A stretch of DNA of 64,000 nucleotides from Eledone cirrhosa (taxonomy: Eukaryota): positions 85,250,001-85,314,000 of the forward strand of contig OZ024742.1 in NCBI GenBank assembly GCA_964016885.1, given 5' to 3'. The first letter of the stretch is position 1; each line of letters opens with the position of its first letter. Under the pieces are notes generated by a model. The model was not told where the DNA came from, did not search any database, and saw nothing but the letters and a program-made list of their open reading frames with translations. Below are positions 1 through 64,000 of this stretch, one piece after another. A program made the position numbers and the translations under genes.

Positions 1-287
1 CATACTTATATTTAAGTAACAGCCGTACTAAGAGTGAAAAATGAAATTTCGTTTCATTTTTTCTTTCTATATATATCGGTACAACCTATTCGGTTCATTC
101 AGTTTGCATAGGTTGCATCGATATATATATATATATATATATATCCGTGTGTTCTTGTATGATGGCCCTATAATGATGAGAAGACTCCTCAGAGTAAGGA
201 GACAATTGCCCTTGTTTTTTTACTGAGTCCAATAATGTGTGATGGTGGTCATAACCTCAATAAAATAAAGTGATTTTAATAAACTAT

Positions 288-458
<171 letters not shown>

Positions 459-460
459 GA

Positions 461-598
461 CGTAGAACACTGGAGCGTAATAACCGTAGTGGTAGAGCTT
501 CAGTCCATGGGACGAGTTTGGTAGAAGTTTAGTTCACCATACCGGTATGGTGAACTAACTGTTGTGTTACTACGTCTCTCTCTCTCTCCCCCCCCCCC

Positions 599-633
<35 letters not shown>

Positions 634-1036
634 AAAGAGATTACGCAATAGCGATTGCCTAAACTTCAGAAATGAGTTCTTCACACGTTGTTAACACGTC
701 TGGAAACACCTCTTCCATAACTACAAAGCTCTGGATTGAATTACAACAACATCCTAATCTTCTCATCAACGAGAAACTTTCGGAATTTCGCAGTTATCTA
801 CCTTACACCTCTCGCACGCAATTTAGTATTGCCTGAGTGAAGTGACCGTTTCTGCGCATACGCAGTTGTCCTTCCTGTTCCGTATAACCATGTTCGTTAC
901 GAGCTGAGGATCCGCTAAGGTGAAACAATTGTTCTCGGTATGGTGAACTAACTGTTGTGTAACCACTTCTACCTAACTCGTCCCATGGACTGATTGCTCT
1001 ACCACTACGGATATTATCTTCCAGTGTTCTACCACT
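461..1036 (+). mobile_element. 5'-truncated Penelope-like element relic with an inverted copy of its 3' end
   Basis: ~631-725 translates LKRLRNSDCLNFRNEFFTRC*HVWKHL, like the PLE C-terminal LNxRxE...CxH motif. 462-528 is the reverse complement of ~966-1031. Hammerhead at 898-940. Ends in (TA)n. Confidence 0.7.
898..940 (+). ncRNA. Minimal type I hammerhead ribozyme motif
   Basis: cgag-CTGAGGA-t cc gctaa gg t-GAAAC AATT GT T-ctcg. Stem I is cgag/ctcg and stem III is palindromic. Confidence 0.65.
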
Positions 1037-1059
1037 ATATATATATATATATATATATA

Positions 1060-1226
1060 TCTTAGTCGTAGATTCTTCCGCGCAGTTTATCCCAGGTTCA
1101 ATCGGGTTTAACCACAGTAAGTAAGGTACTTAATACATAGCAGAGTATAAATATTTAATATAGAAATTGTTTCGGGCTTTCCTGATGATTTCCTCCGAAT
1201 GAAAATCCTAGACCTATACAAGCCAT
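1060..1226. mobile_element. PLE terminal-repeat fragments (minus-strand 3' tail plus a degenerate plus-strand hammerhead at 1175-1224)
   Basis: taaccacagtaagtaaggtacttaatacatagcagagtat matches 53571-53612 and 48597-48637. CTGATGA tttc ctcc gaat GAAA is homologous to 59224-59274. Confidence 0.7.
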
Positions 1227-1304
1227 TTATATATATATATATATATATGAATATACACACACACACACATATATATGTATACACATATATGTATACACAC
1301 ACAA

Positions 1305-1355
<51 letters not shown>

Positions 1356-1399
1356 AATACAAATGTACACAAATATAAATATACACATATGTGTGTATG

Positions 1400-1442
<43 letters not shown>

Positions 1443-1444
<2 letters not shown>

Positions 1445-2300
1445 TAGCAGGGGTACCCGGCGTTGCGCGGGATAAGGTATTTTGGAACGCGGGCCACCAA
1501 CATACCTAATCGTGGAAAACTGTATGCCTGGACAGTATGTAAAGAAAAAAAAACACAATACTCTGATGGCTGGATAATCTTTAAGATTTTAGTCGATGAA
1601 GCAGGAAAAACGCTGGTTTCCACCTAATGCGGGCCCTAGGGTATCAAGAAAATGATTATTTTTTATGTGCAAAATATGCCTTGAAATTTAGGGAAAATCG
1701 GCTAGACGTAATGCCTGGAGAAAGCCCTAAGAAGCTGTACAAATGATGTTTTTCACCTAATGCGGGCCCTAGGCCACAAGTAAGTTGGATTTTCTTTGCT
1801 TGCGGTATGAGGAAGAGACTGGCTAATGCATAGTTGCAATTTCAAGGAAACTGGTCCGACGTAACGCCTAAAAAAATCCCTAAAAATCTTAAATAAACGC
1901 AGTTTTTCACCCAATGCGGGCCCTAGGAGATAAAAAAATATTGAATGAACCTCCCTGAAACATAAGTAATACACATGTAAAGTTTGAAAAAAATCGGTTG
2001 GGTACTTCTCGAGTTTTAGGGATTCAAACTCACAGACAAACACACACACACACAGACAGTCATCCTCAGGTAAGTGACGTAATGCTGACAGCCAGACATA
2101 CAGACATATATTATAAGGGCGTGACGTTATATGTATCTATCTAAAAAGAGAAAGACTAAGAATTATAGAGCAAGATCGCTAAATCGCCTAAACAGAAGTA
2201 TTACATGTGTAAAGTTTGAAAACAGTCGGTTTGGTGGTTCTCTGTTTTAGGGATTCGAACTCACACACACACAGACAGACATCCTCAGTTTTATATATAT
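1443..2300 (-). mobile_element. Non-autonomous Helitron
   Basis: The minus-strand 3' end reads cccgcgcaacgccggg-tacccctg-CTAG|T (hairpin plus CTAG). The 5' end is tatataaaactgaggatgtctgtctg. Internal repeats of ttttcacctaatgcgggccctag. Homologous to 8282-8600. Confidence 0.75.
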
Positions 2301-2776
2301 ATATATATATATGCATATATGTATACATATATATATTTGTATCATACATAAACAAATATATGAGCATAACTATGCGGGGGCGTGTTAACTTAGAATATAG
2401 ATATCACTGTATATGCAGACGAAATAACTTTGATGATCTCAAGCTTCGTGCTTTAATGTTTTCAGGATGGGAAAAATGAGCAGAGACAACAAACCGGATA
2501 AATTTTCGCATTAGTATACACCGCACAGCTTGTGTTAAAATGCACTATATATCAATGCAAATTAAACCAAAGAATAATTGATGAGATACTGGAAGAAAGG
2601 CAATTGTTCATTGATTCCTTGCTGTGCCAACAACGTGGATGTTCGTGTACATTTGAAATGCACATTTTTTAAAAGCTGTTAGAAACGCTATTTCCATATT
2701 TGTGAAGATAATATATCTATTTCCCAACAGGATGAAATATATTAACGAGAATGATGAAATTAGAACGCAAGAAAAG

Positions 2777-3186
2777 TATATGTGAAACAGTTTCGGAAAA
2801 TAGTTTTAAACTATATAGAGAATTGACTTCTGTAATAATAGATATTTTGTTCTATCAAATTAAAGAGAAATCGCAAGTTCTCTCATATATTCTAGACTGT
2901 GCAAAGTTTTTCGTCTACGTGATAATATAAATGCAATCATTTGAATTGAATGATTCGACAGAAAACGGACACACTGAACAATTATAATCGAGGTTGCAAT
3001 GAAGTCTTCGTTATTAAACACCATTCGTTGTAGTTGAATTCGTTTGTACATTGTCGCAAATATAAGCTGTACGTTAGAAATTACTGTATGATCACATGAT
3101 TAGTATTGTTCACATGACATAAAGCAACGGTCAACCATTAGAGGTACTAGGAACCAATACTTAACTTGATATATCCCCCCCCCCCC

Positions 3187-3272
<86 letters not shown>

Positions 3273-3568
3273 ATTTCTAACGTACAGATTATATTTGCGA
3301 CAATGTACAATCGAATTCAACTACAACGAATGGTGTTTAATGACGAAGACTTCATTGCAACCTAGTTGTTTAGTGTGTCCGTTTTCTGTCGAATCATTCA
3401 GTTCAAATGTTTGCATCGATATTATCACGTAGACGAACTCCTTTGCACAGTCTAGAATACATGAGAGAACTTGCCATTTCTCTTTAATTTCAGAGAGCAA
3501 AATATCTATTATTACAGAAGTCATTTCTCTATATAGATTAAACTTTTTTTCCGAAACTCTTTCTATAT
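2777..3568. repeat. Inverted repeat with ~300 bp arms (2777-3085 / 3269-3568) spanning a (TA)n tract
   Basis: Arms align as reverse complements with scattered mismatches, e.g. gtacgttagaaattact / agtaatttctaacgtac. Confidence 0.9.
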
Positions 3569-3569
3569 A

Positions 3570-4223
3570 ACGGAATACATAAAAAATGAACTTACGCGTA
3601 TCCGGGATAAATGTAACAAGACAGAAGACCAGATCACCCACACTGCACACTTCATGAATGTACTGAAGACGAACGGATACCCAACATGCACAATGAATCG
3701 ACTTAAGAAATGAAGACCTCCTCTAACAACACTTTCGTGAAATTACCACATTTCAGCGAAAGCATAACCACAGTTAGCCAGATATCTATCCGAAAAGCAG
3801 CACTGGACATACGTTTAGCACACACCCGACCTTCACTGTGTGGATAATTATCTCAAAATCAATCCTGAGACAACAGCAATCACCTCTCGCTGATTAACTA
3901 TCCTATCGGCGATCCGGATTGAATGCAACAAATATAAGCACTCCACACTCAGATTAAAGAACACCTCAATACACGCACATCCTCATTCAAAAAAACACAT
4001 CGACAAATGTAGAAACATCACCCAACTTAATACCTTACCCGAGGTAATCCAAATTGAATCGACAAGGAAACATAACCTGATTACGTAAGAAGCTGCCTGA
4101 TGACGTCACTGCACAGTGTACAGTGTACACCGAAGAGGGTCACCACTGTTCTGATTGAAATATGTATCACAACATTATCATTAAAGGACTTAAATAACAC
4201 CTGAAGCTAATTTGCATTTTTTT

Positions 4224-4230
<7 letters not shown>
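3570..4230 (+). mobile_element. Decayed PLE 3' fragment (thumb plus GIY-YIG remnants) with a degraded hammerhead at ~4123-4170
   Basis: Translates EYIKNELTRIRDKC...FMNVLKTNGYP and QIKEHLNTRTSSF. gtgtaca-CCGAAGA-g ggtca..tgatt-GAAA-TA-tgtatcac. Confidence 0.6.
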
Positions 4231-4258
<28 letters not shown>

Positions 4259-4314
4259 AAAAATTAATAAAAACAATAATAAAAACAAAGAACAAGTTCC
4301 TTATATTTAAAAAT

Positions 4315-4439
4315 TCATCATTTTACATCGTTTCTAGGCTATATATGTGTGTGTCATATAGATCTATGTAAAAATATTACAAACTATCAGTGGAAATATA
4401 CATACCTTCACATATATATGCTGTCATCAGAAATAATGA
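4315..4439 (-). ncRNA. Type I hammerhead ribozyme motif with an ~89 nt stem II
   Basis: tcattattt-CTGATGA-...tatatatgtg...cacatatata...-GAAAC GAT GT A-aaatgatga. Stem I is 9 bp and the triplet is GUA. Confidence 0.65.
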
Positions 4440-4998
4440 GATTTGTTTATTGAAAAAACCAACAAAGATTTAATATAGTAGGTCTGTTTGGGAACAGTTT
4501 TTGAACTGACCAATAGAAAATTAGTAAGAGGTCAAGTTGATAGAATAGTAGTAGTAGGAATTTAATTTAGGGGTAGAGGGGTGCAGACTTATGTTTTGAA
4601 TAGAAAGAATACTTCGAATGAAAAGAATACTTTGAGGATGAAAAGAGGTCAAGCCGGTGAAGAGTACACGAACATTTGAAGTTATTAAAGAATAATGTTA
4701 AAAACGAAGGAAAGTAAAATATATATATATAAACGAAAGTTTATATAATTTTCCGTAAGGCATTGGTCCACCCAATCCACCTTCGCATGGGAGTCTTTTT
4801 TGCCATTGAGGTTATGGGGGGGTCTACCTCTTATGGGGCTACTGGGGCAGAAACCGCTAAGGTCATGGCTGTCTAGGTGTTCGGTGTCATAAGTAAGTCT
4901 AAGTAGGAGGCCCACTTCGTCTGTGTCGATGTCGCAGAACTCCACCTCACACTCACTGATTATCTCCACATATTTTCCACAGCAATTTTGACATTACT

Positions 4999-6243
4999 AT
5001 GGGATCATCCGACTCAGCCCAGGTAATTGACCTTGTGGGTTTATTTTTAATCAATTCGCTACATAGGAAAATACCCGGTACTACTGGAGGTTTATATAGA
5101 GACGACATGCTTTTACTTATTGATAATAATAACTCTGAACTAAATAGAAAATGTAAACAAATTACACAATTTTTTAATTACTTTAATCTTAAAATAGAAA
5201 TTGAAAACAACCATAGAATAGTCAATTTCCTAGATATAACATTAAATCTCAACACATGTCTTCACTATCCTTTTCACAAGTTGAATGAAAACTTAAACTA
5301 TGTAAACTTTAACTCTAACCACCCCAGATCTGTCAAAAACACTATAGTAAACTCTGTCCAAAAACGTATCTCTAGGATCTCGTCGAATAGAAAGATTTTC
5401 GACGAAAAAGCCCAATACTACAATGAAGCATTAGCTAGAGCAGGATATGCTGATAAGATTGTGTACATAGATAATGATAGACAAACTAAACAAAGTAACA
5501 ACTTTTTTAATTACGGCAACATCCTTAACAACTATAATAGAAAGCATTACAATAATTCCAAAGGCCAAAAAAGAAATAGAACTAGGAACATAATTTGGTT
5601 TGCCCCCCCCCCCCCTTTCTCACTAAACATTAAAACCCACATCGCTAAACTATTTTTTAAAGCTCTTGATAATCGCTTCCCTAGAACACATAGATATCAC
5701 ACAATTAAATTAACCTACTCATCCACCAAAAATTTAGCACAAAATATCAATAGAATAAATAATAGGAACTTAAAACCTAGTGATAACAGCATAAATAATA
5801 TACAAGTTAACAAATGTAACTGTAGAGATAGATCTAAATGTCCGTTAAATAACAACTGCTTAGTTAAAAATATAGTATACAATTGTAATGTTAATACTGA
5901 CTCTAATTCTTTTAACTACGTCGGTTCCACATCGACGGAATTTAAACTTCGCTATAATAACCACAAGAATTCTTTCACAGATCCAAGTAAAAAATCTTCA
6001 ACGGCACTATCAGGCGTACTATGGCAACTTAAGCTAGATAACGTTAGATATTCGACGGCTTGGAATATAGTCTCAAGAGGGATTCCTTTTAATTCATCCT
6101 CTGAGACATGTGACCTCTGCGCAGAGGAGATATTCTTTATACTAAAATCTAAAAATTCCCTTAATCTACGGACAAATTTATTCAGTTGTTGCAAACATAG
6201 GTTAAACTCAACGTTTAAATATAAATTTAAATTTAAAATGTAG
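4999..6243 (+). CDS. PLE reverse transcriptase C-half plus GIY-YIG endonuclease (5'-truncated, frame open)
   Basis: Motifs MGSSDSAQVIDLVGL, GLYRDD, NFLDITL, SNHP, CNCRDRSKCPLNNNCL, NIVY...YVGST...FKLRYNNHK, CDLCAEE, CCKH. Confidence 0.9.
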   Translation: MGSSDSAQVIDLVGLFLINSLHRKIPGTTGGLYRDDMLLLIDNNNSELNRKCKQITQFFNYFNLKIEIENNHRIVNFLDITLNLNTCLHYPFHKLNENLNYVNFNSNHPRSVKNTIVNSVQKRISRISSNRKIFDEKAQYYNEALARAGYADKIVYIDNDRQTKQSNNFFNYGNILNNYNRKHYNNSKGQKRNRTRNIIWFAPPPPFSLNIKTHIAKLFFKALDNRFPRTHRYHTIKLTYSSTKNLAQNINRINNRNLKPSDNSINNIQVNKCNCRDRSKCPLNNNCLVKNIVYNCNVNTDSNSFNYVGSTSTEFKLRYNNHKNSFTDPSKKSSTALSGVLWQLKLDNVRYSTAWNIVSRGIPFNSSSETCDLCAEEIFFILKSKNSLNLRTNLFSCCKHRLNSTFKYKFKFKM

Positions 6244-6743
6244 TATATTTAGTTTGATTTATAATTATATGTGAAACTAGCCGATAAATCTTTGATTCTC
6301 TTTTTATTCTTTTTATTTTTATTTTATTTATTTAAACATTCTTCATGAAAAATTAAGCTATCCTAAAAGTTGATGCTCCAAATATTTCGAATAAACGTTA
6401 CACTAGATAAACTTCTATATTAAATATAAGAACACATGTAGACCAAATTGGGCATCCTATACTTTTTGAAATGATCTTTGCTAGATGCGATTTGATAGAT
6501 AATTTTTGGCTTTATCTGTTTTTTGACTCTGATGTTTATAATGAACTTGGCAATATATTGTCAATTAATTTTGAAGGGTTGATCTTTGTGGTTTATTTTA
6601 TTTTTATTATTGTAGTATTTCCTAATTTTTATTTTTAATATTTTTAATATGTAAATTTTTTAATATGTAATATTTTTAATATGTAATATTCTTTCGTAAT
6701 ATTTCTTAGTTTTCTATTTTATTATTACTTATTATTATTATTG

Positions 6744-6850
6744 ACCGAGGTTGACTTTGCCTTTCATCCTTACGGGGGTCGATAAAATAAAGTACCAGTA
6801 ATGCACTGGGTAATTGCTGGCCTTGTGCCTAAAATAGAAACAATTATTAT
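6744..6850 (+). mobile_element. tRNA-derived SINE, 5'-truncated
   Basis: ccgaggttgactttgcctttcatccttacggggtcgataaaataaagtaccag core. Same family as the full copy at 47028-47222. Confidence 0.85.
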
Positions 6851-7737
6851 TGTTATTTTTAGTTTTGTTTCCGATATATTTTTATTTTTATTTTTATTAG
6901 TATATTGAAATCTGCTCTATCTTTGCTTGATAGATAATCTTGTAGAGTAGAGACAGAAATGGTAATATTGACTCTATATACACATATATGTATACTTATA
7001 TTTTATACCGCATTGAGAATACTTTCCGTGAACTTAGGGTTTGCAGACTTGATCATGTACATTCACATAGATGTTTGTAATTATCACATAAACATATGAA
7101 TTTTTTTAAAAAACTAAACATGAGATCATTAATTTTCACACATTGTGGATACATATCTCATTCAGGAATACTGATATTTACAATGTAGAGGCTGGTTTTG
7201 TAAATACTAATACCTCTACATTAAAACAGAGGTTTTTACGCCTCGCCTGTGTCTGGATATTTTAGAATTTTTTCTCTCTCTTTTTTTCTCTCTCTATATT
7301 TTTTCTCTCCCTATATAACAGCTGGTTTTCCCTCCATATATCTCCCTTACATTAATACTAGAGCTAAATAAATAAATAAATAAATAAATAAATGTATCAT
7401 TGATACGTTATTCAACAGTCGTCCCACTACCTAGCTTTCTATATATATGTATCTATCTCTATTTCCTCTCTCTATATATATATCTCTTTCTGTTTCTTTA
7501 CATGAAGTTCTTCTTTTTATCTATCTTTCCATCTCTCTATTTTGTTCCATGCATTTCTTCTTTTTCTTTTTCTTCGTTTTCTGTCTTTCTTTCCTTTTTT
7601 CTCTCTTTTTCTCTCTTTCTCTCTCTCTTTCTTTCTCTCTGTGTACAATTTTGTCACTACCAAATCAACCTTCTCAAATGCAAGTAGATGTTGTTACGGT
7701 ATGTCGAATCTATTTATCTATAAAACTGTTTATATTG

Positions 7738-7803
7738 TATTTTGTCTGAGGAAGGCATAGCATATTGTTAATATGATATCCCTGAAATATATATAATGAA
7801 ATA
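7738..7803 (+). ncRNA. Type I hammerhead ribozyme motif
   Basis: tattttgt-CTGAGGA-agg..catatt gtt aatatg..cct-GAAA tatata T A-atgaaata. Stem III is palindromic. Confidence 0.75.
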
Positions 7804-7844
7804 AATATGGTTTTATAAATATAGTTTCCATTTATTTAATATTG

Positions 7845-7879
<35 letters not shown>

Positions 7880-7924
7880 ATGTGTGTGTGTGTGTGTATG
7901 TGTGTGTGTGAGTGTGTGTGTGTG

Positions 7925-8010
<86 letters not shown>

Positions 8011-8099
8011 AAGAGAGAGAGAGAGGGAGAGGGGTGAGAGTGAAATCCCTTAGCACAATGAAGGATGAACACAATTCTATTAATGGGCTTATATATATA

Positions 8100-8222
8100 T
8101 AATGTAGGAAGTGTGGTAGGTAACCAGGTGGGCCATAACGCACCAAGATACTCGATACTGGGTAGTAACATGGGTAATATGAAAAGAGACACCGCCGGAG
8201 CTCAGCCTTCGGAGTCCTGCCC
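8100..8222 (-). mobile_element. PLE 3' terminal fragment, same family as 63374-64000
   Basis: Reverse complement gtatcgagtatcttggtgcgttatggcccacctggttacctaccacacttcc aligns with ~63940-63995. Confidence 0.65.
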
Positions 8223-8223
8223 C

Positions 8224-8281
<58 letters not shown>

Positions 8282-8293
<12 letters not shown>

Positions 8294-8740
8294 AGAGAAT
8301 GTCTGTCTGACTGTCTGTCTGTCTGTCTGTCTGACGCCCTAAAACTCGAGAACCACACAACCTAATTGTTTTCAAACTTTACACATGTAATACCTGTAGT
8401 CCTGTGAGTGTTTTGAGCAAAACATATTTAAAATGTTCAGTGCCTTAGGAACCGCATTAGGCGATTTAGCGATCTCTCTCTATAATTCTTAGTCTTTCTT
8501 TTTAGATAGATACATAGATATAACGTTGAGCCCTTATAATATCTGTCTGTATGTCTGCCCGTCTGCATTACGACATTATGACTCTGTGTGTGTGTATATA
8601 TGTATATTATAAAGTGTGTGTATATATAGTGTGTAACGTTTTTGGAAATATTTACATCTGCTTTCACAGACTGATTTTTTTAGTTTCAGAAGATCCCGTT
8701 AAGGGTGAAAGCAGCGAATCTTTGCTAAACCGTTAATCTG

Positions 8741-8817
<77 letters not shown>

Positions 8818-8965
8818 TATATTCGTGTACAATATATTTTTGCATATACAATAACAAAAATATAAACAAACGTATTTATTTCACCAGGCTCGATAAGGAT
8901 AAATATATATCAAATACAGAAAAATCCTAGAGCAAATCCCGAACAACGCTGGGCCATTCTGCTAG
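8282..8965 (+). mobile_element. Non-autonomous Helitron interrupted by PLE terminal fragments and (TA)n
   Basis: The 5' end tatataaaccagagaatgtctgtctg... is homologous to 2000-2300 (minus). The 3' end is cccgaacaacgctggg-ccattctg-CTAG|T. Confidence 0.7.
8682..8730 (+). ncRNA. Hammerhead-like motif, CAGAAGA core variant
   Basis: agttt-CAGAAGA-t ccc gttaa ggg t-GAAA gca..tgc T-aaac. The same family occurs at 10397, 19094, 21630 and 39549. Confidence 0.55.
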
Positions 8966-8966
8966 T

Positions 8967-9000
<34 letters not shown>

Positions 9001-9025
9001 CACTAAAAAGCTTTCTCCGATATTG

Positions 9026-9114
<89 letters not shown>

Positions 9115-9309
9115 CGTTTCTGAATTTGTTTAGCAAGATTCTTTATCTGAAATCGTGTGTTGAAACCGATATTGTTATACTTTGGGAGGGTCATGTTGCC
9201 AATAAGAAACACACGCACCAGTTATTTCACTTCAATTTATTATATATTTATAAATTTATAAATTTCTGGTTGGTTGGTTGGTTCCACAACCAGATAGTTG
9301 TTTATATAT

Positions 9310-9354
9310 AGTCATAGTTCTTTCGTCACACACTCTGTGACCTCTTCAGTGACT
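9310..9354 (-). ncRNA. Minimal type I hammerhead ribozyme motif
   Basis: agtca-CTGAAGA-g gtcaca gagtg tgtgac-GAAA gaac T A-tgact. Confidence 0.75.
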
Positions 9355-9742
9355 GAGGATTCCTTTCTTTGTTCTAAATAGAACACAAGGGTAAATTAGA
9401 GAACATAGAAATAAAAATAGAATCTACACACAGAAAAGACGCAATGTTTAGACAAATTACAGAGGCAATAAACATAAAAGAATTACAACCAAAATTAAAT
9501 AGAAAATATGAGTGGAACAGCAACATCACAACTTACAATTAAGGACAAAATGTAAACACACACACACATAGAACAACCAACCAACCAGTAACATGTAAAT
9601 AAACAAATAAATAAATGAACATAAACACGCACAGACACCCGGATGTGGCGCATGCGCAGACTGTACACACAACACACACACAGAAACAAAATGGCGTAGG
9701 ACAGAACAAAGGAGAGGCACAGAAACAAAGAAAGGAATCCCC

Positions 9743-9787
9743 AGTCACTGAAGTGGGCACAGAGTGTGTGACGAAAGAACTATGACT
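9743..9787 (+). ncRNA. Minimal type I hammerhead motif (A9 mutated)
   Basis: Inverted copy of 9310-9354. The core reads CTGAAGT. Confidence 0.6.
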
Positions 9788-9925
9788 ATATATAAACAAG
9801 TCTCTGGTTGTGGAACCAACCAACCAACCAGAAATTTATAAATTTATAAATATATAATAAATTGAAGTGAAAGCAACTGGTGCGTGTGTTTCTTATTGCA
9901 ACATGACCCTCACAAAGTCTAACAA

Positions 9926-10001
<76 letters not shown>

Positions 10002-10379
10002 TATAATATAATATACATGTACATAAAGTAGGTATATAATATGAAGCACTGTGAGATATGTGATAATTGGTGAGATATTCAGTAAGCCTGTACATTTGTA
10101 CTTTGTGGTAGTAACATATTCTGTACACTTGGTTCAGTGTTCGTATTGCATTTGAAAATAATATTTCTAGCCATAAAATATCACGAAATTTTGGGGGAAA
10201 TATACAAAACTTCATATTGTTTTATTTTATTTGTCACCCCTCCCTTGTATATATATATATAGATACACACTCCTACCGATTCTTTCCAATCTGTTATTAC
10301 ACAACATAGGTATGATATATATATATAGATAGATAGATAGATAGATAGATAAATAGATAGACAGATAGATAGATATATA

Positions 10380-10570
10380 TTAAAATAACAGTTTCAGGTT
10401 CAAGCAAAGAATCGCTGCTTTCACCCTTAACGGGATCTTCAGAACTAAAAAAAAAATCCAAGAATATTTACTCTACGGTTGTTTATATATATCTATATAT
10501 ATATCTATATATATATATAATCCTTATCGAGCCTTCTTCGGATTTTAGTCTTCACATTGATTATTATTAA
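10380..10570. mobile_element. PLE terminal fragments with a minus-strand hammerhead motif at 10397-10446
   Basis: Homologous to 19081-19150 and 21700-21780. The core here is canonical CTGAAGA. Confidence 0.7.
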
Positions 10571-10574
10571 TCCG

Positions 10575-11368
<794 letters not shown>

Positions 11369-11781
11369 TGACAAATGAGCCGAATCTGAAAATAATAACA
11401 ATGTTAGAGTAAGGAGCTATCGCGGATTCATTTACTATACAAAATTAGTATACATTTAATGGCATATAAATCCCCTTTAACGTAAAGAAATGGCCATTAT
11501 CACTCGTCTGACTAGCACAGAAAACTTTATGCTTGACGAGCAGAAATGTGACATTTACACCATGGCGCCCGTTATATTTTCTCATATCTTTTTTTCTAAA
11601 GCTATAAATATACTATAAGGTATGATAATCAGACAGGAGTTTCTTTAAAAACAATGAGAGGAAATTGGGTTCATGATAAAATGGGATCTACCTGGTAGGA
11701 TATATATGCCCCCTCCTATTTATACTACTTTTCTATAATCCAACATCCGATGAAGCTTGGAATGTTCTAATCATATGTATG

Positions 11782-11854
<73 letters not shown>

Positions 11855-14302
11855 AGGTGCAAAGACTTTAAACAAATCAACAAGGAGAGAATAAGGAAAC
11901 GAACAAAAACAAAGCAAAACATTTTTTGTTTTTAAGGGGTAACGTTAAAGCAATATATTTTGCAAATAAAAATACAAACGAAAGACACAGAACACCAGGT
12001 TCATCGGCCATTGAGCTGGACTTTGGCAGGTTTGACCCCTACCTATGACACTGTTGGTCCACCCTCGATCACAGCGTCAGGCAGAAGTTATAGCGCTGTA
12101 CAATGGAGTAAGATACGAGACAAAATAGCAACTCATAACAATTAAGCTATGAGAAATACACATCAAATTTCACATTACGTCAAATAAAAGGTACTGTGTC
12201 TCTGGTAGCACAATCATTTTTGAGAGAAAAGAAGTAAAAAAATAAAGGTATGGAGTACAAAGGTTAAATGAGAAACAATTTCAATTGCTCAAAGATTTTA
12301 TTTTGAACATAAGCATAGGGGCAATTGTAATATAACATCCCCAATCAGAATTCTAATGCTATGAACAGTGTAATTATTGTATCGGCAGATTATCACATGA
12401 AAACGTTGAAGTACTCATAATTTCTTCAGTTGAAATATTCAGTATCCTCCTAGATCATCACACAAATATCTACCTTACAAAAATCCATATTTAAGGCAGT
12501 ACAGTACTGTTTCAAATTCCATGGAGAATTCGCTGGACATCGATTAATAATAAATCCATAACCATCAAGTCTCGAACGAAGAAATTCTCATCAGCCAGCA
12601 GTACAATGAAGGGTTTCCGGAAATCGACATTACTACTAAATCTTCAAGTCAGTGTCGGTATCTCACGTGTGACATTGACTACTACTCCGTCACCGAATGA
12701 CTGTAGTAGTAGCTGACTGGTTGGAGTTGGCGGTAATGCTTAGCATGACGTCCCCAATATGGAGCAGTCGACCATAATAAAAGAAAAAACATTGGGAAGT
12801 TAATTAAAATGATAAGGGTTTAATTCGATATTCTGTTATTTCGATCTCATTGTTTATAATTTGCTCAACAAATTCGTTTTGGCAATATGAATAGGACAAC
12901 CTGTAAAACAACGTCCCCAGTCATATGTCTAAAGGTATGAAAACAGTGCACCGACAGATTAACATATGAAAACGTTAAAGTAAACAAAATTTCGTCAGTT
13001 GAAGCCGCCAGTATCTTTTTAGTTTAGAAAAGAAAATCACATCTAAGCTCAAACATTACTGTTTCAGATTGCGTGGACAATCCGATCTTCCGCTGTTCAT
13101 CATTTAAAAATAAATCCATAAACATAATATATAATGTAAACTTTTCAAACCGCTTGTATTCACATTTCAAGCTAAACCCGAACGACAAACATGTAAAATA
13201 TTGCTGGGATAAATCAATACAATCGTTGAGCATAACAAACTTACACGCCACCACCTCCATTAGAGAATTGTTCCTCTACAGGCATTTGTGTTATACATAT
13301 ATTAACGGAACGCCGTATGGGCTAGCCACTACAGTAATTTCATAATTTTGTATTCATTTATTTTAAAAATTATTATTGGATTTCAATATAAATATATGAA
13401 ACGGCAAAAGGAATCGGATTCGAGTTGAGCTTTTGAAATAGGATTCTTTCCAGCGTTACAATGCGAAGTAGAATTAGGGTTTTAAATTGATAACAGATTA
13501 AAGTTACAGGTACATCAAACATTCAACACACGGGTTAACTTTTTTTTCATGAGAATCTGTTTATATTGAAATCAAAACGCCTCCAATGAACGTTGGAATT
13601 AAATACACAATTCATTTATCCTGATGGCACAAACCAATGTAGACAGACTGTTGCCTGTGTGAACAGTATTTGAATAAATGCGGAATATATTAGATTTAGA
13701 TATATAAACATAGTTTCTGTATAGTATTCCGTTATTTGATAAAATATAAAAAAGAAAATCAATAGGAATATTTTGTTTACTATGACACCCGTTTCTCTAC
13801 CAAGCATGTGATATTTTAATACTTGATAAGAGAACAGAACTTATGTGAAAGGAATTTCTACACATCCCGTTTCTTTTTTTAAATAAAAAACAATAAATAA
13901 ATAATTATTTTTGAAATTGTATGTCAGACTAGTCAAATTGACAGAGAAAACTACGTTCTGCACTTGGTGTCTAGCACTGCTATGTAAAACACGAATACTA
14001 AATAATGGCTAGTACCATGACGGAAAAGCTACTATTGAGTGAAATTCCATGTCAAATAATATATACATTATTTTATATTTTTCACCACATTCACTATTTC
14101 TGAGCATTATATAATTGTTATCGAAAAAATCCACTAGTCTTTAACCTCTTTAATATATGATGTCAGTGCCTGGAGAACTACGTATGGTGCGATTTGTAGC
14201 ACACACACAACAAGAATCGGGAATAAAAAATATAGAATAAAATTGGGTACAGCCTGAAACAAAACAATTTTAGCTAACATATCGAATTCATAATTGTTTA
14301 AT

Positions 14303-14415
14303 TAATTGTGTCTACTTTAGGCACAAGGCCAGCAATTAACCAGTGCATTACTGGTACTTTATTTTATCGACCCCGTAAGGATGAAAGGCAAAGTCAACCT
14401 CAGCGGGATATTAAT
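14303..14415 (-). mobile_element. tRNA-derived SINE, 5'-truncated
   Basis: Reverse complement of the SINE core and tail seen at 6744 and 47028. Confidence 0.85.
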
Positions 14416-14590
14416 TTGCACACACACGCAACACACACACACACATACACGCACACACAAGAATACATATATGTATATATGTGTATATACATATGATTGT
14501 GTGTGCATGTGTGTGTGTGTGTCTGTATGTGTGTCTGTGTGTGTGTGTGTATGTGGGTGGGTGTGTGTGTGCGTGTGTGTGTGGGTGTGG

Positions 14591-14631
<41 letters not shown>

Positions 14632-15563
14632 GCACATTCTGATCTCTGACAATTTTTCGAAGTCTATAAAGCTTATAAGTGACTGAATTTGGATTCACAT
14701 GGCTTTTAAACTGAACTCTTCATCTACGAAGTCGTGCCAGTTATTACTATTTTGTTATTGTTTAAACTATGTTTATCGTATTTCATGATGTGGTTTAGAT
14801 CATTATTTGACTTATAACTTGGGATTCGGAACCGAAATTTAAAACGTAGGAATTGTATTTATACCATAAATATTATCTCATAATAGCTCGGTAGACAAAA
14901 ACTACGAGTATTTGTTCGAAACCGTATACATTCCAAGATTTGATATTCTGAGGTTATTCATATTATTATCATACATTTGTCGAGGCAACATATAACGTTA
15001 TAGGGGAAGAGACTGTATCATTTCTAGTCTTTCTTTTCAATAAATTGTCGTATAAAATAACTATATGTTGTGTTGCAACGTGATCGTACAAGTACATTTC
15101 GTCTTTCTACCATTTCTCTATGCTGATAATGAGACCAAGTATACTGTTCCTTGTATTATACATGTGTTTAACATCGTTCACGTCAACAACTCACATATTC
15201 TGAAACTCCTGCCTATAATGTGCAAAGCAAAATCATACTCTGGTCACAAATTTTAAAGACACTGGATACTTTTGGCTTTATTTTGCGAGATGACATTTTT
15301 TACCAGTTTTCTGTGCAAATAATGATGAAGAGTATATTGTCCTTGCAATAACAGTTTTTTTTTCTTCATCACGCTTCACATCAACGACGTACGATTTCTT
15401 AAACTTGTCATAGAGATCAGGATAAGTAACGTCATACCCTCACAGAATATATTGTTTGTTTTCGATGTTGAAGTTTCCTTTTACTTACATTTTAGATGGG
15501 TTTTTTTATTATATATGCATATATATTGGAAAATGTGTGAGAATCTTGGTACAGTTAGGTATG

Positions 15564-15705
15564 TTTGAAAAAAACGTAAAGTATGTCTTCACTTGTAGTG
15601 TTAAACAATTTTTGATTTAATTTTATAATATTATAATATTATAAAATTAAATAAAAAATGTGTATACACTACAAGTGAAGTCATTCTTTTCCTTTTTTTC
15701 AAATA
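15564..15705. repeat. Imperfect ~140 bp palindrome next to (TA)n
   Basis: cttcacttgtagtgt...aattttataatattataatattataaaatt...acactacaagtgaag. Confidence 0.8.
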
Positions 15706-16830
15706 TATATATATATATATAAAATATATATGTATATATATGTGTGCGTGTGTGTGTGTGTGTATGCACAAACACACACTCAAATATGTATTTTTGTTCA
15801 TATATATTTTATTTACTTATATGTTCTATTACACCAACCAGCTTTATATTTTGCATAACATACTGTCATTTCAAATTGTCTTTTATGAAAAAAAATCTAC
15901 CATTTGTTATATAAAAGCTACTTCTTTAACAGACTTAAAATGATATTTACATACCCATCATTAAAAAGAATCATCCATAAGAATACAAATAAAAACATGC
16001 AATACAGAATTATATTCATGTAAATATATGCATTAATTGTTTGACATTAATTATTAGGATCATTTTCCTCGGACGTATTTAATCAATGTCTCATTGAATA
16101 GCTATTCCTCAAACTTGTGATCAATCGCTTTCATTACAGGCACATCAAACGTACATCTAGAATATTAGAATTGCGCCTGTTTAAAAGTTCTAGCTGTTAA
16201 AAAAAAATGTTTTAATGCTTTTTTCATTTGACGACTGTTAATTCTCGTATAGTTGAAATAGATTATTGGTACTTATTTTAACAATAACAATAATATAACG
16301 CACCCGTGTCTTATATGAACTGAGAACAGCAATTTACATAAGTATATACACTAAAGTATTTAGAAAAATGACCTGGGGACGACGATATCCAGTGCTATTT
16401 AAAAATAGAATAAATACTGAGGATATACATGAACTTATTCTGAGTGTATATTTTAACAATTTCCCAACTTTCAAGAGCATTAGATGTCAAAATCCAGTGG
16501 AGCAAAAAAATATTCCTATTGTACTTAGTAGAAAACTTTGCTCGAATTGACAAACGAAATATCATTAAAAGTGACATGGAATTTATATCATTAAATTTCC
16601 TCCCGTCTGATGGCAATACAACTCAAGTTAAGGATAATTGTAATTAGAATGCATCAAGCACATTTATGAAGTTTTATCCAATATAGAATAAAGTAAAACA
16701 CAAATAAATTTCAAAAAATCATGAAAATACTTTAACATTCACGACAGATAATCTTTTGGCTAGCCAAATCAATTTGGCATCCCGATCGCAAATAACTAAA
16801 TTCAATTATATTAAGCACATACAAATCAAT

Positions 16831-16889
<59 letters not shown>

Positions 16890-16905
16890 GCTACTATTAC
16901 TACTA
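16831..16905. repeat. (ACT)n microsatellite
   Basis: Read directly. Confidence 0.95.
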
Positions 16906-17134
16906 CCTGCGTAGAACAGCATTCAGGACAAATCAACAATTAAACATATAAGCAGAGACATATCTGCATATACATACACTGACACACACGCACACAGACA
17001 AACACAATCAGACAGAAAGGAACACACACACACACCATTCACACACACATACACACACATATATATGTATATACATATATATATATATGTATATACATAT
17101 AAAACATATGTATATGTATATATATATATATATA

Positions 17135-17176
<42 letters not shown>

Positions 17177-17195
17177 CGTGTGTGTGTGTGTGTGT

Positions 17196-17233
<38 letters not shown>

Positions 17234-17705
17234 TTCAAGATTGGAAACTACAAACACAGTTATAACTACACAAACCTTTCTTAGTTTCAGCCTGTCGGAA
17301 AAGGAATATCAGTATCTCAATATTCTGTACGTCAGAGCATCATAAGTAGGAGTACAATTAGAAAGTGTATGATGTCCGATGTTTGAAAACACGAATGTCT
17401 TTCTCAGGATGGGTGACCAATATAAATAAGGAACGACTCCGCAGGAACGAAGAATATAGATATATGGGGTAGGTTATTAATTGGAGATGTTTACGTAGTA
17501 GTGGAGGAGATATATGAGAAATGACGAAGAAACGGTTGAATCATATCTCCCCATTCTCATCTCTCTAATCCTCTACGACTACATACAATTTCTCTATACC
17601 TAACTTAACTAAAATAAATGAATATTGAATCTCTACTTTGGAACTGATTATTAACTCTAACGTCTGTCAGTAAAACACACATACACAGATACACACACGC
17701 GTGCA

Positions 17706-18063
17706 CAGAGGCAAACTGGCCCGATTGCCAGGTTGCCCAATGGCAAGTGGGCCCTAGGGGGCCCACCGTAGAATTGCAAGTGTCCAGAGTAGCATTACAG
17801 GACCCACTGTAATATTTTAGGGGCCAATGCTTTGCTTTCAAAAAATACCTGAAATCTAAGAGAAAGAACAGAATAAAAAAAAAGAATAAATAAAACAATT
17901 AAGCAAAGCATTTGGTCTAACAATTTCCAAGGGAATTACTAGAAACCAAAATATACTATAGTGCCAAGGGTTAGAATTAGTGGTTGTACATTCTACTAAA
18001 TCTAAAGATTAGCGTATTCATTCAATTCATGCAGCACACATACATATGTACATACAGACACAA

Positions 18064-18116
<53 letters not shown>

Positions 18117-18560
18117 CTTACACACGCTCCACTGACCAAATATTATTTGGTATCATTACGTCAAAGGCATCTGACAAATCAATTAGTCGTGAAGCTGGTG
18201 TATATATATATATATAGGTATATAGATACACAAAGACACACTCACAGAGAGACACACACACATACACGCACGCACACACACACACACTTACACACAGACA
18301 TACACACTCACACAGTGAGTGAGAAAGACCAACGGACATTATTGAAAGTTTCTGGATTTCGCAAAATACATAATATATTTCACTGGAGAAGGTAAGATAT
18401 GTTTCCCCAAAAATGTTATTGCACTGTTTCGTTTACACTTATGTATTTTTTGAAATTGTTATTTATTCTTTATAAAAATTAAATGATAGCATTCTATATA
18501 TAAATGTGGGCCCCCATTCTTCGTCTGGCAACCAATATTTTTAGAACTAGTCCGCCACTG
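17706..18560. mobile_element. Probable non-autonomous DNA transposon (hAT-like MITE relic)
   Basis: Imperfect TIRs CAGAGGCAAACTGG / CTAGTCCGCCACTG and subterminal GGGCCC motifs at both ends. No TSD seen. Confidence 0.4.
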
Positions 18561-18587
18561 TATATATATATATACATATCCAAGAAA

Positions 18588-18752
18588 AACTTGAACCGTT
18601 AAGGTATCTTTTCTTGGTTATGTCAACATTTAATAAACAAACTTTGTATTTTATCTGATGAGGGCGTACCAAAGTTTTGGTACCCTTGTATAATAGAATA
18701 AATATGGTTTTATAAGTATAGTTTCCATGTATTTAATATCATTGAATATCAT

Positions 18753-18783
<31 letters not shown>

Positions 18784-18952
18784 AGGTTAAACTTGAACCG
18801 TTAAGGTCTCGTTCCTCGATATGTCAATATTTATAAAACTGACATTGTATTTTAATCTGATGAGGGCGTACCAATGTTTTGGTGCCCTTGATATATATAT
18901 AATAGAATAAATATGGTTTCATAATTAAGGTTTCCATTTATTAATATCATTT
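18588..18952 (+). mobile_element. Tandem pair of ~165 bp PLE terminal repeats with broken hammerheads
   Basis: Two copies of aacttgaaccgttaagg...CTGATGA gggcgtaccaa..ttggtaccctt g..atagaata. GAAA is deleted or mutated. The tail matches 7800-7843. Confidence 0.75.
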
Positions 18953-18961
18953 ACATATATA

Positions 18962-19073
<112 letters not shown>

Positions 19074-19093
19074 TTATTAAAATAACAGATTAA

Positions 19094-19144
19094 AGTTTAA
19101 GCAAAGAATAGCTGCTTTCAACCTTAACGGGATCTTCTGAAACT
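19094..19144 (-). ncRNA. Hammerhead-like motif, CAGAAGA core variant
   Basis: agttt-CAGAAGA-stem II-GAAA gca..tgc T T-aaact. Confidence 0.55.
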
Positions 19145-20080
19145 AACAAAGTAAATCTGTAAACGCAGAAGTGGATATTTCAAAAAACGTTGCAACCGGA
19201 GGAAGACAAGAAGACGATACTTTGGTTCGTGGAGACGTTCGCTGGCAAAGAACGGGAAAAAAACGAATATAATACGTCATTAATAGGAGCGGTGAAAAAC
19301 AATTACGCGCTAAGACAGAACCATGTTTATGGTATAAAAGAGGTCGTAGACTAATGTTCTCTTAGGTGGTTCATAGAGACGTTCTCTGGCAATGAACGAA
19401 AAAAACGAAGATAATACGTCATATGTGGAACGTGGAGAACAATAGCACGCAAAGACAAAACCACTTAAATGGTATAGCAGAAGTCGTAGACTAAATTCTA
19501 ACTAGGAGACCGAATGAATCTCCGCTACAGAGTTAAGAACAAAGTAAATAAATACAATACAGAAGTAATAGAAATAAATAAATACATACACGCAAACAAA
19601 TACGTACATACACAAGCATACGCAAAACACTTATCATAGGTATACAAAACCACGCACATATAAATGTGTGTGTGTGTGTATGCGTGTATACAAATAAATA
19701 AATAATTATATAAACGTATATAAATAAATAAATACGTATATAACAAGCGCACACACATACCTACATGTAAATACACGAATGTTCGGAGACGTAAGTCAAC
19801 CAAAACATGGAGTACACATATACACTCACCCTACATACGTACGAACCAGCATACTCACACAGACGCAAAACTCCCGTATACACAAAGCCAAACCATGTAT
19901 ACCAGAATATATAAAATTATACGCCATAACATAAACAATCAAATATACGTACGAGAAGGTAACGTACCTTCGCAAAACTTACGGGTAATATATACTTACC
20001 TATGCAAATAAGTAACGGTATAAACAAAACATATACTTAGCTCCCGCATCAAGACGTAAACTATCCAAGTATAGATCGTG

Positions 20081-20657
20081 CTATCCGTTAGGGTATAACG
20101 TGGGGCTGTAATACAGGAAAGTTTTGTGCAATTTATGTTTACAAGCCGAAATTGCCTCAGATCTTTTGTTTAAGATGTGGTCTGTGGTGTAGAGTATTTC
20201 CAGGGCCTCAGCGGCGCAGAGGTCACATGATCTTTTATTTTCGTTATACGATCTAGCCCTAGCTAGGATCTCGCAGTGTAACTTATATTGGGTGTGGTTG
20301 TCTTTTCGACTCCAGATATAAGCTGAAAGTGACGTCATATTCCTTCTTAGAGGGTAACGAAAAGAATGGGTATGCATGTAAAGACGCTGCTTGAATCTAT
20401 TGGCGGTTAACCCTATGTAGGCCCTACGGGATGTGGGTGTTACAACCTTACATTTGTAGACAATGTTACTAGAGAGGTTTTCCCGAATAGGGAGCAATCA
20501 ACCCGCTTCCTACAATTACAGTTAGTACTAACTACAGGGTTGCACGTGTTTTTACGGCTAGGTAGTTTAGCTAAATTTGAAGCTGTGATGTTATGTGCAA
20601 GGTTAGGAGTCGTAGAGTAAGACATTTTAATAGTATTTCTATTAAAAATGTTACTAT
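20081..20657 (-). pseudogene. PLE linker plus GIY-YIG endonuclease, frameshifted
   Basis: SYSTTPNLA, CNCRKRVDC / NIVYKCKV...AYIGLTANRFKQRLYMH...CDLCAAE...LNKRSE...CKH. Confidence 0.9.
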
Positions 20658-21629
20658 CTGTATTACAGCACCACGTTATACCCTAACGGATAGTACGATC
20701 TATACGTGGATATTTTACGTCTTGACGTGGGAGCTAAATATATGTTTTGTTTATAGCATTACTTATTTGCATAGGTAAGTATATATTACCCGTATGTTTT
20801 GTGAAGATACGTATACCTTCTCGTACGTATATTTGATTGTTTATGTTATGGCGTATAATTTTATATATTCTGGTACATATGATTTGGCTTTGTGTATACG
20901 GGAGTTTTGCGTCTGTGTGAGTATGCTGGTTCGTACGTATGTAGGGTGTGTGTATATGTGTACTCCATGTTTTGGTTGACTTACGTCTCCGAACATTCGT
21001 GTATTTACATGCAGGTATGTGTGTGCGCTTGTTATATACGTATTTATTTATTTATATACGTTTATATAATTATTTATTTATTTGTATACACGCATACACA
21101 CACACACATATTTATATGTTCCTGGTTTTGTATACGTATGGTAAGTGTTTTGAGTATGCTTGTGTATGTACGTATTTGTTTGCGTGTATGTATTTATTTA
21201 TTTCTATTACTTCTGTATTGAATTTATTTACTTTGTTCTTAACTCTGTAGCGGAGATTCATTCGGTCTCCTAGTTAGAATTTAGTCTACGACTTCTGCTA
21301 TACCATTTAAGTGGTTTTGTCTTTGCGTGCTATTGTTCTCCACGCTCCACATATGACGTATTATCTTCGTTTTTTTCGTTCATTGCCAGAGAACGTCTCT
21401 ATGAACCACCTAAGAGAACATTAGTCTACGACTTCTTTTATACCATAAACGTGGTTCTGTCTTAGCGCGTAATTGTTTTTCACCGCTCCTATTAATGACG
21501 TATTATATTCGTTTTTTCCCGTTCTATGCCAGCGAACGTCACCACGAACCAAATTATCGTATTCCTGTCTTCCTCCGGTTGCAATCTTTTTTGAAATATC
21601 CACTTCTGCGTTTACAGATTGACTTTGTT

Positions 21630-21680
21630 AGTTTCGGAAGATCCCGTTAAGGGTGAAAGCAGCGATTCTTTGCTTAAACT
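21630..21680 (+). ncRNA. Hammerhead-like motif, CGGAAGA core variant
   Basis: agttt-CGGAAGA-t ccc gttaa ggg t-GAAA gca gcgattctt tgc T T-aaact. Confidence 0.55.
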
Positions 21681-22237
21681 TTAATCTGTTATTATAATAA
21701 ATATTTGCTCTACGATTCTTATATATTTGATATATATTTATCCCTCTTTGAATTTTAGTCTTCAATTTATTATTATTACTATATATATATATATATATTT
21801 AATTTCTATCATTGTCAGTTTGAATCTAACTGACATGCCAAAACATATATATAGGAATAAGATACGCCCAAATCATAGTAGATTCAAATATCACAGAGCG
21901 AAATAGAGAAGGAGGGGGGATGAGGTGGTACAGAAATGAAACATGGATTACAGATCAAGATGTAGTCTAGATAGATAAGAAAAAAACGAAGATGTAGTTT
22001 ATGGAACACCCAGAGACGGTGGAGATACTGGTCAAGAGGTTAATGTAATCGTTTTCAGTTTTTATTTTACATCCCAAAATGAAAAGATTTATCAGGAACC
22101 CTATTCCCGACCAGGATCGAACTTCAGACCAGGATCAACACCGTACAGGATTCCTTCAACTAGGCTAGCGTTAGAGCTACAATATTATAATGAAAATTGA
22201 TAATTAGAAAACTACTTTCAAAATCATAGTTTAAAAG

Positions 22238-22890
<653 letters not shown>

Positions 22891-23224
22891 TATATATATA
22901 AATATATATAGGCATTTCATCGCTTTAAAGACCATATACCTCCGGTTGGTGCGAGCAACAGCTAAAAAAAGTTGTTGGGACACGTAAATAAAGGGGACGC
23001 GAGGGTAAACTAACAAAATGGTGAGACAACAGAAAGGGAGGAAAGGAGACAAGTCCCAGATTTCTCTTTAAAGCGATGAAATGCCTATGATAGTTGGAAG
23101 ATCACTGATGAAGGACAAACTTTTTTCATATGTAACCCATTTGCAACTCCGCAGCGCCCTTATTATCATATTTACATATAAATATATATATATATATATT
23201 CTTTTTTTTTTATTGTATAGAAGG

Positions 23225-23275
23225 AGCTTCTACAGGACTAGGACTGTTTCATTCAGATGAAATCTTCAGGAAGCT
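23225..23275 (-). ncRNA. Type I hammerhead ribozyme
   Basis: Identical inverted copy of 23476-23526. Confidence 0.85.
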
Positions 23276-23475
23276 GGGTGTCATTTTAAGTTCTGGTATT
23301 TATACATTTAGGTAGTGGTAAGGGAGGGGTGGTGGCTGGGGGGGATGTTTCGGGGTAGGATGGTATTTAGATGTATCTAAATACCACCCTACCCCAAATA
23401 ATCCCCCCCCCCCAGCCGCCACCCCTCCCTTACCACTACCTAAATGTATAAATACAAGAACTTAAAATGACACCC

Positions 23476-23526
23476 AGCTTCCTGAAGATTTCATCTGAAT
23501 GAAACAGTCCTAGTCCTGTAGAAGCT
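23476..23526 (+). ncRNA. Type I hammerhead ribozyme
   Basis: agcttc-CTGAAGA-t ttc atct gaa t-GAAA cag tcctagtc ctg T A-gaagct. GUA triplet. Stem I covaries with the 59224 copy. Confidence 0.85.
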
Positions 23527-23613
23527 CCTTCTATACAATAAAAAATGTTTTACTCTTCCATGTATTGAGTACCTTACTTACTGTGGTTATCCCCGACTCA
23601 ACCCGGGACCTAC

Positions 23614-23650
<37 letters not shown>

Positions 23651-23699
23651 CACACATATATATATTCCAACCCCGATGCCACATTTGCTTTTTCATCAC

Positions 23700-24010
23700 C
23701 ACTACCACCTCCACGTTCACCGGATACACATCCCGAACATTTGACATTATGGATTCTTTTCAATGCACATACTCATTTACCTGATTCGGTGCACAATATG
23801 TGAGTCCATCAGTATTGGCCTAACATGTGATCTTTTGGTGTATATATTGCCAAGGAACCCCGTGACATCTCTATTTAACTTGACACTCCACGAGCCTTCC
23901 CACTATTTTCGGCCTCGTCAGCTATACCGAACCACCGGATATAAGCCTCAGGAAGACAACAGCACCTTAATGTATTTCTATCCAAACATTTACCCTCGTC
24001 CTATCTCACC
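23700..24010 (+). pseudogene. Decayed Neptune-like PLE GIY-YIG fragment
   Basis: FDIMDSFQCT / LIYLIRCTICESISIGLT ... PVTSLFN. Confidence 0.5.
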
Positions 24011-24688
24011 ACAATTTTTCCCTAACCAGCGCCATGCCAGCACCAACCAAGTTTCACCTCGCACTCCATACACGGTACCATCCCAACTGCACTGGAACAC
24101 TTCCACCAGCACACACACACTCATATACACCAGTACATGTACATGTCACTAACACATGAACAAACACGATCGCACAGAGACGCACACACACACACACACA
24201 CAAACAAACACACTGTCTACAGTAGCCGCACTTGGCTGACTCCGTACACACACAGTCAGCTAGCACTACCAATTTCATCTAATCCCCACCAGTATGGCCA
24301 AATTACTCGCAGATTTTCAACCTCTTACAACTAACACGAAGTTACATTCCTACCTCAGCCCAGCAGAAAAAAATAAGTGATATAGATGAATATATATAAA
24401 AAGGAAAGTGAGTAGATTTCAGACATTCCTGTGTAGGAAATGCGGTGTATTGTTCGGTAAAAGAAAAAAGAAAGAGATCGGCTGCTGTGAGGGTTATTCC
24501 TGTAGTAAACTGCCAACCTATCCAGGGAAATCACTTCAATCGCACATGCAACAGGTTCTTCAGCTTGGTCAATCTCTAACTGTCGACAAACAACGCAGGG
24601 AGAAGATAACTATTTTTTCTGATGAACGGGCTAGACGTTTCTATAAGAATCGTATAATTTCTTGAAACCATTGTGTTGTTTGTTATGC

Positions 24689-24728
<40 letters not shown>

Positions 24729-25387
24729 TTAGCTTTGCCATACCTGTATACATTCATATACGTTTATTTCGTATATCTAAAGATATATGATATGTTGAAT
24801 AAATATATTTTTTGAAAGCACAGCTATGATAATTGAAAGGCTGACGGCCAGATAGGCTGTTATCCTCTGCTGATTCCAATATTCACAGCCGGGCTTAAAC
24901 GTTTATTTACAATACCGTATAACTTTCGATATACGAATATGAAATGCAGGCGTGTGTCTGTGTGTGTATACATTAAACAAATATATGTCTTTAATACTTA
25001 GACATATCAATGAATGGATAAACTATGATAACTACTCCTTGCCATGTGAAGTAGATTCAGACGATTATTGTTGCTGCTATTTCTAGCACTATTATACGTT
25101 TGTCGTATTGTACTAATATATAGAGAGATAATTGTTCATTCAGTAGTTTAACCATCCACGGCTTTGAACAGCATGCTGTTTCGGCATCAAATGATCTGTA
25201 TACGTTATGATCAGTGTCTACCGGTGTGTAAAACAACTCTTCTCCGATGGCAGAAAATGTTGTTTCAATATTGGTTGTTCCAATGATTTGAAATCATCAA
25301 TATTTCTTCTTTGTTCCAGAGACCGACCATTATTGGGAGAAGATTCCAAGAATAGAATTATTTTTGTCGATATTTCTAATACCACCC

Positions 25388-26302
<915 letters not shown>

Positions 26303-26307
26303 TATAT

Positions 26308-29300
26308 ATTAATTTCAACAATGTCATTATTCCGTGTGTCATAATTCTCGATTATCATTGGTTCATAGGTTTCAAACGACTCCGCCCACCTCAACGACGC
26401 CAAACTGAAAGTAATATGTATAATGCCAATGAGGGATTGAGAGGGGAGAGTGTGAACGCTGTGTTCAATAACTATTAACATGTGTGTGCGTGCGTGCACC
26501 GTTCCACAGAAAGTAAAAGTTATCAACATGTCTGAGTGTGTGCGTATGTAAGTTTGTGTGCGTGTGCGCGTTTCCATGCGTGTATGTGTGTGGCGTTCCA
26601 CAATCGCCACGCAGTTTATCTGTCTGTGTGCCTTTCTGTCAATCTAACATACACAGAGTTGTGAAAGGAGTAAATAGGGACCTTTCTTTAAATTGAAGGA
26701 CATCTTTTATATTTATTATTAGGTCATTTTTTAAACACTATGTATATGTGTCAGTGTAGAGACATTGTGTGTGTGATGTGTGTCGAAATAAGAGGGGAAG
26801 GAAAGCAATAACTATTAACATGTGTGCTTCTGTATGTACGTGCGCGTATGTTTATGTGTGTGTGCGTGCGTGCAGCGTTCCACAGATAGTACAAACTATC
26901 AACATGTGTGAGTGTGTGCGTGTGTAAGTTTGCGTGCGTGTGCGCGTTTCCATGCGTGTATGTGTGTGGCGTTCCACAATCGCCACGCAGTTTATCTGTC
27001 TGTGTGCCTGTCTGTCAGTCTAACATACACAGAGTTGTGAATGGAGTAAATAGGGACATTTCTTTACATTGACAGACATCTGTTATATTTATTATTGTGT
27101 CATGTTTCGACAATTGCTCGGAATGAATAGTGATAATAAACGCAATTCGACTTTATCAAACAGTGAACTACAGCGGCGACGGCGTGCAGCCAGCAATGAA
27201 GAAAAACGGGCCGAACAGCGCCATCGGAACGCCGAACTTCAGAGGTGAAGACTGCCGCCATGAATGAAGAGGAGCTGGCTGAACAACGCCAACGAAACAC
27301 TGGAGCCAAGCAGCGACGGCGTGCTTCGATGGTTGAAGACGAACCGGCTGAGCATCATCAGCAGATGGCCAGACTTCAGCAGCAACAGCGCGTTGCGATG
27401 GATGGAGAGGAGCTGGTTGAACAGCGCCAGCGCAAAACAGAAGTTAAGAGGATGTGTCGCCAAAGTGCTCCTCATTCCAGTAAAGAGGCTAGAAGGCGAA
27501 CGGATGATATTAAAAATGGATCATGGCAACCGTGTCATTTTCAGATTGGTGGACGAACAGAGTGTCCACATTGTGGAGCAATTGCTTTGGAGGCACGAAA
27601 AGACATGGACCACAATGTGCTGTCAAAAAGGAGCAGTTCAACTAGAACCGTTGCGAATGCCGGATGATGAGGAGTCACCAGAGTTTAAAATACTAAGTAC
27701 GTGGAGTGATCAAGGAGACCGAGGTAGATTACTGCGCAAATATTCGCGGCAAATTAACAATTCATTAGCTTTAGCATCGCAGAGAGTTAGTGAGATGTTT
27801 GAGAGTGGAGCATAGCAACCGAATGTAGTCATTCAAGGCCGTTTGTAACATTGTATCGGTAATTTAGAAGTTACCCCAGGAGAGAAGCCTCCATTTGCTC
27901 AAATTTACGTTAACGATCCAGATTATAGTGAATCGGAGGAGGAATCCAGGATCGGTTGGATGAAGTTGCCGGGAAATATAACTGAACTTGACGGCAAATG
28001 TTAAGTGATTTGATCCGTGATTTGCCATCATGGCTTAGACAGTTTACTCCTTATGTTATGGATTTCATGTTGGTGGCTGAACTGCAAAATGTTCAGCAGC
28101 AAACATTGGTGATTAAGGCTGACGCAGTGCCAAGGAATCAACAAGAACGGCGATATAATGCCACTGAAGGATTTCGTGAAGCTGCTGTGTTGATCAACGA
28201 TAAGCCTGGATCTAGAGATGTCGTCCTCAATTGCAGAGATGGTGCTCTCAAGACTATCAATGAGTCAAATAGGGCATACGATCCATTGCATTATGTTCTT
28301 TTATTCCCAAAAGGTGAACATGGATGGAACATATCTGTTCATTTAGATGATCATGAGAATCAGCATCAACAAGGAGGTGGCAATAGACACAGTAATTCGA
28401 TTCGCGACTTTTACGCGTTCCATTTGAACGAGAGGAATCAACAGAGAAATGCGCTATTTCAAGCCAGCAGATTGTTCCAGGAATACTGTTGTATTTGCAA
28501 AGATCGAAAATCAAAGGCTAAAAAATTTAGCTAAACATAGGCACGATATCAGAGCTGAATTTTATAATAATATACAGGATGCGATAACAGCCGATGATGC
28601 CAATTACAAGCAAATTGGTCGACGCATCATTTTGCCATCGATATCTGAAAAAGATAATGGATGATGCGGTATAGTTGCTTTTACATAGGTAATTGAATTC
28701 CCAAAAAGAGAATTGCCACATGCACAATTGCTGATCATTTTACATAGAGTTTGCAAATTGAGATGTGCTGAGGATGTCGACAGCATTGTGTGTGCTGAAA
28801 TGCCGGAGAAAGAATGAGGCACTACGCAACTTGGTGGCAAAGTCAATGGTGCACAACCAATGCGGAGTGGCAAATCGGAAAGCGCCTTGCATGAAAAATG
28901 GCTAATGCAGTATGCACTTTCCGATATCTTTTGTCACGAACACTTCTTGGAATGATGGGGATGCTCATCCCTAATACAGAATATGGTCGCCTGCGGATGG
29001 CGGTTGGATCGAAAATGTAAACAGGTTACAAATCAATGGGTTGTGCCATACAATCCATATTTGATTATGAAATATCGTTGTCATATTAGTGTGGACATTT
29101 GTAGCTCAGTGAAAGATTGCAAATATCTATTCAAATATGTTTACAAAGGTCATGATCGGGCAATGATCAATGTCATGAATGAGAAAGCGAACCAAGGAGA
29201 TGAAGTTGGCAGGTTCCAGGATGTTCGCTCAATTGGATCTAGCGAAACTTGCTGGAGATTGTTCGATTTTGATCTCAATGAACGCACACACCGCGTTAAG

Positions 29301-32300
29301 AAACTGACGGTTCACTTACAGAATAGGCAAATGGTCTGTTTTCAGGACACTAGAAGAGATGTCGAAAGAAGTGCTAACGCACCACCTCCTTAGACGGAAT
29401 TGACTGAGTGGTTCAAGCATAATAGGGAACATGCTTTGAACCCGGATCAAAGGCAACTACTGCGATTTCCCTTCGCACTATACGTGGGATAAGAAGGGAA
29501 AGAAATGGAAGGATAGAAAACAAGAGTTGAGATTCATGACTATTGGGCGGGTTTGTAATGTCCATCCTGCATCTGGCGATGTGTTTTATCTCCGAATTCT
29601 GTTGCATAATGATTTTTCCAGAGGTAAACAGAGCTTCGCTGCTGATTTGATAACAATCAATGGCGTGGAATATGAAACATACCAGGCTGTGTGTCAGCAT
29701 CTGGGACTCTTTCAGGATGACGCTGAATGGAATAACGCCATAGAAGCTGCAGGAACAACACAGATGCCAGCTCAAATAAGGCAGTTGTTTGTCACGATTC
29801 TAGGATTCTGCAATCCTGCCGATCCAAGAGAGTTATTTGAACGCCATTGGTGAATTATGTCTGATGAATTTAGGCATCATCTTCAGGTCGATGATGAACA
29901 TTTGATGCAAGTTATTGTTTTGCTCAATATTGAGCAACTGCTTGAAGTTCATATCAAATGTTTAACAGATTTCAATTTGCCAATTTCTGATGAAGAAATG
30001 CGGCAACGTGCCTTAGCATTGAACACGAGATTGCAGCTTAGAAGGTTGCCACTCGATCGGAGGGAACTATTTCAGTTTGATCCACTGGAACAGCAACATA
30101 TTGTGGATGAACGTATGCCAATGTTGACCCAATCTCAGAGAGAATTGGTCGATGGCGTTCTCCACTCGATTTCCCCTAATGAGCAACTTTGTGCTTTCAT
30201 AGATGCTCCAAGAGGCACCGGAAAGACATACTGTTTCAACACTATATTATCGGCAGTCAGAGCTTAGAGGAAGATTGCTCTCCCTGTGGCAACCAGTGAG
30301 ATCGCTGCCACTTTGCTGAGTGGTGGAAGGACCTTCCACTCATGCTTCAAGGCTCCATTGGCTCCGGATGCGTTGAGTGTCTGTAACATTACAGGAAAAG
30401 GTGAACTCGCGGGCCATATGCGCAATACGTCTCTGATTATTTGGGACGAGGCCTCAATGGCACACATATATCTGCTGGAGACATTAGACAGATCTTTGAG
30501 AGTTATCTGCGGTAGTGACCTGTCATTCGGTGGTAAGACTATCGATCTTGGTGGCGATTTCAGACAGGTGCTACCAATTGTTAGGAATGATCACAGAGCG
30601 CAAATTGTCGATGCATGTTTGAAAAAGACCCCGTTGTGGCGCCATTTCAGAGTTTTGCGATTACACGATAATATGCGACTTCGTATGTTCGGGCAAAACA
30701 AAGAGGCTGAGACATACAGTCGATGGTTGATGCAGTTGGGAACCGATGAATTTCGCCTCGTTGGTGATAATCAGACTGTAAGAATCCCAGACCATTTGGT
30801 CATGCCACTGGACCGCCAAGCATTGATTGACTGGGTGTTCCCTAATTTGAATGCTTTTTGGCAGAATATTTCCTGGATATCGGAACGCGTCATTCTAACT
30901 CATACAAATGCAACGGTCGATAAAATAAATTCACAAGTATCCGGGATGTTTCCTGGAGAGGAATGGTTGACCGTCAGTGCGGATGCAATGGAGCCCAATC
31001 AGCAGAACAATATGGATGTTCTGACTGAGTATCTGAATTCACTTCAAATACCCGGATTTCCCCCACATATTTTGAGGTTGAAAAAGGGTATGCCGATTAC
31101 ATTGCTTAGAAATATCAATCATAAAATGGGTCTTTGCAATGGTACCAGATTGATTGTTGAGAGATTGATTAACGGAAGAGTTTTAGAAGCTAAGCTCCCA
31201 GGGAGAGAGGACTCGGTTCTCATTCCGAGGATCATGCTGAGACCAAGTGAAGATCTGCTGCCATTCATTTGGCAAAGGAGACAGTTTCCCGTCAATTTGG
31301 CCTTCCCAATGACTCTCAACAAGGCACAGCGACAGACTTTCAAGTGAGTCGGTGTCTACTTGAATGATCTAGCATACAGCCATGGGCAACTGCATGTTGC
31401 TGCATCTCGAGTGTGCAATCCCGATGGTATAAAATTTGCAATTGATTCCACTAACAGAGGAACACCCATGAATATTGTCTATAATGAAGCTTTGAGCTGA
31501 TGTATGCATATCTTTAATGCTATCAATAATTGATATAAATGATTCGGACATTGGTACCCTTTGATCAGTATTGTGAGCTTTGACAGAGTTATCATTTATG
31601 TTCAATGTCATTTAATGTCGTTATGAGCATTAAAAACAAACAAGTATTGGTAAAAATTGCTTTCACTGCTATGTTGCGCAATAAATACCAACAGGTATTG
31701 GTAGAAATTGCCTTCAAATTTATCGCTTCTGATAGCGGTGGTAATAAAACCTCATCATATGCTGAGTCTGGAAAAACGTTTGGTGCCTATAGCCGGCCAG
31801 GGCTAGAGTAATATTGATAAAAGATTCTATTTTCGAAGTAGAAGGATCCGCCATTTGGAGTTCAAACCAAGCCACCTCCCCGAGTTGAACTCTGAGCAAT
31901 ATTGACTGTCTATTACTAAGTGGCTAAGAGCCGGGAAATTACTGAATAGATTTTTGTGACATATAATTTGTTGTTTTATTATTATAGCTGATCACTTATA
32001 GATAAGCATATTATCCATATCCATATTAATTTGGCATTTGTATAAACCATTTCAAGTAAATAGGGACCTTTTTTACATTGACGGACATCTTTTATTTTAA
32101 TTATCTATATCTATATTTACATATAATATAAAAGATTGGAACTTCCATCATCCTTTTGAGAAACGTGGAACAACCACGTCTATGCAATGATACACGTTTT
32201 ACAGTTAGGCAGAAGATGAACCATCTCCAAGAGGTCAATATTCTACGTGGTAGAACCTAGAATTGTTTATATACTATGCGCAAACGGTACAACGAAGAAT

Positions 32301-32463
32301 CTGGTATATCTGGAAGATTTTCTTTACTGTCTTTTTGTATCACACAGACACTACATACTCGCCTCATACTGTAACCAGAAAAACATCCAATACAGTCATT
32401 TTCTATTTTACCTGTCTTCTCTTATCATCTGTTTACCCGGGCGAAGCTGGGTACGTCAGCTAG
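26308..32463 (+). mobile_element. Helitron 1 (decayed autonomous element)
   Basis: RepHel remnants. 3' hairpin tacccgggcgaagctgggta followed by CTAG at 32460-32463. Confidence 0.9.
27260..31500 (+). pseudogene. Helitron RepHel (HUH Rep plus PIF1 helicase) with many stops and frameshifts
   Basis: Motifs YDPLHYVLLFPKGEHGW, VIEFPKRELPHA, KYLFKYVYKGHD, DAPRGTGKT, IIWDEASM, GGDFRQVLP, GLCNGTRL, MTLNKAQ, SHGQLHVAASRV. The Rep motif-1 region appears deleted. Confidence 0.93.
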
Positions 32464-33597
32464 TATATATAAATGCAAGTTTACGATTCTGTGTGTCCGC
32501 CTAAAACTAGCAAATTACCGGACCAAACTCCCCCAAATTACATGTACATATTCACTATACCGCTTGGACAGATAACGGTCGAAAAAGTTTTACTTTACAA
32601 AGCAAGGAATTCATTTAAAGTCAATGTATCTTATTTTGTAATGAATATCAAAAGATATCATCCATTTTGTTTTTTCATGTTCTCCAGTCTGTAGATAAGA
32701 GAGTGGGCGATGGGAGAGAGAAAGAGAGAGAGAGTAAGGGATAAAAGAGAAAGAGAGAGATTGGGAGATGAGAGAGAGAGTAAGGGGATGAGAGAGAAAT
32801 AGAGAGAGTGGATGTGAGAGAGAAATAATAAGAGTAAGGGAGATGAGCGAGAGAGTGTAAGGGGATGTGAGAGAGAAAGAAAGAGCGTAAGGGGATGAGA
32901 GAGAAAGACGATGAGAGAGAGGGAAAGTGACCAGCGTTCTTAACTTTTATTTATTTATTATTTTTACACATTTCTTAACTTATCTTATATTTATTTTTTG
33001 TTCCTTATGCTGTAAGGATGAGAGAGAGAAAGAAAAAGAGGAGAAAGAGAAAGGAAGTGAGGCGGATGGGGAGAAAAAGACAATAAGAAAAGAGAAAAGA
33101 TGGGAGAGAGAAAAAAATGTAAAGAGTCAGGAGAGAGTGAGGGTGATATGAGGGATTCTTTAACTAACCTGTGTCCGCGTTTATGTATATATTTACACAC
33201 ACAAATGTGTGTTATGGGAAAGGGAGGGGGGCGTTCTTTAGCAGACGATGTATGTTACCATCAAAGCTTATTTTCTACATATGTCTAAAGAAATCACAGA
33301 TGCTTCTATAGAAGTTGTATATATGTATGTTTTTTACAGACAAAAAAAAAAACGGTATTTTTAAAAGATATTATTTGAATATATTATTTTCATCTGTTAT
33401 TTGAATTAACACGGAAAATATTTTTTTGTAGTGTTTGTCTTTTTGGGGATACAATCTGAAATCCCAATATTTTCTACATATATCTAAAATTAATTACACC
33501 TAATATACATTCACATAAAGAGATCATTTAAAACAACTTTACTGAGTGAACAATACATTCTATAGTTGTTTCTATTTCAGAAAGAGTCTGGTGTGTA

Positions 33598-33665
33598 ATA
33601 ATTGTTTCTACTTTTGGCACAAGGCCAGCAATTATTCCAGTGCATTACTGGTACTTTATTTTGTC
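33598..33665 (-). mobile_element. SINE tail fragment inserted just upstream of the Helitron 2 ORF
   Basis: attgtttctacttttggcacaaggccagcaatta..cagtgcattactggtactttatttt. Confidence 0.8.
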
Positions 33666-33692
33666 GTGTGGTGTGTAATAATAGCACTTCAA

Positions 33693-36600
33693 ATGCCAAG
33701 AAAACGTTCCAGATCATTATATGGAAGGTCATCTTCAGAGGCTAAGAGAAAGAAAACACAGCGATCTGAAGAAAGTGAAGAAGTTCGGCATGCCCCTCTA
33801 GCTGCTAACAGATCCCAAATAGCTTTAGTACGACGAGCACACCGTTTGGATGAAAGGGAACAAAGGACTGTTGCTACACGAGAACAACAAATTACAGAAC
33901 AGCAGCAGATCATACGAAATGCTAATCAAGCACTGCCCGAGCAGGAGAACGATATGCTACTCAAGCACTTCGTTCTACTGCGCGAGCAGGAGAATAAGCC
34001 ACAAGTAAAATGAACTGGCTGATGGGTGCTTTTTCTTATGACCCCCAAAGGGATTACAGCAGTAATCCACAAATCAATATTGGGAAAATGAAGAAATGCT
34101 GTCAGTATTGTGGTGCCAAGAAGTGGGCTGCAGAAACACCAAGTTTATGCTGCTCAAAAGGCAAAGTGAGCCTTAACACAATACAAGAACCTCCTGAATT
34201 TCTGAAGAATCTGCTCCTTCAGCACACACCAGAAGCACGACACTTTAATAAATACATCATACAATTTAATTCTGCCTCTCAAATGACATCTTTTGGGGGG
34301 GGCTGACAGGAATGTGACTGACTTTAGATTCTCTACAACTTATAAAATTCAGGGACAGTGTTAACACTTAATGGATGGCCTTCTGCCATTTGCACAGGAG
34401 CCTCACAAATGTGTGCAGGTTTACTTCATGAGTGGAAATGAAACACAGGCACAACAAGGATGTACCAATGTCCATGGTGGATTGCAGTTCTACATAGTCA
34501 TACAGTTCCAAGAAATGCTTCACCAACATCACATGTACGTCAGTGTATATAAATATGCACTGAAGTATATGAACAACACCAGAGATCGTAAACTTATCAT
34601 TATGGAAGACAAACGCCCAGTTTCAGAACATGAACGCAGATTCAATGCATATGTCACTGATGAAGTTGCAATCATAATGGTTGATGACCAACATCAACGA
34701 CGTGACATTATTTTAAAAAACGAAGTGGACATTTGGAGCGAATTTATGAAACTCATAGATCCTATGATTCACTCCAATATCCGCTCATCTTTTGGAATGG
34801 TCAAGATGGATATCATTTTCAGCTACGGCAGATAAGCTCAGGAATGGGACAAGAAACTGGCCGATCAATCAGCTGCAAAGAATTATATGCTTATCGTTTC
34901 ATAGTACGTGACCAGCCAGTTCATGGTGGACATGTATGCCAAAATTGTAACAAAGATTGAGTTTTCTGCGAAGGAATCAAACTAAGTTGAGGGCAGATAA
35001 CTACATCCACATTAGAGATGCCATCAATTCTGATGTTGACCCAAGAAATATTGGCCAGCCAGTCATATTACCATCAAGCTTCACGGGAGGACCACGTTAC
35101 ATGCATGAACGTACGCAAGATGCAATGGCCTATGTCAGAAAATTTGGCCGGCCAGATCTCTTCATTACATTTACATGCAATTCAAACTGGTCAGAAATAT
35201 CAAATGAATTATTTCAAAATCAAAAACCAGAGGATCGACATGACCTCATTGCTTGGGTTTTCCATGAAAAGCAAATACATTTCATCTGGCTCCTAAAAGA
35301 AGAAAGAATCTTTGGTGAGCTTAGTGCTTGGATGACCACTATTGAGTGGCAGAAGAGAGGTCTTCCTCACTCTCACACACTAATCTGGTGCAAGGAGAAG
35401 ATAAGATGATGTTGATAAGATCATTTCAGCAGAGTTGCCTGATAAAGGTGGTGATCCAGAGCTCTTTCAAACCATCAAGTCCAAACTCATGGTCCATGTG
35501 GAGTCATCAATCTAGCCTCTCCTTGCATGAAAGATCAAACATGCAGCAAACATTATCCTAGAGCTTTGATTCAGGAAACTCGGACTGATAATAATGGATA
35601 CCCCCCTTATCGTAGGGGTAGACCAGAACATGGAGGAAATACTGCAAGCCTAACAGTTCGAGGAGAGGAGCTGACCATAAACAATCAGTGGGTCGTCCCA
35701 CACAACAAATTGTTGTGTAAACTTTTAAAAGCTCATATCAATGTTGAGTATTGCAGCTCCATCAATGCAATCCTATATGTCACAAAATATATCAACAAGC
35801 GCAGTGACATTGCTACCTATATTACTGACAAATAACTCAATGATGGTGGGCTGGATGAGGTCAAACGGTATTAAACAGGTCGATACATCTCCAGCAGAGG
35901 AGCTATCTGGCGAATATTTGGATTTGATAGCCACCAACGCCACCCAACAGTGGTCAACCTCGCAGTCCATCTGGAAAATGGACAGAGTGTACTTCACTGA
36001 GATCACTGCTCATCAGTTGGAACAAGCATCACATGACACTACACTAACTGCTTTCTTTAAACTCTGCCAGAATGATGAATTAACTCGGTCCCTCCTATAT
36101 GCTGAAGTCCCAACATATTACACCTGGACCAATTGCAAGACCTGGAATCGAAGAAAGCGGGATCATTTAGTGGAAGGTCATGAGGTCAGGTCAAGTGATG
36201 GTATTGGGTGTGTTTATATGTCCATCCCAACAACAGAGAATGTTTTTATTTACGGCTACTTCTGCATACTGTTCGAGGACCAACGTCATTTTAGGACCTT
36301 AGATGCTTCAGAGGAAGGGAGTGTGCAACATACCAAGAAGCATGTGAACAGCATGGACTTCTGCATGACAATGGACACTGGAAGAAGTGCCTAGAAGAAG
36401 CAGCAATCACTCAAGTAGCCAGTCTAATAACACCGTTATTTGCTATTATGCTCACAGCATGTGGAATTGATGAAGCTCATCTACTCTGGCAGGAGTACAA
36501 AAACAATATGTCTGACGAAAATCTACACCTAGCCCGGAGAGATCATGGCAATATGTATATGAAATATACTCCCAGGATTTACAATCAAGCTCTCTGTGAC

Positions 36601-38070
36601 CTGTCCCATCGCGTTGAGGCAATGAATAGCACATTAGCTAACTGCGGGATGCCAGAGCCAGATGAAGAAATGGAGGTAGCACAAGACATTTTTCAGGAGA
36701 CAAACTACGATATTCAAGCATTGCGTAAGTTTGTGGATGAAAATGAACTTCGATTGATAGATGACCAGAAATACGCCTACCACATCATTGAAAACATTCA
36801 AAATGACAGTGGGGGGCTTTTCTTCATCCATGCTCCTGCTGGCACAGGCAAGACATTCCTCATAAATCTCCTGCATGCAAAAGTTCGCCAAAAGCAGCAT
36901 ATTGCCCTTGCTGTGGCTTCAAGTGGTATTGCAGCAACACTTCTGGATGGAGGTAGAACTGCACACTCCATGTTTAAGTCGCCCATAGATCTCACACGGC
37001 ATGAACAATCTTTTTGTAACATCAAGAAGAACTCACCCACAGGCAGGTTTCTGCAAATATGCAAGATGATAATTTGGGATAAAGCTACTATGAGTCATAA
37101 AGGAACAATTGAAGCTTTGGACCGGACGATAAGAGATCTGAGAGAAAATATTTGCACAATGGGAGGAGTGACAATGGTTCTTGCTGGTGATTTCAGACAA
37201 ACTCTGCCTGTAATTCTTCGAGGGACTCGAGCTGATCAGGTCAATGCCTGTCTTAAACCATCCTATCTCTGGCCCCACTTTCAGCTGCTGAGCCTTACAA
37301 CCAACATGCGAGTGCACTTAACTGGTGACGAAGGTGTCAGTGAGTTTCCTATCCATCTACTTAAATTGGGTAATAGGCTTCTTGAAAAGGACTCCAATGA
37401 CCATATTCAGTTGTCATTTGGCCATATCATTGACACAGAACAAGAACTGATTGCCAGAGTGTTTCCAAACGTTCAGACCAGGCAATGTGATCCGAAATGG
37501 CTCTGTAAATGAGCAATCTTAGCACCTAAAAACGTTGCTGTGAAAGAAATCAACAGGAGGCTGCTGGAGATGTTACCGGGAGAGAAAATATGCTACAAAT
37601 CAGTTGACACAATCACTTCTCAAGACCAGTTTGTAACTATCCAACTGTATTTTTGAACAGTCTTGAACAAGCAGGAATTCCTCCACACAACCTGATACTG
37701 AAGCTTGGAGCATCGGTTATGCTACTTCGCAATCTGGATCCTCCAAAACTTTGTAATGGCACAAGACTCATCATCAAATATATAATGTCCAATGTTCTAG
37801 AAGTTGCAATCATTGTCAGGAAAATTTACAGGTGACAATTGTTTCTTTCCCAGAATACCTCTGAAGCCAAGTGATTTGCCATTTGAATTTCAAAGACTTC
37901 AATTTTCGGTCAGGCTCAGTTTTGCCATGACCATTAATAAATCTCAATGGCAATCATTGAAAGTCGTTGGGTTGAATGGCATGGTCAATTCTATGTTGGC
38001 ACAACAAGGGTTGTCTCTTCATTGTGGAACCACAGGGCAAAACCAATAATTTTGGAATGAGCAATGTCGT
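33693..38070 (+). pseudogene. Helitron RepHel, disrupted
   Basis: Motifs CQYCGAKKW..CCSKG, ILPSSFTGGPRYM, PDLFITFTCN, TIEWQKRGLPHSH, YVTKYINK, APAGTGKT, GDFRQTLP, FAMTINKSQ. Confidence 0.93.
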
Positions 38071-38624
38071 AATTCCTCATTCAATGACAATATACACAGA
38101 TCCTAATTCCTTAGTCATGTAGTTTGCAATGAATTCTGAAGCCGTAAATTTACTGCATGGTGTTACTCTGGAATAATATGCAGGCATTCCCGGGTACCTC
38201 TGCTATATAAAGTAGTATAAGTGAGGACTTTGTTGGTTATAAATAACAGCCACATTTCCATCAAATCCCACCTTACTTTCTCAGGTATGTATATATGTAT
38301 GAAGCAAAAAGGAATGGTTCTATGTGATAACTCGATATACTAGAAATATTAGCAAAATTCATTTCAAATCACAAACAACTTTATTACACACATACATGTG
38401 TGTGTAAATATCTATGTATGTCATGTCAGCCACTATGACTGTTGGTATAGCTAATAGAAATAGAAAACAAATCTCCCTCAAACAACATCCTACTGCTATG
38501 GAGACAAAAGAGAATCGAAAGCTACAGTATACACATTTAAATACACTTTCCCCGATTTACAGAAACGAGTAAGTAAATGCTTTATTCAATCATAAACCAA
38601 TGCTTAATTTATTTTATTTAGTTC

Positions 38625-38990
38625 TAACATAGTTACGTCCCTTGACAGTCTGAGTTCAAATCCCGCCGAGGTTAACTTTGCCTTTCATCCTTACGGGGTC
38701 GATAAAATAAAGTACCAGTAATGCACTAGGTAATTGCTGGCCTTGTGCCAAAAGTAGAAACAATTATTTTATTTATGGTTTATTTAAGGACTGTTAATTA
38801 GCAGTATCGGTAGAGGGTCGGACGTCATGCTTTGACGCATAGAGGTACGGTCCTTTCCATTCTGAGTTCAAATCTAGCCGAGATCAAATCTGTATTTCAT
38901 CCTTATGGGGTCGTTAAATTAAAGTACCGGTAATGTACTGGGAATTGCTGGCCTTTTGCCAAAGTAGAAACAATTATTTTATTTATGGTT
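38625..38990 (+). mobile_element. Two tandem tRNA-derived SINE copies
   Basis: B boxes gagttcaaatcc and gagttcaaatct. The second copy has an A box (tagcagtatcgg). Both are followed by caattattttatttatggttt. Confidence 0.85.
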
Positions 38991-39354
38991 TCTTAAATAG
39001 TCTTTACATGTTTGAATTTCAGAGGTTCAGATTGAGCAAAAAAACAAAAAAACAAGAAAGAAAAAGATAAATAAAAAACATCTAAATGTATATTTTTGGT
39101 CATACCCTTTCCACTAACAACATACCTAATGATTCATCTATGAGTAAAGCATTATATATGCTGAGTGTAATAGGGAACAGTATTCAAAAAATCACCACTG
39201 GAAAAAACTAATATTTTTATCTAGATGATTTACTTTGACCAAACGGCAATAAATATTCTGCTATAATTCCTACTGTGGTTAAAATTCAACAATCATATTT
39301 GAATAGTCAAATATTTTGTAATGTGTGCCAAATATATTGTAACTTTCATAAAAT

Positions 39355-39382
39355 ACCCGGGTATCACCGGGTAGCTCAGGTA

Positions 39383-39384
<2 letters not shown>
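39355..39384 (+). other. Helitron-like 3' terminal hairpin
   Basis: tacccgg gtatca ccgggta gctcag GTAG|T then (TA)n. One mismatch to CTAG. Confidence 0.5.
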
Positions 39385-39442
<58 letters not shown>

Positions 39443-39449
39443 CTATGCA

Positions 39450-39685
39450 TAGTAATAATAATAAAAATCCAAAGAGTGCTCGATAAGGAAAAGATATATC
39501 AAATATATAAGAACCGTAGAGCAAATATTAATTAAAATAAGAGATTAAAGTTTAAGCAAAGAATCACTGTTTTCACCCTTAACGGGATCTTCTGAAACTA
39601 AAAAAAATCTATCTGTGAACTCAGAAGTAAATATTTCGAAAAACGTTGCAACCGAAGCAAGACAGGAAGATGATCTGTTATTTTA

Positions 39686-39692
<7 letters not shown>
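39450..39692 (-). mobile_element. PLE terminal repeat fragment with a hammerhead-like motif (39549-39599) and a short inverted end
   Basis: Homologous to 21570-21780. The inverted piece atctgttattttaataaata is at ~39673-39692. Confidence 0.75.
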
Positions 39693-39720
<28 letters not shown>

Positions 39721-39726
39721 TATATA

Positions 39727-39787
<61 letters not shown>

Positions 39788-39883
39788 GCGCACACACACA
39801 CACACACACACGCACACACACACATACACACACACACATGCACACACATATATATATATAAGTCGATCGATCCTTTTATATAT

Positions 39884-40592
39884 ATCTATTTACTACTAAA
39901 TCTCTGATCTTGCGTGCTTGCTTGCGGGCTTGCTTGTCTGTTATGTAATACAGCCAAAAGGGCGTATAATTGGTAAACACTTTGAAAGCAAGTTGCCGCT
40001 GAAATGGGAATACAAATTGAATAAAACAAGTTTCTCGAAAATCTGACCCCGGGTTCCCGAGATTCGCGGGTTTTAGGTGTACCTTCGTAAATAGCCACAA
40101 CGGTGCATACTGGGAAAATACCTCGAAATTAACATAACCCTGAAAAACGTCGTAAATAGCCAAAACATTGCATAATGAGAAAATACTCTGAATAAAACAA
40201 GTTTGGCGTAAATCGGACATGGACAATATTTTCAATTTTCCAAAAATAGCAAGGAATTTATCTAAATTATTTTATCTTATTTTATAATGAATATCAAATG
40301 AAATAATCCATTCGTTTTTTGGTTGTCCATTCTGTAGGTAAGAGAGACAGAGAGGGGGTGAGAAAGAGAAAGAGAGAGTGAGGGTGAGAGAGAGAAAGAG
40401 AGTGAATGAAGGGATGAGAGAGAGAGGGAGCATGACAGATAGGGAAAGAGACAGCGTCCTTAACTTGTATTTATTTTAACTCACCCCTTATAGATAACGT
40501 TATTTATTTCTCTCTCTTTCACAGTTCTACTGCCACCGTGTGTATCTGTATGTGTATGTGTGCCAGTGCATGTGTTTACGTACTTAGAGACA

Positions 40593-40627
<35 letters not shown>

Positions 40628-40669
40628 GTAACAGTACTTAAGTTAGAGATATATATATATATATATATA

Positions 40670-40714
<45 letters not shown>

Positions 40715-43700
40715 GATACCTTCGTAAATAGCCAAAACGGTTCATAATGGAAAAACAGCCCTGTAAGTGATATAACCCTGAAATGGGTATAAAACAAGAT
40801 TGACGTAAATCGACATAAACTATTTTCATCATTCGAGAAATATTTTTAATAATTATTAAAAAAAGATTTTTCAGTGATTTCTCAGTGAATATGATTTCAT
40901 ATTTACAAGTTGTTTGTACTTCAAGTATCTATATTTGAGCTTTCTTTAAATAGACGATATTTTAATTATCAGAAAAGCATTAAGTGAATATCACTGAAAA
41001 ATACCAGTTAGTGTTAAACAGTAGGTGTTTATATTTTTGCTTTTGTTAAAATGAATATTTCAATTATTTAGAAATATTTTAAAGTGAATTTGATTTCAGA
41101 AATAGCTTTATTTACATAGACAATATCTTCATTTCTTAAACATTATTTTCAAGTGAATACGATGGAAGAAATATTTCTTGGCATATTTAAAAAATATTAA
41201 GTGAAAATGACTTAAAAATTACAAATTATTTGAACACTGAGTATATATATTTCAACTTCCTTTAAAGAGAATGTTTTAATTATTAATAAGTATTTTTTAA
41301 GTGAATATGATTTGAAAAATACGAGTTGTATAAACAGACAATATTTTCATTATTTAGAAATATTTCTAAATTAGGATTTAAAAAAAATATTTGTTGAGGT
41401 AATAGGAATTTTTTATAAGGTGAATACGATTTTCGATTCTTAAATAATGCCTCAACGAGGAAGAAAGAAAACATATGCTTGGTCTATCGATAGTAGAAAG
41501 AAAGCACGGCTAAGGAGAGCCGAAGAATGTGAGCAAGATAGTGGTCAACGCCAACAAAATCGGGACAGGCTTGTGGAAGACAGGGAAAGAAACAGAAGCA
41601 GGAGAGATCATGAATCGGATGGTCGGAGAGCTGAGCGTTAGGCGGAACAGAGGAAGGAGAGATCATGAATCGGATGCTCAGAGAACCGAACGTCTTTGCC
41701 AACCAACCATTAGGGATAGAGCAAAGACAGTTCAAAGACGTGACCCCTCTGCTGATGTTGGACAGATGTATAAGATCTGTGTCTGTTGTCATGCAATGCT
41801 TTTTCATGGTAAAAGTGCTAACTTTTGCTGTATAAATGAAAAAGTCAGGTTGGGGAATCTGCAGCCTTTTAGCCCAGGGACTTCACAGTTTATTTAGCAC
41901 TGATCAACCTAGGGCAAACGAGTTCAGGAAGAACCCCAGACAATACAACTGCCTGTTCCAAATGACATCTTTTGGAGCCGAAGAAGTTCGTTCCTCAAGG
42001 AGTGGATGGAATCCTTCCATCTTTATTCATGGTCAAATTCACCATTACATCGGTTCCTTAACCCCTAATCCCAACGAACACACCCAATTTCTTCAAATTT
42101 ACTTCTTGGATCCTCAGGATGCTGTTGATTTGAGGATCAGGATACTCCATAACCATGGCATCCAGCGCCACATAGTTGAATTATTGGAAATAATAATCAG
42201 ATAATATTACCCTTACGTTGCTTCATTTCGAACGGCAAAAGAACAAATTAAAAATATTCCCGAAGCTTCGATTATTATTGATCCTGATAGGAGACCAGCA
42301 ATGGAACATGAGAGAAGATTCAATGCACAAACTGCAAACGAGATTGCCGTTATTATACAAAACAGCACTGAACTTCAAACAAAAGCACGGCACATTGTGT
42401 TGAATGAAAAAGCGTACAATTGCAAATAATCTCAGAGTCCCATCGGTCCTATGGCACTTTGCAGTATGTTCTATGTTTTACTTTTGGCGATGACGGATGG
42501 CATCATGAGCGCTACTATGCCTATCGAATAATGAACCATGAGAATTAATTCAACAAACTTCTCAGAGGCGGTCGTTTATTTCAGCAATATATGGTTGACA
42601 TGGCTACGAAGATTGAAGGAGATAGACTGCAATACATCCGAATGAATCAAACAGCAGTGCGATCTACAACATACAAGGGCCTTAATGACGCATTGAATGA
42701 TGATGACGATTTTCGCAATATTGGCAGGCGAATCATACTCTCTTCCACATTTGTCGGTGGACCGTGATATATGATGGAGCGATGCCAAGATGCACATACG
42801 GAAGTACAGCAATCCTTCGTTCTTCATCTCAATGACATGCAATCCAAATTGGCCTGAAATCCGGTAAAACCTATTCCTGAATCAGAAGCCACATGACAGG
42901 CCAGATTTAATTGCCAAAGTATTTGACCTGAAGTGGAAACTGTTAATAAAGTAGCTTACTGGAGTAGATGGCCTATTCGGCAAGTGTATAGCTTACGTGC
43001 TGACAGTCGAATATCAAAAGCGAGATCTTCCTCGTGTGCACTGCTGGCTACGCCACAATGAAGCCTCCAAGTCCAGACCGCAGGAATGATACATTTATTC
43101 AAGCCGAAATACCAGATCCAAACAAAGATCCAGAGGGTCATGAATTGGTGCTGAAGCACATTATCCACGGTCCGAATTGCTCTAACAATTCGCTGTGTTG
43201 GAAAGATCGTACGTGCAGTAAGCGGTACCCTAAGCCTTTCAATAAATATACATTGTGTGTAGAGGGCTCTTATCCTGTGTACAGAAGACAGTCTCCAGGA
43301 ATGGGACGATTTGAGGGGCACCAAGAAGGAAGGGGAACCGAAATATAACTTCGGAATGGGTGGTTCCCTACAATATGAAACTATTAAAAATGTTCAACTA
43401 CCACCTAAACGTAGAGATGTGCTCCTCCGTTAAGTCGATCAAATACATTATCAAATATAGCATGAAGGGCAATGATCAGTCAATGTTTGGAGTGAACAGG
43501 GAAGAGGAGACAATACAGTATTTAACAGGAATATATATCGGTCCTTCAGAAGGTGTTGCCTTGGTACTTGGATTTCCAATTCATGAGAGAGAACCGGCCG
43601 TAGTTCGCCTTCAAGTCCATCTACCTGAGGGACATCAAATCTTCTTTCGAGTCAATGCTTCGTTTAATGTAAACAATAACATGCAAAGACGACTCTGACT

Positions 43701-46441
43701 GAGTTCATGGATCTTTGCGATGGCGATCTGTTTGCAAAAACATTGTATTATGCCAATGTGCCAAAGTTTTACACTTGGAGTAATAAGAGATGGGAAAGGA
43801 GAAAGGTAGGGAAAACTGTTGATGCAGTAACCAGGGATTTTTGAGGCGAACGTTTTGGGACGAGTATACACTGTTTCTCCACGAAGTGGTGATCTGTATT
43901 ATTTAAGACCTATTCTGCATCACGTCAAAGGGCCAGTATCCTTCAACTCTTTGAAAGTGTGTGATGGAGAACTCCTGCCATTATTCAAAGACGTCTGCAG
44001 GGAGAAAGGTTTGCTTCAATCGGATGATCATTGGCAGCAGACTCTGGAAGATACTGAGCGAACAAGGCTTCCCAAAGCTATGAGAGATCTATTCATCCTG
44101 TTCCTCATAAATACGGAAATTGACAATTCCAGTGCTTTATGGGTTCGATTTAAGCATTCGCTGTCTGAGGATTACCTTCAAATAGAAAAAAAGGGCTACC
44201 AGAAACTCTAACCTTTTGATTAGCGAGAGACATTATGATCAATGTCTTCTGTATTTCGAAGACAAAGCTAATGACATGGGCAAAAGTCTTAGTGAATTAA
44301 ACTTGCCAAGGCCAAATAATATTTTTGCTAATCAGGATATTCGCAATTTGGAGTTATTGCACGAATTGCAATACAGCACAGAAGAGCAGCGACGATTTGT
44401 ATAAGAGACGGAGCCTCTGTTGAAGAGTGAACAAAAACACGTGTACGACTTCGTTTGTAACAGTTTAGAGACGAACACAACTGCATTCATTTTCATTGAC
44501 GCTCCAGGTGGAACAGGAAAGACATTCCCGATTAACTTAATTATTTCAAAAGTCAGGGGAAACGGTGTCGTGGCTATAGCTGTTGCGCAATCTGGCATTG
44601 CCGCAACACTGATGCCTGCTGGAAGAACAGCGCATTCTAGGTTCAAAATACCGATAGTAGTCAAAGAAAATGGTCTGTGCAACATTGATAAAAACTCAAC
44701 GACGGCAAACTTCTTCCAGCATACAAGGCTGATTGTTTGGGATAAGTGTTCTATGATTCGCAGGGAAAGCTTCGAAGGTGTTGACCTCACTCTGCGTGAC
44801 ATATGCGACAACATTAAAATATCCTACGCCTGCATTAAAATATCCTACTTATGGCGAAGCTTCAAAAGATTTCAGTTGAAGACAAACATGCGATTGAGTG
44901 GGGGAAGAGGAGACTATTCACAGTTCCTATTGGATATTGGAGAAGATAAGATAAAACAAACTGAAAATGAGAAAATTATTTTGCCAACATAAATGGTTCT
45001 CCAAGCAACAACAATGGAAGAATGTATTGATTTCATCTACCCCTCATTCGGCAATCCAGCTGAAGTGTTTTCGAACAATTGCATCTTAGTACCTCTCAAT
45101 AAAATGATGAGAAGCATAAAAGAGTACCGATCATATAATTCTGTGAGTGATGGTGCCAGTGCCACTCATTTCCCGACTGAATTCCTTGATTCGGTTGAAC
45201 TATCACGACTGCCACCATATAACCTGGAATTGAAAAAAGGATCGCCAATAATTCTTATGAGAAACTTGAATCCTCCAAGGATTTTTAATGGAACTAGCAT
45301 GATCGTGGAATAACTGCACGACGATCTCATAGTAGCAAGAATCAACACTGCTGCTTTCAGAAATGAGATCGTTATGATACGTAGAATAAGAATTAATCTA
45401 TCCGAAGGTGAGGATATCCATTTGCAGCGAAGCCAATTCACAGTTCAATCGTCCTTCGCTATGACTATTCATAAAGCGCAAGGACAAACTATGGAAAACG
45501 TCTTGGAATGACCTTTATTCCAACACGGTCAACTGTATGTAGCCCTTAGCCGCGGAAAACGAAAAGAAAATGTCAGAGTGTGTTTGAAGGATACCCAGCC
45601 AACTAAGAATGTTGTCATCAAAAGCATTCTTTTGAACAAACTGTAACAGCGTAAATATGAGAAAATGTTGATTCCGACGTCAGAAAATGAAAGGAAAAGG
45701 AAAAACTGAGACAAGTAAACATAATTTCTTTCAATTTTTTTTGTAAATAAAACCAGCTTTTCATTAACATTGCAACTTTTTAAGCAGAAAAATCTTTCAG
45801 AACATCCATAGAGATATGGAAAAAAGAATTTTGAAGTGGAGTGATTGGATAGCTATTAGTGAAAAATGATTTGATATTTTCTTTGTGAATAATACAGTGA
45901 AAAGACAAGTTTCACGTAAATCGTACCACGGGGTCCCGAGATACGCGGGTTTTTTCGGGTACCTTTATAAGTATCCAAATCAGCGCATAATGGGAAAATT
46001 CTTTGAAAATAAAGTACCATTGAAATCTGAATACAAACGCAGATAGTGGCTGTGAGAGAAAGAGAGAGAGATAGAGAGAGGGAGAGAGCTGGTGGTGTTG
46101 TTGAATGAAATTATGACTGGTGACTTCAAAAAATTGAATACAGCATTATTGTATCTAGCTGGAGTTTGGTGACTGAATATTAAGTTATATGTATCTTATA
46201 ACGTGTGTTAGGACAGGATGTATGTGTGTGTGTGTCTGTAACCAGTGTATACAGGCCACAGATACCCACACACACAAACACATATGTATATATATACATG
46301 TACATACACACACACACACATACACGTATATATATATTGGCTGTCCAATGTCATTTTACATTATATACATTTTGTGTATATTTTAATTATTTAAAAATGA
46401 TTTTTAAGTGAACATGACCCAACGGGTCACGGGTGGTCTAT
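39884..46441 (+). mobile_element. Helitron 3 (decayed, third family)
   Basis: 5' TCtatttactac. RepHel remnants. 3' hairpin tgaccc aac gggtca then ggtCTAT. Subterminal repeats at both ends. Confidence 0.8.
41447..45647 (+). pseudogene. Helitron RepHel, disrupted
   Basis: Motifs YNCLFQMTSFG, FFISMTCNPNWPEI, TVEYQKRDLP, KYIIKYSMKGND, DAPGGTGKT, GRTAHSRFKIP, FAMTIHKAQGQT, HGQLYVALSR. Confidence 0.93.
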
Positions 46442-46451
46442 ATATATATAT

Positions 46452-46665
46452 AAAAGGATCGATCGACTTTCCTCAAATCGGACCGAGGAAAGAATGTTTC
46501 CGTTGGACTTTCCAGTTGCTTGTACTATCTATCTCGAGGTAGAAGGAGCAAAGCCGAATAAATTGTCTTGCTCAAGAACATAACACATCGCCCGGTACAG
46601 GAATCCAACTCGAAACCTCAAGATTGCGAATCTAATTGTCTAGCCACTCAGAAACACGCCTTCAC
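46452..46665 (-). mobile_element. tRNA-derived SINE of a second family, diverged
   Basis: Minus strand: gaaggcgtgtttctgagtggctag (A-box-like)...gagttggattcc (B-box-like)...gttcttgagcaagaca. Confidence 0.6.
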
Positions 46666-47027
46666 ATATAAAAAAGTATTTGAATTATCTATTGATAAAA
46701 GCAACATATATACTCACCATAATTATTTATATAAATAACCTGTTGTAATATAATAAAATGAAATATACTTACAACCCTAATTCTTCATGAAATATACTTA
46801 TAAATATTATCTCTATAATGTTAAAACTCACTATTAGAATAGACCCAAAAATTAGTAGTATCTCTCACTTTTTTAAATTAATATTCTACCACTTCAACAC
46901 ATTTATAATTCTCATATTATATTATAGATACTCCCCAAAAATATATAATTATATAATTAAATAAATAAATATAATTATTTCACTCTCTTTACACCATCAC
47001 TAATACGATCCATACAATTATATATTA

Positions 47028-47222
47028 ATAATTGTTTCTACTTTAGGCACAAGGCCAGCAAATTACCCAGTGCATTACTGGTACTTTATTTTATCGACCC
47101 CGTAAGGATGAAAGGCAAAGTCAACCTCGGCGGGATTTGAACTCAGATCGTAAAGGGACGTAACTATGCTGGAGAGCTTGGCGTCCGACGCTCTACCGAT
47201 ACTGCCAATCCACCGCCCTCTT
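47028..47222 (-). mobile_element. Full-length tRNA-derived SINE (cephalopod type, Nin/Deu-like core)
   Basis: A box TGGCAGTATCGG, B box GAGTTCAAATCCC, core gttgactttgcctttcatccttacggggtcgataaa, and an att-rich tail. Confidence 0.88.
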
Positions 47223-47744
47223 ACAGTTTACATAATGAGGGTGAGTATGTCAAATGATAAATACATTTTGTCGGAAAACATTTTGTCGAATCGATCTCTT
47301 GACAAATGCATAGATGTGTCTCTCACAAACCAAACATATAGACGCTTGATGCTGCAAAATCATATTGTAAGACCCACATAAACAAAAATGAAAATAGCCC
47401 AACAGTTCAATAACCATCGGTAGAAGGCGATACTGAGTAAGCGGAAACATATACGAGGTGTCTCTCAAATGAATTTAGAGACAATTTGAAAAACTTCACC
47501 ACCTATTTTATCCAAATACGCTTCAAGCGAATCAACAAAAACGACAACAAAAACAACCAACGAAAAGAACTACAACGGCAACAAAACCAACAAGCACCAC
47601 AGAAACCACAATAACTACAAGGAAAAGTCAATCCTAAGGTTAGGCACAATAGAACTGTCATTGAATGGTCAAACATTTTTCACAAATTTCAATTACCATC
47701 CACCAATTTCCCTGAATGCCCTAGGAGAGCAATCATAACAACCA

Positions 47745-48300
47745 CGAAAAATGCTTAGTTTACAGATTATGCATTTCTTATCTATACAGGGAGGTCTTTG
47801 AAGAGTGTATGTATTACTAATACGTGTTTTTATTGAGGTACCTGGTCTTTCTACTATATTAATATTTAGTTTAAGTTTATCTAGGGCCCTTCAAAATTTG
47901 TAAGCTAATTCACCTCTAGGGGTTGTAATGATGAACATTACACTCTGGTATTTATTGCTATCATACCATGAGTTTATTCTATTAACCTTATTCCTAGTTC
48001 TTTCTATTCTATTCCAAAATGTGCTCCTATACAAGAGGCAGGTCCCATTTGTATCATTATTTACCATTTTATCCCATTTGGTTCGGGCTCCTCTATATAC
48101 TCTGATTGTAACCAGAGAACTGCATACGGTGGATGAAGTGTTGTATGTGTCCCTCTATCTCTTTGGGGTTGCACATGCGGGACACTTTTCTCATCACCCG
48201 TACTAAATCCGCAATCAGTATATTGATTTTGGTGTGATCCGAAACAGCTGAGTTTCGGTGGATCAGATATTTGGAAGTCATTGGTTTGGCATAACTATAT
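47745..48300 (-). pseudogene. PLE thumb/linker fragment of another lineage
   Basis: AKPMTSKYLIHRNSAVSDHTKINILIADLVRVMR...RMQFSGY, VMFIITTPRGELA...IVERPGTSIK, PCIDKKCIIC. Confidence 0.7.
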
Positions 48301-48375
48301 ATATATATATTTATCAAAATATATTTTTCCAATTCCAGCCCACGCATCTCTTTAATCTATCTTATTTCTCCTCTT

Positions 48376-48411
48376 TCTTCTGATGAAGGAGTAGCTTCCG
48401 AAATATTAAGA
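48376..48411 (+). ncRNA. Minimal type I hammerhead motif in a PLE terminal fragment (~48310-48488) that ends in (CA)n
   Basis: tctt-CTGATGA-aggagtagcttcc-GAAA ta T T-aaga. Stem III is palindromic (aatatt). Confidence 0.6.
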
Positions 48412-48504
48412 CCCTCTTCCTGCAATCGCAAGTGTTAATCTAATATAATCCTTCCACACAGTGTACCGATTGTGTTGTTTACCTTTTACACACACACACA
48501 CCCA

Positions 48505-48574
<70 letters not shown>

Positions 48575-48655
48575 GTTATTCCGGGTTGAATGGGAGGTAA
48601 CCACAGTAAGTAGGTACTCAATACATAGCAGAGTATAACAGTTTTAATATAGATG

Positions 48656-48706
48656 AGATTCTACAGGACTATAACTGTTTCATTCTTTAGAAATCATCAG
48701 GAATAT
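48656..48706 (-). ncRNA. Type I hammerhead ribozyme (3' pLTR)
   Basis: atattc-CTGATGA-t ttc taaa gaa t-GAAA cag ttatagtc ctg T A-gaatct. Confidence 0.8.
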
Positions 48707-49457
48707 GGGTATCAAAAAATAAAAATGGTATTTATAGGTCTCTACAAGTGGTAGGAGAGGGTGGGGAGTGGGATGGGTGTAGGTCATTGGTTGATAGAAA
48801 AGGGAATTCATTAAAAGCTAATTCTACAAAGCTATAGTTTATTTTTATTAACAAAGGCAGACATAATGCTATAAGCAGGTTCCGGATGGCATACCATTCC
48901 TTGTCATTAAGTTTCTCTTAAGCTAACATATGTCTATAAGATCAGTGGGGGGTCAGTCATGGTAGAAAGAATTAAAGAAAAGGAAGATTCTTTAAAAGCT
49001 AAAATCATTAAGGTTCTACTAAGTGACAAAGGTTTAGAGAATTCTGTAGACAGATTCAAATACTGAGTGCATATCTTACAATTATCTTCGAACTTCTCTT
49101 AAACTAATCAACTATATGCCAACAATCAACAGACACATTCACAAAAAAACACACTCACTCACACACTCACGCGCAAACATAAACACACATACACATATAC
49201 ACACATAAAAACACACACACATATATATAAATATTCATATACATACATATACATACACACATATATACATATATATATATATATATTTAAAAAAATGTAT
49301 ATATATACACACACACATATACATACACACACACATACATATATATACACACACACACACATATATACACATATAAAAATACACTCACACACATACATAC
49401 AAACACAAATATACATGTGTATACATATACACATAAAGACACATAGATATATACATA

Positions 49458-49548
<91 letters not shown>

Positions 49549-49589
49549 CATATACACACACATATATACACATACACACACATACATAC

Positions 49590-49624
<35 letters not shown>

Positions 49625-49682
49625 TATACACATATATAAGGAAAAAGCACCATACATACATGTATATATATATATATATATA

Positions 49683-50724
49683 TGGTGGCTGCCAACTCGT
49701 TTTCGAGTACGGCCACTACTTTATATCCATGTAGGAGAACCCCCACCGATGCGCTAAACAGGTGTGACTTTTAGTCCAGCCAGCGACTTGAAAACTCTGG
49801 TACAAACACTACACCTGTGACAATTATTGACACATAGTGTTGGGCCTTTGGTACCATGTGACGACAAGTGTAGAGAGATCTCCAGATATAAAGCAATGCC
49901 TGTGCCGTGAAGCTTTTATAGTGAGCAAAGGCACTGCACAAAGCCAGTCCCACTCTCTTAACCAAGATGATATTTACCAAAAAGAAGAATAAGTCAACAT
50001 CATTGGATACCATCAGGGTTGCAGGTGTTATATCAGAGTTTTCCTTCTCTTAGAATTCTGCCTTGACAAAGGCTAAGGGGTCATCTCTCCCGGACACACA
50101 CATATATATATATACATATGGTGGCCGCCAACTCGCCTTCGAGCACGGCCACTACTTTACATCCATGTAGGAGAACCCCTACCGATGCGCTGAACGAGTG
50201 TGACCCTCAGTCGAGCCAGCGACCTGAAAACCCTGGTACAAACACCATAATTGCGACAACTACTGACACAGTGCCGGGCCCATGGCACCATGCGACGACA
50301 AGTGCAGAGAGATCTCCAGATATAAAGCAATGCCTGTGCCGTGAAGCCTTCACAGTGAGCAAAGGCACTGCACAAAGCCAGTCCCACTCTCTCAACCAAG
50401 ATGATATTTACCAAAAAGAAGAACAAGTCAACATCATTGGATACCATCAGGGTTGCAGGTGTTATATCAGAGTTTTCCTTCTCCTAGAATTCTGCCTTGA
50501 CAAAGGCTAAGGGGTCATCTCTCCCGGTGATTTTGGATGGCCATTGACTCTTAAGAGCTCCTTTGCCCATTGACACGTTTTGTTTTTAGTCCTGCAGGAT
50601 GTCCAAAGTCACCCTCCTCACCAAGAAACCTTGGTGGGGTTGCCAGTTTAGTCGCCAACGACCCGACCATGAGACAGGTTGTACTGGGATACATGTTACC
50701 AGTAGCACCAACTGGTGAGCTGAC
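49683..50724 (-). mobile_element. Non-LTR (RTE-like) 5' UTR segment with a ~410 bp direct duplication (49683-50093, 50117-50527)
   Basis: The duplication is read directly. The RTE assignment rests on recalled similarity of ctaggagaaggaaaactctga and ggcgactaaactggc to RTE 5' UTRs. Confidence 0.5.
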
Positions 50725-50750
50725 ATATGTATATATATATATATATATAC

Positions 50751-50793
<43 letters not shown>

Positions 50794-50872
50794 TATATAG
50801 AGGGAGAGAGATACACCATTCATACATATATTCATATATTCATATATATATATACACATATTCATACATATA

Positions 50873-50936
<64 letters not shown>

Positions 50937-50997
50937 TACACACACACATATACATACATACATACATACATACACATACACATACAAACACATATAT

Positions 50998-51042
<45 letters not shown>

Positions 51043-51351
51043 TATACATACATACACATATATACATACATATAAATACACACATAAAACACATATACAC
51101 ACATACATATATATATATATATATACACATACACATACATATACACACATACAAACAAATATATACACATACAAATAAATAAGTACTCAATAAATATACG
51201 CATATACGCAGGCACATAAAAACATCTCTACAGGCAGAAAATGTAGATAGGAAGGATGTACTCACATAACCATAGTGGCCGTATTTCAGGTTGAGGAGGG
51301 GTGGGGGTAGGGCGGGGAGGAGGTATAGGGGCCAATAGGGGGAGGTCATTT

Positions 51352-51750
51352 TTAGCCATCGGGCTTTAACACTGGCTTAAAGTGTTTGAAAGTTGCAAAG
51401 TTCTTGTGCATGCAGTTCGGCAGTGTTCAGAGAGTTTGTTCAGTAGCGGGCCCTTGGCGAATAAAATTTCGTAGCTCTCTGAAATACAAAGCTCGCTGCC
51501 CTTGTGTCCTCCGTTGTAAGAGCGCGCTTTCTGGAGTATTTTCCATTTAAGCGTGAAGGGGGTGGAGTTCCTTTTGAGGTCTCAAACGTAGGAGGCGAGT
51601 CTTGTCTGATTTGATTTGTCCGGTCTTCTGAAGGAGTGGGTATGGGCATACCAACGGGTCTTAAAGTTGTTGGAGGTCATGCCGATGTAAGTTTTTTTGC
51701 ATTCCTCGGAGCCTGAGATGACATCGCATTTGTATACGATATCATTAGTT
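51352..51750 (-). pseudogene. GIY-YIG endonuclease of the same element, out of frame and interrupted
   Basis: DIVYKCDV...TYIGMT..FKTRWYAH...YV*DLK...CDLCISE. It has a 4-nt insertion, a Trp->TGA change and a further 1-nt deletion. Confidence 0.9.
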
Positions 51751-53499
51751 AGGGAGGCATTTGTTTTCAAGTGGGCATGCTTCCTTATTCAGGCAATTAC
51801 ATAGAGCCCCAGTCCGGGGAATGGGTTCGGAGGTGGTTGGCTTATTTAATTTTTTAGAATTGTGGTTGGCTATATTCCTAGCTAGGTTAGGTGTGGTGGA
51901 GTAAGACAGTCTTATTGTGTTCTTATTAAAGATGGTGTGGTACCTATGTTGTATGGGGAAGTGTAATTTCAGTAAAGTGAAGAAAATCCTAGCTATCGGA
52001 GTAGATACCTCTCTATTGAAGGGAGGGTTGTACCAGCTAATCTGCCTATGTCTATTCCTCCTCTGCCATCTTGCGGTGGTTTCTAGGTAAGTTATCTTAT
52101 CTTTAAATCCGCTACGGGCAAGGGCGTCATTGTAGTAGGAGGCAGATGCATTAAAAATATATTTGTTGGCGGAGAGGCCAGATATTCTAATAGAGACGCT
52201 TTTTACTAGGTTATCAGTGATGTTTTGGGGGTGGTTTGAATTAACATTAATATATTTAAGGGACTCGTTAGGTTTGTGGTACGGGTAATAGAGGGAAGTG
52301 TCTAGGTCGAGAGTGACATCTAAGAAGTTGGCCCTAGTCAAATTAGAATCTATAGTTATACTAAATCCTAGATTAGAGAAGAAAGAGCTTAAGTTTTTCC
52401 GAAACCCATCGGTGGTTCTGGGGTTAACCTTACGCAGGGCTAAGAGGCCGTCGTCTCGGTATAAACCTCCCGTTAAGCCGGTAAAGAGGTTCTTCAGGTT
52501 ATGTAGGATGTACAGGCCCACAAGGTCGCTAATTTCAGCCGAGTCACTCGCCCCCATGCTAACGTCAAATGGGGTCTGAGATTTCTTGTTGATCCAGTAA
52601 GATCCATCGTGGTATAGAAAGGTCTTACGAGCGTGGAGGATAACAACTTGCTCAGCATCGGTAATGGTGGTAAAATTCCTGGCAAAGTTAATTGCGTCCT
52701 TCAGGAGGGGCTCCGAGATAGAGGCATAGTAGTTTTCTATGTCGAGTTGCAGGAAGCGAGTGTGGTGTTTATCGGGTAATTTTTGGAACCATGATATTGC
52801 CTCAGATGTTCTGCTCCAGAGTGGAAGTGGTGAGGCTGCCCGCAATGATGGTAGAACTCTATCCAGGATCTTCTTACTGATAGAGCCGATGTCAGAACGA
52901 GTGGGGTTGATAAGTCTGACTGATGGTTCGTTGAGGAAGTTTCCCTTATGGTCCTTCAGGGTAAAGTGCGAGGTCTTTACCCTTAAAGGTTCGGTTCGGT
53001 CGTGTAATTTAGGGGACTTGGCGATTTCTTTTCCGACCGCGTTTGTCTCAGTCAGTGCCCTCTCTATTACCTTTTTGTAGGTGGTCGTGATGGTATTTTT
53101 TGCCAGCTTATTGTAGGTCGGTGTTTCTACCTCATAAACGTTTTTGGTTTTATCGGAGGAGACATAAAGATTAGGGGATTTTTTTATATTCCGTAATTCG
53201 GCATTTAAGTAGGCCTGGAATGGTGTGGTGGCTGTACGGAATTTAATATCCTTGATCATCTTGAAGAGGTCTTCTTCAAATGGTTGGAGTAGGCTGTTGG
53301 TGGGTGGTGACTTATTCGTTTTGAAGCCGAACTTCTCATCATTGGTAGATGCTACATCAGTGTTGTCGAGGAAGAAGGCCCTCCATCTAATTCGCTTGAT
53401 GAACTCGTCGGTACGTCTGATGAGTGTTTTTAAGTATAGTTTCCTTGGGGGGATAGGGATGTTCTTCAAGGAAATATCAAGGTCGAGTTTGGTCAGCAT
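51745..53499 (-). CDS. PLE (Naiad-like) reverse transcriptase, open frame of ~584 aa from the ATG at 53499
   Basis: aaccATG context. Motifs SLKNIPIP, SSDKTKNVY, LKDHKGNF, VRLINP, LDIENYY, FDVSMGASDSAEISDLVGL, GLYRDDGL, NFLDVTL, SNHP, WYNPPF, CNCLNKEACPLENKCL. Confidence 0.92.
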   Translation of the reverse strand: MLTKLDLDISLKNIPIPPRKLYLKTLIRRTDEFIKRIRWRAFFLDNTDVASTNDEKFGFKTNKSPPTNSLLQPFEEDLFKMIKDIKFRTATTPFQAYLNAELRNIKKSPNLYVSSDKTKNVYEVETPTYNKLAKNTITTTYKKVIERALTETNAVGKEIAKSPKLHDRTEPLRVKTSHFTLKDHKGNFLNEPSVRLINPTRSDIGSISKKILDRVLPSLRAASPLPLWSRTSEAISWFQKLPDKHHTRFLQLDIENYYASISEPLLKDAINFARNFTTITDAEQVVILHARKTFLYHDGSYWINKKSQTPFDVSMGASDSAEISDLVGLYILHNLKNLFTGLTGGLYRDDGLLALRKVNPRTTDGFRKNLSSFFSNLGFSITIDSNLTRANFLDVTLDLDTSLYYPYHKPNESLKYINVNSNHPQNITDNLVKSVSIRISGLSANKYIFNASASYYNDALARSGFKDKITYLETTARWQRRNRHRQISWYNPPFNREVSTPIARIFFTLLKLHFPIQHRYHTIFNKNTIRLSYSTTPNLARNIANHNSKKLNKPTTSEPIPRTGALCNCLNKEACPLENKCLPN

Positions 53500-53629
53500 G
53501 GTTTCTTGATGATGGTTATAAGGGGCACAGAGAGTGCTAACATGTACGTTATTCCGGGTTGAATCGGAGGTAACCACAGTAAGTAAGGTACTCAATACAT
53601 AGCAGAGTATAAAAGTTTTAATATAGATG

Positions 53630-53680
53630 AGATTCTACAGGACTAGAACTGTTTCATTCTTTAGAAATCATCAGGAATCT
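53630..53680 (-). ncRNA. Type I hammerhead ribozyme (5' pLTR, ~130 nt upstream of the ATG)
   Basis: agattc-CTGATGA-t ttc taaa gaa t-GAAA cag ttctagtc ctg T A-gaatct. Confidence 0.87.
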
Positions 53681-54243
53681 GGGTATCAAAAAATAAAAAT
53701 GGTATTTATCGGTCTCTACAAGTGGTAGGAGAGGGTGGGGAGTGGGATGGGTGTAGGTAATTGGTTGATAGAAAAGGGAATTCATTAAAAGCTATTTCTA
53801 CAAAGCTATAGTTTATTTTTATTAACAAAGGCAGACAGAATTCTATAAACAGGTTCCGGATGGCATACCATTCCTTGTCATTAAGTTTCTCTTAAGCTAA
53901 CAGATGTCTATAAGATCAGTGGGGGTCAGTCATGGTAGAAAGAATTAAAGAAAAGGGAGATTCTTTAAAAGCTAAAATCATTAAGGTTCTACTAAGTGAC
54001 AAAGGTTTAGAGAATTCTGTAGACAGATTCAAAATACTGAGTGCATATCTTACAATTATCTTCGAACTTCTCTTAAACTAATCAACTATATGCCAAAAAT
54101 CAACAGACACATTCACAAAAAAAACACACTCACTCACACACTCACGCGCAACCATAAATACACATACACATACACATATACACACATAAAAACACACACA
54201 CATATATATAAATATATTCATATGCATACATATACATACACAC

Positions 54244-54318
<75 letters not shown>

Positions 54319-54475
54319 TATATATACACACACACACACACATATACATACACACACACATACATATATATATACACACACACACACACATATATACACA
54401 TATAAAAATACACTCACACGCACACATACAAACACAAATATACTTGTGTATACATATACACATAAAGATACATAG

Positions 54476-54526
<51 letters not shown>

Positions 54527-54629
54527 AACAAATATATACATATACATACACACACATACATACATATAAATATATATATACACACACACACACACATATA
54601 CACATATATAAGGACAAAGCACCATACAT

Positions 54630-54692
<63 letters not shown>

Positions 54693-54744
54693 TATATATA
54701 GAGAGAGAGATACACCATTCATACATATATTCATATATATATAT

Positions 54745-54803
<59 letters not shown>

Positions 54804-54904
54804 TATATATATACACACATACACACATATACATACACATATACACACACACATACACATACATACATATATACACAAATACATACACATATATACACAT
54901 ATAC

Positions 54905-54974
<70 letters not shown>

Positions 54975-55095
54975 CATAAATATATATATATATATAAATA
55001 AATATACACACACATACATACATATACACACATATATATATATATACAAATATATATACAAACAGATATAAATACACATACACATATAAATATAT

Positions 55096-55154
<59 letters not shown>

Positions 55155-55177
55155 TATATATATATATATACATACAC

Positions 55178-55208
<31 letters not shown>

Positions 55209-55241
55209 CATATACACACACATATATACACACATACACAC

Positions 55242-55274
<33 letters not shown>

Positions 55275-55521
55275 TACACATGGATATGTATAAATATATA
55301 TATACATTTTGTATATATATATATATATATATCCATACATATACATATATACACATACATACACAGACCTATACATAAATATACACATATATACAGACAT
55401 ATAACACATATACACACATATATATACATATATACATATATATACACGCATACACACCTACACACTCACACGCTCAAATATATATGCACACTCTCTCTCA
55501 CGCACATATACACATATATAC

Positions 55522-56420
55522 TAATGTTAATTCAAACCACCCCCAAAACATCACTGATAACCTAGTAAAAAGCGTCTCTATTAGAATATCTGGCCTCTCC
55601 GCCAACAAAGATATTTTTAATGCATCTGCCTCCTACTACAATGACGCCCTTGCCCGTAGCGGATTTAAAGATAAGATAACTTACCTAGAAACCACCGCAA
55701 GATGGCAGAGGAGGAATAGACATAGGCAGATTAGCTGGTACAACCCTCCCTTCAATAGAGAGGTATCTACTCCGATAGCTAGGATTTTCTTCACTTTACT
55801 GAAATTACACTTCCCCATACAACATAGGTACCACACCATCTTTAATAAGAACACAATAAGACTTTCTTACTCCACCACACCTAACCTAGCTAGGAATATA
55901 GCCAACCACAATTCTAAAAAATTAAATAAGCCAACCACCTCCGAACCCAATCCCCGGACTGGGGCTCTATGTAATTGCCTAAATAAGGAAGCATGCCCAC
56001 TTGAAAACAAATGCCTCCCTAACTAATGATATCGTATACAAATGCGATGTCATCTCAGGCTCCGAGGAATTCAAAAAAACTTACATCGGCATGACCTCCA
56101 ACAACTTTAAGACCCGTTGGTATGCCCATACCCACTCCTTCAGAAGACCGGACAAATCAAATCAAACACCACTCGCCTCCTACGTTTGAGACCTCAAAAG
56201 GAACTCCACCCCCTTCACGCTTAAATGGAAAATACTCCAGAAAGCGCGCTCTTACAACGGAGGACACAAGGGCTGCGACCTTTGTATTTCAGAGAGCTAC
56301 GAAATTTTATTCGCCAAGGGCTCGCTACTGAACAAACTCTCTGAACACTGCCCGAACTGCATGCACAAGAACTTTGCAACTTTCAAACACTTTAAGCCAG
56401 TGTTAAAGCCCGATGGCTAA
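55522..56420 (+). pseudogene. Inverted 5'-truncated copy of the PLE ORF (thumb plus GIY-YIG)
   Basis: Nearly identical to the minus copy and has the same 4-nt insertion and TGA. Confidence 0.92.
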
Positions 56421-56727
56421 AAATGACCTCCCCCTATTGGCCCCTATACCTCCTCCCCGCCCTACCCCCACCCCTCCTCAACCTGAAATACGGCCACTAT
56501 GGTTATGTGAGTACCTCCTTCCTATCTACATTTTCTGCCTGTAGAGGTGTTTTTATGCGCCTGCGTATATGCGTATATTTATTGAGTACTTATTTATTTG
56601 TATGTGTATATATTTGTTTGTATGTGTGTATATGTATGTGTATGTGTATATATATATATATATGTATGTGTGTATATGTGTTTTATGTGTGTATTTTTAT
56701 GTATGTATATATGTGTATGTATGTATA

Positions 56728-56794
<67 letters not shown>

Positions 56795-56855
56795 ATATAT
56801 GTGTATGCATATGTATGTGTATGTATGTATGTATGTTTGTATATGTGTGTGTGTA

Positions 56856-56980
<125 letters not shown>

Positions 56981-57065
56981 GTGTGTGTGTGTATGTGTGT
57001 ATGTGTGTGTGTGTATTTATATATGTGTGTGTGGGCAGGTGTGTGTATATATATGTGTGTATATG

Positions 57066-57100
<35 letters not shown>

Positions 57101-57281
57101 GTGTATATGTGCGTGAGAGAGAGTGTGTATATATATTTGTGCGTGTGTGTGTGTATGTGTGTATGCGTGTATATATATGTACATATGTATATATATGTGT
57201 GTATATATGTGTTATATGTATGTATATATGTGTATATTTATGTATAGGTCTGTGTATGTATGTGTATATATGTATATGTAT

Positions 57282-57339
<58 letters not shown>

Positions 57340-57353
57340 TTATACATATGCAT

Positions 57354-57393
<40 letters not shown>

Positions 57394-57422
57394 GTATATG
57401 TATGTGTATGTATATATATATA

Positions 57423-57499
<77 letters not shown>

Positions 57500-57581
57500 G
57501 TATGTGTGTATATATGTGTATGTATTTGTGTATATATGTATGTATGTGTACGTGTGTGTGTATATGTGTATGTATATGTGT

Positions 57582-57623
<42 letters not shown>

Positions 57624-57681
57624 GTGTATATATATATATATGAATATATGTATGAATGGTGTATCTCTCTCTCTCTATATA

Positions 57682-57729
<48 letters not shown>

Positions 57730-57853
57730 GTAGGAGGTGAGTTTTATTGTAGTACAATAAAGCAATGCAGGTATCGGATAATAAGCACTCTACAGTTTGT
57801 AGGACTGGAGTATGCATAATATAAGATCAAAAGATGGTTAAAGGAGTTCCATG

Positions 57854-57924
57854 TATTTTATTATGCGCATTTCAAAAACAAACATCATCATGCAATAATA
57901 TTTGTGTTTTCATCAGATAAAACA
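57854..57924 (-). ncRNA. Type I hammerhead ribozyme
   Basis: Inverted copy of 58043-58113. Confidence 0.8.
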
Positions 57925-58042
57925 GGAGAACATGATATGAAGGCTAAAAAACACTTGTGGATAGTGCAGTTTTAAATCAACAAATGTTGATTTAAAACTG
58001 CACTATCCACAAGTGTTTTTTAGCCTTCATATCATGTTCTCC

Positions 58043-58113
58043 TGTTTTATCTGATGAAAACACAAATATTATTGCATGATGATGTTTGTTTTTGAAATGC
58101 GCATAATAAAATA
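58043..58113 (+). ncRNA. Type I hammerhead ribozyme with a palindromic stem III
   Basis: tgttttat-CTGATGA-aaacacaaatatt..gatgtttgttttt-GAAA tgcgca T A-ataaaata. Confidence 0.8.
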
Positions 58114-58143
58114 CATGGAACTCCTTCAACCATCTTTTGATCT

Positions 58144-58198
<55 letters not shown>

Positions 58199-58224
58199 GT
58201 GCGTTTTCCTTATATATGTGTATA

Positions 58225-58257
<33 letters not shown>

Positions 58258-58366
58258 GTATGTATGTGTGTGTATGTATATGTATATATTTGTTTATGTA
58301 TATATATATATGTGTGTGTGTGTTTGTGTGTATGTGTGTGTATGTGTATATATGTGTGTGTATATG

Positions 58367-58430
<64 letters not shown>

Positions 58431-58585
58431 CTATGTGTCTTTATGTGTATATGTATACACATGTATATTTGTGTTTGTATGTATGTGTGTGAGTGTATTT
58501 TTATATGTATATATATATGTGTGTGTGTCTATATATATGTATGTGTGTGTGTATGTATATGTGTGTGTGTGTATATATATATATA

Positions 58586-58660
<75 letters not shown>

Positions 58661-59223
58661 GTGTGTATGTATATGTATGTATATGAATATATTTATATAT
58701 ATGTGTGTGTGTTTTTATGTGTGTATATGTGTATGTGTATGTGTATTTATGGTTGCACGTGAGTGTGTGAGTGAGTATGTTTTTTTGTGAACGTGTCTGT
58801 TGATTTTTGCCATATAGTTGATTAGTTTAAGAGAAGTTCGAAGATAATTGTAAGATATGCACTCAGTATTTTGAATCTGTCTACAGAATTCTCTAAACCT
58901 TTGTCACTTAGTAGAACCTTAATGATTTTAGCTTTTAAAGAATCTCCCTTTTCTTTAATTCTTTCTACCATGACTGACCCCCCACTGATCTTATAGACAT
59001 CTGTTAGCTTAAGAGAAACTTAATGACAAGGAATGGTATGCCATCCGGAACCTGTTTATAGAATTCTGTCTGCCTTAGTTAATAAAAATAAACTATAGCT
59101 TTGTAGAATTAGCTTTTAATGAATTCCCTTTTCTATAAACCAATGACCTACACCCATCCCACTCCCCACCCTCTCCTACAACTTGTAGAGACCTATAAAT
59201 ACCATTTTTATTTTTTGATACCC

Positions 59224-59274
59224 AGATTCCTGATGATTTCTAAAGAATGAAACAGTTCTAGTCCTGTAGAATCT
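59224..59274 (+). ncRNA. Type I hammerhead ribozyme (inverted pLTR)
   Basis: Same sequence as 53630-53680. Confidence 0.87.
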
Positions 59275-60621
59275 CATCTATATTAAAACTTATATATATA
59301 TATAAATATATATGTATTGAAGTTTCCGTTGAAAATTGAAAAAGTCATAGGAGTGAAGGGTGCTTATGTAAGTACCAGAGCAAAATGTAATGTCTCAATG
59401 GGCTATTTGATAGTGCTGATGTTTGTGATTTAGTCAACCTATTTCTCCTACACACACTTAAAGAAGAATTCCCTAACCATATTTTTGGGCTTTATCGCAA
59501 CGATGGTCTAATACTTTCCCATACCACCATAGGCCATAACTTAGATAGATTAAGGAAAGACTTAATAAAAACCTTTGCTAGTTTTAATCTTAAAATTACT
59601 ATTGAGACTAACATTTCCAATGTTAATTTCCTAGATATAAACCTAGATTTGCCTACTGCTTCTTATAAACCATACCATGAACCTAATGAAAATTTAAAAT
59701 ATATAAATAAAGGCTCTTGCCATCCTCCTATAGTTTTTAAAATCCTTATCCCTAATATTAGCCGTAGGATCTCCACCCTCTCTTCCTCAGAAGTTATTTT
59801 CAATAAGGCATCCCCCTACTATAATAAAGCCCTCCAAAATAGCGGATTTAGCGAACCGATTAAGTACATACCCAACAATACTAACTCCTTTAAACATAAT
59901 AATAGGAAAAGAAAAATAATCTGATTCACACTCCCCTACTCTCTAGCAGTTAAAACTAATCTAGGCAAAACATTCCTAGAGCTCTTAGATAAACATTTCC
60001 CTAGAACACATATATACTATAATATCTTCAATAGAAACTGTGTCAAAATTAGCAACTCCTGCGGTCCCCCTATTAAATCCTATATCATCAACAAAAAATC
60101 ACCTATAGAACATCAAAATTGCTCCTGTAGAGTCAAAAGTGAATTCGCATTACAAGGTAAATGCAACACCAAAGCCATTGTATATGCGGTTAAAGTGACA
60201 ACCATCAGCAACAACCAACCAGCGTCCAGTGAACGATATGTGGGTATGACACAAGACAAATTCAGAACGCGTTATTACTCACATATCGCATCCTTCCGAC
60301 ATCCAGAAAAAAGATTCACAGCAGCTCCAATATAAATTGGATTGGTCAATTTTGAACCAATCTAAAGAATATGCAAGAGGAACAAAAAAATGAACACTCT
60401 GCATAAATTAAAAATATCCAAATCACCAAAAATCTGCCTAAATACAAAGACAGAAATTTTCACCAGTTGCCCACACATGAAATCACACTTGCTTTCCAGC
60501 TCATATAAACCTAACTCACTTTCAGATACTTATCCTCCATAAGCTCTTATTCTTCACTTTAATTATTCTCTTTAAAGACTACTCTTTCTGATTTATTTTC
60601 ATTTTCAACCTTATTATTAAT

Positions 60622-60795
60622 TTTATTTTTATTTTTATTTTTATTTTTATTTTTATTTTTATTTTTATTTTTATTTTTATTTTTATTTTTTATTTTTATT
60701 TTTATTTTTATTTTTATTTTTTATTTTTATTTTTATTTTTATTTTTATTTTTATTTTTATTTTTATTTTTATTTTTATTTTTATTTTTATTTTTA
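60622..60795. repeat. (TTTTTA)n microsatellite
   Basis: Read directly. Confidence 0.95.
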
Positions 60796-61995
60796 CTTCA
60801 CATCCACTAGTAACCCCCCCCTTATTATTCGAATCACTTACCTAATATCGTCACATTCCACATTTTACTTCCCTATTTTATTTACTACCTGATTACGAAG
60901 GTCACTTGCGTTTTCCACTCCAGATATTTTCTGTTATTTCGCAGCCAATTTTATGTTTTTATATTTGTACTCATTTATTCATAAGGCTGTATTTATGTGT
61001 CTGAGCGTCTTTATGTGTGTATACGTTCTGTATATGTACACGAACGCATCCGTATGTGCGCGTGCGTGCGTGTATATATATGTGTATGTATGTGTGTTTC
61101 TTTATATCTGTGTTTTTATATCTACGTGTTTTACATTCTTATTTTCATGTGTGCGTGTAAGCGTGTCAATGTACGTGAATATGTATGTGTGTATGTGTGT
61201 ATATATGTATTGTATGTATGGATGTGTATGTGTGCGTGTATATATATATATATATGTATATACAGTCGCGTACGTACGTGTGATTAGATATACATGGGAC
61301 GATATGTGTGTATATATATATGTGCATCCTGTGTATGTATGTACGCATGCATACGCTTTTGTCTGTACATATTGCGTGTATATATATTTTTATAGATATA
61401 TGTTATTTATAGATATATGTGTATGTACGCGTGTACCTTGTTTGTTTTCTTTTCTTTTCTTTTCTTTTCTTTTCTCTAGTGTTAATTGACTACTTTCTCT
61501 GTCATTTAACAATTTTTTCTTTCTCATATATTGTTTCATTCTTATAAATATATCGAGAATGACACTTTCTTTTAACCATTACACTCCCTTCCCTCTTTAT
61601 CTTCCGCATATAAGTTAATCGCGCGCGTGTGTGTGTGTTTATACGCGTGATTTCATACTCATATGTGTATCTAATACCTGTTTCTGGATACGCGTCAAAT
61701 AGATTATCATTTTATTTTTCAACTCATATTATATCCGTATTTGTGGTTACATATATACAAATATACTTGCCCTCATATATGTACTTACGCACACATTGTC
61801 ACCATACACACGCATTTGTACATACATACATATGTACATTTGTGAGTGTATATACATACATATACACACACCTAACTATATTTCCTTATATTTTTTTTAT
61901 ATATTTTATATATCTATTGCATTACTTTTATTTATATAAATATATTTTTTTGCATTTCTTGAGGAGACTTTCCAAATATTTCACTATATTTTATA

Positions 61996-62071
61996 TTGCC
62001 TTGTCCGACGAACGAATCAGGACGTTTCTTTCGTATTCGTCTTATTCGGGAAACCTCTGGTAATGAGGTAA
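61996..62071 (+). ncRNA. Type I hammerhead motif (CCGACGA core)
   Basis: ttgccttgt-CCGACGA-a cgaat..gacg..cgtc..attcg g-GAAA cc tct gg T A-atgaggtaa. A decayed homolog at ~24612-24670 has CTGATGA. Confidence 0.7.
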
Positions 62072-62094
62072 CTATATTGTATTGTTTATTATAC

Positions 62095-62152
<58 letters not shown>

Positions 62153-62639
62153 TATTTAATACAATAACAGAGATAGCTTAAAGCTAAACTCCGACTGGTA
62201 ACCACAAACATTAGGTTATATGTTAGTATAAACCCAATTTAAGTTTTTGGGGTGCTAACTATATGTATTTTGTGGAAAGCCAGTTGTATTATTTTATGAG
62301 ATATAATTAAAGTTAAAATATATCTCTCTTTCCAAACAATTGTTTCATTATAAGTTTTCTACAAATTGGGAGAATGTTTCCAGTTTATGTAGAAGCCTAA
62401 CATATATTCATGTAAGAATATATTTAGGTGGGTACTTATAAATCTTCAGTGGAAGTCCATTAAACTTTGATATAAGAAAAAATTCTCACCGCAGTTAAAA
62501 GTCGTGTCTGCTAAGCTGCTCCTTCACGCATCAAATGACCGCCAAATTTGAAATTCCAGCAGTCATTTGACTGAGGAAGTATCATAGCGTCACTAAACGG
62601 GAACGGGAGACAACCACGATTCACGAGAAAAGAAAATAA

Positions 62640-63082
62640 TATACACGTGGGTTAATTAGTTTTTTCAAAAACATTATCAATCCAACGTGTTAAGAACTCA
62701 ATTGAAATTAAAAAAATAAATGTATGCGTGTATTAATTACACACGCATATAGATATTTTCTTAGGCTAAAAACAGAAGTGATACCCAAATAACAAGCCGC
62801 ATCTCATAACTGTAGTAAATACGGAAAGTTACGCTTTAAAAGGCGATTGGGAATGTAAATCCATGGCCAAATTAGAGTAAAATATTTAATACACGCGGGT
62901 TAATTAGTTATTTCAAAACGATTATCAATTCCACGTGTTAAGAACTCAATTACTTTTTAAAAATAAATGTATGCATGTAATTATTTACACACGCATATAT
63001 ATATTTTTTTAGGCTAAAAACAGAGAAGTGACAACCAAAAAACCTCCATATCTCATAACAGTAATAAATACGGAAAGTCAGT
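62640..63082. repeat. Diverged direct repeat, ~190 bp units with a ~248 bp period
   Basis: atacacg(t/c)gggttaattagtt...aaatacggaaagt occurs twice. Confidence 0.85.
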
Positions 63083-63388
63083 TTATATATATATATATAG
63101 TTAAAAGAATAGAGGTGTAACACACAAGTTATTAAATATTGGTAAACGGAATAGAAAATGCTGCCCAGAGCAAACAACACGGACGCTCTATCTCAAAATT
63201 ATTTTTGAAAAGCATTTAGAAATGCGCAACCGGTAAAAACTTAAAACCAAAACTGAATACTTACCAATACAATCACTAATACTCTTTTATTCCTAATTAA
63301 ACTATTTTTCACCTGTGAACAATTTGTCAGCATTTTCTATTCCGTTTACCAATATATATATATATATATATATATAGGAACGAGTAAG

Positions 63389-63482
63389 ACACCGACGGCT
63401 GAGCTCAAGCCGTTTCGACGGCTAATTCTGGACTAAATGAAAATTTATCCCGGTATATAAATAGCCGAGCTTCTCAAGGGGT
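63389..63482 (-). ncRNA. Inverted copy of the U3-A8 hammerhead (one stem I mismatch)
   Basis: Reverse complement of 63811-63904. Confidence 0.7.
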
Positions 63483-63810
63483 AATTCCATATATGGTCAA
63501 AGTGATTGTCACAAGGATTGGTCACAAGTTAGTAGTAATTCTGTGATGACAAATTAGTGGGGGAGAGAGTGGCTTAACCTGCCAGTAGGAGAAAAAGGAG
63601 GTGCTGGAGTAGACCCAATCATGCGTTGGTAGTGCCGGCTACAGCTGGGCATGAGGTCAAAGAAGATACTAGGGAGTGGGAGAGGGTGGTAGTCGAAACG
63701 GTAAGTACTGGCAGGGTTAGCCACCCTCTCCCCCACTAATTTGCCATCACAGAATTACTACTAACTTGTGACCAATCCTTGTGACAATCACTTTGACTAT
63801 ATATGGAATT

Positions 63811-63904
63811 ACCCCTTGAGAAGCTCGGCTATTTATATACCGGGATAAATTTGCATTTAGTCCAGAATTAGCCGTCGAAACGGCTTGAGCTCAGCCGTCG
63901 GGGT
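63811..63904 (+). ncRNA. Type I hammerhead ribozyme, U3-A8 core variant
   Basis: acccc-TTGAGAA-gct cggcta...tagccg tc-GAAA cggct tgagctc agccg T C-ggggt. GUC triplet. Confidence 0.75.
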
Positions 63905-64000
63905 CTTACTCGTTCCTATTACCCACTCTACTACCCTAAGTATTGAGTACTATGGTGCGTTTATGATCCACCTGGTTCCTTACCACATTTCCTTCGTTAT

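What the first reader, a model, noticed from the sequence alone, without database searches (positions are those of the whole stretch)
57726..58151. Coding-free near-perfect palindrome with a hammerhead on each strand
Seen: 167 bp arms, a 2-nt loop and one mismatch, so the insertion is young. Each strand encodes the same hammerhead in its 3' arm, and one side has a ~90 nt tail containing AATAAA. It sits in (TA)n inside another PLE. Unrelated families show the same design at 9112-9928, 23206-23616 and 63374-64000. Inference: these are either extreme 5'-truncation-plus-inversion products of PLEs or a class of non-autonomous, retrozyme-like hairpin elements. A transcript from either strand would form a rod-like dsRNA that sequesters its own ribozyme. 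It would also be a substrate for ADAR or Dicer.
Basis: partly seen in the sequence, partly recalled or inferred. Interest (0 to 1): 0.75.

Follow-up and report, generated by a model that had tools for sequence, protein, structure and literature searches.

The report
Penelope start-site palindrome, remade each jump
This palindrome is real and is one of at least 2,000 head-to-head copies of the front end of a Penelope-type jumping gene, likely rebuilt at every insertion when two reverse transcriptions run off the capped start of one RNA, which would help explain how this class makes its mirror-image ends.

Summary
The palindrome, both hammerhead motifs, the one-sided 90-nt tail and the (TA)n site are confirmed. 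The unit is the pseudo-LTR of a 3.7-kb Hydra-type Penelope-like element (800-aa RT/GIY-YIG ORF found elsewhere in the genome). At least 2,004 loci share this centre, but the hairpin does not behave as an inherited unit: centres vary, subfamily variants are mirrored in both arms (167 of 180), and in 52 of 52 copies one arm ends near +167 and the other near +257. An extra G precedes +1 in 17 of 30 arms (control 2 of 42), as expected from copying an RNA cap. Best reading: both target strands prime reverse transcription at two internal sites of one capped, uncut RNA, and the two cDNAs join head to head. Unexpectedly, 0 of 53 ORF-linked copies that reach +1 stop there, against 48 of 100 arms overall, so long copies use another template, possibly a ribozyme-made circle. 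One whole-hairpin copy was found. No RNA evidence was obtained. The scan noted similar palindromes and a twin-priming reading before, in this and other genomes. A known layout, with unusually clear mechanistic footprints.

The parts
57726..57985 (-). Long arm: pLTR of a Hydra-type PLE from +1 (57985) to about +260 (site 2), then (TA)n
   Evidence: 97% match to the pLTR in front of the 800-aa ORF in L136 and other loci
57982..58151 (+). Short arm: same pLTR from +1 (57982) to +167/170 (site 1), then (TA)n
   Evidence: 52 of 52 palindromes pair a site-1 end with a site-2 end
57982..57985 (.). Head-to-head junction: ATAT overlap of the two 5' ends with one later substitution at 57983; inferred transcription start
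58043..58113 (+). Type I hammerhead motif (core from 58051, long stem II, palindromic GCGC loop III, predicted cut after 58105)
57854..57924 (-). Identical type I hammerhead motif (core from 57916, predicted cut after 57862)
57726..57815 (-). 90-nt tail between the two inferred reverse-transcription start sites; contains a short hairpin whose 3' strand is the AATAAA (57748-57743); no poly(A) follows in any listed copy
   Evidence: (first 100 rows)
57690..57725 (.). (TA)n target, left part
   Evidence: empty paralogous site 54628-54702
58152..58189 (.). (TA)n target, right part
48569..59296 (-). Host: older insertion of a different Hydra-like PLE (ORF about 53634-51426 on minus, inverted truncated copy 55516-59296); the palindrome sits in the microsatellite-rich 3' UTR of the inverted copy
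   Evidence: self-BLAST, tblastn 41% to the parent ORF, hammerhead cores at 48700, 53674, 59230

Best explanation
The palindrome is two head-to-head copies of the pseudo-LTR of a Hydra-type Penelope-like retrotransposon, likely written afresh at insertion by two reverse transcriptions primed from opposite strands of a (TA)n break, both running off the capped start of the same uncut RNA. Shown: the parent element, the two fixed 3' ends (+167 and +257), the fixed 5' end (+1), the extra G, the mirrored variants, the variable centre. Inferred: the element's protein cuts both strands of (TA)n; one 3' end starts copying at site 1, the other at site 2 (hence a tail on one side only); both reach the cap, often copying it as a C; the two cDNA ends, which finish in self-complementary ATAT, anneal (commonest junction) or are end-joined and filled in. 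The template would be a single-arm RNA starting at the centre, not a rod. The hammerhead is a passenger here: it is under structural constraint in the family but must stay uncut for this product.
For: Parent: tail runs on into a 5' UTR and 800-aa ORF at 215 exact matches, against 13,294 tail ends. Two-end rule: 52 of 52 short palindromes; also in long insertions, including two cases of two full-length elements head to head with one end at each site (L124/125, L134/135). Fixed start: 48 of the first 100 arm matches begin at +1 (+-2), 11 of them joined to a differently truncated partner or to flank rather than a full mirror (my tally). Extra G before +1 where the parent has C: 17 of 30 arms starting exactly at +1, control 2 of 42 truncated ends, P=9e-7 (11 further arms with C at -1, 7 of them ATAT overlaps, were set aside; with them 17 of 41). 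G occurs on either arm or both. Single template: arms differ by 1.5 within a copy versus 7.0 between copies; common variants concordant 167, discordant 13; 7 copy-private variants mirrored. Centres: 21 of 50 ATAT overlap, 29 of 50 other forms. Asymmetric insertions whose short arm has the tail plus 3' UTR cannot be self-copies of the long arm's cDNA (L126, L127), which excludes simple snap-back. Palindrome haplotypes have ORF- or UTR-linked counterparts. Biochemical precedent: a Poseidon PLE cuts and extends both strands, starts at two internal RNA sites that bound the tail, prefers uncut RNA and is modelled as a dimer (PMC11167929).
Against: One complex 35-nt centre occurs at exactly two loci 71 kb apart with unrelated flanks (L012, L013), so whole hairpins can be copied. 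At least one palindrome (L149) has arms of two subfamilies and L151, L029, L005 are partly discordant, so two RNAs are sometimes used. Post-insertion homogenisation of arms could also mirror variants. The cap reading of the G rests on recalled knowledge of L1/Alu insertions, not on 5'-end data. In the Poseidon study the two sites are 30-40 nt apart; here 90. Thirty of the 52 palindromes were picked by likeness to the window copy, and the listed rows come from the first part of one contig.
Confidence: 0.72

Rival explanations
1. Self-propagating single-arm element: the palindromes (or any solo pLTR) are themselves transcribed from the centre and feed new palindromes in trans, like a SINE of the PLE; same twin-priming chemistry, different source.
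For: Palindromes outnumber ORF-linked pLTRs about ten to one (2,004 vs 215); they keep +1 and everything downstream; a lone minimal hammerhead is expected to be inactive (PMC4209133); no ORF-linked copy starts at +1.
Against: No palindrome-only lineage among 182 sampled arms: the large haplotype groups include ORF- or UTR-linked members; the bases upstream of +1 are replaced.
Confidence: 0.3
2. Whole hairpin mobilised as a unit, with arms later homogenised and centres eroded.
For: 40 of 40 scored hits are full length; 21 of 50 centres identical; one proven whole-unit copy.
Against: Cap-like G on either arm; same +1 end in asymmetric insertions; centres not following haplotypes; arm mismatches private; only 7 of 30 consecutive tail-anchored loci are short palindromes, the rest a continuum of longer or lopsided forms.
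Confidence: 0.07
3. Snap-back: one cDNA folds on its own 3' end and copies itself (or self-priming on an antisense RNA, as proposed in PMC3846280).
For: Explains identical arms and mirrored private variants; 4 of 19 ORF-linked copies with an adjacent inverted arm are symmetric at arbitrary positions.
Against: Either arm can be the longer at the centre and both can carry the extra G; tail-bearing short arms next to site-1-ended long copies cannot come from self-copying; L149 is a two-template hybrid.
Confidence: 0.12
4. Fold-back assembly artefact.
For: Near-perfect palindromes between simple repeats are a known long-read artefact type (general knowledge).
Against: Tail on one side only, unrelated flanks, empty paralogous site, thousands of loci with differing centres; contigs of public runs show the fold-back letters before +1 and TA ends at both sites (same study, so not fully independent).
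Confidence: 0.01

Closest known systems
Inverted-pLTR-plus-tail insertion unit of EN+ Penelope-like elements (Craig et al. 2021 PMC8557442; Arkhipova et al. 2013 PMC3846280)
   Same: Head-to-head inverted copy at the 5' end, tail on one side, hammerhead in the pLTR, (TA)n target, palindromic junction.
   Different: No ORF at all; both arms stop at one fixed, cap-marked position; at least 2,004 such loci; tail 90 nt instead of 30-40.
Hydra clade PLEs, e.g. Hydra-1_Obim (PMC8557442 section 11 and supplement)
   Same: Parent ORF has the DKT motif, an RW motif at the RWK position, CxCX5C linker, C-terminal GIY-YIG-like domain with CxxC and CxH, hammerhead, (TA)n insertion; N-terminus resembles Hydra-1_Obim by eye.
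   Different: Distinct family; 3.7-kb unit with a 1-kb 3' UTR (Hydra generally under 3 kb); no tree was built.
Poseidon_Ac of Anolis carolinensis (Frangieh et al. 2024 PMC11167929)
   Same: Two internal RT start sites bounding the tail, both DNA strands extended, uncut RNA as main template.
   Different: Other clade; its sites lie inside the ORF start and are used without strand preference in vitro, whereas here each insertion uses one of each; inverted joints were not explained there.
Animal non-LTR retrozymes (bioRxiv 10.64898/2026.07.22.740005; PMC7229834 listing only)
   Same: Non-coding, type I hammerhead, related to PLE pLTRs.
   Different: Retrozymes are head-to-tail tandem arrays; this is head-to-head, two copies, and matches its autonomous parent base for base.
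L1 twin priming (recalled, not checked in a call)
   Same: Both target strands prime on one RNA, giving an inversion.
   Different: In L1 the two cDNAs cover different parts of the RNA; here both copy the same part, giving a duplication.

Membership tests
Hydra-clade PLE (parent element) | Single ORF, RT followed by C-terminal GIY-YIG endonuclease | tested here: met
   800-aa ORF with YRDDG and a C-terminal LIY...YFG stretch, read by eye; Pfam gave no significant hit; 15 homologues at 33-38%
Hydra-clade PLE (parent element) | DKT instead of DKG; CxCX5C linker; CxxC and CxH in the EN, no CCHH | tested here: met
   motifs read in the L136 translation against the definition
Hydra-clade PLE (parent element) | RWK motif | tested here: inconclusive
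   RW followed by I or T at the matching place
Hydra-clade PLE (parent element) | Hammerhead in the pLTR and insertion into (TA)n | tested here: met
   (30 of 30 loci in TA)
Hydra-clade PLE (parent element) | Placement in the Hydra clade by RT phylogeny | not tested
   reference sequences were seen only as text
Type I minimal PLE hammerhead | Conserved core and palindromic loop III with 1-2 bp stem III | tested here: met
   core varies at 1.1% of cells versus 12% in loop II; loop III GCGC within palindromic AUGCGCAU
Type I minimal PLE hammerhead | Stems I and II maintained by selection | tested here: met
   8 of 8 common stem substitutions keep pairing, all one-sided; no two-sided change; fold z-scores not significant
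Type I minimal PLE hammerhead | G10.1-C11.1 pair | tested here: not met
   A-U in 158 and G-U in 12 of 170 arms
Type I minimal PLE hammerhead | Self-cleavage | not testable with these tools
   genomic proxy weak: 198 vs 56 pattern matches at cut site vs control, many slippage variants
Non-LTR retrozyme | Head-to-tail tandem units, at least two consecutive hammerheads | tested here: not met
   two head-to-head arms only; definition
Non-LTR retrozyme | Circular RNA expressed | not testable with these tools
   no RNA run on record among the holders
MITE / non-autonomous DNA transposon | Terminal inverted repeats at both ends, inherited centre | tested here: not met
   90-nt tail outside the repeat; centre varies; sequence is a retroelement pLTR
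Self-propagating non-autonomous PLE derivative | Own lineage separate from autonomous copies | tested here: inconclusive
   no palindrome-only large haplotype in 182 arms, but only 16 ORF-linked arms in that set

The most novel reading that the evidence does not exclude
The family records a two-template life cycle for Penelope-like elements. Capped, uncut RNA starting at +1 yields only short twin-primed palindromes, because ribozyme cleavage at +124 of the downstream pLTR strips its two RT start sites; full-length partial-tandem copies come from a hammerhead-cut, circularised monomer that RT reads round past +1. This would be genomic evidence for the circular intermediate proposed by Cervera and de la Pena (PMC4209133) and, with the one-site-per-strand rule, would account for inverted pLTRs, tails and partial tandems in one model. 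Basis: 0 of 53 ORF-linked copies stop at +1, upstream duplications have scattered lengths, and 5' and 3' pLTRs of one element differ by 1.9% versus 6.3% between elements. Template jumping or an upstream promoter is not excluded.
Probability: 0.35. Interest if true: 0.75.

Novelty: new variant of a known kind. Interest (0 to 1): 0.5.

Why it matters
How Penelope-like elements make their inverted and partial-tandem ends is stated as unresolved in PMC8557442 and PMC11167929. This family gives countable footprints of the reaction: two fixed priming sites used one per strand, a cap mark at the joint, one template for both arms, and a clean split between short copies that stop at the start site and long copies that never do. 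It supplies an intact ORF, a 260-nt template and a (TA)n target for a direct test. It also means one genome carries at least 2,000 near-perfect 330-bp hairpins that would form long double-stranded RNA if read through, and that annotators could misfile as MITEs or microRNA precursors.

Tried and rejected
Rfam: no hammerhead family among the 150 of 182 window matches listed or the 10 matches on the arm; hits were microsatellite-driven miRNA and snoRNA models. Pfam found nothing on the window's PLE ORFs or the parent ORF. RNA: no RNA holder listed; this says nothing on expression. Contig laying (3 of the 4 listed runs, on the parent's 5' region) was used only qualitatively; depth is no copy number. 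Ribozyme-cut templates: 198 matches at the predicted cut versus 56 at a control site; by eye about 29 of the first 100 and 14 of 56 are slippage or point variants, the region is AT-rich, and only 1 of 100 ORF-linked 5' ends lies at +121..128: inconclusive. A-to-I footprint: none. AATAAA as poly(A) signal: no A run after the tail in 100 listed rows; it may instead be a hairpin strand. My first pairing of arms mispaired L027 with a neighbouring element and was redone; one script crashed. My microsatellite-masked palindrome scan broke the arms and was replaced by self-BLAST. Literature searches listed no paper describing cap-marked solo-pLTR palindromes or twin priming for PLEs; the library lacks most subscription papers, and the preprint's supplements were closed. 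The first third of PMC13282606 does not mention such elements.

Full report
Observation. The palindrome is as described: arms 57816-57982 and 57985-58151, loop AA, one mismatch, hammerhead cores at 58051 (+) and 57916 (-), a 90-nt tail on the left, (TA)n on both sides. It lies in the microsatellite-rich 3' UTR of an older Hydra-like PLE insertion (48569-59296); a paralogous part of that host has the same two flanks around an empty TA run (54628-54702), so the palindrome came later. The window copy differs from its 29 closest relatives at only a few positions, so it is young. Below, +1 is the first base of each arm at the centre.

The family. A search of the window's own 3.0-Gb genome gave 811 candidates; all 40 scored were full-length tail-plus-palindrome copies, 92-100% identical, and all 30 fetched sit in (TA)n. 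Exact patterns count 13,294 tail ends, 12,919 arm starts and 2,004 palindromic centres; these are lower bounds. In 30 consecutive tail-anchored loci, 7 are short palindromes; the rest are longer or lopsided insertions of the same sequence.

The parent. At 215 places the tail runs on into a 5' UTR and an ORF. L136 holds an intact 800-aa ORF between two copies of the unit, 3.7 kb apart. It has the DKT, CxCX5C, CxxC and CxH motifs that define the Hydra clade in PMC8557442 (section 11 read; passages; supplement rows) and resembles Hydra-1_Obim by eye. The palindrome is therefore two copies of this element's pseudo-LTR.

Is the hairpin inherited or remade? In 52 short palindromes (30 chosen by likeness to the window copy, 22 from other searches) the two arms differ by 1.5 bases on average against 7.0 between copies; common variants agree in both arms 167 times and disagree 13 times; 7 variants private to one copy are mirrored. 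Centres vary: of the first 50 listed, 21 are a loop-less ATAT overlap, 1 is that form with a substitution as in the window, and 28 are other forms (my tally). The overlap form recurs in different subfamilies, while close relatives differ. So the mirror is built at each insertion, usually from one template. Exceptions: L149 has arms of two subfamilies, and one complex centre occurs at exactly two loci 71 kb apart with unrelated flanks.

Two fixed 3' ends. In 52 of 52 palindromes one arm ends near +167 and the other near +257. Long insertions follow the same rule, including two pairs of full-length elements head to head. In L126 and L127 the long, ORF-bearing copy ends at site 1 while the short inverted copy carries the tail, which self-copying of one cDNA cannot give. 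PMC11167929 (main text read) showed for a Poseidon element that both DNA strands are cut and extended, that RT starts at two internal sites bounding the tail, and that uncut RNA is the main template. My inference is twin priming with one site per strand.

A fixed, cap-marked 5' end. Of the first 100 arm starts, 52 continue into the parent's 3' UTR and 48 begin at +1 (my tally). Where an arm starts exactly at +1, the preceding base is G in 17 of 30, though the parent has C; at other truncated ends G occurs in 2 of 42 (P=9e-7; 11 arms with C at -1 were set aside). G can be on either arm or both. From recalled knowledge of L1 and Alu insertions this is the mark of a copied cap, so +1 is likely a transcription start. 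The first four bases, ATAT, are self-complementary, which explains the commonest junction. The template would then be a single-arm RNA; only read-through RNA forms the rod.

The hammerhead. The motif has the full core, a long stem II and a palindromic loop III as in dimer-type PLE hammerheads (PMC4209133, passages and Discussion). Across 171 distinct arms the core is nearly invariant, loop II varies, and 8 of 8 common stem changes keep pairing, all one-sided. It lacks the usual G10.1-C11.1 pair, Rfam missed it, and its fold is not more stable than shuffles. 5' ends at the predicted cut are at most modestly enriched.

An unexpected split. Of the first 100 ORF-linked pLTRs, 53 reach +1 and none stops there, against 48 of 100 arms overall (P=9e-12). 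Their upstream duplications have scattered lengths, and the two pLTRs of one element differ by 1.9% against 6.3% between elements (13 elements). So the capped +1 RNA is not the template of long copies. A hammerhead-cut circular monomer, proposed in PMC4209133, fits, because the cut at +124 lies upstream of both RT start sites; template jumping or an upstream promoter also fit.

Other window sites. For 23206-23616, 4 of 40 scored candidates (the window's own included) match the whole palindrome and the three others invert at different points; for 63706-64000 the relatives read on upstream. They share the two-end layout but not a fixed centre. 63374-64000 gave no canonical core.

Comparison. The layout is the known inverted-pLTR-plus-tail unit (PMC8557442; PMC3846280, passages and Discussion, which proposed self-priming) reduced to its minimum. 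It fails the tandem criterion for retrozymes (bioRxiv 10.64898/2026.07.22.740005, first fifth read). Seven searches found no description of cap-marked start-site palindromes. Earlier unreviewed notes of this scan reach similar twin-priming and start-site readings for other loci; I saw them after forming mine, except that they pointed me to Hydra-1_Obim, and they are not support. None of the short texts shown mentions the 0-of-53 split.

Verdict. Real, retrotransposon-made, not a new hairpin replicon; a variant of a known structure whose numbers make an open mechanism testable. Interest 0.5.

Noticed in passing
L061-L090, L231-L300 (first 100 of 215 ORF-linked matches): None of 100 ORF-linked pLTRs starts at +1; 53 read through it, 47 are truncated downstream of it.
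   Followed up: yes
L012 and L013 (G000:C24, 71 kb apart): Identical complex 35-nt centre at two loci with unrelated flanks, found nowhere else in the genome: a whole-hairpin copy or ectopic conversion.
   Followed up: partly
L124/L125 and L134/L135: Two full-length elements head to head, one ending at site 1 and the other at site 2.
   Followed up: partly
L149: Palindrome whose arms belong to two different subfamilies.
   Followed up: partly
window 23206-23616 and 63374-64000: Other PLE families with the same short-end/long-end layout (tails about 70 and 81 nt) but variable inversion points; 23206 is related to the host element.
   Followed up: partly
window 48569-59296: 10.7-kb nested inverted insertion of a Hydra-like PLE whose 3' UTR microsatellites have received further insertions.
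   Followed up: partly
window 4960-6243, 20117-20476, 59391-60335: Further Hydra-like ORF fragments, 34-50% identical to the parent ORF.
   Followed up: no
window 30268-31347, 36295-37512, 44405-44992: Three PIF1-helicase fragments, probably Helitrons (inference).
   Followed up: no
window 18977-21801, 22238-22889, 2784-3563, 15560-15707: More inverted-repeat insertions seen in the self-comparison.
   Followed up: no
hammerhead stem II, unit positions 77, 81, 84, 87: Four of eight common stem variants are A/G on the 5' strand of the long stem; direction unknown, so an old editing footprint is neither shown nor excluded.
   Followed up: no
window 57742-57764: Short hairpin just before site 2 whose 3' strand is the AATAAA; candidate RT-start signal.
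   Followed up: no
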